Part shown: positions 1 through 64,000 of the stretch, in pieces | Layout of the letters: the number at the start of each line of letters is the position of its first letter | Position numbering within the stretch: position 1 is the stretch's first letter | Position numbers and translations under genes: made by a program | From: Gracilinanus agilis | Taxonomy: Eukaryota | Assembly: GCF_016433145.1 (NCBI RefSeq) | Contig: NC_058131.1 | Location: 611,962,698 to 612,026,697 of the forward strand | Length of the DNA stretch: 64,000 bases | Direction of reading: 5' to 3' | Notes under the pieces: generated by a model | The model's input: only the letters and a program-made list of their open reading frames with translations | Told to the model about the DNA's origin: nothing | The model's database searches: none

Positions 1-67
1 CTGTGATCCCTAGACTGCTCCTTGGATCTGAGCCACACTGCAGCTGCCCCTTAACCTGAAATGCATG

Positions 68-225
68 GGCAGCTTGAGAGAGAGCCAGGCCTCAAGTCAA
101 GAAGACTTGGGTTCATATCTGGCCTCAGACACTGCCTACCTGTCTCTGACTCTGAGCAAGTTACTTAATCTCAGTTGCCCAATTGAATTGACACTAAGAC
201 AGAAGGTAAGGCGTTTTTTTTTTAA
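68..225 (+). mobile_element. Marsupial CORE-SINE (MAR1/Mdo-type)
   Basis: GGGTTCATATCTGGCCTCAGACACT core and AGACAGAAGGTAAGG tail. Confidence 0.7.
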
Positions 226-532
226 ATCTAAAATGCTGTCCCTTGGCAGAGGTCCTCTCTCTTGTCTACCCTATTGGGGAATGAGCAGCAAAGCCACAAG
301 ATGGCCCATGTTCTGTCACCATACCCCAGTATGGGTCTGAGATCTCCTGCCCTGGTGACCAATTTCTCCTTACATGGTATCTCCTGGCTAGACACCATCC
401 CCAATATCCCCCACCTTCTCTGTCTCTTTATGCTGGCTTCAACTGGAAAAATGACTCATGATTTTTTCTTGAATTTCTCCATCAAGGATGCAGCATCAGG
501 AGCTTTGAGGAAAGGAGAGTTATGTCACTATT

Positions 533-1850
533 TTGTGGCCTCTGCCTCCTCTTCTCTGCATTTTTAAAAATATTTCAATTACCTTCTTTTTTGGATATCA
601 TTATTGTTCCTTATTCCCCAGCCCCACAATTAAAAACAGAAAGATTATAACAATAAGCATAGTCAAGCAAAATGAATCCACACAGTTTTCAGACTTTGTC
701 CAAAAATATGTCTCTCCTATTCTTGGTGTCCATCACCTCTGTGTCAGAAGGTGGGTAGGATGCTTTATCATAGTTCCCTAGGCCAAAGGCTGATCATTGC
801 ATTGATCAGGGTTCGTCTTTCGAATTTGTTTTTCTTCACAGTGTTACCTTCCTTATATACATTATTCTTTTTCTGTGCATTTCACACTATCCAGGTTTCT
901 CTGAAATAGTCATCTTTGTCATGTTAAAGCACAGTGATATTCTCTTTTGTTCATATGCCTCAACTGGTTTTAACTATTCTTCACCGTCTTAAGAGGCAAT
1001 CTAAGGCCCTTACCCTCACCCTTAGAATCCAGTAACTTGCTTTTCTTTTATTGGTCTCTTCATCCTATCTTCAGGATCAGGAAGTTTGTTTAACTTCCCT
1101 TCCAGTATTATCCTTCTTTAATCCACTTCCCTATTCCCACTTATCCACCTATTGAATTGATGTATTTCTACACTAGACTATGTGTTCCACCCTCTTTTGT
1201 CCATTTCTGGCAAGAGTGATTGAGGTTCACCTAGTGCCTAGTCCCCATACCCTTTCCTCTACTTCTGTACATTCTTCTCATGCATCTCAGTTATAAGAAA
1301 CATCAAGTTCCATCTCTTTTTTTCATCTTTGGTACATTAATATATTCCTTTTACCCTTCTCAAACACTCAGAACAAAACCACCTCTAGAGATCTCTGCTT
1401 TTCTTAAATTCCCTCAGTCCCCTTTAAAGACATTAAAAGTTCTAAAAAGACTCATTTTTCTTCTTCCTCCAATTAGAACATTAACATATTCTCATAAAAC
1501 TACTTCCAATTGCTCAGATAAGTTTACTTTTCTGAGTTTCTTTTGATTCATGGGTTTTACGCAGTTCTTGTCTTTTCTTTAGGATATCTTGATATCTTCT
1601 GTCCCTTTAAAGGTGTTTTTCCCCCCTATAGTTACAAATCTATATCTTCTTTCCCCCCCTATAGTTACAAATCTATATCTTCTGCTTTTTGGAATATTAT
1701 ATTTTAAGATCTTACCTTATTTATAATAAATGCCACTGTAATCCTGGTTAGGATTCCTTGGTACTTTAATTCTTTCTGATGACTTTTCCTTTTGTGATTA
1801 CTTTCAGGAGGTTTTCTCTCCAAAGGAGAGAAAAATTATAAACCAGGTAC
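533..1850 (-). mobile_element. Old L1 remnants (3' end and ORF1-like region), antisense
   Basis: T-rich reversed L1 3'-end pattern; degenerate, boundaries approximate. Confidence 0.5.
1619..1683. repeat. Tandem duplication, unit about 33 bp
   Basis: CCCCCCTATAGTTACAAATCTATATCTTCT occurs twice back to back. Confidence 0.9.
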
Positions 1851-2284
1851 TGAACTCATTGAGGAAAGGAAACCTCTGGGAATTTGTAGACAGCAGATAT
1901 TACCTAGGATTGTGATTGGTTGGTAACTATGAATAGCCTCTACTTCAAAGGAAGAGCAGTTACCAATGTAAGAAGAGATCCTGGAAGTGACAGTGGGAAG
2001 CACAGAGTAAGAAGGGAAATGATTTGGAATGAAACAGGCATTTCAGAAGGCACATTGGAAAGACCGGGTGGTGTTTGATTGAAACTTTGAGGTGGAGGAT
2101 TGAAGGGGATGGTAATAAGGAATTGGGTAATGGGATAGGGGTTGTAGAATGTTCAAGAGTGGTTCAGAGATGTGAAGGGAATGACTAGATTCAAGAATGT
2201 TCATCAACAAGTGGAGGGCACTACTCTTCCCAAAAGAGGTTGGAAATTGGGCTGGAGGTAAATGCAGCAAGAGATGGAAGACAC

Positions 2285-2990
2285 CAAACATTCTGGAAGG
2301 CAATTTGGAACTATGCCCAAAGGATGTTAAAAGACTGCCTGCCCTTTGATCCAGCCATAGCATTGCTGGGTTTATACCCCAAAGAGATCATAAGGAAAAA
2401 GACTTGTACAAAAATATTTATAGCCACTCTTTGTGGTGACAAAAAAAAATGGAAAATGAAAGAATGTCCTTCAATTGGGGAATGGCTGAACAAATTGTGG
2501 TATCTGTTGGTGATGGAATACTATTGTGCTCAGTGGAATAAAGAACTGGAGGAATTCCATGTGAACTGGAAAGACCTCCAGGAATTGATGCAGAGCGAAA
2601 GGAGCAGAACCAGAAGAACATTGTACACAGGGATGGATACACTGCGGTACAATCAAACATAACAGACTTCTCTACTAGCAGCAATGCAATGTCCAGAGCA
2701 AGGCTAAGAAAGAAAACTAGCCACATTCAGAGGAAGAACTGTGGGAGGAGAAACAGAGGAAAAACAACTACTTGAACACATGGGCTGATGGGGATATTAT
2801 TGGGGAATATAGACACTAAACGATAACTCTAGTCCAACTATCAATAATATGGAATTGGATCTTAATCAATGATACATGTAAAACCCAGTGGAATTGTGCA
2901 TTGGCCAAGGTGGTTAGGAGGGTTGGGGGAGAGGGAAAGAACATGAAACATGTAACTATGGGAAAATATTTTTAAAAAAAATTTTTTTTA
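2285..2990 (+). mobile_element. L1 3' fragment (ORF2 C-terminus and 3'UTR)
   Basis: WKAIWNYAQRMLKDCLPFDPAIALLGLYPKE...WLNKLWY...MQSERSRTRRTLY; A-rich tail. Confidence 0.93.
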
Positions 2991-2991
2991 A

Positions 2992-3555
2992 TTGGAAAAT
3001 GAGGGAATGCCCTTTGATTGGGGAATAGCTGAACAAATTGTGGTATCAGTTAGTGATGGAATACTATTGCACTAAAAAGAATAACGAACTGGAGGAATTC
3101 CATGTGAACTGGAGTGACCTCTAAGAATTGATACAGAGTGAAAGGAGCAGAACCAGGAGAACCTTATACACAAAGACTGATACACTGTGGCACAATTGAA
3201 CGTAATGGACTTCTCTATTAGCAGCAATGCAATGACCCAGGACAACACTGAGGGACATATGAGAAAGAGCACTATCCACATCCAGAGGAAGAACTGTGAG
3301 AGTAGAAACCCAGAAGAAACACAACTGCTTGATCACATGGTTCAATGGGGATATGATTAGGGATGTAGATTCTAAACAATCTCCCTAGTGCAAATACTAA
3401 TAATATGGAAATAACTCCTGATTTGATCAATGACACATATAAAACCCAGTGGAATTGCTCATTGGCTATGGAAGGGAGGTGGGAGGAAGAGAGGGAAAAA
3501 ACATGATTCATTAAACTTTGGAAAAATATTCTAAATCAATTTAATAAATAAACTT
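2992..3555 (+). mobile_element. Second L1 3' fragment
   Basis: Repeats GAACAAATTGTGGTAT...GAACTGGAGGAATTCCATGTGAACTGG and the same 3'UTR. Confidence 0.9.
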
Positions 3556-3582
3556 TTAAGAGAGAGAGAGATGGAAGATGCT

Positions 3583-4030
3583 AATGGCAATGGAATACTA
3601 TTGTGCTGAAAAGAATGATGAACTGAAGGAATTCCATATGAATTGGAAAGACCTCCAGGAATTAATGCAGAGCAAAAGGAGTAGAACCAGAATATTGTAC
3701 ATAGACTGATACTCTGTGACATAATTGAACATAATGGACTTCTCTGCTAACAGCAATGCAGTGACCCAAGACAATTCTGAGGGATTTACAAGAAAAAATA
3801 CTATCTATATCCAGAGAAAGAACTGTGGGAGTAGAAACCCAGAAGAAAAACATGTGATTGATCACATGGTTCAATGGGATATGATTGGGGTTTTAATGTT
3901 AAAAGATCACTACTGCAGATATGAATAACATGGAAATAGGTTTTGAGCAATGATACATGTATACCCATTGGAATTGCTTGTCAGCTCTGGGGGGGGGGGG
4001 TATCATGAATCATGTAACCATGGGAAAATA
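3583..4030 (+). mobile_element. Third L1 3' fragment
   Basis: ATGGAATACTATTGTGCT...AAAGACCTCCAGGAATTAATGCAGAG and 3'UTR. Confidence 0.88.
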
Positions 4031-5507
4031 TTCTAAATTTTAAAAAAAAGACATTGTCAGATGAAAGGCTCTGCTTTTTTTCTCTGAAAAGTGGAGATTA
4101 GGCAGGAAAAGAGTGAAGCAGAAGATGAATTCAAACCTGCACAGCAAGATAAAGAAGCCTTATTTATGATTTCTTGAAATATTCTAGACTTTTTTTTTAA
4201 GCATGTCTTTTAGGGAATACTGTTTCTTAAATTCTGTCCACCTGTTTTGTTCTGTACTTTCAGGTCAAATTTTTTTATACCAAATATTTTCCTTGGACTC
4301 ATTTTTCAGTCTTTTGACTTTGTTCTAATCTTTCTTGCCATCTTTTTAAGCCAGTGAATTCTGTTTCATCTATTCTAGTTTTCAGGGAATCTATTACTTG
4401 AGTAAATTTTAACATTTTCCCTTCTAAGTTATTCTCCTTTGAGTTCTTTCCTCCAGAGCTTCTATTTCATTTCTTTTTTATCTCTTATTTCATTTCTTCT
4501 GGATATTCTTGTGGTCCTTATGAAAAAAATCCATTTATTTCCTTTTGAGTTTCTGTTTGCAATCACACTTCTTTTTCTAGGAGATCTCTAAATCTAAAAT
4601 AATTTTTGATACTGGTTGGTGTTTTCCTTAATTTATTTATCTCTCCAACTTTCTTTCATAAATTGTTCCAGAATCAGATTCTGTTTCCTCCTCCTATGTA
4701 AGTATTGTGGTCAGCCCTACTTGGTTTCATGGGAGGACACTGCTTTAAATTCTACTTCCCAAATTTAGGTCTCTCTGGATCTTTGAGGTCCAAGGTCCTT
4801 TCTCTCATCTCAGGACAGTGTGTTAAGGGGCTCTGGAATCACCATGGTCCTCATCTTTTTGACTACCCTGGATTTTAGGGGAGCCTTCTGCTATTAATGC
4901 CTCTCAACACAGAACTTGGACATGAAACTGCTCATGCCTCTGATCTATCTATGCTACAGCTGATTTTGCTGGCAGCCCCCCTTTTTTTTCTAGCTGACCT
5001 CTTATGCAGTTCTAGAAAGGGAGTAGTCACTTTAGTTTCTTATTGGATTTGTTTATCATTATTCAGTCAGATGCAAACTTCAGAATTTTCCTGAAGTATA
5101 TAGGACTTGATCTATCCACTTCCCATTCAAACAAACATCTTGGCTAAAAGTTCTTGTATCAAATTTTTTATTGCCTAAGACAATGCCTTATGTAATAGGT
5201 TTCAAATTTTGGATAAATGAATTAGTCAATATTATTGTGACTTAGTGCTGTACACTAAGACTAGACATGGTCCTGGGTCTCACTGGGTACAAATAGCAGC
5301 AGTATTATCATGTGCCAGACCTTTTATATATCCTTCAAAATTAGACTTTCTTATCTATAGCTACAGCTGCTCAGTTGGAGTATGCAGTTAGGGAAGCTTT
5401 CAGGGCCTTTACTTTCAAGTGGAAGCCAAGTTAATGTTTGTTGATTCTTGTATTTATTTGATGAAGATGTTGGGAACAGAACTAACTCTCTTTCCTTTCT
5501 TTTACAG

Positions 5508-8500
5508 GACTCATTAAAGTTGCGGTATTTAATGTATCTGCCAATGCCAGGACAAGCAACAACAAAAACAACAACTATCCAGTTACCCAGGACTAGCTGA
5601 GAAATGGGGCTTTCAGACTCATGTTTGAACAGAGTTGGCCTGCAGTCGACCCAGGATGGTCTGCTCAGCACAGCTGACTGCTAAAGTGCTGCTATCAGAA
5701 GATGTCTTTTATCTTTGGTGAATGATTGGAACTTTTAAACCTCACCCTTCCCTATTCCTTCTTCCTTTTCCCACTAAACCTATTCTCCCCCCCCCCTTTG
5801 GTTGCAGGCACAGATGACCTATAAATATATTTAGTGTTTTGCCAGAATCTCTGTTGCTTTGCTCTTAAGCAGAAGAACCAGTGCCCCCTGAGAGAGCCCC
5901 TTCTGAGGGACAGGAGGATGCTGCTTTGAGCTACACAGCTCAGCACCCTCTGCAGACTTTTGAGCTTTGGGAGCATCCAGTACCTGACTGCCTAACCACC
6001 ATAAATGAAGAAGAGGCAAAAGTTTCCTAATGCCTTCTGGGGCTGTCCTGAGTGAAAGAGTGTATGTATGTGTGCGTGGCATTCTTGTGGTTTATTACCA
6101 CTTGGCATATCTGGTACATTAATCCAGGATCTCTGTTACTTCCCTTCTCTCACTTTCTTTCTCTCCTCCCTCGTCCCAGTTCTCTAACCACTTAGAAAGA
6201 AGATTTGTGAATGTCCTCAGCATGCATGAGGTAGATCAACTAGAAGACACCACACTGGAAAGGGTTAAAAATTTGTTCAGATAAAGTGTCCAGGCCAAGA
6301 TTTTGCTTCAGGTTATCCCAGTAGGAGAGTCTTTAGTGGATACTGAGCTTGTAAAAGTGGTCCATAGGAACTAGCACTCCTTACCTCCTAGGCTGGCCCC
6401 CATCTTTGTCTGCCTTTGTTTTTCTGGACACAGCAGTCTTCCTGATTCCATGTAGAGCATTGGAAGGAGGAACTGATTGCATTTCCTCTCATTAACAATT
6501 AGATGTGTAATAAAAGCAATTGTACTTCATCTTAAATCCCTCAGACTACAAAAAAAAGGTTTAGAGTGACCAGGGCCAGTCCCTTGGGTGTATTCAGCAT
6601 AACAGCTTACTTCTGCTCATATCAGGGTGCTGAGCATTCAAATGGTAACATCTTTCCTACAACTGTGAACCAAGTAGTTGAAGAAGTATTCAAGAGGGAA
6701 AAGATGATCAAGATTGCTTTGGGGCCAGTAAATGCCATCTCCCCCCTCCCCCAAATAAAATCTAATCACTTTAACTTTGTATTGCAGAATCTGCCTATGC
6801 TCTTTTCTAAACCAGGTACTTATACATAGGGTTGAGCTGCTGTAAAAGAAGATCAGGCTGAAATCTGGGAAAGAAATTTCAATTAATTGAGGGAATTGGG
6901 ATCGTATTAGCCATTCTTCCCTCTTTTCCTTTCCCTCCCCACCTATAGTCCACACAGGTTTCTCAGGCAACTAGTTGGTAATGTAAAGGAATGACCCTCA
7001 TTGGCATCCAGATGAACATGGCTGCCAGGCTGCCATGTTGGACCACATATGTGGCCCTTCACAGTGTTACCGAGGACACTGGGGATCACAGAAGTTTACA
7101 TATTCCCTGATCCCATAATGTGGAATGTGTAAACTTTTATGAACCATAAAACTGGACTCGAAACAAGAGGGACAACCAAGGCCCCACCTGTCCCTTCTCA
7201 AGTTTCTCGTTGACGCTTAGCAGGCAAATCCATAAATTCCATTTTTAATTACAGCTGGTTGAAAAAAATCAAACAGCTCCTTAGACAACACAGATAGCCT
7301 GAAAGTCAGGCAGAATTGGGAGTTTATTCCAGAGGCCCTTAGAAACCAGGTTACTGTAGAGAGGAGGCCATATAGCATGTCTCCTGGAGGTGTGTCCAAA
7401 ATGTGGCCTGAACAGACTCTGGTGATTGAGTATTGATAGAAGAACTGGATACATGTGTGTATGCTTTTCCCTTTCTCGGTATATCAACACCCTTAACATT
7501 CGTATTCCAGGGCATACGAAGAAAAATAATTTTCTAGCACAGTGACTACAAATGCTGCAAAGGTTGATTTCCTAATCAGTCATTATTAGGGTCCCTTGTT
7601 TTGGGGTGATTTTTTAGCTAATTGGTCTTTACCCATGCAGGTGAAAAAGGGGTATCCACTCCAAAATGCATACATTTCAAACACTGAAATGAAGGGACAT
7701 GGACTTGTAGTGTTTGCAAAGGTAGTATACAATAGCCATAACCCTACTAGCCTTCTACTCTATGCTGCTCTTTACTACAGAGGAGATAGTGGGTCATAAT
7801 TGGTACTCGAGGCTTGACTCAAAGCCCAGGTCCTTTTAAAGGTATGCTGTTTTCAAGACATTTCAAAGCCTATTTGGAGTACACCATAAAGAAGCTTCTA
7901 GCTTTTAATGAGATTGAGCACGAATTCAACAACTTCAGAGCTTTTAGCTCGGAGAAGGTCATTCCATGAACCATCCTCTCTGGTGATGATGGAAAAGGGA
8001 ATGAAGTTAAGTGGCCTGAAAAACTTGAATCTCACATTTCTGAGCTTTGGGGGTCATTTACCAGTGCATTGTAGAAGAAATAATCAGGTAAGTAGAAGTT
8101 CATTTCCAGAGAAGGTAAACCCCACTTACCATCTCTGCATGATTTCAACAGGAATTGATTTTCACTAATCCCCAACTGGGCTAGAATAAACATAGGGTCT
8201 GACCTTTTTAAAAAGAAAAGAGAAAAAGAACAAAGAAAGTCTCTTAACCTGTTCAAAGGAATGATGGGAAAGTAGCTAAAGAATGAAATACCTCCGTTGC
8301 AGATGTCCTCTCTGGTATCTTAACACTTTCTAAAATTCTAAATTTTAGAAAATTCCTTCTACTGAAGATGGAATGAGACTTATTGAAAAGGGGAGAGAGT
8401 ATTGGGGAGTGAGAGTGTGTATGTGTGTGTGCGCGCATGTACTTGTTCTCTTAACACAGCCTGAACTGCCTGGACAAAGGTATATCTTGCTGCAAACATG

Positions 8501-10110
8501 CATATTTTCAATACTAGAAGAACTTCTTACTTTCAAGTATGCAATTTAAAAATGGTTATAAAGGAATCCTGAAAGTAAGAGCTTATTATGCAGCTGTCCC
8601 ATGGCAAAGTTTTTTAGATAAACCCTGACCGTCTGAGAAAGATACTCTAAAGTTTAAGCAGTGACATATTCATGTCTATGGTTGTCACAAATGGGAAAAC
8701 CTTGAACCTCTTATTGAAGGGAGTCTGTAGGTGCACCGTTTTGTTCTTCTGCATGTTTCAAAACAAATTTCATCTTTTGATTTGGTATGATCAGAAGCTG
8801 AAGATGAAAAATAGAAAAAACTAGTTGACATTGATCTGATTTAACACTTGTTTTTTAAGGGAGGAAGAGATTTTTTTCAGGAGGGGAACTGGGAAAGAGT
8901 TTAAAGAACTTCTCTCCCACCCAGATTGAATTGGACATATAAGCCCTTGTAAAACTTGATTTCATATGCCTTTAGCTAAGAATTTTCTCAAGTGGAAGTG
9001 ATCTACACCTAAATCATGTGGCCTTGGGGACCTCATCTGAATCTATGGCAGCTGAGTGGCTTACAAATGGAAAGGGAAATTCCTCATGCCTTCACTCTGA
9101 CGAACCCTGCACTCTGGTCACTCTTTATTTCTTGATCAAATTCAGTTTCTGTAACTTTTTTCCCCCACATATTTGAATTCCTCATGCAGCCTGGTTATGT
9201 TAACAGGTTTACCAGGACATGAATTAGTCTCCAAAAAAAAAATGATCTCTGCCTTTCCTTTCCCTCTCCCTATTCAAACCTGACAAAGGATGCCATTGTT
9301 AGAGGTGTCAAGCCTCATCTTTGTGGGCTTCATTCAGCATATCTGAATCTATCTTCCCTCTCTCCCTGCAGCCTGTTTCACTATAATTGTACCATAAGAT
9401 CTTAGGACGCATGAGCTGAGTTTTGCATTCCTTCATATCTTTGCTCATTGCTCATATAACCAGAATTTGGGGTGCTGAGGAGAGAACGTGGTAATCCACG
9501 GTTATGGCTATCCGATTTCCAAGTGGAGTTCTGGAACCTCACTGTTGGAAGTTTAGCTCATATGACCTGAGACTTCCCAGAAAGAAGATAACTGAAAATT
9601 GTTTTCTAACCAATGCAGCTGGCAATTCAGCTTCTTTGAGTAAATAGGGCTTTTCTCTCCGACTATGAATGTCATTGTAATATTTTGCTCCACTCCCCAC
9701 CCCACCGCACTTTGCAACTCGGCACAAAAGGAACCCATGGTTTGCCAGGGTGGTGGACTTGTGCAATCACCTCGTCAACTCTGTACTGGGGGGGGGGGGG
9801 GGAATACAACCCAAACTGGTAAGAGAGTAAGCCTAGCCTAAGCTGTGGTTGAAAAGGGGGGATCAGGTAGACTGGAACTGTGAAGATGGGAGGTGTGAGG
9901 TTTCCTGGGAGATTTTGGTTTGTTAGCTCTTTGTTCTCTAGACTCACGTAACAAGTGCTTTGACTTTTGTGATTATGTTATGGTGACGTGTAGTTAATGT
10001 ACTAATATGTTCAAGAGCTAGGATCATGGTAATAGAGCGTGTTTTTTTAACTGTTTGGGGGAAAAAAGTAACTTAAATTACAAATATAAGATTAAATTGT
10101 GAATTTGCCA
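5508..10110 (+). other. BTRC: BTRC terminal exon (entirely 3'UTR); bases 1-5507 are the last BTRC intron
   Basis: Branch point CTAAC (5482-5486), pyrimidine tract and acceptor TTTACAG| at 5507. The following GACTCATTAAAGTTGCGGTATTTAATGTATCTGCCAAT... closely matches my recollection of the start of the human BTRC last exon. Synteny with POLL/DPCD fits. Few transposon remnants seen across 4.6 kb. Confidence 0.85.
6509..6514 (+). terminator. BTRC: Proximal polyadenylation signal AATAAA in BTRC 3'UTR
   Basis: GTGTAATAAAAGCAATTGTACTTCATCTTAAATC; canonical hexamer in a block resembling the human UTR (recollection). Confidence 0.55.
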
Positions 10111-10126
10111 AGTGTCTTGTCTCTTT
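10091..10126 (+). terminator. BTRC: Distal BTRC polyadenylation site (ATTAAA plus GU-rich downstream element)
   Basis: ATTAAA 10091-10096, CA at 10109-10110, then GTGTCTTGTCTCTTT. Confidence 0.65.
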
Positions 10127-11859
10127 ACCTAGCTATAGGAAGGAGAGCACAATTGAAAAATAGTACAAGTTATTTGAGCAATAATAATAATTAGGCATTC
10201 GCATATGCATGCAAAACCCTCAAGTGCCAAAAATCATTGGTGGCAATGGTCCTGGTTAAAAAGCTGGCCATCTGTACCCGATGATGCTCTCATACACACA
10301 TTTTCTCTGCATCGGAGCTGATCATCTTACCAATAGGCAAGAGAGTCCGATGAGCTTCGAAGAATGACAACACTGGAGCTCCTCTGGGCAGTTGTGATGC
10401 AATTCCTGCAAATCCCTTCTCTCTCCTCCCTGGTGGACAAAGACGACACCTCTCCTCACTGATGCTGTAAGACTGAATCTAAATGGGGAGTTCTTCTGGA
10501 CTCTGTCCTCCCTTTAGAGGAAATCACAAGGCCCCTTCCTCTTATTGCTCCCATAGGAGAGTATCCCTGGGATAATCCCCAGGGCTTTAATATCAGAGGC
10601 TAGGGAGAAGGCAGGTGCAAACCTAATGGGGATATTTCATTACTAGCCTGATGCACCTGAGCTTTGGGGTGAGTGAACTCCATTCTTCCAGCCCTATCAA
10701 TATCAAGCCCCCTTGTGCCCCAAAAAGACCAGGATCCCCAAAGCTGCCTTTGTGAAGCCCTCAACCATACTTTCTTCATTCTCTGGTCTGGGACAGCAAC
10801 CTTCCCCCTTCACAAGTGCTGCCATCATAAGCAGTGATGGGGGGAGGGGTACCTCCCCCCTCTTCCTGATTGGCTCTTACCAATTAAGAGCATTTTATTA
10901 GGCTGCTAATTAAAGGCACTTCGTTAGCAGCAGGGGAGGCTGGGTGGGTGTCTGGATGCTGATAGAGTTGCAACTGAGAGAAATTGGTTTCCTCCTCCCA
11001 TCAACCCTAGCCTCTCAGGACCCCCCTCAGTCCTGAAGCTGCTTCTTCCACCCGACAAACCCTTGGCTTTCAATTAGCAGCTCTCAGGGGAGCAAGGTCA
11101 TTATTATCAGAGCCCACCCCCTTCCCAGGCCCATGTGGACTTGGGAGAATTGGGAAACCTTTTTCATTTGAGACCCTCGGGAGGCAGAGTTGAAACTTTA
11201 GACCATGTGGTGAGAGTCAAGGAGGCTTTTCCCAGCTAGATCCAGGGGGGGCTCAATGAGGAGTTCATTCACTGCATTCCTAAATCTCTGATGTTGACCC
11301 TTCATCTCCCTCCCAGGAGCCTTTTAGCTCTCCGAGTTTTATGGGGGAGCAGAGAAGAGAATCTATGGATTCTGAGTGGGCAAAGAGAGGATGAATAGTT
11401 GCAGTCTCGGGGTCACAACTAGGGCTTCACCATTCTGTCACATCACATTGTTAGATATAGTATCATTTACATTGTTCCAGCCAGCCATAGCATCTTAGTA
11501 CCACCGAGTGCCTCCCCATTACTCAGATGGTAGTGATTGTCCTCACACTGAATTAAGAGCCCTGTCTCTGTATCTTCAACATGATATCATGGGGGGGGGG
11601 GGTCAGCGCTGGGAAATTTAAAAAGATTTACAAATGGGTATGGACAATTACATGTTCTGCCTTTCAAGGATCCCAGCTGACTGCTGGGGGATGCTCTGGA
11701 GAGCACCCTGTGGGTGCTACCCCATGGGAGGGCAGGAATCAGTTGTGATCAAGGGCATTGACACCAGCAATTGAGGGTCACCCCGAGGACAGCCCCACCC
11801 CCCCTCCTCCCCCACCCACCCCCCACTACCACCACTTAGCTGCAGTTAGCACCAGGGAG

Positions 11860-12200
11860 CTGGCCTGGGAGGACAGATTTATGGCCAAGCCTAGCTCTCT
11901 CTGTTTAACCCGCAGCTGACTTGGGCTGCAGACACTAAATTAGATTGTTGACAATTAGAGAGACTAATGGGAGCTTGGCCGTCCCCGGAGCCAGATAGCC
12001 CAGCAAGGCCATCCTTTAATAACCACCGATCATAGGCAGGAAGCCCCACACACTCACCCTCGCTCCACTACAGGCACACTCACGAGCCCAGCCGAGCCTC
12101 ACTCCGAGAGGCCGGGGCCTCAGCTTCCGCATTCACAGCCCCACAAATCGCCACTCCCTCTTCACTTTGATCCCCAACTCTTCCCCCATCAAAGCTGTGT
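11860..12200. promoter_or_regulatory. Candidate developmental enhancer
   Basis: AGATTTATGG, TTGACAATTA, several TAAT cores, inverted TCF/LEF pair CTTTGAT...ATCAAAG. Confidence 0.5.
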
Positions 12201-13911
12201 TGCTCTTCCTTTGTCACTACAGAGGATCTTGGTTCAAATCCTGCCTCTTGATACTCCCTGTGTGACCTTAGGTAAGTCATTTGAACCTTGGTTTCCTCAT
12301 CTGCAAAATAAGATCATTGAAATAGATGGTCTTTGAAGTTCTTTCCAAGTCTAGCCTCATGATCTCGGCCCTCTGGCCTCTATTTCTGTACTCAACTCTT
12401 GCCAGTGCCCATTCCTCGTTTCTCCCCTTCGCCATTTCTGTTCCTTCTTCTGCTTCCCCTCCCCCTACCTTGGTTGAATTGAGGGGTCTCCCTCCTAGTT
12501 TCCCAGGGCCTCCCTTTGTCATTTCCTGCCATGCCCATCTGACAACCCAATCCAATAAGCCTTTACTAGGCACTTGCTTTCTAGAGCCGCAGGTTAGGCG
12601 CTGAGGGGTGAGATGGTATACACCACCATAAAAGAAATAGGGAACACGCCCCAAAATGGGGCAAGCCACGTGCTGAGGTGAGTCTGGAGAGTGGAGGGCA
12701 TTCCTGGCCTGCTCAAGCGGGACCCATGAAGGTGGCTTCCTTCCTGGAAGAGGTGACGCTCAAGTTCAGCCCTGAACACTTAAGTGGGAATTCCAAAAGG
12801 GCAGGAAAAAACCATGCCAGGATGGAGGAGGCCGTCTGAGCCCACTCTGGGAGGCTGGAAGCTCTGAGTGTGACCAGAAACTGGCCCCCTCAGGGGTTCT
12901 TCACCTCTTCTCAGTGTTTTAGGATCACACCCAGCATTACAAAGGGAAAGGATTACACCGAAGTATGTTTGCAGCATGTTTTTAAAACAAGTGCGTGGCC
13001 CCCGTTAACCCCGAACTAGGCGACAGACTCCTGGAGGAACGGGCAGAGCCGGCCCTCCGACGCTTGTCATTGACTGGTGTCTCAGGATCGGCCTCCATCC
13101 TCCCGGCTGCGCTGGCCTCGACAGTTTTCCTGAAGTTGGAGCGGCCCTGCCGGTTCTCCTGCCCCTTGGCCTGGGCCAGCCCCAAACGCCCCTTAGGAAG
13201 GTCGAAGTCCTCTCGTCTCCGGAGCCCAGTGACTCTCTGCCTCCTTCGGCCCCTGGCCCGAGCCTGATCCTTGGGAAACTGGGCGAGCGGGTGCGCGTGG
13301 AAGAGTGGGTGGTAATGAGGTGGCCGTGAGTGGCGGCGTGGGGGGAGGCTCACATTCACTCAGGCAGACTCATAGCTCTGTCAGACTGATTGGTCCTGAG
13401 CGGAGGCGCCAACGGCCCCCCGTGGACACACTGAGATTGGTTATAAAATTACAGGCATTTGTTCTGCTGTCAGGGCCCCTCCCTCCCTCACACACACTCT
13501 CTCTCTGCTTCCCCCACCTCCAGGGCTCTAAGCCTGGGCCTCGGGCTCCGGGGAACCATCTCAAGAAAGTGGGAGAAGGGCTGGGGGGTCCCGTCTGTCC
13601 ACGACCCGGGCTGTTGGGAAGGAATGGGGGGGGGGAACTTCCTGTTTCCTGTGGGTCACCTGAGGCTGGCCAGTCCCAGCGCCCTGCCCCGCCCCCAAGA
13701 CGGGAAGCCTCGTAGCCTCCAGATCGCCCGAGCAAGGTTTCTTGCTAAGCCTTGAGCCAGGGACCCTGGAGGGAGGAGGAAGAGACCCAGCGTGGGGACT
13801 ATTTGGATCCCTACCTCATGCTTCCCTGTTCTTGGCTACACAGTCAACCCAGAGAGAGAAGTCACACAGACTCAAAGGCAAAAATTTTAAAGGGGTGGGG
13901 GAGTTGGGGGG

Positions 13912-14110
13912 GCGCGACTGGGTGGCTCAGTGGATGGAGAGCCAGGCCTAGAGATGGAGGTCCTGAATTCAAATGTGGCCTCCTACGCTTCCCAGCTGTG
14001 TGACCCTGGGCAAGTCATTTGACCCCCATTGCCTACCCTTATTATTCTTCTGCCTTGGAATCAATACATATTGATCCTAAGGCAAATGGTGAGGGTTTTA
14101 AACAAATGAA
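13912..14110 (+). mobile_element. Marsupial CORE-SINE
   Basis: GGGTGGCTCAGTGGATGGAGAGCCAGG...TGTGTGACCCTGGGCAAGTCA...TCTGCCTTGGAATCAATAC. Confidence 0.85.
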
Positions 14111-14759
14111 AAAAGGTATTTAAAGAGGTAGAATGTATAGTAGAACCCTGCCCCTAGTGCATGGGACTCTGGGTAAGTGACTTCAGGAGAAGGCTTACAA
14201 TTCCTATAAAAAATGAGAATAAACAACTAAGGAAAGGAAACAGGCCTCAGTTCCTCCTGCCTGGGGGTTCTGACTCCACATTGGGAGTGTTTTCCACTGT
14301 AAATCTTGTTCAGGCTCAAAGCCTAATCAGGGAAAGAGGGAGGATGTTCCCTTGAGGCAGACCTGGTCTGTGATACCCCTGATTGGCATCTTCCAGAAAC
14401 AGAGGGGTCTCTGGGGGTCATGGGTGGAGTGGGGGGGGGTGATCTCCCCACCCCTTCTGCTATCTGAGCTAACCTTCCTGTCATTCATCATCCATTCCCA
14501 GCTCAGAATTTATTTGCTGTAATTACATCTTTAATTAGAGCTTTAATGGCTCATTGTTCACCAACAATGATGAATTTGTAGCTTCCTTCCCTGCTTCCTC
14601 TACACCCCTCCAAAGGGCAGTGAGGGTCCCCCTCCCCACAGAGGAGAAGAAGGCCGACAATGAGCACCATGTCCGGCATTCCCTTCTCTTTAGGGACTAT
14701 GTTATTGTGGATAGGCATTGTCTCAGTACTCAAGTCGGTGTCCCCTCAAACTCCCCATT

Positions 14760-15380
14760 CCCAGTTCACCAACCCAGAGTGTGGCTGTACTAGACTAGGA
14801 AGGAGGAAGCAATCTTTTGTCAGCTCTCTTCTCCCCAATTCTACAATTCAAATCTCATCCCCCATGAACCTGCGTTTTTCCTCCTTCTTGCCAATGTTAA
14901 CCCCAATACTTGTACCCTTGATCTCATCCAATCCTATCTTCTCTAGGAATTTGCCCTTATAATATCCCTTCTTTCTGCTCTTCAGCCTCTTTATCCACTG
15001 GCTTCTTCCCCAGTAACTAAGGCTGCCCACATATCCCCACTTTGGAAAAAAAAAAAAACTTGATCCTGGTATTTCCTGAAACTACCCTCATCTATTCTTT
15101 CACAGTTAAACCGTGTGCGCGCACGCGCATGCGTACACTTAATAACTACACTTCCTCACATGCTGTTCATTGGAAACTGCTGTATCCAGGGTTACTCCTT
15201 AATCTCTTAATTGTGAAATTGAATGTATTTCCTCAGTCCTCATCCTGGACCTCTCTGGAACATTTCATGCCTTTGGCCAGCCCCTCGTCCTGGATTCTCT
15301 CTTCTCTCTGAGTTTTCATGATAATGCTTTCTCCAGGTTGTCCTCCCTAGGTCTGACTATTCATTCTCAGTCTCCCTTCC
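14760..15380 (+). mobile_element. L2 LINE remnant
   Basis: C/T-rich L2-like ORF2 pattern (CCTCATCCTGGACCTCTCTG...CATTT). Confidence 0.55.
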
Positions 15381-15497
15381 CCCTCTATACAAGGTTAGAC
15401 TCCAGGTCTTTACATGTATGAATTGAATTCACTATTTGTCAAAGGTAAACCTTAGTCACAAAGAGCCATCTGGCTTAAACAAGAACCTGACCTAGCA

Positions 15498-18060
15498 GGG
15501 AGGCAAAGCCAAGATGGCAGCGTGGCAGGAAGAAGTACAATTGGCTTTCCATCTCTCTTCAAAACTTCTCCAAATAGAGCTAGAAAATACACTAGACCAA
15601 ATCCAAAGGGAGAAATAGAAGAAAGAGTCACAGTGAGTCATTTTTCCAACCCAAGTCAGCATAGGAGAAGAGACAAATATGTCTATGGAAACTGGGGAGG
15701 TTTCCATCATGGAAGGACCAAAAGATAATGAAGGCAAAGCCCCTGAGATTCCATCAGGAGCAGGTACACAGGGTGCAGAAACATATGCCAACTGGCATCT
15801 GTCCCTTATTCCCCAGTTCTGAGACTGAGAAGAGAACCTGTGCATTGGGCTAACATTCCAGGTTAAGGAGTAGTTATAGGTCTAGCCTGTGTATTGAGCA
15901 AGGAACAAATCCAGAAGCAAACAACAACTGTGTGGCTGTAGCCCCAGAAGTGCTGGGGGCTCAGCTCCAACTTCTAGCCCAATCTGAATCCTGCAGAGGA
16001 ATAACCAGAGCAAGAACCCCAGAACAAAGGGCAGCCTACAGTCCTGTCACCATAAACAAGCAGAGCTTTCTAGCTGGCTATGATAGTGGCTGAGCCCTGG
16101 GACCTGCAGGTTACTAGTAACTCCAAAGGAAGCGATTCCATAGGCCTTTTGCTCAGATTCAAACCTAGGACAGTAACTTGAAGCACCCAGACTAGGGGAG
16201 CGAGTCAGACTTTGCCCTAAACGGACCTCTTTGGAAGCACTAAAAATGTGCAAGTCTCCATTATGAGCTGTCCCTGAAATCATTAAAAAAAAAAAACAAC
16301 ACACACAACACTCAATAATAGGGCCAGCCCACTCTGTCCAAAAGCACATAAGTCTGGCCCAAAGAGAGTGGAAAATCAGGAAATAGACTGGAAGAAGGGG
16401 GCGGAGGGACACAAGAATCTCAGTATAAAAAGCAATTATGGTAAAAGGCATGGTCAAGACACAATCCCAGAAGAAAATGACTCCAAAATATCCAGATGCA
16501 AAGCCTCAAAGTAAAACATAGCTTGGAGAAATTTTTCTAATAGAATCCCTGGAAGAGATGAAGAGTTGTTGAAGAGTTATAAATGTTTTTGATGAAATAA
16601 GAGTGTTAGAAGGAAAAAATGGAAAAGAAATGAGAGTTATGGAAGAAAGAACTGGAAAGGGAATTAACAACTTAGCACAAGAGGAACAAAACCTTGTCCA
16701 ATCAACAAACAGAATTAGAATGAACTAAATAGAAACCAATGTCTCCATGACATAATGAGAAATATTGAAACAAAGCCAAGAACTATTTAAAAAGAAGAAA
16801 ATATAAATTGTCTTGTAGCAAAAAAATTAACCTAGAAAACAGGTCAAGGAGGGAAAATTTAAGAATCTTTGCAATACCCAAAAACCATAATAAAAATATA
16901 TATATAAAGCCTATACATTATATCTCAAAAAAAAAAAAAAAAACAACTGCCCAGATCCCAGAATCAGAGGTCAAAGTAGACATAGAAATAATCTACTGGT
17001 CACTTCCTGAAAGAAATCCCAAAATAAGAACTCCTAGGAGCTTGATAGCTAAAATATAGATCCTTCAAGTCAAAGAAACATATTACTAGAATATAGAAAG
17101 AGTTCAAATACAGAGGAGTCCTAATAAGGAATATGTTATTTAGCAACCATCATCCTAAAGGAGTGGAAAGCTTGGAATACAATATTCTAAAAGGCAAAGG
17201 CTTTGGACAACAATAATTTACCCAGAAAAATGGAATATAATGGGGGTGGGGGGGGAGCAGCTAGGTAGCACAGTGGATAAAGCACACCAGGTCTGGAGTT
17301 GAGAGGACTTGGGTTCAAATTTGTCTGTGGACCCCTAGCCACTTAACCCCAAATGCCTTTATATACCTCTTTTCTGCTTTGGAAGAGATATTTAGTATCA
17401 ATTCTAAGAAAGAAGATAAGAGGTTTTTTTTTTAACTGCACATAATGTTACAGGAGGAAAATGGATCTTAAATGAAATACAGTATTCCTCAGCATTCCTG
17501 ATGAGAAGGCTGGAACTCTGTAGAATCTTTGATGTGCAAACATAGGAATCAAGAGAAACAAAAATTATCATCAAAGATTATAAGGGGAATCTGATAAGGG
17601 TAATATACAGGGGGACAAGGAAAAGGAAATTCTCTCACATAATCAAGATGTCCAAGAAGAAATCTATACAAACAAAGAGGAGGGTCTCAAGGGGAATGGC
17701 TGGCTTTGGAATTTCACTTTCATCAGAACTGATCAAAGGAGAGAAGAATACACATACATACACACAGTTGGATCTAGAAATATGCTACACTCAACAGGGA
17801 AATAGGGAACCTAGAGAAGAAAGAATTGGAGAAAAGTTAGACTAAGGAAGGGGCTTATTCCCAAGCAAAACAAACTCCAAGAATGTGCAAAAATATTTCT
17901 AGTTCATTAGAGGTGACAAAGAATGAGAATCTGATAAGCGTGCCCATCAAACTGGAGAGTGGCTAAACTAATGTGGTATATGTGGTGGAATACTGTTCTG
18001 CTATAAGAAATGATGAAGGAGATATTTTCTTTGTAACCTGCAAAGACTTTATGAACTGAT
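15498..18060 (+). mobile_element. Decayed L1 with 5'UTR, ORF1 remnants and 3' piece, interrupted by a SINE at about 17255-17430
   Basis: 5' end GGAGGCAAAGCCAAGATGGC; ORF1-like ENRSRRENLRI...PE; L1 3' motif AAACTAATGTGGTATATG...GAACTGATGCAGAG. Confidence 0.75.
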
Positions 18061-18384
18061 GCAGAGGTTGGGTTTGTTTGTTTGTTTTTAACTCTTACCT
18101 TCTGTCTTAGAATCATTTTAAGTATTGGTTCCAAAGCAGAAGAGCAGTAAAGGCTAGGTAAGGAGAATTAAGTGATTCGCCCAGAGTCATGGAGCTAGGA
18201 AATGTCTGGTCAAATTTGAACCCAGGACCTCCTGACTCCAGGTCTAAGCCTCCCCTGAACCACCTAGTAGCCCCTTTAGCCTAGATTCAAGTACAGAAGG
18301 GAAGTTTTTTTTCTTTTTTAAGAACATGTATTGGTAGATTAATCTTAATGCTTTTGACAAGATACTGAACTGGAAGAACAGGGG

Positions 18385-19260
18385 GATGCTGTCTACACCT
18401 TTTCTTAATCAATGACTTAGATAAAGGCAAAGCTAGCATGCTTATCAGATTTACAGATGACACTAAGCTAGGAGGGATAACTCGCCATGAATAACAGTCA
18501 AGAACCAAAAAGCACTGTATAGGGCTAGAATAGTGGGTCAATTCTAATAAAATGGAATTTAATATCAGAACAAATATCAAGTCCAAAATTACTTCACCAG
18601 CGTAAGATGGGGAAGGTTTGATTAGACAAAAATTCAGAAACGAACTGCAGAGTTTAGTGGATGGTACTCTCGACATAAGTTTAACAGAATGAGATGACAG
18701 ACAAAACAAGTGAATGAGATCTGCTGCTACTTTAAGAAAGCTATAGCTCCTAGGAATAAAAGGAGGCAATGGGCCTGCATTCTACCCTTAGGAGACCACA
18801 TCTGGAGTACTGTGTTCAGTTCTAGGTCCTAGCTGCAAGGGAACAAGCAGAAAGGTGAAAAGCTCTAAGTCCAAGCCTTGGGGACTAATGTAAGGAATTG
18901 GGTATGTTTAGCCCAGAGAAGAGGAGATTAATGGGGATGGAGAACATGTTGGCTATCTTCAAATATTTGAAGAACTATTGTATAGAAAAGAAATTAGACT
19001 AGCTTTGTTTGGCCAGAGAAACTGGAAAGAGTAGTTGGAAGTTCCAAAGATACAAATATAGGCTTGATATCAGGAGAAACTGTTCACCAATTAACACCAT
19101 TCCAAACTGGAGTGGGGCTAGTCAGGAAGAAAGCAGTAGGTTCCACCTCACTGGAAGGCTCATTCCGAGGCTGAATGAGCACTTATGGGACTTGACGTAC
19201 TTTGGAAAGTATGGCTTGGCTCAAAATGGTCACTGAGGTCCCTCTGAACCCTAAAATCTG
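18385..19260 (+). mobile_element. CR1/L3 LINE remnant (RT end and 3' end)
   Basis: ATCAATGACTTAGAT...AGATTTACAGATGACACTAAGCTAGG (INDLD...FxDDTKLG); ends GAGGTCCCTCTGAACCCTAAAATCTG. Confidence 0.8.
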
Positions 19261-22200
19261 GTGATTCCATTATTCTTCCCCTGGAATAGACTCTAGGGAG
19301 GTGGAGGAAAGGAAACAGGTGGAACTTGGGGCCAAGGATGCTATGAGAGTTTGGGCGTGGGACCTGCTTAGTATCTGATACTAGCCTTCCCCTCCCCTGC
19401 AAAGGAACCTGCCTATCTCACATTAGCCACCAGATGTCTCCATATAACACAGCTTGCAGTTAGGGCAGGTCTCGGGGTCTGACAAACCCATCTGGATTTG
19501 GGGCAGAAACTGAACACGCACCTCCTCCCCCCTAGAGCGAGCAGGTGATTGGACAGATAGAACAGACACAGGGTCAGACAGCTCAGCTGATCCCTGGCTC
19601 CCTCCAGGAGAGCAGCCTCAGCTCCAAACGTCTTGAAATCTGCCTGAGTCAAGCACTAACAAGGAAGCCTCAGCCTCTCCTACACTTGGGGGCCTGCTCA
19701 TAGCCACATTCTAGTTCCAGCGTGGAGATATTTTTCGGTCCTGATTTTGCCATCCCACATGCTAGCCACCTCTGCTCGCTTAAAGTAATCTGCCAATCTG
19801 ATGAGCCTGCTTTCTGTAGCCAAAGCACTCTGAAAACTTTGAAGCACTACATAAGATGTTTACCATTATTACTAGTGATTTCAAATGGTAAGTGGTAAGT
19901 AGTCCAGGACCAAGGACAGGACCCCCAGGCTCTACCTTTCCAAATTAATAGTGGTCCAGTAATTACTACTCTTTGTTCTGATGAATCAAGCTGCTCCAAA
20001 TCCACCCAATTCCGTTATTGTCTAGCCCTCCTATCTCTGTCCCAACCTGAGGAAGTTCTGAGATGTTGTCTCTTGGATAGGTTAGGAAACAACAACAAAA
20101 ACTAAACCATGAGGTCTTCATCCAAGAACATCTTGGGGCCCCATGAGAGAAAGGCTGAATCTCCTCCCCCAAGGTATACACTCTTCAGTCTTTGCCCACT
20201 TCTAATATTCACTCCCTCCAGGAGGAAAAGGTAATAGAGGGATAGGAGATCCAAGTCAATGTACTGGGGAGGGAGAGAGCTCAGAGAATTAGTGAGAGGA
20301 GGACAGAAGCAAAGAAATGAAGATTGGCCCCACTCCTGGGTAGGTGGCTCAAAAAAGTCAAAGACAAAAAGGGGGGGGGGAATATATATATATATATATC
20401 AAGATATTAGTGGCAGGGGAAAAAAAGACTAAAAGGCCAAGAAGGTGCCTGCTGGGAAACAAGTGAAGAAATTGTGGTCCAAGAATATAGTGGAATATTC
20501 TTTCACCAAGAAGTTACAAGCATGAGAAACCCATAGAAACATGATGGAACCTATATGAACTGATGCAGAGCAAAGTAAAAACACCACATTCAAGTACTGT
20601 TATACTATAAAAAAGAACACCAAAATGGCCAAAGAACTAGGAATCAGCGCAGTGAGCAGACCTCTACTACTGTGCGCTCTCTGTGGGCTCAGACTGCCTC
20701 CTTTGACTCAGAACCCCTAGCTTCATCCAGGACCCTTTACGTAGTTAATGCTGGTGACTATGGAATGACCAGAGGTTTACTCATACTTTCCAGTCTTGGT
20801 GCAATTGAACAGGAGGATGAGAGAAAGGGAAACACATTAACTGAAGTTGGGGAGAAAGAGTGAGGAGAAATTTCCCATTGGAGGTAGAACTTGTACTTTG
20901 AAGGGTAGGATCAGCACAGAACAATTCTGGAAACCACATCTTAAGAAGGACAAGCTGGAACTGTTTATTTGAAGGGGGCAGCAGAATGGGGGGAACAGTT
21001 CATAACTGCCATAAGAAGATCAGATTTTCAGAATTAGGGACATTTATTCCGGAGAAGAGAAGAACCAATAGAATATGTGATCACTGTCTTCAGAGAATTT
21101 TATAGAATGAACTTTTCCCATTGATCTCAGCCACACTGATGGGCTCAATTCTCATCTCTACAAAGATGGCTCATGAAGCAGTAAATGCCACCCAAATCCC
21201 ATATCACCAAGAGTGTGATACACATCTCAATCCCACCTTGTCTACAAAAGAACTCAGCACTTCTCAATTAAACCTGCTTCTCCTACAATAGCCCTCCTTC
21301 CTTCCAGGGCACCATCATCTTTCCAAGCTCCTAGGTTCATAATCTCCATGTCAGCCTATACTCTTTCCTCGCCTTCCCCTTCCTTTCCCAATCCATTGTC
21401 AAATCCTGAAGATTCTACTTCATCATTCTTTCCAAGAGCAGCTAAGTGGAACAGTAGATAAAGACCTGGGAGTCAGAAAGACCCAAGTTCAAATTTTTCC
21501 TCAGACACTTTCAAGCTGTGTGACCCTGGGCAAGTCTACCTCAGTTTCTTCAACTGCAAAATGGGAATACCTACCTCTCAGAGTTGTTGTGAACATAAAG
21601 GAGATAAAATTTTTAAAATATTTAGCACAATAGTATATAATTTATACTATTATCTTATATATTATATAAAAAGTATATAATATAAGCACAATAATAGGTG
21701 CTTAATAAATGCTTGTTTACCTCCTTTTTTTTTAAACCTTCACCTTCCATCTTGGAATCAATACTGTGTATTGGTTCCAAGGCAGAAGAGTGGTGAGGGT
21801 TAGGCAAAGGGGGTTAAGTGACTTGCCCAGGGTCACATAGCTAGAATCTCAGAATCCTTCAAGCCTTAGCTCAAATGTCACCTCCTCCTTGAAGCCTTCT
21901 TTGTCCCCTCGAGTTCTTAGTACTCTCTCTCCCTCCTAAATTATGTACCAGCTCATATCCCCTAGTACAAATGTCTTTAATATAGGGTCCAGGTCTGTGA
22001 AGAGAATTTAGGATTCTGTGAACTTGGATGGAGAAAAAAAAATACCATCTTTTTTTACTAACCTTTTTTGTGATTCCTTGTGATTTATTTAAAAACTCAG
22101 GGTGGGGTTCCTGAAGAAAAGCATTTTGGGATATCAAAAGCTCTAGTCCTGCGGCTCACATTGAAGATCATTCTTCCCACTGCAGTGGTTGGCTGGAGGT

Positions 22201-24049
22201 TGATTCTTCCCACTCTGATTGGCTAACTCATTCCTGAACATCCATTTTCGGAAAGCTTCAAGACCAGCCTTTAATTTCTCTTCTGTTTATTTCTTGCCAG
22301 GCTTCATTCCTAACTCTTCTGGCCCTTCTTCCGGAGCCCATACCCCAAGCAATTCTATGTTATCTTCCCCCATTCAAATGCAAGCTCCTCAAGGACAGGA
22401 ACTGTCTTTCTTTCTACTTGTATTTATATTCCAGAGCTTAGTAGCATGCCTGGAATGTTATTACATTTGTTGTATTTAATGTTATTACATATTGATCTGA
22501 TGGACACAATGACCAAATATGATTCCAAAGGACTTGGTAATGAAACATGCTATTCACCTCACAGAGGAGTGATGGATTCAAAGAATAGATGGAAACACTT
22601 TCTTCCTTCCTTCCTTTTCTTCCTTCCTTCCTTCCTTTCTCTCAAAACAAAATGGGAATTTGATTTGCATGACAACATATTTATGAGAAGCTTTTTTTTT
22701 TGTCATCTCAATGGAAGGGAAAGAGGGAGAAGAGAGAGAGAAATTTGGAACTGAAAATTAAATCAAAGTTTAAAGAAATACTTGTTAACTGACACCAACA
22801 TTATTGTCCTTGGGTTTCACCAGACTGCCAAAGAGATCCATGATGCAAAAAAAAAAAAAGAGAGAGAGAGAGAGAAAGAGTTCAGAACCTCTGACCCAGT
22901 AGCCTGTAAGCTTGGAGGAAAGTCTTTCTTTTCTGATTATGTTCCCACAGTGCCTTGCACATAGTTGTGGTTTAATGTTTGTTGAATTGAATAGAATTAT
23001 GGAATTCACAGAGAGACAAATTTCTGTTCCAATATAAAGAATTCTAGTTTGATACCCCAAGGAAGTCAACGATAAGAATAAAGGCCCCATTTGCACCAAA
23101 ACACCTCATTTTTTGTAGTAGCAAAGAAATGGAAAAAGAAAGATGGGGGAATGGATGAACAAGTTATGGTTTGTGAAATGGAATGGAATATCATTCCATA
23201 AGAAATGCTGTAAATGATGACTACAGATATCAGCCAGGTTTCATAGGCTTCCTATCCAGAAGAGCCCTGTAACAGAGATTAAAAAAAACATCTCTTTCAG
23301 TCTTTCTTGATAGCCCAGAATTCACCAGTTGGTGACATGTTTGGAACTCAGCCTTCTGAAACTGTATCTTGGAATCTCTTGGGAGAGAGAAACCAGAAGC
23401 TGTAACTAACAGTCATGTTGATTACTCACTATGTGGGAGGAAGCACAGACAGGATCAAATGGAACCCCCAATTTCTAGGTGCCCAGCTCCTTTGACCATT
23501 CCTCTTCAATTCAATGAGCTTCAGATGTAGGCAATACAAATCAGAAGATAAGTGACCCTCCCCTAATCACGGCAACAAAAAACAAACAACACACACACAT
23601 AAAATAAAAACCCACCTGATGCAGTGGGTATACATGGTGATGCACAGAGCAGCTTGCCATTTCCTCTCTCTTGTTAAATTAAAACTTGTATCTTTGCTAA
23701 GTTGTTGAACAATTTATTTTCCCTTTGGAAGGAGATGCTGATTGAGTCTTAGATCACACTGTCAATTTCCTCCCCATCAAACTCCTCCTTTGCTCACTGT
23801 CCTTTCATTGTTATTATTTTGTCCTTTCTCCTTTATAAAAAAATAAAATTTGGCAGTTGCTAAATCCTTTTCTGGTGTGCTTAATGCTGGCACAGGTCAA
23901 GATCTGGAGAGAATCTCTATAAAGGGACAAGACACATTCTCATTTCGGTGAGACAGAGGCAGGAGGGCAGGAAGAATCAACAGGCTCCTTTCAGATTGTA
24001 AGTCCTTGAAGGCAGACTGTCTTTTTCTGGCACACAGTAGGCACTCAAT

Positions 24050-24640
24050 TGATGTTTATTGAATTGAAAATCCAAAATGTAAAGGAGAGACTCATTGAAA
24101 TACCCGTAGTTGCCCCTCAGATAGGGAATGGCTGAACAAGTTGTGGTATGTGATTGTGATAAACTACTATTGTTCTATAAGAAATGATGAACAAGATGGT
24201 TTCAAAAAAAGCTAGGAAGACTTATATGAACAGATGCAAAGTGAAAACAGAACCAGGGGAACACTATACATAGTAAAAGCAATCTTGTACAAAGATCAAC
24301 TGTGAATGACAGCTATTCTCAGCAAAATAATGATCCAAGACAATTGATGAAGTCTGAATGGAAGCATTTTTTTTTTGCCTTATTTTTCTTTTTTTTGGTC
24401 TCTGTTTTCTTTGGCAACATGAGTAATATGGAAATATATTTTGCATGATTGCACATGTGTAATCCATATCAAATAAGCAATTTTTGAGAAATTTTGAGAA
24501 AGCAAGCAGCTTTTACAAGGAAGGGAGAAGGGAAAGAGAAAATTTGAAACTCAAAAACTTTTAAATGAATGTCGAAAATTGCTTTTACATGTAATTAGAA
24601 AAAATGTAAAAAACAAAAAATTTTTAAATAAAAAAATAAT
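24050..24640 (+). mobile_element. L1 3' fragment
   Basis: GGGAATGGCTGAACAAGTTGTGGTAT...TATGAACAGATGCAAAGTGAA and 3'UTR. Confidence 0.8.
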
Positions 24641-24674
24641 ACCCCTGAGCAAATGCAAATTTCTATTAACATGG

Positions 24675-24880
24675 ATATGTGATGGTAAATGTATAACAAC
24701 CAGGATTCACAAAAAGATGTAGGTGCCGCATACTTTTAAGTTTAATCTGCATTATTAACATCTTCTCCATCACTTTCTTAAGTCTACATAATCAACAAAA
24801 CAATAAATCAAACCCTGATTTATAGTGTTTGCCTATTTCCAAGGAGTAAATGCTCACACTGAGAATTTAACAAGGAGCTC
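24675..24880 (+). mobile_element. MER63-like hAT DNA transposon remnant
   Basis: GGTAAATGTATAACAACC...AAGTTTAATCTGCATTATTAACA...CAACAAAACAATAAATCAAACCCTGATTT. Confidence 0.7.
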
Positions 24881-24985
24881 TTGAGCACCCCCCTTCATAA
24901 AGAGAAGAGTCTATAAGCAGAGATTAGTAACATAGATATAATACATATCTGTATATATAATATATACTTTTACATATGTATATAT

Positions 24986-25019
<34 letters not shown>

Positions 25020-25489
25020 ATGCACCTTCATATGGATACCCTGACCACCTAGATCTAGTAGACATAAACCTTTAAGGCTAGAGTGAGTCAAGCCCAGGAA
25101 AGAAGAATCTGTGCTATGTAAGGGGTGCCTTCCCACTAAATTCCTTGATATAAAAGAAACATTCCTTAAATTCCTTATCTAGAGGGTGTTTGCCTAGCCC
25201 GAGACCACCTCCTTCCATCCAAGTAGTGGTGAAACAGCTTTTAAAGGGAAACCTTCTCCCCTGCCCAGTGCTACCCTTTCAAGAAGCATGAGAAGAAATC
25301 TATGAACTGATTCAAAGTGAAGTAAGCAGAGTCCAGGAAGACAATCTATACAATGACTACAGCAACATAAAAGGCAAAAAATAATAACAAAACACTGGAA
25401 ACTGGAAGCGGTGCAATTATAAGGACCACAAAGAAAGGAACCTGCCTCCCTTCTGTGGAGGGGTGAGGAGCTGCTCTGGTCTGTGCCTG

Positions 25490-25900
25490 CCTCAGCTGAC
25501 TCCGTGGTAGTTTAGGACCAATAATGGAATGAAATGAGGCACTTGTTGGTCATTTCCCAGTTAACCAAAGGAGACTTGCTTAGCCATAGCAGAAAGCCAT
25601 TAAACAACGATGTTCAGTGAGGGCAGCAGACGCAGCTTTATTGGGTTCATCAAGATGCCGTTCCAGGGTCAGATGCCTGAGAAATAGGGCCCGAAACCTT
25701 TTGTACTCGGACAAACAAACAGAAAGCCAATTCAAGGACCTGAGCCCGTCCCGCTAGCCAGTCAGGCCTCAAGAAAACACTTGATTGGCTGAAGGATTTG
25801 ACTTCATTCTTTTCTAGCCTTACTCAATGTGAGGAAGGGCTTTTGGAAACATGCAGCCTACGTGGCAGGATCCTAGGAAATATTGTTCCTGTGACGGCGT
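25490..25900 (-). mobile_element. Possible solo ERV LTR
   Basis: On minus strand CCAAT, TATA-like GTACAAAAG, then AATAAAG in LTR order; relatively CpG-rich. Confidence 0.4.
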
Positions 25901-25999
25901 TTGGCTAGATGGCCTCTGGGGTGCTTTCCAGTGCTAGAGACAAGCCTGGAAACTATGAAACAAGAACTCTGAATCTGTTTGGAAGACCCAAGTGCAAAA

Positions 26000-26245
26000 G
26001 AGGTACATTGGAAATGTGGCCCACGCCAAGGATGGGTGGATCAGAAAGACTCCTCTTTCTGAGTTCAAATCTGGCCTCAGTTACTAGATGTGTTTCCCTG
26101 GGCAAGTCACTTAACCTTGTTTGCCTCAGTCTCCTCATCTGTAAAATGAGCTGGAGAAGGAAATGGCAAACCACTCCAGTATCTCTACCAAGAAAACCTC
26201 AAAAGGGATCATGGAGAGTCAGCCATGTTGAAACAACCGAATGGC
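26000..26245 (+). mobile_element. MAR1-like SINE
   Basis: TGAGTTCAAATCTGGCCTCAG...GAGCTGGAGAAGGAAATGGCAAACCACTCCAGTATC. Confidence 0.85.
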
Positions 26246-29200
26246 AGCAAGTACAGATTTCCATAAACAAAGGAAAGCGAGAATGTGGGTAGTGAAGGCG
26301 TCTAGGTGCAAAGTACTAAGGCAAAAATGGAGGAGAGAGCGAGATTACTTTCAGCGGAGAATCACAATAATGAAGACAGATACCTGTATCGTATGTAAGA
26401 ACACAGCTGGAAAGGTCCTTGGAGGCTGTTTAGTACAACCCTTCCATTTTACATATGAGGAAACTAAGGCCCAGAGAGGTGAAATTATTTGTCCAAGGCC
26501 ACCTTGATAATGCCAGAGGCAGGATTTAAACCCAGGTCTTTGGACTCTAGAGCCAGTGCAATTTTAGGCCAAGATTTTACCAAGCAGAGAAAGGGAAAGT
26601 GGGGTAGGGGTAGAGTCCATTCCAGCCATGGAGACAATGAGCACCTAAATTTGGCTGGACAGCAGGTTGAAGCCAGATTTTGGAGAGCCTTGAATGGCAG
26701 GCTGAGAAGTTTGGATTTTACCCTCTTGGCCATAGGAAGCTACTGAAGATTTTTTAGCAGAAGAGGAACCACAATCAGAGTGACCTAGGAGGAAGGCTGC
26801 TTGGAGAGTGACTTGAAGAAAGCTGCTAAATGGCAAGAGAATGGAGGAAGGAGACCAGAGAGGAGGCTATAAATAAAGCAGGTGAGAGGCTCCCAGAGCC
26901 TGATCCACCAAGCGGTGGGTCACTGATGGAAGAGGAGGGGATGAGCAGAAAGAGGGTGAGGAAGCAGAATTGCCCAAGTCTTTTGATAGGAAAGGGGGGA
27001 GTAGGGGAGAGGGAGGGAGATGTCATTGAGGGAGAGGAGTAAGAAGGTGACAGGGAGAGAATCTGGGCTCTGGAATTCTGAAAGCCGCCCCTCCCTCCAT
27101 GCATGCAGTGCTAGCCTAGCCTGTGCCAGCGGAAAGCATGCGGTAAGTATGCACCGCATTACATATGTATATTGGAGAGTAAATAACCCCAAAAAGTGCC
27201 TGTAAATAGACTCCGAGTTTATCCTTTATTAATGAGGCGCCAGGCGCCTGCTGTGTCAGAGCAGCGAGACTTTTGTAATATCAAAACCTAAATTACACAT
27301 CCCAGGAATGCAGGAATCGCTCCCAGCCTCTGCCTGTCCAAGCCTTCAGTCCTTTCTCTAGGCGGAGGCCAGGCTCTGAGGGGCTTAAAGGCCGGGGTGT
27401 CCTTCCCCCTCCCGCAGAAGCTTCGGTAGGTGATGGGGATGGGGCTACCATCTTCCTAAAGCTGCCAGGCTGTGGCACAGCTCATCCCCGTCCATCGTGG
27501 CCCATTAAAATGGGTTTGGAATATGGGGGAGAAGCAAAATCCTCATTCGAGGGGGCTTTGAGATCCTGAGCACCAAAGGCCAGGACTGGATTCTCTGCAA
27601 CAGCTTTTGGGCTTTTCCTTGACAGACTCTGGGATGGCTTGAGGCTCCCTCCTGCTTAGGTTGGGGACTCCTGGAAGGGGTCCGTCACTCCGGGGGGCCA
27701 GATCCTGCAGCTCCAGGGCTGGTTTGAGCTCCCACAGTGGCTCTCCATCTCTCTAGGCCTCTTCACCGCATTCTGAACTTGAGGCCAGGCTGGGTCTAAG
27801 ATGCCTTTCCTCACTGGGACCATCCCCTGGGGGGAGGAGCCGGCCTTTCCTGCCAGATCCCCAGCTTTTCTTGCCCTCCTCCCACACCAGAGCCTTCGGC
27901 AGGCTCTGGAAGGTAGCCCAGGCCAGGGGCATCATCAGCCCAAGCTGTGAGTCTTGGGAATCTGACTCGGCCCGTAGCATCCTTTCCAGGAATGAGGAGC
28001 CTGGCTCCTTTCCCGGTGCCGACTCCTGGATTGTAAGGCCCGGGCCCGGGACGCTGGACCCTTCAGAAAGGCTCCGCCATGGGTGCGGGACTCCAGGCCG
28101 GGCCGGGCTGCATCCTGGCCACGATTTACAGCCTGGCCTGGACAGGCAGCTCCCAGCGGCCCTGGCTTCGTGTTGAGTCTGTCCCATTATATGGACAGTT
28201 GAGTTTAATAGTCACTGTGTGCTCGGAGCCCCTGGTACAGAGCTGCGCGGCACGGCACGGCCCAACACCCCCTCCGTTCTTGCCACCACCCGCCCGATCC
28301 CCAGCCACCCAGCCCATCCACACAGTAAATTAAAAATATGAATCACGTCTCCCCGCTGCCTCCCCAAACGCTCGTCTTGTCAGCCTCTGTGTTCTCTTCA
28401 TTTGTATTACCTTAATTTAATGTTAATTATGGTCTTCATTTACAAGGAACAAGCAACCCGAGCCAACTCCCCTCCCGCCAGGGACCCTCCCTAGCTCCTG
28501 CCCACCCCCCAGCCCCCACCTCTCCCCTCTCCTGCCAGGTGCCCGGCCCACCTCCAGCCCCCATTCCCAAAGGAACCAAGCCTGGAGGAGCGGCGTGAAG
28601 GGGAGACACTGAGAGAGGGAAGGGAAACGGTTTGGAGTTTGGGGGGCCTGGGCAAGGGAGGCCAGGAGGTTCGGTCCCAAAGTTTCCCTATGAAGAGTGA
28701 GTCAGTGACATAAGGAGGCCATGGCCTCACTCAGAGGCGCCAGCTCATTCCCAGCCACTTCCGCCCTCTCCGCTCCAAAATGGAGCCTCCACCAAAAGGA
28801 CTTTGAAGGCCATCATGAGGGCTGTCTTTCGGCGAGTTGGCTCTTCCCCTTTACCCAGGGATCCCTCTGCTCTCTGAGAAGGCACTTTCTTGGTGTCCTG
28901 CCTAAACTCTTCCTGCTCTAGGACATTCCAGCGGCTGCTGAGCCCACAGAAAGGACCCCAGTGACTGCCACTTGCCTCCTGGGCAGGGCTGGGAGGACAG
29001 GACCCAAAGGCTACTTTCTCTCCCCCAGCACACATCCCCTTGACCTCCACACTACTATGGGACTAGACACAATGCTTGGCCCACTCCCTTCACAACAGCC
29101 TCCAGGGGTGACCCTTGAAGGGGGAGGGGGTGGCCTCTGGTCCCAGACTTAGCCCCTGCCCCACCTCCTCCCCCGAACTCTCAGAAACCAAAAGGCCCTT

Positions 29201-29538
29201 TCCAGGCGCTCAGAGAGCTTTAAAACCCTGATGTGTGGCGGCCTCCGAGAACATGATTGTCCCACTTTGCCTTAGGGAAACACACCCACACCCAGTGACC
29301 GACTTAGACTAGGAGCTGGCTCAGTGAATGCTGATCACACAAGTCTGGGTCACCTGCACTCACAGGGACATTAATGACAGACGCCTCCATCTCCCCACCT
29401 GTGTGTGTGTGGGGGGGGGGGGGGCGGGTGAATGGGAGAGACAGATAGAAACAGAGACAGAGCCAGAGAGCCGGGACCAGAGAGGCAGAGGGGGAGAGAG
29501 GAAAAGAAGAGGAGAGGAGAGAGCAAGGAGAGAAAGAG

Positions 29539-29544
<6 letters not shown>

Positions 29545-29577
<33 letters not shown>
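29545..29577. repeat. (AG)n microsatellite abutting assembly gap
   Basis: Read directly. Confidence 0.9.
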
Positions 29578-29914
29578 NNNNNNNNNNNNNNNNNNNNNNN
29601 NNNNNNNNNNNNNNNNNNNNNNNNNNNNNNNNNNNNNNNNNNNNNNNNNNNNNNNNNNNNNNNNNNNNNNNNNNNNNNNNNNNNNNNNNNNNNNNNNNNN
29701 NNNNNNNNNNNNNNNNNNNNNNNNNNNNNNNNNNNNNNNNNNNNNNNNNNNNNNNNNNNNNNNNNNNNNNNNNNNNNNNNNNNNNNNNNNNNNNNNNNNN
29801 NNNNNNNNNNNNNNNNNNNNNNNNNNNNNNNNNNNNNNNNNNNNNNNNNNNNNNNNNNNNNNNNNNNNNNNNNNNNNNNNNNNNNNNNNNNNNNNNNNNN
29901 NNNNNNNNNNNNNN
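29578..29914. other. Assembly gap (337 N)
   Basis: Run of N. Confidence 1.
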
Positions 29915-30584
29915 ACAGATGGCTGGGGGGGGAGGGCTTGGTGGGGGGACATAGAGGGAGACAGGAAGACAGACTGAGAGAGGGAGGGGAGAGACAGAGA
30001 AGAAACAAAAACAGCAATGGCGGGGGGGGGGGAGCCCGAGTAACACTCATTTGTGCACGCAAACACACATAAACGTTTCCACACATGAACATGCTGACCT
30101 CCTCCCACCCACCCCCTGTTCAGGGGGAGGAGTCTGTGTAAGAGCCACACCCTTTGTCCCCCCACCCCACTGGAATGAGTGTTCGGCTGCCTCTTGGCAG
30201 GGGAAGTGGTCCCGGAAGGGAGGGAGCTCTAAAGGTAGGGGCAGGAGGCATTGGGGTGCAGCCCTGGACTCCCAACAAACCCTGGTTTGCCCCCCCCCCC
30301 CCGTAGGGGTGGGGGGAGTTCTCTCGGGGCCACCCCAATCCAGCTCCCAAAACTCAGAATCCTCTAATCTGACGTCCTTCTCCTGCCTCAAGAACATGGC
30401 TGTCCGTGGCTCCAGGGGCCCACTGTTCCCAGAAGGGGTCTGGGTGACCGTCCCAGAAAACCCCGGCTACTCCAGGGCTAAAATCTGAGGCAGGGCTGAA
30501 GATGCCAAAGGAAGAAGAAATCTGCCCCTCCTCCCCCAATAGGTGGCTCTAACTAAAGGCTGAGGGGCGCTGGGGGGCTCCTCC

Positions 30585-30790
30585 AACCCACCTGGTTAAT
30601 GGACAACAGCCAGGCTCCCCCTCCCAGCCACCCCCATTCTGTAGTGCTATTGACCTGTCATTAGTTATCCCATATCCAAGGTCACCAGGGCTGGTCCAGC
30701 CATAAATCACCTGCCGTGGGGTGGGGGGCTGAGAGTGAAGGTGACAGGCACAGGAGAGCTTCAGGGATATTGGCCAGGACCACTGGCCTT
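30585..30790. promoter_or_regulatory. Candidate PBX-HOX/MEIS enhancer
   Basis: CCATAAATCA (30700-30709), CTGTCA (30655-30660), CCAAGGTCA (30676-30684). Confidence 0.5.
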
Positions 30791-31635
30791 GCCTGGAAGA
30801 GAGGGGGCAGGGGGCCCTCATCGGCAGAGTGGGAGCCCAAAGCAGCTCTCCCCAACCCCCATCTCCTTTGCTCTTTCCTCTACCTCCCTTTCTTCTCTCT
30901 TCCTTCCTTGTCCCTCTATCCACCATCTGAAGCTAGCCTAGGTTGGCGACCCATCAGTAAACGTGTTTTGCCTGAAGGAGAGGAAGAGGCAGAAAGGGGA
31001 AGGGCCTGGCTACAGTGGTCAAGCTCACCTTGATCCCTGAGCATTGAGAAATGGGGACTATTCCTAGACACAAAAGGGGAAACTGAGGCTAAAAGCCTGG
31101 GGTGGCCCTTCATAATCTCTGGCTCCTCTCCCTTTGTAGCCCCTCTTTCTTTAGTGTCCTCACACTGGGGGAGGAAAGCAGAGCTGGGACAGACGCTCCT
31201 CCTCCATCTAAGCCTCTTTCCCCAGGTCAGGAAGGAGAGGGGGGCCTCACTGCAGTTCAGAGGTGGAGAGGGGCCAGAACACCTCTCCTGCCAGGAGGGA
31301 GAAAGTCAACCCCACCCTAGGCAGGAACTCGCTACCCCAGCTCAGAGGCACAAGCCGGTGTCTTCTTCGGTCCTCGGGTTCCCTCTGCTGGCCTTTCCCT
31401 GAGATGCAACTGCCCTTCCCTGCTCCCCAAACCCAGTTTCCCTCCCCAAGAAGCCACCAATGAGCGCACCCTGACCCTGGGTCACGTTGTGGCCTTGCCC
31501 CTCCAGCCATGCCCACACAGACCCCACTTTCCTGTCCAATACCTGCTTGGACCAGGGGCAGGAGTGACGGCCGATATTTCTGCTCTTTCATAAATCCAGG
31601 CCTGAGAAGGAGAGGCCCAGCTTCTTCAATGGGAA

Positions 31636-31641
31636 TTTATT
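31636..31641 (-). terminator. AATAAA polyA signal of the unnamed gene
   Basis: TTTATT on + strand, about 127 nt downstream of the predicted stop. Confidence 0.65.
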
Positions 31642-31767
31642 TTCCAAATAAAAACAGCACCACGGTGGCCCCAGAACCATTCCCTTCTCTTCAGGAAAGC
31701 TCTGGTGCCCTGCCTTCCCCTGGCACTTGTGTGAGAAGGTGAGGAGATGCCAGCCCAGCCATGTACC

Positions 31768-31947
31768 TTAGAGGGGGGTGAGGAACCCTCTCCCCCAAGT
31801 TCTTAGAGCAAGGAACCCAGGAGCTTGACCCTGAGGCCAGGAAGCCTGGGCTGGTGGGCTCAGAATGGGAATAAGGAAGTTGTGGCCAGCAAGTCCCTGA
31901 GCAAAGCCCCGAGAATGACTGGAGTTCTCCCCTTGTGTAAGGCAGAT
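31768..31947 (-). CDS. Unnamed gene, last coding exon with subdomain XI-like RGFAQGLAGHNFL and TAA stop
   Basis: Acceptor CTTCTGTCCTCTTCCAG|; 59 aa then TAA at 31770-31768; pattern R-x2-A-x2-L-x2-H-x-F-L. Confidence 0.72.
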   Translation of the reverse strand: MCLTQGENSSHSRGFAQGLAGHNFLIPILSPPAQASWPQGQAPGFLALRTWGRGFLTPL

Positions 31948-32058
31948 CTGGAAGAGGACAGAAGCTGTCCCTGGGCATGCCTGGAATCAGGATGCTTAGG
32001 TCCCACAGAAGTTGGAGGCAGCCCCAGGCCAGCTGGGGTGACCCGAGAGTCTCCCTAC

Positions 32059-32104
32059 CTCAGCATCCCCTTCTGTGAAGAACAGTCTGAGGAGGCAGCT
32101 CTGA
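32059..32104 (-). CDS. Unnamed gene, short exon (Q)SCLLRLFFTEGDAE
   Basis: Branch point CCCTAAC, alternative acceptors at 32105/32101, donor GAG|GTAGGG, phase 0 into last exon. Confidence 0.6.
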
Positions 32105-32255
32105 CTAAGAGGTTAGGGTGCTTTGGTGCTCTAAAGTGCTGTGTTTTGATGTTCCCTGAGGTCTGGTCTTTGTTCACAGGGTACAAACATTCAGAGAAGA
32201 CATCCTGGCCTCATCCAGATGCTCCTCACGATCCCCAAGGTCCTCCTCCAGCCAC

Positions 32256-32454
32256 CTCCACATTCGCTCCAGCAAGGCCTCTGTGGCTGGAGTGTCCTCC
32301 TGTCCCAGGGAGAAGAGGTCACCTCTGTGGAGACTGCTGGTCTCTAGCTCTTACCAAGGCCACAACTCAGCCCCTTTCCCCTTCCCCCTAGGAGAGCTGG
32401 GTCCTCTCCTCTTGTGCCTCACTGCCAGTGCCCCCAGGGAGGCTGGGGAACTGC
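32256..32454 (-). CDS. Unnamed gene, unresolved region; one frame-preserving reading uses exons 32454-32423 (AVPQPPWGHW) and 32324-32256 (GDLFSLG...LLERMW)
   Basis: GDLFSLG resembles the DxWSLG alphaF motif; splice sites are weaker and alternatives exist. Confidence 0.4.
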
Positions 32455-32597
32455 CTGGGGAAATGAAGGGCCCGAGGTGCCCACGGTCACACAACTAGCA
32501 TGTGGCACTGGCCAGATGTGAGGGCAGGTCTCCAATGCTAAGGCCTTTCCTGAGGGCCTGGAGGGGAGAGGAGGGTGAGGGAAAGGCTAACAGGTAC

Positions 32598-32699
32598 CTG
32601 TGGTGTGTTCCATACCAGCTGGAGGGCATTTCTCAAAGTCTTTCTAAAGACATAAGGTCCTTCGTTGCTGCTGAGTCCACTGGGGTCAAAACGGATTCC
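32598..32699 (-). CDS. Unnamed gene, subdomain VII-like exon (GIRFDPSGLSSNEGPYVFRKTLRNALQLVWNTPQ)
   Basis: Acceptor CCCCTCAACAG|; phase-0 donors at 32616 (CTG|GTATGG) or 32598 (CAG|GTACCT). Confidence 0.78.
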
Positions 32700-32853
32700 C
32701 TGTTGAGGGGGAGGGGAGTGGGAACAGCTCAGAAATCAGGCAGGGGTCTCCTGTAGCTCCCCTTCTTCATGGCCAACTGGATCTCCCTCCCCAAAACCAG
32801 GGTTCAAGAGACAGGGATAGAGAGACAGGGAGGACTCCAGGAAGCAGCGATAC

Positions 32854-32990
32854 CTGGTGGGTATGAAGCAGGGCTGAGTTCACTTCCTCCAGCTGCAGGC
32901 CTTGGTGTTGGCAGAACTGTAGGAACCTCAGGACCTCCAGGAGGCACTTCAGTCTGTCCAGCTGCTGAGCTGCTGGCGGCCACCCCACAG
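32854..32990 (-). CDS. Unnamed gene, kinase-like subdomain VI exon
   Basis: CCCCAG| acceptor, CAG|GTATCG donor; 137 nt phase 1-0; TVGWPPAAQQLDRLKCLLEVLRFLQFCQHQGLQLEEVNSALLHTHQ. Confidence 0.85.
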
Positions 32991-33282
32991 CTGGGGCGCA
33001 GGAGACAAAGCTGACCAAGGGCAAAGGAAGCCCCAGTTTCCTCCCATTCTCAGTCTGAACAACCCAAGAGTCCCCCCAAAAGTGGCTCATCTGAGCCCAG
33101 CTTTCAACGTGTATGCGCTTGTTCAGAGAGACACCCCTCCTAAAACTGTCCCACTTTCCAAGTCCATTGGAGAGTTATGGAAGGAACAGGCCTCAACTTA
33201 TCAAAGTGGCTTTCTTATCTGCCAGCCAGGGCAGAAACAGTAGGGAAAGCCTTGGCTCTGGAGTCAGAAGGTATAGTTGGGG

Positions 33283-33480
33283 GGCAGCTGGGTAGCCCAG
33301 AAGATGGAGTGCCAGGACTGGACATGGGTTGGGAGGTCCTGGGTTCAAAGTTGGCCTTAGATGCTTCCTAGCTGTGTGACCCTGGGCAAGTCACTTAACC
33401 CTGTTTGCCTAGCCCTTGCTGCCCTTCTGTCTTAAAGTTGTTACAAAGACAGAAAGTAAGGGTTTCAAACATAAATCAAA
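33283..33480 (+). mobile_element. Marsupial CORE-SINE in intron of unnamed gene
   Basis: Head GGGGCAGCTGGGTAG, core, AAAGACAGAAAGTAAGGG tail. Confidence 0.82.
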
Positions 33481-33895
33481 AAAGAAGACAAATTTGAGTT
33501 CCAGTTCTGCTCTCTCCTCATCTAGGGAGCTGGAAGGAGTCTCCCTGCCTTCAGTGAGCCTCATTTAGTATATGGGAATTATTAGTTCCTCCATCAGTTG
33601 GCTGTGAGGACTGAATGAAACACAAAGTGTATACCTATGAGTACCTACAAACATTTGTCAAACACCCAATGGGCTCTTATTTCTACTATTATTTGGGGGT
33701 CATAATGGGGGTGACTTGCCCAGGGTCACACAGCCAGGCAGTGTCTGGGTTCATATTTGAACCCAGGACCTCCTATCTCTAGACCTGGCTCTCTAACCAC
33801 TGAGCCACCTCACTGCCCCCTTTACTATTATTCTTAAATTGAAACTGAGACCCATAGAGGTCAAAGGACTTGCCCAGGGCCACACAGAGACAAAG

Positions 33896-33957
33896 CTAAA
33901 GACATAAGAAGGTCTTTTGTTGCTGCTGAGTCCACTGGGGTCAAAACAGATTCCCTG
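33896..33957 (-). pseudogene. Decayed intronic copy of the 5' part of exon 32699-32598
   Basis: 56/59 identical to 32644-32702 plus a 3-nt insertion; reads GICFDPSGLSSNKRPSYVF. Confidence 0.85.
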
Positions 33958-34264
33958 ATGGGGCCACGAGGTAGCCCAGTGGATAGAGCACACCAGACCT
34001 GGAGCTTGGAGAACCTGGGTTCAAATGTGACCTCAGACATTTCCTACAAAAACTTTTCTGCTGGGAGAGGTGGGTGGAAACAGAGCTCAGGGATGGGGAG
34101 GAAAGAGAGGGGGAGAAGCTGCTCACATCTCCCCTTCTTCCTAGCCTAAGGACCAGAGTCAAAGCCATTACTAAAACCCAGAACCCTTGACTGCCAGTCC
34201 CAATGTTCCTATACCAGATTTTCCCAAAGGTCCCCTGTCTAAAACTGAAACTAAAAAACAAGCA

Positions 34265-34455
34265 AGGAGCAGCAGGGTGGCTCAGGGGATTGAGAGCCAA
34301 GCCTAGAAGATGGGAGGTACTGGGTTCAATTCTGGCCTCGGACACTTCCTAGCTGGGTGACCCTGAGCAAGTCACTCAACCTCCACAGCCCAGCCTTAAT
34401 GCTTTAGACCCAGTATGGAGTCTAAGACAGAAGGTAAGGGTTTAAAAACAAAAAC
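34265..34455 (+). mobile_element. Marsupial CORE-SINE
   Basis: Core and AGACAGAAGGTAAGGGTTTAAAAA tail. Confidence 0.82.
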
Positions 34456-34882
34456 AAGCCTGTTTCTCTGGAAAGGAGGAGAAAACTGAGAAGAGAGCAG
34501 GCATCCCTGAACTCTCTTCAGGCTTCCCAGCTTTGTATGCTCAGCTCCTGCTAGATTTGCCATCCTAATATTCTAGAAAGGGGCCCGGGGTTAGGGAAGA
34601 GAGACAGTTACAGGATGGAGGGTCAAGAGGGCCCCCCCCCAAGCCCTTGTGTGATAGCCCCAGGGGCCAATTGTGTGCTGGCACCCAAGAGCCCTCCATG
34701 TTCTCAAAGCCAAAGCCTCTGAGCTAGGGACGGGGAGGGGAGGCCTCAATGGTCCTGAGACTCCTCCTGTGGCCCCTCGGTGAGCTCAGAAAGCACCTGG
34801 GGATCCTTCCCCACCCCCATCCCCCAAGCATCTCAGGACTACAGCGTAGGGGCTCTGCCTCCTCCCCAAGCCTCCCCCTTAC

Positions 34883-35024
34883 TTAGAACTCCAGGGTCCT
34901 CCATAAGGTAGAGCAGGGAGCCCTGTCGGTCATAGAGAACAACGTAGGGCACCAGCAGCCCCGGCCCGGGGGGGAGGAAGAGAAAGTGATGGAGCATCTT
35001 CTGCCAGTCCGAGACCACGGGCAC
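34883..35024 (-). CDS. Unnamed gene, kinase-like subdomains III-V exon
   Basis: CTCCCCAG| acceptor, CTAA|GTAAGG donor; 142 nt phase 0-1; VPVVSDWQKMLHHFLFLPPGPGLLVPYVVLYDRQGSLLYLMEDPGVL. Confidence 0.85.
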
Positions 35025-35239
35025 CTGGGGAGATCGAGAGGAGCCCAGAGGGGCTGGGGGGGGGGTCACGAGGAAAGACCCCGGGCTGCCATTCCTGGGG
35101 CGGGATCCCAGAAAGACGCCGGGGTCGGAGAGAGAACTGGGGCATGGGAGAGAAACTTCCCCAAGCCTTTTCGGGGCAGCAGGGGGCCCCGGATTGCTCT
35201 GCCCCAGGCAGGCGCGGAGGGGCAGGAGCCTCCGGCTTG

Positions 35240-35950
35240 GAACTTTAATCACCCACCAGCCCCACCGGCCACTCCAAGGCTAACCATAAACGCTGCCCAC
35301 CCCCTGCACCTCCTCCTCCCCCAGGTGTGGGGGCCGGGGGCCGGCTAGAGTCTGCCGACTCTAACCTGCCGCCTCCTCCCCCTGCTCTGGGTAAGCAGTC
35401 AGTCAGGGCCGCATTCCCGGGGGGCGGGGCTAGAGAGGGAGGGAGGGGAGCGGTGGGAGGAGGGAGGGGCCGGCCATGCTCTCCACTCACCCCCACCCCC
35501 ACCCCCGCCCCAACTCCTCCTCCCTCCCTAGCGCCGGTGCGAGGAGGAAAATGAATGAGAATTTATCATGATTAGGCAAATCCGGCAGGGGCGCGATTCC
35601 GGGGGAGGCTAAAAAGATGAATTTCAGCGATAAAGTTAAATAAGGACGGAGCGCCCCCCCCCTCCCCTTCCCCCTCCGCTGATCTCTCTTCCCACAATTT
35701 ATGAGCCGATTAGGCGGAGGCTGCAAGTTCCTGCAACTTCGCTAAGCGGCCCCGCTGTTCCCAGCAAATTAATTAACCGCGGGCTGCGCTTGGCAAAGGA
35801 AAGGAGGAGCCGGAGCCGCAGCCTCTGCCCACCCCCTCGGGCACCACCTCGCCCCACAGCTCCGAGCCTCCGGGCATTATTGTAGCACCTGACCCCCAGG
35901 GGGTGACCTCGTCCCGGCCAGGACCTCGGGGACATACACACACTGACGCG
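35240..35950. promoter_or_regulatory. Intronic orphan CpG island with homeobox-motif blocks
   Basis: High CpG density; AATTTATCATGATTA, CAATTTATGAG, AAATTAATTAACC. Confidence 0.6.
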
Positions 35951-36734
35951 TTTCAAAAGCGTGCACGGGGCAGCGAGGTGGCTCAGGGAAAGGAAAGCCA
36001 GGCCTGGGGACAGGGGGTCCTGGGTTCAAATGCGATCTCAGACAAGTCCTGGCTGGGTGACTCTGGCCAAGTCACTTAACCCCCCATTGCCAAGCCCTCT
36101 TCTGCCTTGGAACCAAGACCTAGTATTCACTCAAAGTCGGAAAGTAAAGTCTGTTGAAATCCCAAACCCAACGCGTTACTAAATGCCGTAGCTGGCAGGG
36201 CTGCAGAGAGCATCCAGTCCTACAGTCTCATTTCTCCGGGGAGTCTGAGCTCCCGCCTTGTGCAGTCGGGCTTCTGAGCTCATCCCTCCACTCAAATGCC
36301 TCTCTTAGAAGGTGCCAGGGATCACTGAACCCAGATTTGACGACTTTCGCTCAGCCTTCAGGCGCATTTGGCCACCTTCCCCCTCCTCCCTGTGGGGCTG
36401 CTCCTTCTGTCTCCGGGAGGGATTTCCAACCATGTCCGGCTCACAATAAAGCCCTCTTTCCCCTCCACACTCTCCCTTGGTGACTGCCTCAGCTCCCAGG
36501 GGCTAATTATCATCGATATGAAGATGACTGACTCCCAGTGGCCCATCCAGTGGCCTCTGGACATTTCCACCTGCTGCTCCATTGGTACCTCGGAATCCAC
36601 GAGTCCAAAACAGATTTAACTAGTGCTCTGCATCTAACAAATGTTTGTTGACTGACCCACCTGGCGTGGTTGTCATACCCAAAGCGTCTCTAACAAACAT
36701 ACATATACATGCATGTGTCTACATACATGGGCAC

Positions 36735-36980
36735 CTACGTGGCACAGTGGATAGAGCCCTAGGGCTGGAGTCTGAAAAGCTCATCTTCCTGAGGTCAAAT
36801 CTGGCCTTAGACCCTTACTACCTGTGTGACTCTGGGCAAGTCACTGAACTATTTGCCTCAGTTTCCTCATCAGTCAAGTGACTGAGAGAAGGAAATGGCC
36901 ACTACTCCAATGTCTTTGCCAAGAGAACCCCAAATGGGGTGATGAAGAGTCAGACAGGATTGGAACCACCAAACAATAAC
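36735..36980 (+). mobile_element. MAR1-like SINE
   Basis: GGCACAGTGGATAGAGCCC head, core, GAGAAGGAAATGGCC tail. Confidence 0.82.
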
Positions 36981-37136
36981 AACAACCAGGACCACTTTCC
37001 CAGCCTCTTAATCCCCCTGCCAGCAGGCCATGGGAAGTCTCCCTGCCTGCCATTGGAGTCAGTAGGCTGTATGGCTATAAAGGAGGCTTTATAAGGGAGT
37101 TACGGGCCTGATGGGTCCTCAGACCCATCTTCTTAC

Positions 37137-37289
37137 CTTCTTCATCAGCATCCACTCGCCAGTAACACGGTCTCGCACTCGGAACCAATGGTTGCTGAGC
37201 TGGGCAGTGACAAAGAAGTGGCGGCCCAAGGAGTAGTAATAGAAGAGGTTGGAGCCAGGGAATGCCATGCCTAGCTTCCGGCCATTCCT
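37137..37289 (-). CDS. Unnamed gene, kinase-like subdomains I-II exon
   Basis: Long pyrimidine tract CTGTAG|, donor AAG|GTAAGA; 153 nt phase 0-0; RNGRKLGMAFPGSNLFYYYSLGRHFFVTAQLSNHWFRVRDRVTGEWMLMKK; CpG-retaining. Confidence 0.85.
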
Positions 37290-37484
37290 CTACAGAGGGA
37301 GAGAGAAAGAGAGAAACAGGTGGGGATGGAGGGAGAGACAAAGGGATGGGGACAAGCAGACATATCCATACAGATTGAGACAGAATGATGGAGGGAGGGA
37401 ATGAGAAAGGGGGAGGAATGTGAGTCATGAAAGACAGAGAAAGGGAAACACACACACACACACACACACACATTTATATACTGT

Positions 37485-37740
37485 CAGGAGCTGCTAGATG
37501 GCACAGTGGATAGAGTACTGGGTCCGGAGTCAGGAATGTACACCTACCTGAGTTCAAATCTGGCCTCAGACACTTACTAGCTTTGGGATCCTGGGTAAGT
37601 CACTTAACCCTTTTGCTTCAGTTTCCTCATCAGCAAAATGAGCTGAAGAAGGAAATGGCAAAGCACCCTAGTATCTCTGTCAAGAAAACCCCAAATGAGG
37701 TCAATAAAGAGGGAGACATGATGGAAAATGGACCGACCAA
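37485..37740 (+). mobile_element. MAR1-like SINE
   Basis: GAGCTGCTAGATGGCACAGTGGATAGAG head through GAAGGAAATGGCAAAGCACCC tail. Confidence 0.85.
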
Positions 37741-38864
37741 AAATATATGGAGAGAAAAGGGAGGGAGGGAAGAAAAGAGAAAGAAAGAGGAGAAACTGAG
37801 AGACAGACAAAGGCAGAGCTACCAAGAGAAAGGAGACTGGACTAATGAGGCATTTTAGGGACTGAGAGATCTCATTTGGACAATAACACGATGCAGTGAA
37901 AGCTGCACTGGGTTTGGGAGGAGGGTCTGGGCTTGCCACCTACCTGAGTACAAACTCTGTTACCTCTCTGCCCTTCGGAATTCTTGGCTATAAAATGAAA
38001 GGGTTAGACTGGATGACCTCGAAGGGAAGAAAATCCCAAATGGGTCAGGAAAAGACAGACACAACTGAAAACGACAAAATGATAACATGGATTCCAGCTT
38101 CTGAGGTTCTAGAACTGGATGATTTCTGGGAAGGACCCAACGCTGCTCAGGGGGCTGAGGGAGAAGAGGTATTTGTCCATATTAATACTAAAGCGTAAGA
38201 AGATGGATGGGTATGGAAAGGGAACATGAAGAAACAATGGGAGTTTATGATGAGAAAACTAAGTTTTAAAAAATTTCCTATTTTTTTGAAACCCTTAGCC
38301 TCCTTCTTAGAACCGATACTATATATTGGTTCCAAGGCAGAAGAGCAGTAAGGACTAGACAATGGGAGTTAAGTGACTTGCCCAGAGTCACACAGTTGGG
38401 AAGTGTCCAAGGCCACATTTGAACCCAGGACCTCCTGTCTGAAGGCCTGGTTCTCTATTACCCCTAAAACTGTCTTAAATTTTTTTAATTGTCTTAATTA
38501 AAATCTGATCTTCCACAAGAAGTTTTTCCCAGTCCCTCTCGAGTCTCATGCCTTCCCACTCTTATTTGCTTCCAACTTATCCTATATAGAGTTTGTCTAT
38601 ATATTTGTTTGCATGTTGTCTCCTTTGTTAGCTTGTAAGGTCCCTAAGGTCAGACTATTTTTTGCTTCTTTTGGTATTGGGAGAAGGCTTAACACAGGCC
38701 TGGCACATAACAGGAGCTTAATAAATGTTGACTTATTTATTGACTGCCCATCTGATCTTGTTTGTCTTCCTTGGCTAGCAAAGCTTTTCTGTTGGTGAGT
38801 GGTAAGAACTAGATGGCAGAGATTAAAAAAAAAATTTTTTTTTTTATGGCTTAGATGGATCCAG

Positions 38865-39265
38865 GGCAGCTAGGTGGACAGTGGATAGAGAGCCAACCTT
38901 GAGGTCAGGGGACCTGAGTTCAAATCTGGCCTCAGATACTTACTAGCTGTGTGACCCTGGGCAAGTCACTTAACCCTGATGGCCTCAGTTTCCTCTTCTA
39001 CAAAATGAGCTGGAGAAGGAAATGGCAAAACACTCTGGTATCTTTGCTAAGAAAACCCCAAAGGGACAGCAAGGTGGTTCAGTAGACTGAGAGCTAAGTC
39101 AAGAGATGGGAGGTCTTGGGTTCCAGTCTGGCCTCAGACATTTCCTAGCTACATGACCCTGGGCAAGTACTTAACTCCCATTGCCTAGCCCTTATTGGTC
39201 TTCTGCCTCAGAACCAATACACCATATTGATTCTAAGACAGAAGGTAAGGTTGGTTTGTTTGTTT
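38865..39265 (+). mobile_element. Two adjacent marsupial CORE-SINEs
   Basis: MAR1-like 38865-39065 directly followed by Mdo-tail SINE 39065-39265. Confidence 0.82.
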
Positions 39266-39329
39266 TTTATAAATTGGCCAACAAATAAATAAATTTTGGA
39301 GGAAGATTTTCTGGGGCCCAGGAAAATCC

Positions 39330-39545
39330 CTTTAGGAGGTATGTGGGCCAGAACAGAGGGGGTCAGATATTCAGCCCACTGGCTATATGCCCCCCTTAAC
39401 ATCCTGGAGTGCAGCCTGAATCAAATTAAAATGTAATTGGGAAATAGTTGACAAAATAAATCAAAATAGAATAAAACATAGATAATGTTAATATATGGTT
39501 TTCTACGTGGCCCTGCTGTTTCTGTTTAAGTTTGGCATAACTGAA
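39330..39545. mobile_element. Non-autonomous hAT-like (MER45-type) remnant
   Basis: AT-rich core AAAATAAATCAAAATAGAATAAAACATAGATAATG and terminal TTTCTGTTTAAGTTTGGCA. Confidence 0.4.
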
Positions 39546-40029
39546 CTAGAATAGAACCTTTCAGCAGACTAGATTTAAGCTTGGAAGTCACCCAGATTCT
39601 TCCTAAACACATTTCTGATAAGCTGTATTTTGACTAGATTTGCAATTTCATGCATGTAGGGAAATGACTGTATCATCTTCAGCAAATTATTTCCTGTTCT
39701 TTGACTTAATAGACTTAGAAAGTTGGCTGGGGGAGGCACTGAGAGGTATAAGAATTTGCCTAAGGTCACATGTGTCAGAAGCAAGACTTGAACTCAGATT
39801 TTCTGTCCCAGAAGTCAGTCCTCTATCCGCTGTCAGGACTGCTTCTCAATTTATGTTAAATTCAAATATTATTTCAGACTAATATTTTCTCTTTATAAAT
39901 AAAGATCCTTCCTCACACTCACAGATAGCAGGCTGATATGGTAAAGGTATGGATATGGTAAAGGAAAGGAATAAGAAGCCTGGAGCTACAAGCATCTTCT
40001 GGTGGCAACATTCAGATACAGGCAGGATG

Positions 40030-40242
40030 TGCTGGAAGCCACCTAATCTACCCTGCTTGTAAGCTGATTGTTAAATGTCCAGCATTTATCCCTCAGAAAT
40101 TAGCAATTACTCAGGTTTCTAGTTTTGTTGATTGTCTAAACTTAACAAAATGATAAGGATGCAGATTAAACTTAAAAGCATGTGAATATGCTGTTTCCCC
40201 ACCCAGAGAATCCAGTTGTTAAACATTTCCCAGCACACCTCT
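40030..40242 (-). mobile_element. MER63-like hAT remnant, reverse orientation
   Basis: TTTTGTTGATTGTCTAAACTTAA...ATGCAGATTAAACTT...CCAGTTGTTAAACATTTCCCAGCACAC; reverse complement of the element at 24.7 kb. Confidence 0.7.
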
Positions 40243-40815
40243 GTATGGCTCCATATAGCTTGAGCTCAGCAAGAGTATGGTAGACTGTAAGAGAAGGATG
40301 ACTGGCATTTGTAGAGAGCCTTCCATCAAATGTAGCCCCAGACACTTCCTAGCTGTGTGACTCTGGGCAAGTCACTTAACTCATGTTACCTAGCCCTTAC
40401 AGCTCTTCTGCCTTGGGACCAACACAGAGTATTGATTCTAAAACAGAAGGGAAGGGTTAAAAAAAAAAAAAGTTGGGTTAGGGGGAGCCTTCCATCCATC
40501 CTCTCTCTCATTTGAAGTCATCTCTGGATAGAGGGATCTCTGTTCCTTGAAGGGTGGCATCTGGGGCTTTAATGAGTAGGAATGACCCCAACAAAATGAG
40601 GTCCTGGCACATAGCCGGTAGTATGGACTCCCCCTTACAAGCTGAGATCAGAGACTTCACAGGCAGGGCTAGGAGCACAGACAGTCGCCTGGGAGGGAGA
40701 TCACTGCCAGGTAGGACTGAGCAGTAGATGGGGTAGGAGATGGCAGACTTCCAATAGAGGGAAGAGCCTGTCCCACGAGGTAAACCAGCCCCCAAAAACT
40801 TCCAAAGGCGCTCAC

Positions 40816-41869
40816 CATCGTAAGGAAAGCCACACGCAACCCGGAGTGTTCCTGGCTACCAGCAGTCAGGGTAAGGCCACCAGTGGTTAGGGCCAGGCCA
40901 GAGTCCAGTAGAGTGAAACTGTGGCCGTCACTGTCCAGGAAGAGGCGTCGAAGCCATTCCAGAAGCATGCAGCCCGCCTCCCTTACCTGGCGCCCATAGC
41001 TATCTTCCACAGAGGGCTTTGGGGAACTGACCCAGCACTCCTGATCTGTCTTTGGCTTTCGAAAGTCTATTTTGCAGTCTTCCCCATTTAAACTGGCTCC
41101 ACTGTCCACTGATCCAGCCTCCCCCTGTCCTGCTTCCTCTCCAGGTCCCTCTGAGGATACTCCCTCCTGCTCCTTTCCCTGGGGTTCAGCCCCTGGATCC
41201 AAGGGCTCTCCCTGCCCCCCAGGGATCACTCCTGTTGGGTCCTTCCTGATCATTACTTCCACAGGCCAGGGACAGGCCCGTGGAGGCTCCAGTGCCTCCC
41301 TGTGTAACACAGAGGAGTCACTAGGCAAGGTCCAAGGTTTATCCAGAGCCCAGGGCAGAGTAGTAGGAACAGGACCCAGTCTGGAGTCTGGGCTCAGACT
41401 GGGGGCCCCTGCCCAGGAGTGTGCTTGACCCCAGGGCTTCTCAGGTGCAGGGTCCCCCTTCAGTGGCTTCCGGTTTTCCAAGAAGATGGCCCCACTGGTA
41501 CCCAGGCTGAAGGGCAAAGTGGATGTGAGGCTCAGGGCTTTAGAGCCAAAGGTGCCAGAACTGACCCCTTCCTTCTCCTGGTCCTGTGAGGTGGGACTCC
41601 CGGGCAGTGAGGGAGCAAGCAAGGATGGGCCAAGAGTACTCTCAGTCACTGGGGTCCTCAGAGTGAGTGGATGGGAGTGCATCCCCCCGGAAGGCAACAG
41701 ATTGGCTGTGAGGTCCATGTCACTCTCCATGGTGATGGGGGAGCTGGTGTCTCTTGAGGCCGATTCTGGGCCAGGGAGGTTCAGGAACTTTGGGGACGAT
41801 GGTCCCTCTCCCAGCTCACTGTTCCCAGGTCTGGTGGGAGAGATCCCAAGTCTCTGGTGAATGGCTGCC
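40816..41869 (-). CDS. Unnamed gene, large Ser/Pro/Gly-rich exon ending ...EWLRRLFL...HSGLRVAFLTM
   Basis: Part of the 454-aa ORF 40669-42033; phase-2 acceptor ACTCCCCCTCTCCCAG| at 41870 and donor ATG|GTGAGC; 1054 nt open. 5' boundary less certain (ATG at 42033 is an alternative). Confidence 0.72.
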
Positions 41870-42191
41870 CTGGGAGAGGGGGAGTATTCCTGACTATCCC
41901 AAGGAGGACTTGGGAGAGCCTTGAAGACATTATTACTCGGGGGTGGGGGCGTTGGAGGATGAAACATCCATCTAGAGTCCAGGCTTTTGAAGCTGTGTCT
42001 CCACCCACCACCCTCCAGCCTGACATTAGTCATCCCAGCCTATGGCTCCCTGGAGCCCCTGTGGTGGGGGTTGGGGTTGGGGGAATACCCTGAGGAGCTA
42101 CCAGAGATGATTCCTAGGAAAATTCAAGGCCCCCATATTCCTGTGGGCCCTGTCCCTCTGGCTTCCTGAGGTTCAGGCTCTCACAACTCAC

Positions 42192-42243
42192 CGGTAGAAG
42201 TTGGATGGGGCATCTTGGTCTCCCTGGCTCAGCTCCTGAATCC
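42192..42243 (-). CDS. Unnamed gene, 52-nt exon (IQELSQGDQDAPSNFYR)
   Basis: Acceptor CCTCTCTCACTTGCAG|, donor CG|GTGAGT; phase 1 to 2. Confidence 0.6.
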
Positions 42244-42528
42244 CTGCAAGTGAGAGAGGCACATGATGGGACAAAAGGCCAGGATTCCCAATTTTGTGTG
42301 CTCCGTGAAGTCTTGGCCCAACTCTGGGGTCACTGGGGGAGCTTGCAGCCACCTCCCTGATCTCTCCCAGATCTCTCCCCTACCTTGTACCCCCGAGATG
42401 GGTCCCTTCCCTTTTCTCTCCCCCCTCTTGCACTCCAGTGTCCCAGGACAAGGGGGAGGGAGATCCCAGCTGTCCAAAGAAGGCTCTGAGCAGTGAGTGG
42501 GGAGGGTAGGGGAGAGGGGTGTCCTTAC

Positions 42529-42604
42529 CTCTCTCCAGGGGCTGGTTGGCCCTGGACTCAGCCAGGAAGCACCGCAGACAGCCAGATGAGGGGGGCTCCA
42601 TCAT
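42529..42604 (-). CDS. Unnamed pseudokinase-like gene, candidate first coding segment (MMEPPSSGCLRCFLAESRANQPLER)
   Basis: Strong donor AG|GTAAGG; ATGATGG with good Kozak on second ATG; phase 1 fits next exon. True start may lie further upstream. Confidence 0.5.
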
Positions 42605-44859
42605 CCCTGGGCCAGCTCCTTCTGCCTCTTCCCAGACTCTGTGGGATGGGGGAGCTGCCCAGCCTGAGCTGGGCAGTGGATGGAGGCTGACCACTTCCAC
42701 TGGCCCAGGGTAGCGGCCCTGCTAGACCCCACGAGAGGGTCTGAGAAACTTGTGTCAGGAAGTGTCAGATGGAAACTGAAAGTAAGAGAAGCATCAGGTC
42801 TGAGCATGTGCGGGCGGGGCCTGGCTGGGGGCCCAGGCTCTCCGGGTCAGGCCGGGGCCCTCCTCCCAGGAAAGCACTAGGGCAGCCAGAGCCTGTCCCT
42901 GCCCACCCCAGCCTTAGGGAGAAGGCAGGAGCCCCCCCACCCACCATGGTGCCACTGGGGCCATTTTACAGGCCTCCAAGGGGGAAGGGACAGCTCTCCT
43001 CCCCAGGCCCAGCCAGTTGAGCACTGTCTCCTGCCCCATCTGATCTAGGGCTTCCTCAATGAAGGGGGTCCTACACTCTCCCTATGGTTGGGAAGGTCTG
43101 GCCACCAAAAGGCTTTGGGAGAACCTTGACTGCTTTTGAGTGAGGATCAGAGGGTAAACAGGTGGAAGGGGCACCTGGAGCTTTTCTCTTTCCATCTCTC
43201 TCACCTATCTGTTCTCTTCTGGCTCCGTTCTGACCCTGCTGGGGCTCACATCTGAGACTGGGGGACAGGGTCCTGAGATGGGAGAGGCTAGACCAAAGAC
43301 CTCCCCCAGAATCTAAGGGGGTCACTAGGTAGGGGGAGCCAAGGTTTTTTTCCTAGGGCCCCCTATCTAGGGCTGCTGCTGTCGGTGTTCTGCTTAGATG
43401 TCCCCCACTCGGCAGTGGAAATTCCCTCTCTGCATCCCACACCATCAAAGGTCCCCTCAAGAGGTTCTGGAATCAGTTGGGGGATCCCTAGGAAATGCCA
43501 ACCCCAAATGGTCTGGTATATTAGGCATAAGGTAGGGAAAGGGGCCTTCCAACTAACACTTATTTCCTGGGGAGGCTAAGATGGAGAGCAGAATTATGGG
43601 CTCATGCTTCCTTTTAGAGGATTCCTACCCCTACCCCCAGCTAAAAAGGTTGGGGTGAGAACACAGGGTAAGAAAGGGAGAACCCCCAGATAAGTCATGA
43701 GCTCTGGGGCAGCATACCTTACTTGGGGTGGGCTTTTGGGGGCATGTAAGCCAGGGTGGGGGTGCGGTATAGGCTCTCTTGGGCCAGTGCCTCCCCCTCC
43801 AGTACCAGTGGCTTCTATTCTACTCTAGCCTGGAGTCTCCCAGAAGCTGCAGTACCTGGTCAGCCCAGCCAGGGCCATTGATAATTGGAGAAAAGGCTCC
43901 ATCCAGTCGCCAGCCTCCAAGGCAGGAGAGCCAAGGATAATGTCTGCCCTCCTGGTAATGAGGGGTCTTCAGAGTCCCTCCACCATTCTCAAGGGATGAG
44001 CAGGCCATTGCTGCTGGCCAGCAGGGGTCACTTTAGAGCTGGCCCAGAACTTGCAGACTCTGGCTAATGAGAAGGGTAGAGGAGGGTATGGAATGTACCC
44101 CATCCCCCCAGGGGGTCAGCATTTCACAGGTGTGCTGCTCCCTGGGGAATGAAGCCTATCCTTGGTGGTGATGAGGGCGGGGATGGGGAATGCACAAGGT
44201 TCCCCATCCAGGTTGGCTGGGAGTGGAAAGTGGCAGTTTTATACTGGGGAATCAATCGAGGGCCCCTCAAAGGGGAGGCCTCATCAGGGCACCTGGTCAG
44301 CATTGGGGCCCAGATCAGGGAGAACTTGTCCCCTCATAAAGGACCTTTTAAGGCTCTGGGCACTTTGATGAGCCGCATTTGGTGAGTTAGCACTGTGGTG
44401 TGAATGGGGCCACCAGCCACCTTTATGGAGGAGGGGCCCTTTTGTTCCTACCCTTTCATGCTCTGCCCCTTTGCTTCTTCCCTAAAGATAGCTCAGATTT
44501 CAGGGGCCCAAAGTTGAGGGAGTTGCGGGGGGGGGGGGTCTATTTCCTTGTTCCTGGAATTCTAGGTGTCCTGAGGAAGGGTTTGGTATGTATGGCTGCC
44601 ACCAAGCAAGATGAGGAAGAGAGAAGAGTCTTTGGTCTGCTCTCTACTTCTCCCAAAGGGCAGGGACCAACAGAAAAGGACAGATCCTCGGGAGTCCCAG
44701 AGTGATATCTTCTAGGTGGGACCCAAAGGGATAATCTCCAGTGTCCAACCTCCAGAACTCAACAAACATGTATTAAGGACCACATTGACATCCTTCTTGC
44801 CTCGCCTTCCCTGCACAGCACCTCTCATGGAATGGGGACTCAGTTGTGTGGAATGAAGA

Positions 44860-45130
44860 TGTTTGTTGATCTTTAAATAAACTTTGGTTGCACTGATATC
44901 AATCTAGAGCACAGTGCTCTGGAGTACATAGATGTGGAACCAGAGTTGGAACGTTGGACTTGGGACATTTTAATGAAGTTCAAAGGATCGTTAGTGAATA
45001 TCTAGAAAAGGGAAGAAGTAATGTCACCAAGAATAACCATGGTTTCACACAAGACCCAAACCTTACTTCCTTTTTTGATAATTATTACTAGAACGGTAGA
45101 TTCCAGAATGCTTTAGTTTATTTATATTTC
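44860..45130 (+). mobile_element. CR1/L3 remnant; further pieces near 45800-45870, 46120-46200 and 47240-47460
   Basis: CR1-like RT-region sequence fragments. Confidence 0.5.
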
Positions 45131-45194
45131 AGAAAAGTATGTGATAAAGACACCCACACCCACACACCCACCCAACATGCTATTCCTTTTTTTT

Positions 45195-45790
45195 TTTTTT
45201 AAACTCTTATCTTCTATCTTAGAATCATACTAAGTATTAGTTCCAAGGCAGGAGAGTAGTAAGGACTAAACAAACGGGGTGAAGTGACCTGCCCAGGGTC
45301 AGAGAGCTAGGCAGTGTCTGAGGTCCCATTTGAACCCAGGAGCTTCCAATTCAAGACCTGGTACTCTATCCACCAAGTTCCCTAGCTATCAGAACCTCCC
45401 CCCCCTTTTCTATTCTTAGTGACATGATAGAACATATGTGGCTAAGGCAAAGATGATGGTATTTAACACTGTGAGCACAAGAGGGAAGAAGCGTGTCAAA
45501 ACAAGGTAAGAAAAACGACTGGGGGAACTTTAGTGGGCAGCTTTCTTCATTATAAGTAAACAGGGAGACATAACAACCAAAAAAATCAAATGTTGAGGCA
45601 ACTAGATGGTTCAGTGGTTAGAGAGCCAAGGCTGGAGACAGGAGATCTTGGGTTCCATTGTGGTCTTAAGACACTTCCTAGCTGTGTGACCCTGGGCAAG
45701 TCATTTAACCCCAGTTGTCTAGCCTTTACTGCTCTTCTACTTGGAATAGATAGTTATCGATTCCAAGGCAGAAGGTAAGAATTTTTGTTT
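45195..45790. mobile_element. Two CORE-SINEs in opposite orientations (about 45195-45390 minus, 45595-45790 plus)
   Basis: Core and tail motifs as in other copies. Confidence 0.78.
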
Positions 45791-48492
45791 TTGTTTTTGT
45801 TTTTTAAAATCTAATGCCATTTTAGACTGCAGTAAGAGACATGGTATCCAGAACACAGGAAGTGAGCCACCTTCCTTCCCTTGTCAGGAGCACCTAAAGG
45901 ACTGTGGTTGGCTATGAGGAATGCTTTTTGGAGAGGATGACAACAATGACTTGAACAGAATCCCAAGATGATGATGGTGTTTGAAATAGTTGTTAATGCC
46001 TAGCCTAAGAGAAGTCTTGGGAGTGGGGAGCGGGCAGTTTTGAAATGATGGCTTCCATCTGACTACTGGAAGGAATGTCAATCAAAAGAGGGATTGCATT
46101 TTTTTTCCTCCTTGCTCTGCCCCAGAGGTAAACCTAGAACAACGGATAGAAGATTTAGACTCTATGCAAGGAAAAACCTAATTAGCTGCTCCAAAATGGA
46201 ATGGACCATCTTCACTCTATAATTAAGAAACTATCAAGCACCTACTATGTGCCTGGCACTATGCTGGGTACTGGAGATGCAAGGATTGAGTGTAAAACAA
46301 CCCCTACTTGTAAAGTGCTTACATCTGAATAGGGAAGACAGAGTTCAGTACAAAGTAGTTTGGAAGAAAGGACAATAGCAACTGGGGTTGGGGATCAGGA
46401 AGGGCTTTGTGAAGAGGCTGGAACTTAAGCAGTTTTAAAGGAAGAGAGAGACTCCTGAGGCTGAGACAAGGAGGGAGTGTGTTTCAAGGATGAGGGATGA
46501 TGGCCTAAGACAGAACCTTAGGGAACATCCACAATTAAGGGGTAACATATAGATATGATCTCTCTCACTTATTCAATCTGACCTCCTCTCCAGGACCACA
46601 TTTGGAGTTTTCTTGGTAGAGATAATGGAGTGGTTTACTGTTTCTTTCTCCAGTTCATTTTACAGATAAGGAAACTGAGGCAAACAGGGTTTAAATGACT
46701 TGCCCAGGATCACACAGCTGGTGTCGGAGACAAGACTTTGAACTTTTTTTTGACTGTTTTTGTTTTTATTCTTGGTGCCTCAACAGTTTGTTTATCCCGC
46801 ACACACTGGCCATCCCTCTTATCCTCCTGTCTGGACTCATACTCTGATTCTTGGACTCTGAGCTCTAATAGGGGAGCTTCTGCCATCCCTTGTCCCCTAC
46901 CCAATGCACCAATGAGCTGCCCTCTCTCTCATTAGGGATCTTCAAATAAAGCCTGGGTGGCCACTATTTAGGAATGTTATAGAGGCAATTCCTTATCAGG
47001 CGCTGGATTGGACTAATAGAAGATGTCCTTTGACTTTTTCTTTTTTATTAAGTATTGGTTCCAAGGCAGAAGAGAAGGGTGAGAGTATTGGGATTAAGTG
47101 ACTTGGCCAGGGTTACCCAGCTAGGAAGTATCTGAAGCCAAATTTGAACCCATTACCACTGGTCTCCAGGCCTGGCTCTCTATCCACTGAGCCATCTAGC
47201 TGCCCTTGTCCTTTAACTCCTGAGATTCAGCGTAGAGGTGGTAAAAGACAAATGCAGAGTTGCTATCTTCAGGATCAGAAGGACTATCCCAAAGGAGGTT
47301 GGACTTATTCCACGAAGCTCTAAAAAGTCAAACTAGGAACACCGGAAGGAAGTCACAGAGGAAGATTTTATTTCGACTCCAGAAAAAAGTTCCTAACAAT
47401 TAAAGCTATCCTATCATGGAAGACTGTCCAACATTAGAGGGGTTTTAGGTGGCAGATATTCTACAAATAATAACTTACATTTCTGTTGTGCTTTCAGGTT
47501 TGAAAAGAGCTTCAGTACAACCCTGAGAGGTAGACTATCTTCATTTTACAGATGGGGAAGTTGAGGCCGGGGATCCCACAAGTAGTAAATGGCAGAGCCA
47601 GCACTCACAGCCCAGGTCTTTGACCTCCAGACCAGTATTCTTCCCACTCCCCGAGTAATGCTACTCTGAAGCGACTCTGGCAGGGGGCATTCTTGAATTG
47701 AGCCAGGGATTGGATGAGGCAATTCCACTGCAAGTTTCCCAATCTCCTCTCCTGACAACTCATCTAGCATACCAAATCCAATTTTTTCCTAAAACATCTT
47801 GCTTGTCATTCATTGTTTGGAAAATGTTAACACCTCCCTATTCCTACTGCGTCATTTCACCTGTCTCTCCTCTTTTGAGGCTCTCTGTGACGGTTTAATG
47901 TTTTTCATATTCCCCCAAAGAGCTGCTCTGCTCCAACCATGCCATTCTCTTCCTGTGCTCATTAGGACTATCTCATTTCTCCTGATGTTGCCCTGTCTAA
48001 AACACCCCACTCTTCCCTCCTTCCCCCTTCATCAAGTTTTCCCTGACCACTGGAGTCCACAGGGATCTCTCCTTTCTTCAAACTCCCAGTGTACTTAGCT
48101 GATATCACATGATTTCGCCTATAATTATTCAGTTTCTTATATGTGTCTTTTCTCCCTAACCAGCACAGGAGCTCCCTAGAGGCACACAGAACCAATCTTC
48201 TCCTCCTTGTCTCCCTTACAGTTTCAGCAGAGGGCTGATAAATACATATGATGCATGGGCTAAGGAGCTTTACCACACCCCGTACCACCCCCACCCCCCA
48301 GTCCCCATCACTTGGCTTTAGAGGTTCCAATCCTTGAGTTGACCTGAGCTGACTCTGTTCCTGTCTTGGCCACTGGCATCCCAACAAACTCCCTGAAGGT
48401 GACTCGTCTTCCACATCTGGAAAATTAGGCCCAGAGAGGGAGTTGCAGGAGGCACAGATCAAAGACAGCAAAGGATATAATATCTAACAGAT

Positions 48493-48498
48493 TTTACT
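48493..48498 (-). terminator. POLL: Candidate POLL polyA signal (AGTAAA variant)
   Basis: Best hexamer I found within about 600 nt of the stop, followed by U/GU-rich sequence; no AATAAA seen there. Confidence 0.3.
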
Positions 48499-48974
48499 GT
48501 TCCCTCAGTCTCCCCTTCAAAGCATTGCTCACATTCTAGCTGGAACACCCTCTTTCTCTGCCTCTCCAGACATATAAGAAGCAAGGAAAAAGGAGAGCTT
48601 TCCATGAGGCAAGCTGACCACTTGTCAGAACCATCACCTTCTTGGCAAGAGATGCTCTGTCTTTTTGATACTTGAGTGGAAGTGGGTTGGGAGGTAGGCA
48701 TGCCTGGGTCCTCGACACAGGAAGTGGGTCAGACTGCATGACAGCCACCTGCTGCACATTAAACTGGGGCAAGGGGAGGAGCAAACCACAATAAAAACCA
48801 AAACCCAGCATAGTGCAACAGTGAGACACGAATATGGCCTGCTCGTGCAGGGGCCAATGAGCGAAAGCAATGACTCACAGTCGGAGCTCCCAGTCCAGTT
48901 AAGGATGGTGACCACACTCTGGATCTTTACCAAGCACCCTGAAGGCAAGCAGGAGGAAAGACCATGGGTAGGGG

Positions 48975-48979
48975 CGCGC

Positions 48980-49024
<45 letters not shown>
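48975..49024. repeat. Compound (CG)10(TG)15 microsatellite in POLL 3'UTR
   Basis: Read directly. Confidence 0.95.
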
Positions 49025-49027
<3 letters not shown>

Positions 49028-49066
49028 AAGTTGGGGAAATGATGGAAGGTGGCGGGGGTGGAAGGC

Positions 49067-49431
49067 TCACCAGTCCCGCTCAGAGGGCTCACGGTATGGC
49101 AGGCCCAAAAGTTTGAAGACATCCTTCTCTGTGGGGGTGGGCAATGCCCGGCCTGGCCCCACCTTGACACCATGGCCATCACGCACAATGGCAGTGCTGA
49201 GTGCATGTTCTGACAAGCTCATGCCCTTTGTTTTGGCCAGTGCCCTCATGGAGCGGTTAAAGTAGGCAGAGCCAGTGAAATACAGTAAGGCACAGGCAAA
49301 CTCACTATAGGGCACCACAATGATGTCCAAGCGCCGGTGGTGCCGGCCAGGCCCTGGCAACTGGCACACGCCCAGGTACTTCTGCTGCTGCCCATTATCA
49401 TCCTGGCTGACCAGGTCATCTGTCAGGAACC
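49067..49431 (-). CDS. POLL: POLL last coding exon, palm/thumb (RRLDII, YFTGS), stop TGA
   Basis: GFLTDDLV...[32 protein letters not shown]...REPSERDW*; 365 nt. Total CDS 1683 nt = 560 aa. Confidence 0.97.
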
Positions 49432-49744
49432 CTGCACCAGGATGGCCAGGAAGAAGAGGGAATTAGGAGATGGAGAGAAGAGTCTAAAACCTCCCCCCAA
49501 CTCCAATCTCTTTTCTCCTTGTGCTCTGAGAAATACAGATCATCAGGAGCACAAGCTTCTTTGAGACAGCTCCAGGAAAGAAAGTGATCTGTCTGATGTC
49601 ATATAGCTAATCAACTCAGGGCTTGAATCCAGGCCTCCTGATTCCCATCCAGGCCTCTCTTGGTTCCCTCCCCACTTGGTGCCCCCACTTCTCCCCAGGC
49701 TTTATCCTTTAAGGAGCCTCCTGGCCACACCTGGAGCCCCATAC

Positions 49745-49913
49745 CTCGTTTCCGAAGGGCATCCAGGAGCCGACTGAAGATGCCCTGATGAGACCGTCCA
49801 TCTGGGTGAGTGACCAGCACATCAACATCCCCACACGTAGCCTTACCCCGGCGATAGGAGCCACATGCCACAGAGAGCAACCCAGGATTGAGAGTATGAG
49901 CTGTCTCCCGGAC
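49745..49913 (-). CDS. POLL: POLL coding exon 7, palm with GSYRRG and DVD catalytic aspartates
   Basis: [32 protein letters not shown]; 169 nt; donor G|GTATGG. Confidence 0.97.
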
Positions 49914-50169
49914 CTGCAAGGTGCAGAAGCAGAGGTTTTGGTGATCAGGTGCCTATCCCTCTCTGGGCCTGAGGCATTCATAACTCAAGGTCCAAGAATG
50001 GTCCCAGGAGGGCAGGTGATAGGCTGAGAGAATAAGGAACAGAAACTAAGTGCCCTTGGGCAGGAAAATGAATGGACAGGAAGAGGGTACAGGCCATCCT
50101 CTACCTTTAATAAAGAAAAAGATGGCAATGGGTTAAATGAACAGGTGAGACTGAGATTAAATGGACATT

Positions 50170-51560
50170 AGGCCTGACTAACAGAAAAGGGCCATTTCCA
50201 AACCCTCCTTTTAACTACTGGCTCTTTCCTTTTCACCTTCAAGCATCCCCACATCTTCATCCTTAAAAAGTATTCATTGGACCCAATCATCCTCTGAAGC
50301 TTTGGTCCTGTAGCTTTCCTCCTTTTAATAGCCGGATACCTAGAAAAAAGCTGGGCACACCTCCCTGCAATTTGGTCTCCATCTACTACTGAACTGGTAC
50401 CTTTTCTCCAGGGTATCCCAGTCCTCATCATGACCTCTCAGACACATCTGACAATGCTGACCACCCTTTCATGAGGGATACTCTCTCCTCCATGATTTCT
50501 CCCAATACTGTTCTGTGGCAGACAATCCTTTTTTATCTTGTTTGCAGGAAAAGTCCTGCCCTCTAAGCAGGGGTGTACCTTAGGGTACTATCCTAAGCTC
50601 TCTCTTCTTTTCTCTCAACTCTTATCTGGTGATCTCATCAACCCCCCTGGATTCAACTCTTGTCACTATACAAATGACTCTCAAATCTACACATCTCTCT
50701 CCTAAGCTCTATCTGGCTCCTGGCCATCTGTACCCAGATGGCCCACGGGTACCTGAAATTCAAAGTGTCCAAAAGAAGATTCATTATCTTTCCTCCTAAA
50801 CACATCCCTCCTCCTGGCTGTCCTATTTTTACTGAGGACACCATCACTCTTCTGATCATTCAGATTCAAAGCCTCAGAATCATCTTCAACTCTTACTCTT
50901 ACTCACTCCCCGATGCCAATCAGCTGCCAAGCACTTGGGATTCTACCTCCTCCTCCCCTCACATCAAGCCCTTTTTTCTCTATTCCTCCCACAATCAGCC
51001 TGCTACAGGCCCTCCCTCACTATTTATCACCTGGTCTACATGATGGCCTCCTAATCATTTTTCCTCCTTGAAGTCACTCCTCTCTCCAAATCATCCTTCA
51101 GAAGACCAGATATTCTTGGAGCTTCACTCTGATCACATCCCCTCTTGCTCAGGCAGCCTCAAGAAGCTCCCATTGCCCTTAGGATTGAATGCCATGTCCT
51201 ATTTGGCATTGAAAGACCTTCACAATTTGGGTCTAGCTGACTCCTCCTCAGATGCTTTTGATCCAACCAAAAAGACTTGCTTTCATCTCCCCATGGATGA
51301 CACTGTATTTCCCATCTCCACATTTTTGCACAGGTTGGGGGCTGGAATGCCCTTCCTCTTTACCACCACTTTCTAGAGATCTTTACTCCCTTCAAGGTTC
51401 AGTTCAACTACCAACTCCTTCAAGAAAACACTTTTCCTGATTCCTCCGGTTAGCACATACCTCCCCATTCTTATATATTTTGTATGTTTATTTTTCTGGA
51501 TTTTTTTTAAATCTAGGAACATATCATATCCCTCTAGTAGAATATAAGCTCCTTGAGAGC
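50170..51560 (+). mobile_element. L2 LINE remnant in POLL intron
   Basis: Typical L2 pyrimidine-rich 3' region ending TAAGCTCCTTGAGAGCAGGGACT. Confidence 0.7.
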
Positions 51561-53372
51561 AGGGACTACCTCATTTTTTAATATGTATTGGGCCTATCCC
51601 AAGGGAAAGGAGGAGGAAGTATAATTCTATCAAAAGTATCTGAACTATGGTGGGTCCTAAATAAATCCTTGCTGATTAACTGATTTATTTAGCACTGTAA
51701 CAAGTCACTGAGGGAGGTTGTAGAGTCAGTCCTCCTCAAATAGTTAATATTCTCCCAAATGTAACTAGGGGGATAGACTAACCTAAGCACCACCCCCTAG
51801 TATCTATAAATATAGGTTAGAAGATGGGGAGTATGAGGGAGAGGGGGGTCCAGAACTGACCAGGTGCCCAGCATCCAGAGCCCAGTCTTTGATGGGGAGG
51901 GGGAAGGAGGAGAAGTCTATACCCTATTTTCTTATGGCTTGAAACAAGGGATGATTTTCAACCCTAGGATTATCCTTCATTAAGGAGAGATAAACTCATT
52001 AGATTCCATCCTAGAGCCACTGAGATCTTTCTCATGCAGATGGCCTTCCCACCTTCTCCCCTGGAAATGAAGATTTTTGTGGCCTTCCAAAGGATGGAAC
52101 CGGGCCTCCTCGGTTGTCTCCGGACAAGAGGCATCCACTAATCCTTTAATTCGGTTCTTGGGCCTATCCCAAGGGAAGGGAGGAGGAATCGTAATGCTAT
52201 CAAAAGGCCTCAGAAGCAGACCCAAAGCTTCTGTCTGTTCAAATAGGGAAGAGAAGTGCTTCTGATCTAATCTAAGTTGGGGGAGGGGAGGAGAGGGGGA
52301 GAGGAAGGGGGATGGGAGAGTGTATTCTTTATGCCTGGGTACCGTGAATGAGTGACAATGTCAGCAGGAATGGTTTTGCCACTGTGATGGATGGACACAG
52401 GGATGACACAAACTAATCTTGTGCCTGTCCCCAGGGGTCTCCCCATCCTCACTCTATGCCCCACATTGTCCCTCTTGTCTCTCATAGAACATTCTCTCTT
52501 TAACGGGCTTTTCTGGCCCTGGTGGTCAAAGGGCTTGAGGATGAGAGAAGGAAAGACAAATTCAATTCAATTTTAAAAACGTTGCAGTATCTGTTGTGTT
52601 TGAGACCATGCCCATTTAAACTCAATCAGAGGCAGCCCTGCCATGTCACCCAACCTCACCCTACCACTAAATAAATGACTACCCCAATGATAACTCTGCC
52701 CCAAATCAACCTCCAGTCTAACCCGAACACAATCAACTTCAGATACAAGCCTACACTAGCATTACTCTAAGAGGAAGTATTGTCCAGTACAGAGTAACCC
52801 TGGCTTGGGACAGGTACTTAGGCTTTGGTCCCAGCCCCGTCTGTCATTAATAGCCCGGTCACTTTGGCATACTTCACCCTAGAGCCTTAGTGCCTTCTCC
52901 AAGAGAGTGAAACCGGACCCTCTCCAAGGGCTAACTTCATGCTAACTCCAGCCTTCACCCACCTCTGAGCTAACCTTCATCTTCATACAAATCTTAAGCC
53001 TCAGTCCTAGAAAGAAGACGTGGAGATGAGGGCAGTGACTTTGGAGATAGCCACTCTGCCCATGAGCAGTATGGAGACACATCTTCCCACCTCCATCTCT
53101 GTTCTCTCTCCCTTCCTTCACCCCGTAACATGTTGTGGATGCTTCCCATTTGGGGACTTTTAGGAAAGCCAAAAGAGACAGTGCACTCTCCTTCACTCTC
53201 GGCCTCTTGTGACTCCACTGCCTTTCCTAGCTGCCCGATTCTTGCTTCCCAGTCTCCTTGGGCAGAGCTCATTATGGCTCATCATGGAGGACACATGACC
53301 TTGTGTACTTCCTATGAAAATCTGTTCACTTCCCCTCCCCACCCATTTCCCCAACTTAGGGTTTCTGCTCAC

Positions 53373-53501
53373 AGTTTTCTCGATCTCTGCTGCCTCTTCC
53401 CTGGGTATGCGCTCGAGGAAGTCCTCATAATGCTTTAAGCCAATAGCCTGCTGAGTACTCAGGGTGGCCTGACTTTGAATGTCCTCCAGAGTCCGGAAGC
53501 C
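53373..53501 (-). CDS. POLL: POLL coding exon 6
   Basis: [43 protein letters not shown]; 129 nt; TTTTTCAG| acceptor, ACT|GTGAGC donor. Confidence 0.96.
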
Positions 53502-53932
53502 CTGAAAAAGCCAGCCATGCAGTAGGAGGTAGTGAGGTCCCAGGACCAGTAGCACTCAGATCCACTACTTGAAAAGGGTCCCAGAATCTACCCAATCTCA
53601 GGGGAAGGATTGATGGGAGAGCAACCCTAGGAAAACAGGGTCTGTGCTTAGAAAGAACCAGGAAATGTGGAATCTTTTCTTTCCCAGGAAGGTAATAATA
53701 GGAAGCACCCTGAGCTCATAGGGAACAAGAGCCTCTGGGGCAGTTCTGGGAAATAGGGAAGGGGACAAGGTAGGAGAAGCAGGTTCAGATAAGCTCTGAC
53801 TTCCATCTGAGGAGAGAGTCCATTTAGATTTTATGTTTCCAGCAAAGGGCAAGTCTAAATTGCAGCCCAATAAAGTGAGGTCACCAACAAGGAGCTCAAT
53901 AGCAGTGGGCAGGGGGTAGGCAGAGTAGTGAC

Positions 53933-54106
53933 CTGCTGGTACCACATCTGGGCAGTCTTGGCTCCCACTCCCCAGATGTTGGAGAAGAGCTCTAGGACAG
54001 GTACACTGTCACTGATATGGTCCAGTTTCCGAAGATGACCACTCTCGACAATCTCCATGATCTTCTCTGCCATGCGCTTTCCAATCCCTGGGATGCCACA
54101 GGCTTC
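53933..54106 (-). CDS. POLL: POLL coding exon 5, HhH/fingers
   Basis: [58 protein letters not shown]; 174 nt. Confidence 0.97.
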
Positions 54107-54344
54107 CTATGGAATGTGGTAACAGTGATACAAGGATGGTAGAAGAGGCGAAGGGGGACCTCGATGAACAAGATACACCTGTGCTGGGCTGGGGTGCTTC
54201 CTGAAGCTCAGGATGGCAGAAAGTTGCAGTTATGTAACCCTAGAGTTCAGAGTTAAATATAGGGTAATAATTCTAAGGATAAGGAGGCTTCGGGAGTATG
54301 TGCTGACAAAATCAAAGGAGAAAGACACCATGTGCATGCAGTAT

Positions 54345-55025
54345 GAATTGCTAGGACTGTTTCCTACCACCTTAGCTTAGGCCCTCAACTCCTCTCACCT
54401 AGACAACTGCAATGACAGTCCTTCCTCATCCTACCAGTCCATCATAGACCCTGCTACCAAAATAACTGTCCTTCAGTGCAGATTTGACAATGAAATTTCC
54501 CACTCAACCAGCTCCAGTGACTTCCAGTTGCCTCTAGCATCAAACATATGATCCTCTGTTAAGATTTGAAAGCCTTACACAACCTGGCCCCAGCTTCTCT
54601 TTCTAGTCTCACTAAATATGCCTTTCCCTCCCATGCTTTGCCAATCTAGCCACCTGACCTTTGCTCCACTCTTCATCCATTACCATCTCTCCCGCCTCTC
54701 TACTTTTGCTCTAGAAACTCATCCATCCTCTGTGTCTGGAAAGTCTTCCCTCCTTTTCTCACTCCCTTCGAGATGTAACTCAAGCACCAGTTTCTTTGTG
54801 AAATCCTTTCTGATTCCCTTACTTCTGGGGCCCTCCCTCCTAAACTACCTTGTACTCAACTAGTTGGCATGCATTTTTACTTATTTACTTCATGTTTTTG
54901 CTATATGTATTTTTACATTTATTTTCTGACTTTCTTCTTGTAAGAAAGCTTCCTGCAGCAGGAATTGTTTTATTCTTTGTGCTTGTATCTCTAGTGCCTG
55001 GCACACAGTAGGTGTTTAATACTCT
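54345..55025 (+). mobile_element. L2 remnant in POLL intron
   Basis: Ends GTGCCTGGCACACAGTAGGTGTTTAATA (L2 3' end). Confidence 0.7.
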
Positions 55026-55240
55026 GTTGAGTGGCTGTCTCCTTGCTAGTTGGAAGAAGACCCCTTCATTGACCTTCCTGAGCCCTAATCAGAACAGGCA
55101 TTCCTCAATGGCAGAATTGTTTCCTTTCCCTCAGAATGAGGTCCTCACCCTTCAGACTAGGGTTCTCTGTGAGTAGGAGCCATGACTCCCTCCTGAGACA
55201 TAGGGCTCTGCTCCTACCCTGAGGTATTCAGGACTCCTAC

Positions 55241-55558
55241 CTGGTAGGAAGAAACAGGCTTGGGAAAGCTCTTGAGGGCATTAATAGCCTTGGAGTAGCC
55301 TAGAGTCCGCCATCTGTCACCTTGGACAGCATAGGCTTTAGCCAGTACTTCCAGCTTCTCTGTAATGTGAAGGTTGTGGTTGGTCATCTTCTGACTAGAG
55401 GGTTGGGCACACACCCACTTATCACTGAGGTTAGGAGCCAGGCTGGGCTCAGTGTCTCCCTCAGGGGTGCTTGGGTATCGGCCAGTGATCAGGGCTTCCA
55501 GGTCATCAGGGGTAACCTGTACTTCCTCTTCATCACTGTCTTCATCATCAGAGTTAGC
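55241..55558 (-). CDS. POLL: POLL coding exon 4, linker and 8-kDa dRP-lyase domain
   Basis: [52 protein letters not shown]; 318 nt; AAG| acceptor, CAG|GTAGGA donor. Confidence 0.97.
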
Positions 55559-55975
55559 CTTGGTATAGAGAACAAACATAATTAATTCCAGCCTTCCCCT
55601 CCCTTTCTCTTCCCTCTAACCGGGGCATCCCAAGGACAGAGGCCGTCACTACTCCCTTAGTTTGGAATTTTCTTGAGCTTGGGAGTTGGCTATCCTCTCT
55701 CAGATGCAGACTCTTCCATCATTTTAGGGACTCCAAGAAGGGAGGGATCATATTTCCCTCCATCAGAGAGGGAAGAAAGCGGTCCTTTCTTCCTCCCACA
55801 GCACTCAGCTCATGGCTCTGCCCCAAACCAGTGGTGAGGTGGTACATAGTACTGACTGAATGTAGGGGGAGAAAATCACGAAATTTTCCAAACTATTTTC
55901 AGGTCTTTACCCCTGGGCACAGGCTACAAGATGCTGAGTTTCCTGAAGGTCTCCCAGTTTCCTACAGCACCTAAC

Positions 55976-56096
55976 CTGTGGCTGGATGCTCAATTGTGAG
56001 TGTGGTTCCTGGGATTGGGCCAAAAGAGCAACAGAAGAAAGCACTGAAGTTCCAGAGGGCCCTGGTTGGAAAGACATGTCTGTCTTGTTCAGGAAC
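55976..56096 (-). CDS. POLL: POLL coding exon 3, Ser/Pro-rich linker
   Basis: Acceptor CTCTCTCTACAG|, donor CAG|GTTAGG; 121 nt, phase 2 to 0, restores frame between flanking exons. Confidence 0.85.
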
Positions 56097-56341
56097 CTGT
56101 AGAGAGAGTGAAAAAGTAGCATGCTATGCCACCACAGTTCTAATTTCTAGGCTGCACTGAGACCTTTCCTGCCCTGGGCTTTAGTTTGACCATTTGTCCA
56201 GTGGGGATAATGAAATCCAACTTCTCTAAGAATTAGCAAAAAACCATGGGTGAGTGGTACCTTTGGTGGTTCAGCTGAGGGCAGTTCAGTGGGGCATTTG
56301 CTCCAGCAAATGAAAAGATGACACAGTGAGGCTGGGCTCAC

Positions 56342-56636
56342 CTGTTAGGAATGATGACATGGAATCCAGCAGTGTCCACCAGTTTCTGCTCCTGTAAACA
56401 CTGGCTCAGCCATGCTGACTTCACCAGCTGGGCCCCAAGGGGCAGCTGCGGTAGCTTAAGGAGGCGTAGGGCTCGCTCACCATCCACAGTTTCATCCACC
56501 ACAATGTGAGTGATCCCTGGGGCCTTAGGGGAGCAGATTTGGCCCCCATGCTGAATGATTTGCTTCTCAAAGATCTCTGCCCGGGCTCGACCGATGCCCA
56601 CTGGTAGCACGTGGACTTGCAGTGTGCTCAGCCACT
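56342..56636 (-). CDS. POLL: POLL coding exon 2, BRCT domain
   Basis: [32 protein letters not shown]...[16 protein letters not shown]; acceptor TGCAG|, donor AG|GTGAGC; 295 nt. Confidence 0.96.
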
Positions 56637-57377
56637 CTGCACAAGAATCATTCCAGTTCTCATCAGCACCTGCCCTCTCCCTTCTCTAGCTTCAACTTGA
56701 AGAATGGATCAAAGAATGAGCAAGATACAGTGAAAAGACTGCTGCCTGTGGAGTCAGCTAAGATTAGGATTCAAAGCCTGCTTTTTACACATTCCTTGCA
56801 TAAAAAGTCACTTAACTCTCTGATCCTGTGTTTCCTGACCTATAAAATGGGGAGGATATTACCCCTTACCTATGTAACAGAGTTGTTGTGAGGCAAATGC
56901 AATGAGTTGTTTGTTATTATGGAATAACTCCCTCCTTTTTTAACTCTTCTGTTGCTCCTCTCCCTGAAACTGCAGCTCAGGGCAGCCTCCTCCAGGAAGC
57001 TCCAAACTGCCAGTAGAATCCTGGCCTTGTACCCTTCCAGAATTACTCTAGCAGAAAGGGCAATTGACATTATCTTCCTCCAGGAGTCCCTCTGAGGGCA
57101 CAGGCCCTTCCCAAGGGACTCAGTTCAGAGCTCTGCTCCTCAAATCCTTTTTAGGCCTCTAACTGTCCTACTCACATTGAGGACTTGGGCAAGATGGCCT
57201 AAATGAATCCAAGGCCAAGTTTGGGGGGAAGTGGGGTACAATAGGTCAATAGTCTCTAAGGGATAAGTTGGAAATCAGGGCTTCCTTGCATGGTTGATTT
57301 TAGACACATTCAATGTGGGAGAGAGGAGGCTGGATGACACATGGGGGTTAGGGGAGAAGAGAGAGAATAGGGTTCAC

Positions 57378-57489
57378 CTCCAGCTTCTGCTTTTTCCTTC
57401 TTGGGAATCTTCAAAAGTCCACTCCCATCAGACTCAGTTCTCATTTTCTTCCGTTTGGGAAAGGCCTTCAAGATCCCTCGAGGCTCCAT
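57378..57489 (-). CDS. POLL: DNA polymerase lambda, first coding exon (MEPRGILKAFPKRKK...)
   Basis: ATG at 57489, NLS-like PKRKK, 112 nt, donor G|GTGAAC, phase 1; upstream acceptor near 57516. Confidence 0.93.
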
Positions 57490-58719
57490 GGCTAGGGGTG
57501 AGTCTGGCCCCTTCTCTTTGAGGATAAATTAAGACAGAAAAGTAGGTGAGGAAGGGCAAGGATTTCCCCTCTTTTGCCCCCAAAAAGTCAGAGTTAAGTT
57601 GGTTAGTTGGTTGTTGTCCTTCAACTTAAAGAGGACCAAAATGACAACACTAGTGATGTCTTTTGACTCTTAAATAAATTGGATTTAAGTGAGGCTGCTG
57701 TATAAAGCTATTGGCTTCGCACTCTTCCAAAATTATTGAAAACAGTGAGATAAGGGAGCTGTCCCAGGACCTATCCAGGAATTATAAATGAACTAGGCTT
57801 TGGTCATAGCTGACTGGGGCAGACTTGTTGTCTTACCTCTGAATTAGGTATGGACCACTAGGTAGTTTTTCCAGAGAGGAGAATGGGACCCATCCTTGAG
57901 GGAACTTGACCCAAGCACAGGGCCCTACCTGGCTCCTAATTCTCAATAGCTTTCTGAAGTAAAGATATGGAAAGAAGTTATTCAATCAGGAAAATGAATA
58001 GTCAGCAAGGACCTAATAGTCTCTGTATAGCACAAAAAGGACAAAGTTTGGAGCAGGGACTAGAGTTCATATTTTGTTAAAAATAGCCATTGTTACACAT
58101 GGAGAATATAAAAAGACCTTGTTTTTGGATTTGGAACTTAAGATTCTAGGTACAAAATCCAGTTCTACACTTACTACCACTGTGAACTTGGGTGAAACAC
58201 TGAACATCTTCAGGTCTCAGTTCCCACACTGTTCAAATGAAGACGTTGGACTGGATGACTCCTGAGGTCCCTTCCAGCTTCTAATACATGATCAAACAAT
58301 AGTAATAATATAAGACTCACATAATACCAGGCAGATATTATATGCAAGGAACTCAAGTGCCAAGAAAACACTTGTAGCTTGGTGCGGGAAGAATTGCAGG
58401 GAGTTTGGGAGACGTTCGGACAACTCCCTTATGCAGAGCTTTATTCTGATGTTGGGGAAGGGCCTGGGCTATCCTGAAGGTGGAAGCTCAGGGGTATTAT
58501 TACTGAATAGGACTTTCCCTAGCTGTGGCTAGGCACCTTACCTCTGCTTGCCTCAGTTTCCTTAGCTGTGAAATGGAGATTTCTGATCATCCTCATTAGG
58601 ATAGCACCTACCTCCCTGGGTTGTTGTGAGGCTCAGATGACATAATATGTGCCAGGAACTTGGTACAGGGCCTGGCACACAGTAGGCTCTTAATAAATTC
58701 TTCCTTCCTGGGAATATGG

Positions 58720-59360
58720 GGTGGGAGGGCGGTACTGCCCTCACGCGATGCGGGCTGGTCACCACGTGGGTGAGCTGACGCCAACGACCCGTAATCCCCA
58801 CTCAGGGGCTGGAATCTCTCGGTCAGGCAGGGGCGGCCTGGACTCCCGGGAAGCAGGACGCTCACCCTTAGGTCCGGGCTCTTTAACTGCCCCACCCCCA
58901 CCCTGACTCTAAGTACTCTGGAGACTGGCTAGGAAGGGGGTCACCACCCATACCTGGCTGGACGTCTTCCGGGTCACCCGGAAGCGGCCCTGCGGCGGTG
59001 GTTGCTATGGCATTGCCGGGTCGCGCAGCCCCGGGTAGAGAAGATGGCGGTGCCGGGATGGCTGGAGAGGTTGCGGGCTGCGGAGAAGACGGCCCTGTTG
59101 CAGGACGGTAACACGGGGACAGCACCCCAGACTCCCCAGGCCTGGGCTCGCTCTCCCGGCCCTCCCCCACAGCGGTCGTCCCGGCTGAGGCCAGGACGGA
59201 AGCCGGCCTTGGAACCCCCAGGGGACTGGGGGCTGCCGTCGAACCCCGAGGCCTCGGGGCGGGCGGGGCCTGCGGGGGCGGGGTGGGCTCGGTTCTGGGA
59301 CTTCTAACCCCGCCTCGGTTGGTTGTGAGCTCTATTCCCCGCTTTCGGGTCACCCTTGCC
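58720..59360. promoter_or_regulatory. CpG island / bidirectional POLL-DPCD promoter
   Basis: Dense CpG; inverted ETS pair CTTCCGGGT-C-ACCCGGAAG (58966-58984); YY1-like AAGATGGCGG (59041-59050); candidate POLL non-coding exon 1 donors at 58954 (CAG|GTATGG) and 58866 (G|GTGAGC). Confidence 0.85.
59044..59107 (+). CDS. DPCD: DPCD first coding exon ([22 protein letters not shown]); remaining exons not found in the window
   Basis: Kozak AAGATGG; peptide resembles human DPCD N-terminus ([22 protein letters not shown]); donor G|GTAACA; head-to-head with POLL. Confidence 0.93.
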
Positions 59361-60479
59361 CTGCTCTCGAGGATCTTCCAGGCAGATGGAAGGATGGGCC
59401 AGGATTCAGGGTCCAAAAAGCCAGAGTTCGTGTCCTTCCCACTTGTTTTGTGTGACCATAAAACCTCCCAACCCCTCTACTCTGGGTCTCCGTTTCCTTA
59501 TCTCTGACGTAAGGGGGTTGACCCAAGTGAGCCTGTAGCACTACACCGAAGTCTGTGCTCCAAGGACCCCAGGAACCGGGGATGTACGAGTGAGACTAGG
59601 GCCCAAGGGAGGTCGGGGTAAAGTGCATCTTTGACTGTTCTCCTGCTCCTTCTGCTATCCTTGATACCTCCTCTGGGCTCCCCAGTGGACAAGGAAAAGA
59701 GGAAAACCGATAGCAATGTCCACTACACCAAATCTGGTTGTTGCTTGTCACTGTTGCTACAGGGGTCGTGCTTAAGGAGTGAAACTCGGACTGGTGTCAA
59801 AAAAAAAAAAAAAAAAAAAGGCTTTCGGTTCTTTGAAGAGCTGCATCCTAGCTGTAGTCAGCCCAGAAAACCCAGAGGGTACCATTTCTGTTTTTGTGTG
59901 CATGCCATCTAAGACTTAGTTCCTGGTTCTGGGGAGTTCTAAACCTTTTCTAGAACTGACTTTCACATATTATGCCTGTACTATGCATTTGGGAAGCAAA
60001 AAAGGGCGAGGGGGGAGCACAAGCAAATATTCCGATTCACTTAGAAGTAATATGTGGTGCCCTAATGCAGTCAATCACTTAGAAACTGAAATCCGACTGT
60101 TAAAATACTTGATAACATTGCTACTAATTACCAATAGTACTCAGTCCACTCACTTTTTCTTAATTTCATCTATAAAATGAGGGGGTTGGACTAAATGGTC
60201 TCTAAGGCTTCTTTCAGTTCTAGATTCATTATTTTATAATGGCACAGGGTGTTAGGATTGAGGTGGCATACGTGCTTAGGGATGGTGTGTTCCCTCTGGG
60301 TCTTCTGTAGGCAGGAATAGGCAGAATACTATCTTTATGAGCTGTTCAGAATGGTATTTGGCATGTAGGGTTAGTTTCCAATGGACACAAACTGTCCTCC
60401 CCAAGAATGTGGTGGAGGGGTAGAGGAAAAGACCCAGGCACTATCTATCTCAGTCTAGTGGAAGAGCAATAAATTTTAT

Positions 60480-62100
60480 TTTTTTCAAATATTTTATTTT
60501 TTTCCAATTATATGTAAAAAAGTTAACATTAAAAAAATTTTTGTGTTCCAAATTCTTGCCCTCTTTCCCTCCCCTCTCATTGAGAAGATAATATTGTATG
60601 TTATATGTGTGCAGTCATGTAAAACATATTTCTATATTAGTCATATTGTAAAAGAAAACAACCACTTAAAGTTTTAAAAAAAGTATACTTGGATCTGCAT
60701 TCAGACTAGAAGACAGTTCTTTTTCTAGTGGTGGATAGCATTTTTTTAAATGTTTTAAGACTTATTTTTCCATGGTTACATGATTCATGATTTTTCCTAC
60801 CCCTCTTCACTCCTCCTGGAGCTGACAAGCCATTCCACTGGATTATACATGTATCATTGTTCAAAACCTATTTCCATGTTATTCTTATTTGCAATAGAGT
60901 GAATTTTTTTAATAGATCCAACTTTCCTACCCTTTATTCCAACTCATTCTCTCTTTTTTATTTTTAGAAAAATTTTCCATGGTTACATAATTCATGTTTT
61001 TACTTTACTCTTCACCCCCTCAAGCCCCACCCCCCAGCTAACTCGAATTTCCACTGATTTTGACATGTGTGGTCAGTCAAGACTTATTTACATATTATTC
61101 ATAGTTACATTGGTGTGGTCTTTTCAGGTCTACATCCCCTCATCAACCCAAGTGTTCAAGCAGTTGTTTTTCTTCTGTGTTTCCACTCCTGCAGTTCTTC
61201 CTCTGAATGTGGGTAGCGTTCTTTACCATAAATCCCTCAGAATTATCCTGGGTCATTGCATTGCTGCTAGTACAAACGTCCATTACATTCGATTTTACCA
61301 CAGTGTATCAATCTCTGTGCACAATGTTCTTCTGGCTCTGCTCCTTTCACTCTGCATCAATTCCTGGAGGTCTTTCCAGTTCACATGGAATTCCTCCAGT
61401 TTATTATTCCTTTGAGCACAATAGTATTCCATCACCAACATATACCACAATTTGTTCAGCCTTTCTCCAATTGAAGGGTATACCCTTGCTTTCCAGTTTT
61501 TTGCCACCACAAAGAGCCCAGCTATAAATATTTTTGTGCAAGTCTGTTTATCTATGATCTCTTTGGGGTACAATCCCGGCAATGGTATGGCTGGATCAAA
61601 GGGCAGGCATTCTTTTATCGCTCTTTGGGCATAGTTCCAAATTGCCAGCCAGAATGGTTGGATCAGCTCACAACTCCACCAACAGTGCATTAATGTCCCA
61701 ATTTTGCCACATCCCCTCCAACATTCATTACTCTCCCCTGCTATCATTTTAGCCAATCTTCTAGGTGTGAGGAGGTACCTCAGAGTTGTTTTCATTTGCA
61801 TTTCTTTAATTATTAGAGATTTAGAACACTTTCTCATGTGCTTATTGATACTTTTGATTTCTTTGTCTGAAAATTGCCTATTCATGTCCCTTGCCTGTTT
61901 ATCAATTGGGGAATGGCTTGATTTTTTATACAATTGATTTAGCTCCTTGTATATTTGAGTAATTAGACCTCTGTCAGAATTTTTTGTTATAAAGATTTTT
62001 TTCCCAGTTTGTTGTTTCCCTTCTGATTTTGGTTGCATTGTTTTTGTTTGTACAAAACCTTTTTAATTTACTATAATCAAAATTATTTATTTTACATTTT
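60480..62100 (-). mobile_element. Stack of antisense L1 3' fragments in DPCD intron 1; largest about 60960-62100
   Basis: ORF 61295-62038 is L1 ORF2 C-terminus (CWRGCGKIGTLMHCWW zinc-knuckle, PFDPAIPL, WLNKLWY). Confidence 0.92.
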
Positions 62101-62129
62101 GTAATTTTTTTCTAACTCTTGCTTGTTTT

Positions 62130-63045
62130 TAACATTTATTAATATTTATTTTTTAGAAAAGTTAACATGGTTACATGATTTATGCTCTTACTTTCCCCTT
62201 CTCCCCCCAGCCTTCCCCCCTCCCATGGCCGATATGCATTTCTACTGGTTTTAACATGTGTCATTGATTAAGACCTATTTCCAAATTGTTGATAGTTGCA
62301 ATGGTGTGGTAGTTTCAAGTCTACATCCCCCATCATGTCCGCATCAACCCATGTGTTCAAGTAGTTGCTTTTCTTCTGTGTTTCCTCTCCTGCAATTCTT
62401 CCTCTGAATGTGGGTAGCGTTCTTTACCATAAATCCCTCAGAATTGTCCTGGGTCATTGTATTGCTGCCAGTACAGAAATCCATTACATTCTATTTTACA
62501 CAGTGTATCAGTCTCTGTGTACAATGTTCTTCTGGCTCTGCTCCTTTCACTCTGCATCAATTCCTGGAGGTCTTTCCAGTTTTTTGCTTGGTTTTAAAAT
62601 CTTTCCTTTCCCAGAGATCTGACAAGTATACTATTCTGTGTTCACCTAATTTACTTACAGTTTCCTTCTTTATATTCAAGTCTTTCACCCATTCTGAATT
62701 TATCTTGGTGTAGGGTGTGAGATGTTGATCTAAACCTAATCTCTCCCATATTGTTTTCCAATTTTCCCAGCAGTTTTTGTCAAATAGTGGATTTTTGTCC
62801 CAAAAGTTGAGCTCTTTGGGTTTATCATACACTGTTATGCTGATGTCACTTACCCCAAGTCTATTCCACTGATCCTTCCTTCTTTCTCTTAGCCAGTATC
62901 ATATTGTTTTGATGACTGTTGCTTTATAGTATAGCTTAATATCTGGTACTGCTAAGCCACCTTCCTTCACGTTTTTTTTTTTTTTCATTATTTCCCTTGA
63001 TATTCTTGATCTTTTGTTCTTCCAAATAAACTTTGTTATATTTTT
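62130..63045 (-). mobile_element. Antisense L1 3' portion with an apparent internal deletion near 62580
   Basis: 3'UTR and ORF2 end, then jump to KNPLFDKNCWENW...HLTPYTKINSEW and FIWKNKRSRIS...GGLAVPDIKLYYKA segments. Confidence 0.85.
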
Positions 63046-63046
63046 T

Positions 63047-64000
63047 AAAACACTGGTATAGAAAGAAACAGTGAAAGAAAAAAGGACGGGACTAGAAGAG
63101 AGAATCAAAATGTCTGGGAATTCACAGTTGATAATTATAACTCTGAATGTGAATGGGATGAACTCACTCATAAAACGGAAGCAAATAGCAGAGTGGATTA
63201 GAAACCAAAACCCAACTATATGTTGTCTACAAGAAACACACATAAGACAGACAGACAGACAGACAGACATAGAGAGGATGGAGCAGAATCTTTTGGGCTT
63301 CAAATGAGAAAAAGAAGGCAGGGGTGGCTATCATGATCTCTGACAAAGCCAAAGTAAAAATAGATAAGGTTAAAAGAGATAGGGAAGGTAACTACATCCT
63401 AATAAAAGGCAGTATAAAGAATGAAGAAATATCAGTACTCGATATGCATGCACCAAACTTCCAAGTTTCTAAAGGAGAAGCTAGTAGAGCTCAAGGAGGA
63501 AATAGATAGCAAAACCATACTAGTGGGGGACCTTAACCTTCCCCTATCAGATCTAGATAAATCAAACCAAAAAATAAATAAGAAAGAGACAAGAGAGGTG
63601 AATGAAACCCTAGAAAAATTACAGTTAATAGATATATGGAGAAAAATAAATAGAGACAAAAAGGAATACACCTTCTTTTCAGCAGCACATGGAACATTCA
63701 CAAAGATAGACCATGTAATAGGGCACAGAAACATGGCAAACAAATGCAAAAAAGCAGAAATAATAAATGTAACCTTCTCAGATGATAATGCAATAAAAAT
63801 AGTTATTAGTAAGAATACATGGAGAGGCAAACCAAAAACTAATTGGAAATTAAATAATATGATTCTCCAAAATGATTTAATGAAAGAACAAATCACAGAA
63901 ACAATTAATAATTTCATCGAAGACAATGACAATGATGAGACATCTTACCCAAACCTACGGGATGCAGCCAAAGCAGTTCTAAGGGGAAAATTTATTTCAC
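63047..64000 (+). mobile_element. L1 ORF2 endonuclease region, sense, frameshifted; continues past window
   Basis: ATG 63110: MSGNSQLIIITLNVNGMNSLIKRKQIAEWIRNQNPTICCLQETH; later GDLNLPLS and TFFSAAHGTFTKIDH motifs; (ACAG)n expansion near 63246-63270. Confidence 0.92.

Follow-up and report, generated by a model that had tools for sequence, protein, structure and literature searches.

A probable pseudokinase gene beside POLL, retained in marsupials and monotremes and entered in databases as an uncharacterized LOC

The stretch of DNA analysed here (the window) covers 64,000 nucleotides of the genome of Gracilinanus agilis (contig NC_058131.1, positions 611,962,698 to 612,026,697). On its minus strand it carries an eight-exon gene with an intact open reading frame for 613 aa, present in databases solely as an 'uncharacterized LOC'. 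We put at about 0.7 the probability that this gene is the orthologue of an old family encoding a non-catalytic pseudokinase scaffold with a motif-bearing disordered arm. Its protein would have two parts, an intrinsically disordered arm of ~320 aa with two conserved short linear motifs, and a C-terminal domain of ~290 aa with a predicted kinase fold. An earlier note, made from the letters alone, had proposed here an unrecognised gene for a probable pseudokinase, possibly ancestral and lost in some eutherians. A real gene, a predicted kinase fold and the eutherian absence all emerge from the present analysis; 'unrecognised' has to be dropped, as the gene is LOC123234238 in Gracilinanus agilis, a possibility for which that note had allowed, and LOC103103159 and others in related species.

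Gene structure and annotation

Junction inspection found all eight exons open, with intact GT-AG splice sites. The features of the locus are, in the order of transcription:

43856..44008, minus strand: upstream exon encoding the N-terminus of RefSeq XP_044516101.1 (tblastn of its residues 1-51, 100% identity)
42529..42604, minus strand: exon 1, coding part, ATG at 42604, peptide MMEPPSSGCLRCFLAESRANQPLER..., donor GT at 42528 (tblastn with the Trichosurus orthologue, junction context)
42192..42243, minus strand: exon 2 (52 nt), peptide IQELSQGDQDAPSNFY, flanked by AG/GT (tblastn with the Trichosurus orthologue, junction context)
40816..41869, minus strand: exon 3 (1054 nt), disordered arm and start of the conserved domain (N-terminal helix, LLDSG hairpin), intact ORF
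41668..41742, minus strand: conserved short linear motif 1 of the disordered arm, SPITMESDMDLTANLLPSGGMHSHP (14-species alignment)
41494..41529, minus strand: conserved short linear motif 2, LTSTLPFSLGTS, consensus STLPFSFGT (14-species alignment)
37137..37289, minus strand: exon 4, second hairpin of the N-terminal extension and β1-β3 of the kinase-like N-lobe, ending in ...MLMKK (100% identical to XP_044516101.1; predicted secondary structure)
34883..35024, minus strand: exon 5, αC (SDWQKMLHHFLFL), β4, β5 and hinge (YLMED) (tblastn, RefSeq match, predicted secondary structure)
33896..33963, minus strand: 68-bp duplicate of the acceptor and 5' end of exon 7 (GICFDPSGLSSNK...), decayed and surrounded by SINE copies within intron 5 (88% identity to 32644-32708)
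32854..32990, minus strand: exon 6, αE and degenerate catalytic loop, LQLEEV (32898-32881) replacing HRD (tblastn, motif table)
32598..32699, minus strand: exon 7, β8, FDP replacing DFG (RFDPS, 32693-32679) and first C-lobe helix, ending in ...NTPQ before a donor GT
32174..32299, minus strand: exon 8, coding part, EDTPATEALLERMWRWLEED...NVCTL, acceptor at 32299, stop TGA at 32176-32174 (tblastn, junction context, RefSeq match)
31636..32173, minus strand: probable 3' UTR ending in AATAAA (31641-31636), a polyadenylation site predicted from the sequence

Much of what the earlier note had seen stands. The five exons that it joined in frame (to 40816, 37289-37137, 35024-34883, 32990-32854 and from 32699 onward) have AG acceptors and GT donors; its phases 0,0,1,0 are reproduced when calculated from the full gene model; the peptides quoted for subdomains I-II, IV-V, alphaE and VII were found in their places, as was the AATAAA downstream of the stop. 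Two kinase motifs, the extent of the last exon and a length of ~680 aa do not stand. The exon starting at 32699 stops at 32598, and the peptide GDLFSLG, read as subdomain IX, belongs to another frame of the last intron (32323-32303), directly 5' of the exon-8 acceptor, while RGFAQGLAGHNFL, read as subdomain XI, falls in the 3' UTR (31911-31873), past the stop codon. Both were taken from non-coding sequence, and the domain has no such region because its C-lobe is shortened. The same exons with the same boundaries recur in possum, platypus, turtle, frog and gar, far beyond chance. We also asked whether the duplicate of exon 7 might serve as an alternative exon and decided against it, since it measures only 68 bp, is flanked by SINEs, lies before exon 6 and is absent from Trichosurus.

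RefSeq LOC123234238 has exons 4-8 identical to ours, and its 349-aa protein, XP_044516101.1, shares the C-terminus EDTPATEALLERMWRWLEED...NVCTL with the orthologues. That model skips exon 3 and takes exon 2 in a different frame. The marsupial RefSeq models other than that of Gracilinanus agilis contain exon 3, the protein of which is 90% identical to Monodelphis LOC103103159, and the 1,054-nt exon was probably left out of the 349-aa model by mistake. The peptide of the upstream exon at 43856..44008 was not seen in the proteins of orthologues, and this is probably an alternative or 5' UTR exon. The eight-exon model corrects the local annotation.

The C-terminal domain and its catalytic motifs

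An AlphaFold (AF2) model of the C-terminal domain, built on an alignment of 32 sequences without templates, reached a pLDDT of 80.9 and a pTM of 0.80; it superseded a first, unusable model from 7 sequences (pLDDT 43). In the model an N-terminal helix and two β-hairpins precede a five-stranded N-lobe with a short αC, and the C-lobe is reduced to αE, a degenerate catalytic loop and β7-β8 plus two or three helices; it has neither activation segment nor APE region. This predicted structure is bilobal in the manner of kinases, with αC in a five-stranded N-lobe and, past the hinge, αE, the catalytic loop and β7-β8.

The motifs of catalysis are largely gone. The β1-β2 loop reads QLSNHW in Gracilinanus agilis; Gly is absent from it there and in 29 of the 32 aligned species, and GxGxxG occurs in none. 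No acidic residue occurs in the short αC (SDWxKxLHNFLFL), so that the αC Glu appears to be missing. At the HRD position Gracilinanus agilis has LQLEEV, and the equivalent of the HRD Asp is E in all marsupials, N, K, H or Q in most frogs, and N in gar and bowfin, while the position of the catalytic-loop Asn is occupied by S, T, I or L throughout. Only shark, coelacanth, lungfish and turtles have HPGD in the catalytic loop, an ancestral-looking state, and monotremes have GD. Two residues are invariant in the 32 sequences, from sharks to marsupials: K120 (MLMKKV), in the modelled β3, and D219, the Asp of an equally invariant FDP that replaces DFG. By their spacing relative to secondary structure they would be the VAIK Lys and the DFG Asp. 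Given these two residues and the ancestral HPGD, the domain may yet bind nucleotide or have residual activity. Past FDP the protein continues for ~65 residues (three helices), with no APE-like motif, where canonical kinases have some 130. Within the core, conservation is lowest in the catalytic-loop region, with a mean identity of 0.44 versus 0.74-0.90 for β2-β5/αC. A pseudokinase is defined by a kinase fold from which at least one of Gly-loop, VAIK Lys, HRD Asp and DFG Asp has gone; the domain, with its predicted kinase fold, has lost Gly-loop, HRD and Asn, and, since the αC Glu appears to be missing too and FDP stands for DFG, we infer that it would phosphorylate nothing.

Could the domain be an atypical active kinase, or a nucleotide-dependent switch? 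The β3 Lys, the FDP Asp and, in many lineages, the HRD-equivalent Asp would then form a non-canonical centre, as in WNK, haspin, CASK or the RIO/Bud32-type minimal kinases. We deem this unlikely. The invariance of K120 and D219, the HPGD and GD of several lineages and the presence of Rio2 among the structural matches (Z 10.5) speak for it, and RIO kinases also lack an activation segment; RIO/Bud32 enzymes more generally have a kinase fold without substrate-binding subdomains. However, these enzymes have catalytic Asp/Asn, metal-binding Asp and nucleotide-binding loop all in place, residues that the present family does without, and they are universal housekeeping proteins, whereas the family is restricted to some jawed vertebrates. 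Further, no species has GxGxxG, an acidic residue in αC or the catalytic-loop Asn, the HRD-equivalent Asp varies freely, and conservation is at its lowest precisely in the catalytic loop.

Structural and sequence neighbours

A protein-kinase fold for the domain is predicted on concordant structural comparisons. Foldseek returned at least 500 matches in the PDB at E<1e-3, the best 50 all kinases or pseudokinases; the TM-scores to solved kinases are low (0.40-0.47), an effect of the reduced C-lobe and of the extra N-terminal extension. In AFDB Swiss-Prot only kinases were found among the matches listed, nearly all named matches among AFDB clusters were kinases, and the ESM Atlas gave a MAP3K14 cluster at TM 0.62 over residues 5-287. 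A search independent of Foldseek, through 48,161 chains, again had kinases exclusively in its best 50; VIA-align reached Z 12.9 to NIK over 202 residues at 3.5 Å, with Z values of 12-13 over ~200 residues compared with the tool's stated background of 7-8. The AFDB model of a turtle orthologue is concordant (TM 0.84).

Sequence comparisons are far quieter. Pfam had no significant match for single exons, full-length orthologues or any family member, and the search with PF00069 that the earlier note had suggested as a check came back empty: neither PF00069 nor PF07714 matched at E<=10 in five full-length proteins and 32 domains. A phmmer search of the PDB with the Trichosurus orthologue gave no meaningful match. 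With a profile of the core, kinases made up 12 of 13 PDB matches, led by Snf1 at a borderline E of 0.005, with an alignment that stays in register between β3 and the catalytic loop. By language model, the neighbours are clusters of kinases, PEAK3 and PAN3.

Less probable still than an active enzyme is a kinase likeness that reflects shared or mis-predicted architecture, the domain being an unrelated α/β interaction module for which 'pseudokinase' would mislead. The silence of Pfam, a best profile E of just 0.005, TM-scores below 0.5 to solved kinases, a template-free model from 32 sequences and the halved stretch past FDP are what one would quote in its favour. It has to contend with kinases appearing almost exclusively, among the matches listed, in four independent structure libraries (PDB, AFDB Swiss-Prot, ESM Atlas and AFDB clusters), with Z values well above background, with the Snf1 alignment falling in the structurally expected register, and with a spacing of the ancestral HPGD...FDP like that of HRD...DFG.

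Among solved kinases, NIK (MAP3K14) and also COT/MAP3K8 are the top structural neighbours. NIK is the best PDB match by Foldseek (E 5.6e-7) and by VIA, the best in the ESM Atlas and second in the 48,161-chain search, and it has the highest sequence identity in structural alignment (15-21%). The match extends to the segment before β1 (model residues 16-94 versus NIK 338-400), and therefore an N-terminal extension packed on the N-lobe appears common to NIK and the domain model. However, NIK is active, with Gly-loop, HGD, DFG and a full C-lobe, of which the domain retains at most the β3 Lys and the FDP Asp. NIK leads the other kinases by little (Z 12.9 versus 12.0-12.5) and is not among the PDB sequence-profile matches at E<=10, so that homology specific to NIK, marginally the best match in structure, is not established and was not accepted. 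The CAMK-group kinases Snf1/AMPK are, conversely, the best profile matches (besides Snf1, AMPKα2 and Ssp2 at E ~0.8), collinear through β3-αC-β4-β5-αE-catalytic loop; yet their significance is borderline, they are not top structural neighbours, and the domain has neither their catalytic motifs nor their activation loop and C-lobe.

For the way in which such a protein may work, the PEAK/NKF3 proteins (PEAK1, PRAG1, PEAK3) offer an analogy. They too combine a long, motif-bearing disordered N-terminal arm with a C-terminal pseudokinase, bracketed, as in the predicted secondary structure of the present domain, by an N-terminal helix and C-terminal helices. The PEAK3 cluster is among the top language-model neighbours (score 0.91, 182 of 256 features in common), which is a lead only. 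Their pseudokinase domains are much larger, however, with a full C-lobe; no PEAK structure was among the best 50 structural matches, and no PEAK protein among the 32 matches of the exhaustive HMM search with source records seen. The shared architecture supports a protein that works like a scaffold. We infer that the pseudokinase domain, rather than catalysing, more likely acts as a scaffold or allosteric partner: its conserved N-lobe/αC face and pseudo-active-site cleft would bind one partner, and the disordered arm may recruit others via its motifs.

Distribution, synteny and selection

Orthologues, all 'uncharacterized LOC', were found in marsupials, monotremes, turtles, amphibians, lungfish, coelacanth, non-teleost ray-finned fish and sharks. 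The exhaustive HMM search gave 35 matches at E<=1e-3, and the 32 traced to source records are all of the orthologue family or partial copies of it; it had no eutherian match. No orthologue was found in placentals, birds, squamates, crocodilians or teleosts. That the gene looks ancestral and missing in eutherians, as had been suggested, agrees with a published table in which it is entered as absent from placentals (PMC10416458 Table S1), and this supplementary line is all that we found on the gene in the literature. The tree of the family agrees with the species tree, intron positions are kept from gar to marsupials, and both arm motifs are kept from shark to marsupials in the 14-species alignment. 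The family is single-copy and spans the jawed vertebrates, with the Gracilinanus agilis gene as one of its orthologues. In opossum, possum, platypus and turtle, POLL, one of the two neighbours named in the earlier note, shares the strand of the gene and lies immediately upstream of it; for the other, BTRC, a motif search found no coding sequence, whether in the window or within the 10 kb flanking five orthologous loci.

Purifying selection is evident. In both parts of the protein dN/dS is well below 1, at 0.36 in the N-terminal arm and, measured against possum and platypus, 0.18 in the domain, which with the intact reading frame and the many vertebrate orthologues identifies a real protein-coding gene. 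For one Monodelphis isoform no record of the encoding contig was found. A sequencing-run search with words from exon 3 returned 23 close-relative runs labelled 'RNA?' (15% of words) and one run of Gracilinanus agilis, with no RNA run of the latter species. It is very improbable that the gene is decaying or non-functional in Gracilinanus agilis, its 613-aa frame perhaps never translated: the defects of XP_044516101.1, the missing RNA run and the decayed exon-7 copy would fit, but they are opposed by open exons with intact splice sites, the dN/dS of both parts, the closeness of exon 3 to Monodelphis, its presence in other marsupial models and its words in runs from close relatives.

What the gene means for vertebrate kinomes

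The pseudokinase scaffold being the preferred reading, a wider proposal stands at somewhat better than even odds. It holds that the gene represents an undescribed, single-copy pseudokinase family that dates back at least to the ancestor of jawed vertebrates. The family would combine an N-terminal extension like that of NIK with a uniquely shortened C-lobe, its link to POLL being kept in the mammals and turtle checked; it would have been lost independently in placentals, birds, crocodilians, squamates and teleosts, and so be absent from the human, mouse, chicken and zebrafish kinomes as well as from Pfam, and its arm motifs would mark a signalling scaffold. Vertebrate kinome catalogues draw on human, mouse and a handful of model species, searched with Pkinase HMMs, and a kinase-fold family both missed by these HMMs and absent from those species would escape them. 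The gene has been conserved for ~450 million years under purifying selection, its POLL neighbour fixed in the mammals and turtle checked. It would be a specific example of an old signalling-type gene that placentals have lost and that marsupials and monotremes retain; for the study of its function Xenopus offers a tractable system.

Gene structure and annotation

Placed by tblastn with orthologous proteins and by the context of its junctions, LOC123234238 comprises eight exons in the window, with an intact open reading frame for 613 amino acids.

Features of the gene (exons from tblastn and junction contexts)
42604-42529, minus strand, exon 1
42243-42192, minus strand, exon 2
41869-40816, minus strand, exon 3 (1,054 nt)
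37289-37137, minus strand, exon 4
35024-34883, minus strand, exon 5
32990-32854, minus strand, exon 6
32699-32598, minus strand, exon 7
32299-32174, minus strand, exon 8
32176-32174, minus strand, stop codon TGA
31641-31636, minus strand, AATAAA

An earlier note, made from the sequence alone, had correctly placed the donor after 40816, the exons 37289-37137, 35024-34883 and 32990-32854, and the acceptor before 32699, with canonical splice sites and in-frame joins; its intron phases (0,0,1,0) were recovered when recomputed with the full model. Its final exon, read from 32699 onward, runs into a stop. The 613-residue protein lacks the kinase subdomains IX and XI, to which the note had assigned two further peptides: GDLFSLG (32323-32303) lies in a different frame, within an intron and directly 5' of the true last acceptor, and RGFAQGLAGHNFL (31911-31873) in yet another frame, past the stop codon. 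The claim that the gene was unrecognised fails too, since a model is already known as RefSeq XP_044516101.1. This protein of 349 residues matches the window exons at 100% and shares exons 4-8 with the eight-exon model; it starts in an upstream exon (43856-44008, minus strand), takes exon 2 (42192-42243) in another frame and omits exon 3. A search with the large exon retrieved the Monodelphis "uncharacterized protein LOC103103159" (90% identity) and equivalent LOC models in Trichosurus, Vombatus, Phascolarctos, Dromiciops, Notamacropus, Petaurus and both monotremes. Because exon 3 is open, conserved and present in the models of other marsupials, the 613-residue product is more likely to be the main isoform than the 349-residue one, XP_044516101.1 being probably an incomplete or minor-isoform model.

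The acceptor and 5' end of exon 7 are duplicated in intron 5 (33896-33963, minus strand, 68 bp, 88% identity). This copy, flanked by SINE-like repeats and not found in Trichosurus, encodes GICFDPSGLSSNK and keeps the Cys of other marsupials at the position of an Arg in the functional opossum exon. A SINE-like repeat about 100 bp long (75-82% identity) is dispersed over many sites in the window (13921-14030, 35967-36075, 38864-38969, 45604-45703 and 47098-47205 are examples), and its translations keep turning up in the list of open reading frames (...LGKSLNP...LPWNQ...).

Genomic surroundings

POLL, one of the two neighbours proposed in the earlier note, is found directly upstream of the gene and shares its strand: its catalytic-domain exons, including YFTGS, stand at about 49282-49862 (49.3-49.9 kb, minus strand), and the gene starts some 6 kb downstream of them. 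POLL is also upstream on the same strand in Trichosurus, platypus and one turtle, where the neighbour has DNA polymerase lambda Pfam domains. Coding sequence of BTRC, the other neighbour proposed, was found neither in the window, 1-31000 included, nor within 10 kb on either side of the orthologous loci. In the Trichosurus locus (L001), a called gene at 1-30773 with a 211-residue Tim17-family product extends, on the same strand, across the entire possum locus, the 3' end of POLL and the orthologue included; the model is probably mis-joined or a read-through. Downstream of the gene, a GC-rich block (12000-14000, GC 0.57) in AT-rich surroundings may be the CpG island of some transcript, and a stretch of 337 N (29578-29914), either masked or a gap in the assembly, has GA/CT-rich low-complexity flanks.

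A predicted kinase fold with a degenerate active site

In our best reading, with a probability of about 0.7, the protein is a kinase-derived, non-catalytic pseudokinase acting as a scaffold or allosteric partner. The β1-β2 loop is devoid of glycine in the window protein and in 29 of 32 aligned species, none of the 32 having GxGxxG. The Lys of the modelled β3 (MLMKKV) is invariant, and acidic residues are lacking from the short αC (SDWxKxLHNFLFL). At the catalytic loop, shark, coelacanth, lungfish and turtles have HPGD, which resembles a relic of HRD; monotremes have LGD there, and every marsupial LEE (LQLEEV in the window). Most frogs show N, K, H or Q at this position, gar and bowfin N. The Asn of this loop is missing in every species aligned, and DFG is replaced by an invariant FDP. 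When 14 clade representatives are compared, conservation within the core is lowest in the catalytic-loop region (mean identity 0.44) and highest in FDP (0.71), the LLDSG hairpin (0.79) and β2-β5 with αC (0.74-0.90). With these motifs and this conservation, subdomains I-II, IV-V, αE and VII of the earlier note agree with the structural model. An atypical active kinase, or a nucleotide switch, working through the invariant Lys and Asp, is an unlikely account of a site that has kept those residues and holds neither the Asn nor GxGxxG.

Pfam returned nothing for the gene or its orthologues, and a profile of the whole domain reached Snf1 at an E of only 0.17; no kinase is called by sequence methods. 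When the profile was restricted to the core, it reached Snf1 at E 0.005, then AMPK, Ssp2 and STK4, with kinases making up 12 of 13 matches, and its alignment stays collinear from β3 into the catalytic loop, with αC, β4-β5 and αE in between. AlphaFold2 gave a pLDDT of 43 from 7 sequences; 32 diverse sequences were used instead, yielding pLDDT 80.9 and pTM 0.80 for the domain. The matches of this model are almost exclusively kinases. In the PDB, Foldseek found at least 500 with E<1e-3, the best 50 all kinases or pseudokinases (NIK first, 5.6e-7); in AFDB Swiss-Prot, kinases appear throughout among the matches listed. VIA-align to NIK gave Z 12.9 over 202 residues at 3.5 A, and a scan of 48,161 chains that did not use Foldseek again had kinases for all of its best 50 (COT 12.5, NIK 12.2, Rio2 10.5). 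The best ESM Atlas match is a MAP3K14 cluster (TM 0.62, residues 5-287), an independent model of a turtle orthologue in the AFDB clusters agrees (TM 0.84), and the language-model neighbours are kinase, PEAK3 and PAN3 clusters. TM-scores against solved kinases are 0.40-0.47. A long helix and two hairpins form an additional N-terminal extension of about 90 residues, and beyond the DFG-equivalent the domain continues for only about 65 residues, against roughly 130 in canonical kinases. That the fold merely resembles that of kinases, to which it would be unrelated, seems improbable: the empty Pfam search speaks for it, the collinear core and these structural matches against it.

Distribution, descent and selection

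Searched exhaustively by HMMER with the domain profile, 1.84 billion representative proteins yielded 35 matches, and all 32 whose source records were seen are family members or partial copies. Their sources are sharks; bichir, paddlefish, sturgeon, gar and bowfin; coelacanth and lungfish; one caecilian, one newt and many frogs; turtles, monotremes and marsupials. All are either named "uncharacterized" or carry a wrong name taken from the low-complexity arm. Among these 1.84 billion proteins, the profile found no member in placentals, birds, crocodilians, squamates or teleosts. The entry for Xenopus LOC101731243 in Table S1 of PMC10416458 independently puts it among frog genes missing from all placentals considered, with orthologues only in Monodelphis, platypus, Chrysemys and Latimeria; this table is noisy and thus lends weak support to the placental absence.

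In a maximum-likelihood tree, 33 domains branch as their species do (fishes; amphibians; turtles with monotremes and marsupials), so that, as judged from these sequences, the family is a single-copy gene inherited vertically. Exon boundaries fall at the same positions in possum, platypus, turtle, Xenopus and gar (...TM|RNG.KL; MLMKK|VPV; an exon beginning QG.CFDPS). Nei-Gojobori dN/dS is 0.18 in the domain and 0.36 in the N-terminal arm between the window and Trichosurus, and 0.185 in the domain against platypus. The sole hint of expression comes from 23 'RNA?' runs of a close relative, which hold about 15% of exon-3 words; with the reading frame intact and these ratios, a silent or decaying gene in Gracilinanus agilis is very improbable.

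The arm and a possible mode of action

The arm, about 320 residues long, gave no family or fold signal. It carries two motifs kept from shark to marsupial, SPIT(T)E(T)D(I)D.TA.LLPSGG..SHPH (41742-41668 in the window) and STLPFSFGT (41529-41494); across the family its length varies from about 270 to nearly 1,800 residues (in frogs), the motifs and the C-terminal domain remaining fixed. Amphibian proteins have an added C-terminal tail, G.(I/V/F/T/L)PF(S/C)(F/L)P.F (frog orthologues P0015, P0017, P0019-P0021, P0023, P0024, P0026 and P0027), and its likeness to STLPFSFGT hints at a repeated docking motif.

No description of a protein of the LOC101731243 family was found in the searched literature. 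Relative to that literature, the recognition of a kinase-fold family outside Pfam appears new, and its ancient age, its linkage to POLL in the amniotes checked and the failure to find it in placentals, birds and teleosts appear undescribed. As a non-catalytic pseudokinase, the protein would act through the conserved N-lobe/αC face and cleft, with the motifs of the arm recruiting partners, in the manner of PEAK-family scaffolds, a likeness of mode from which family membership does not follow.
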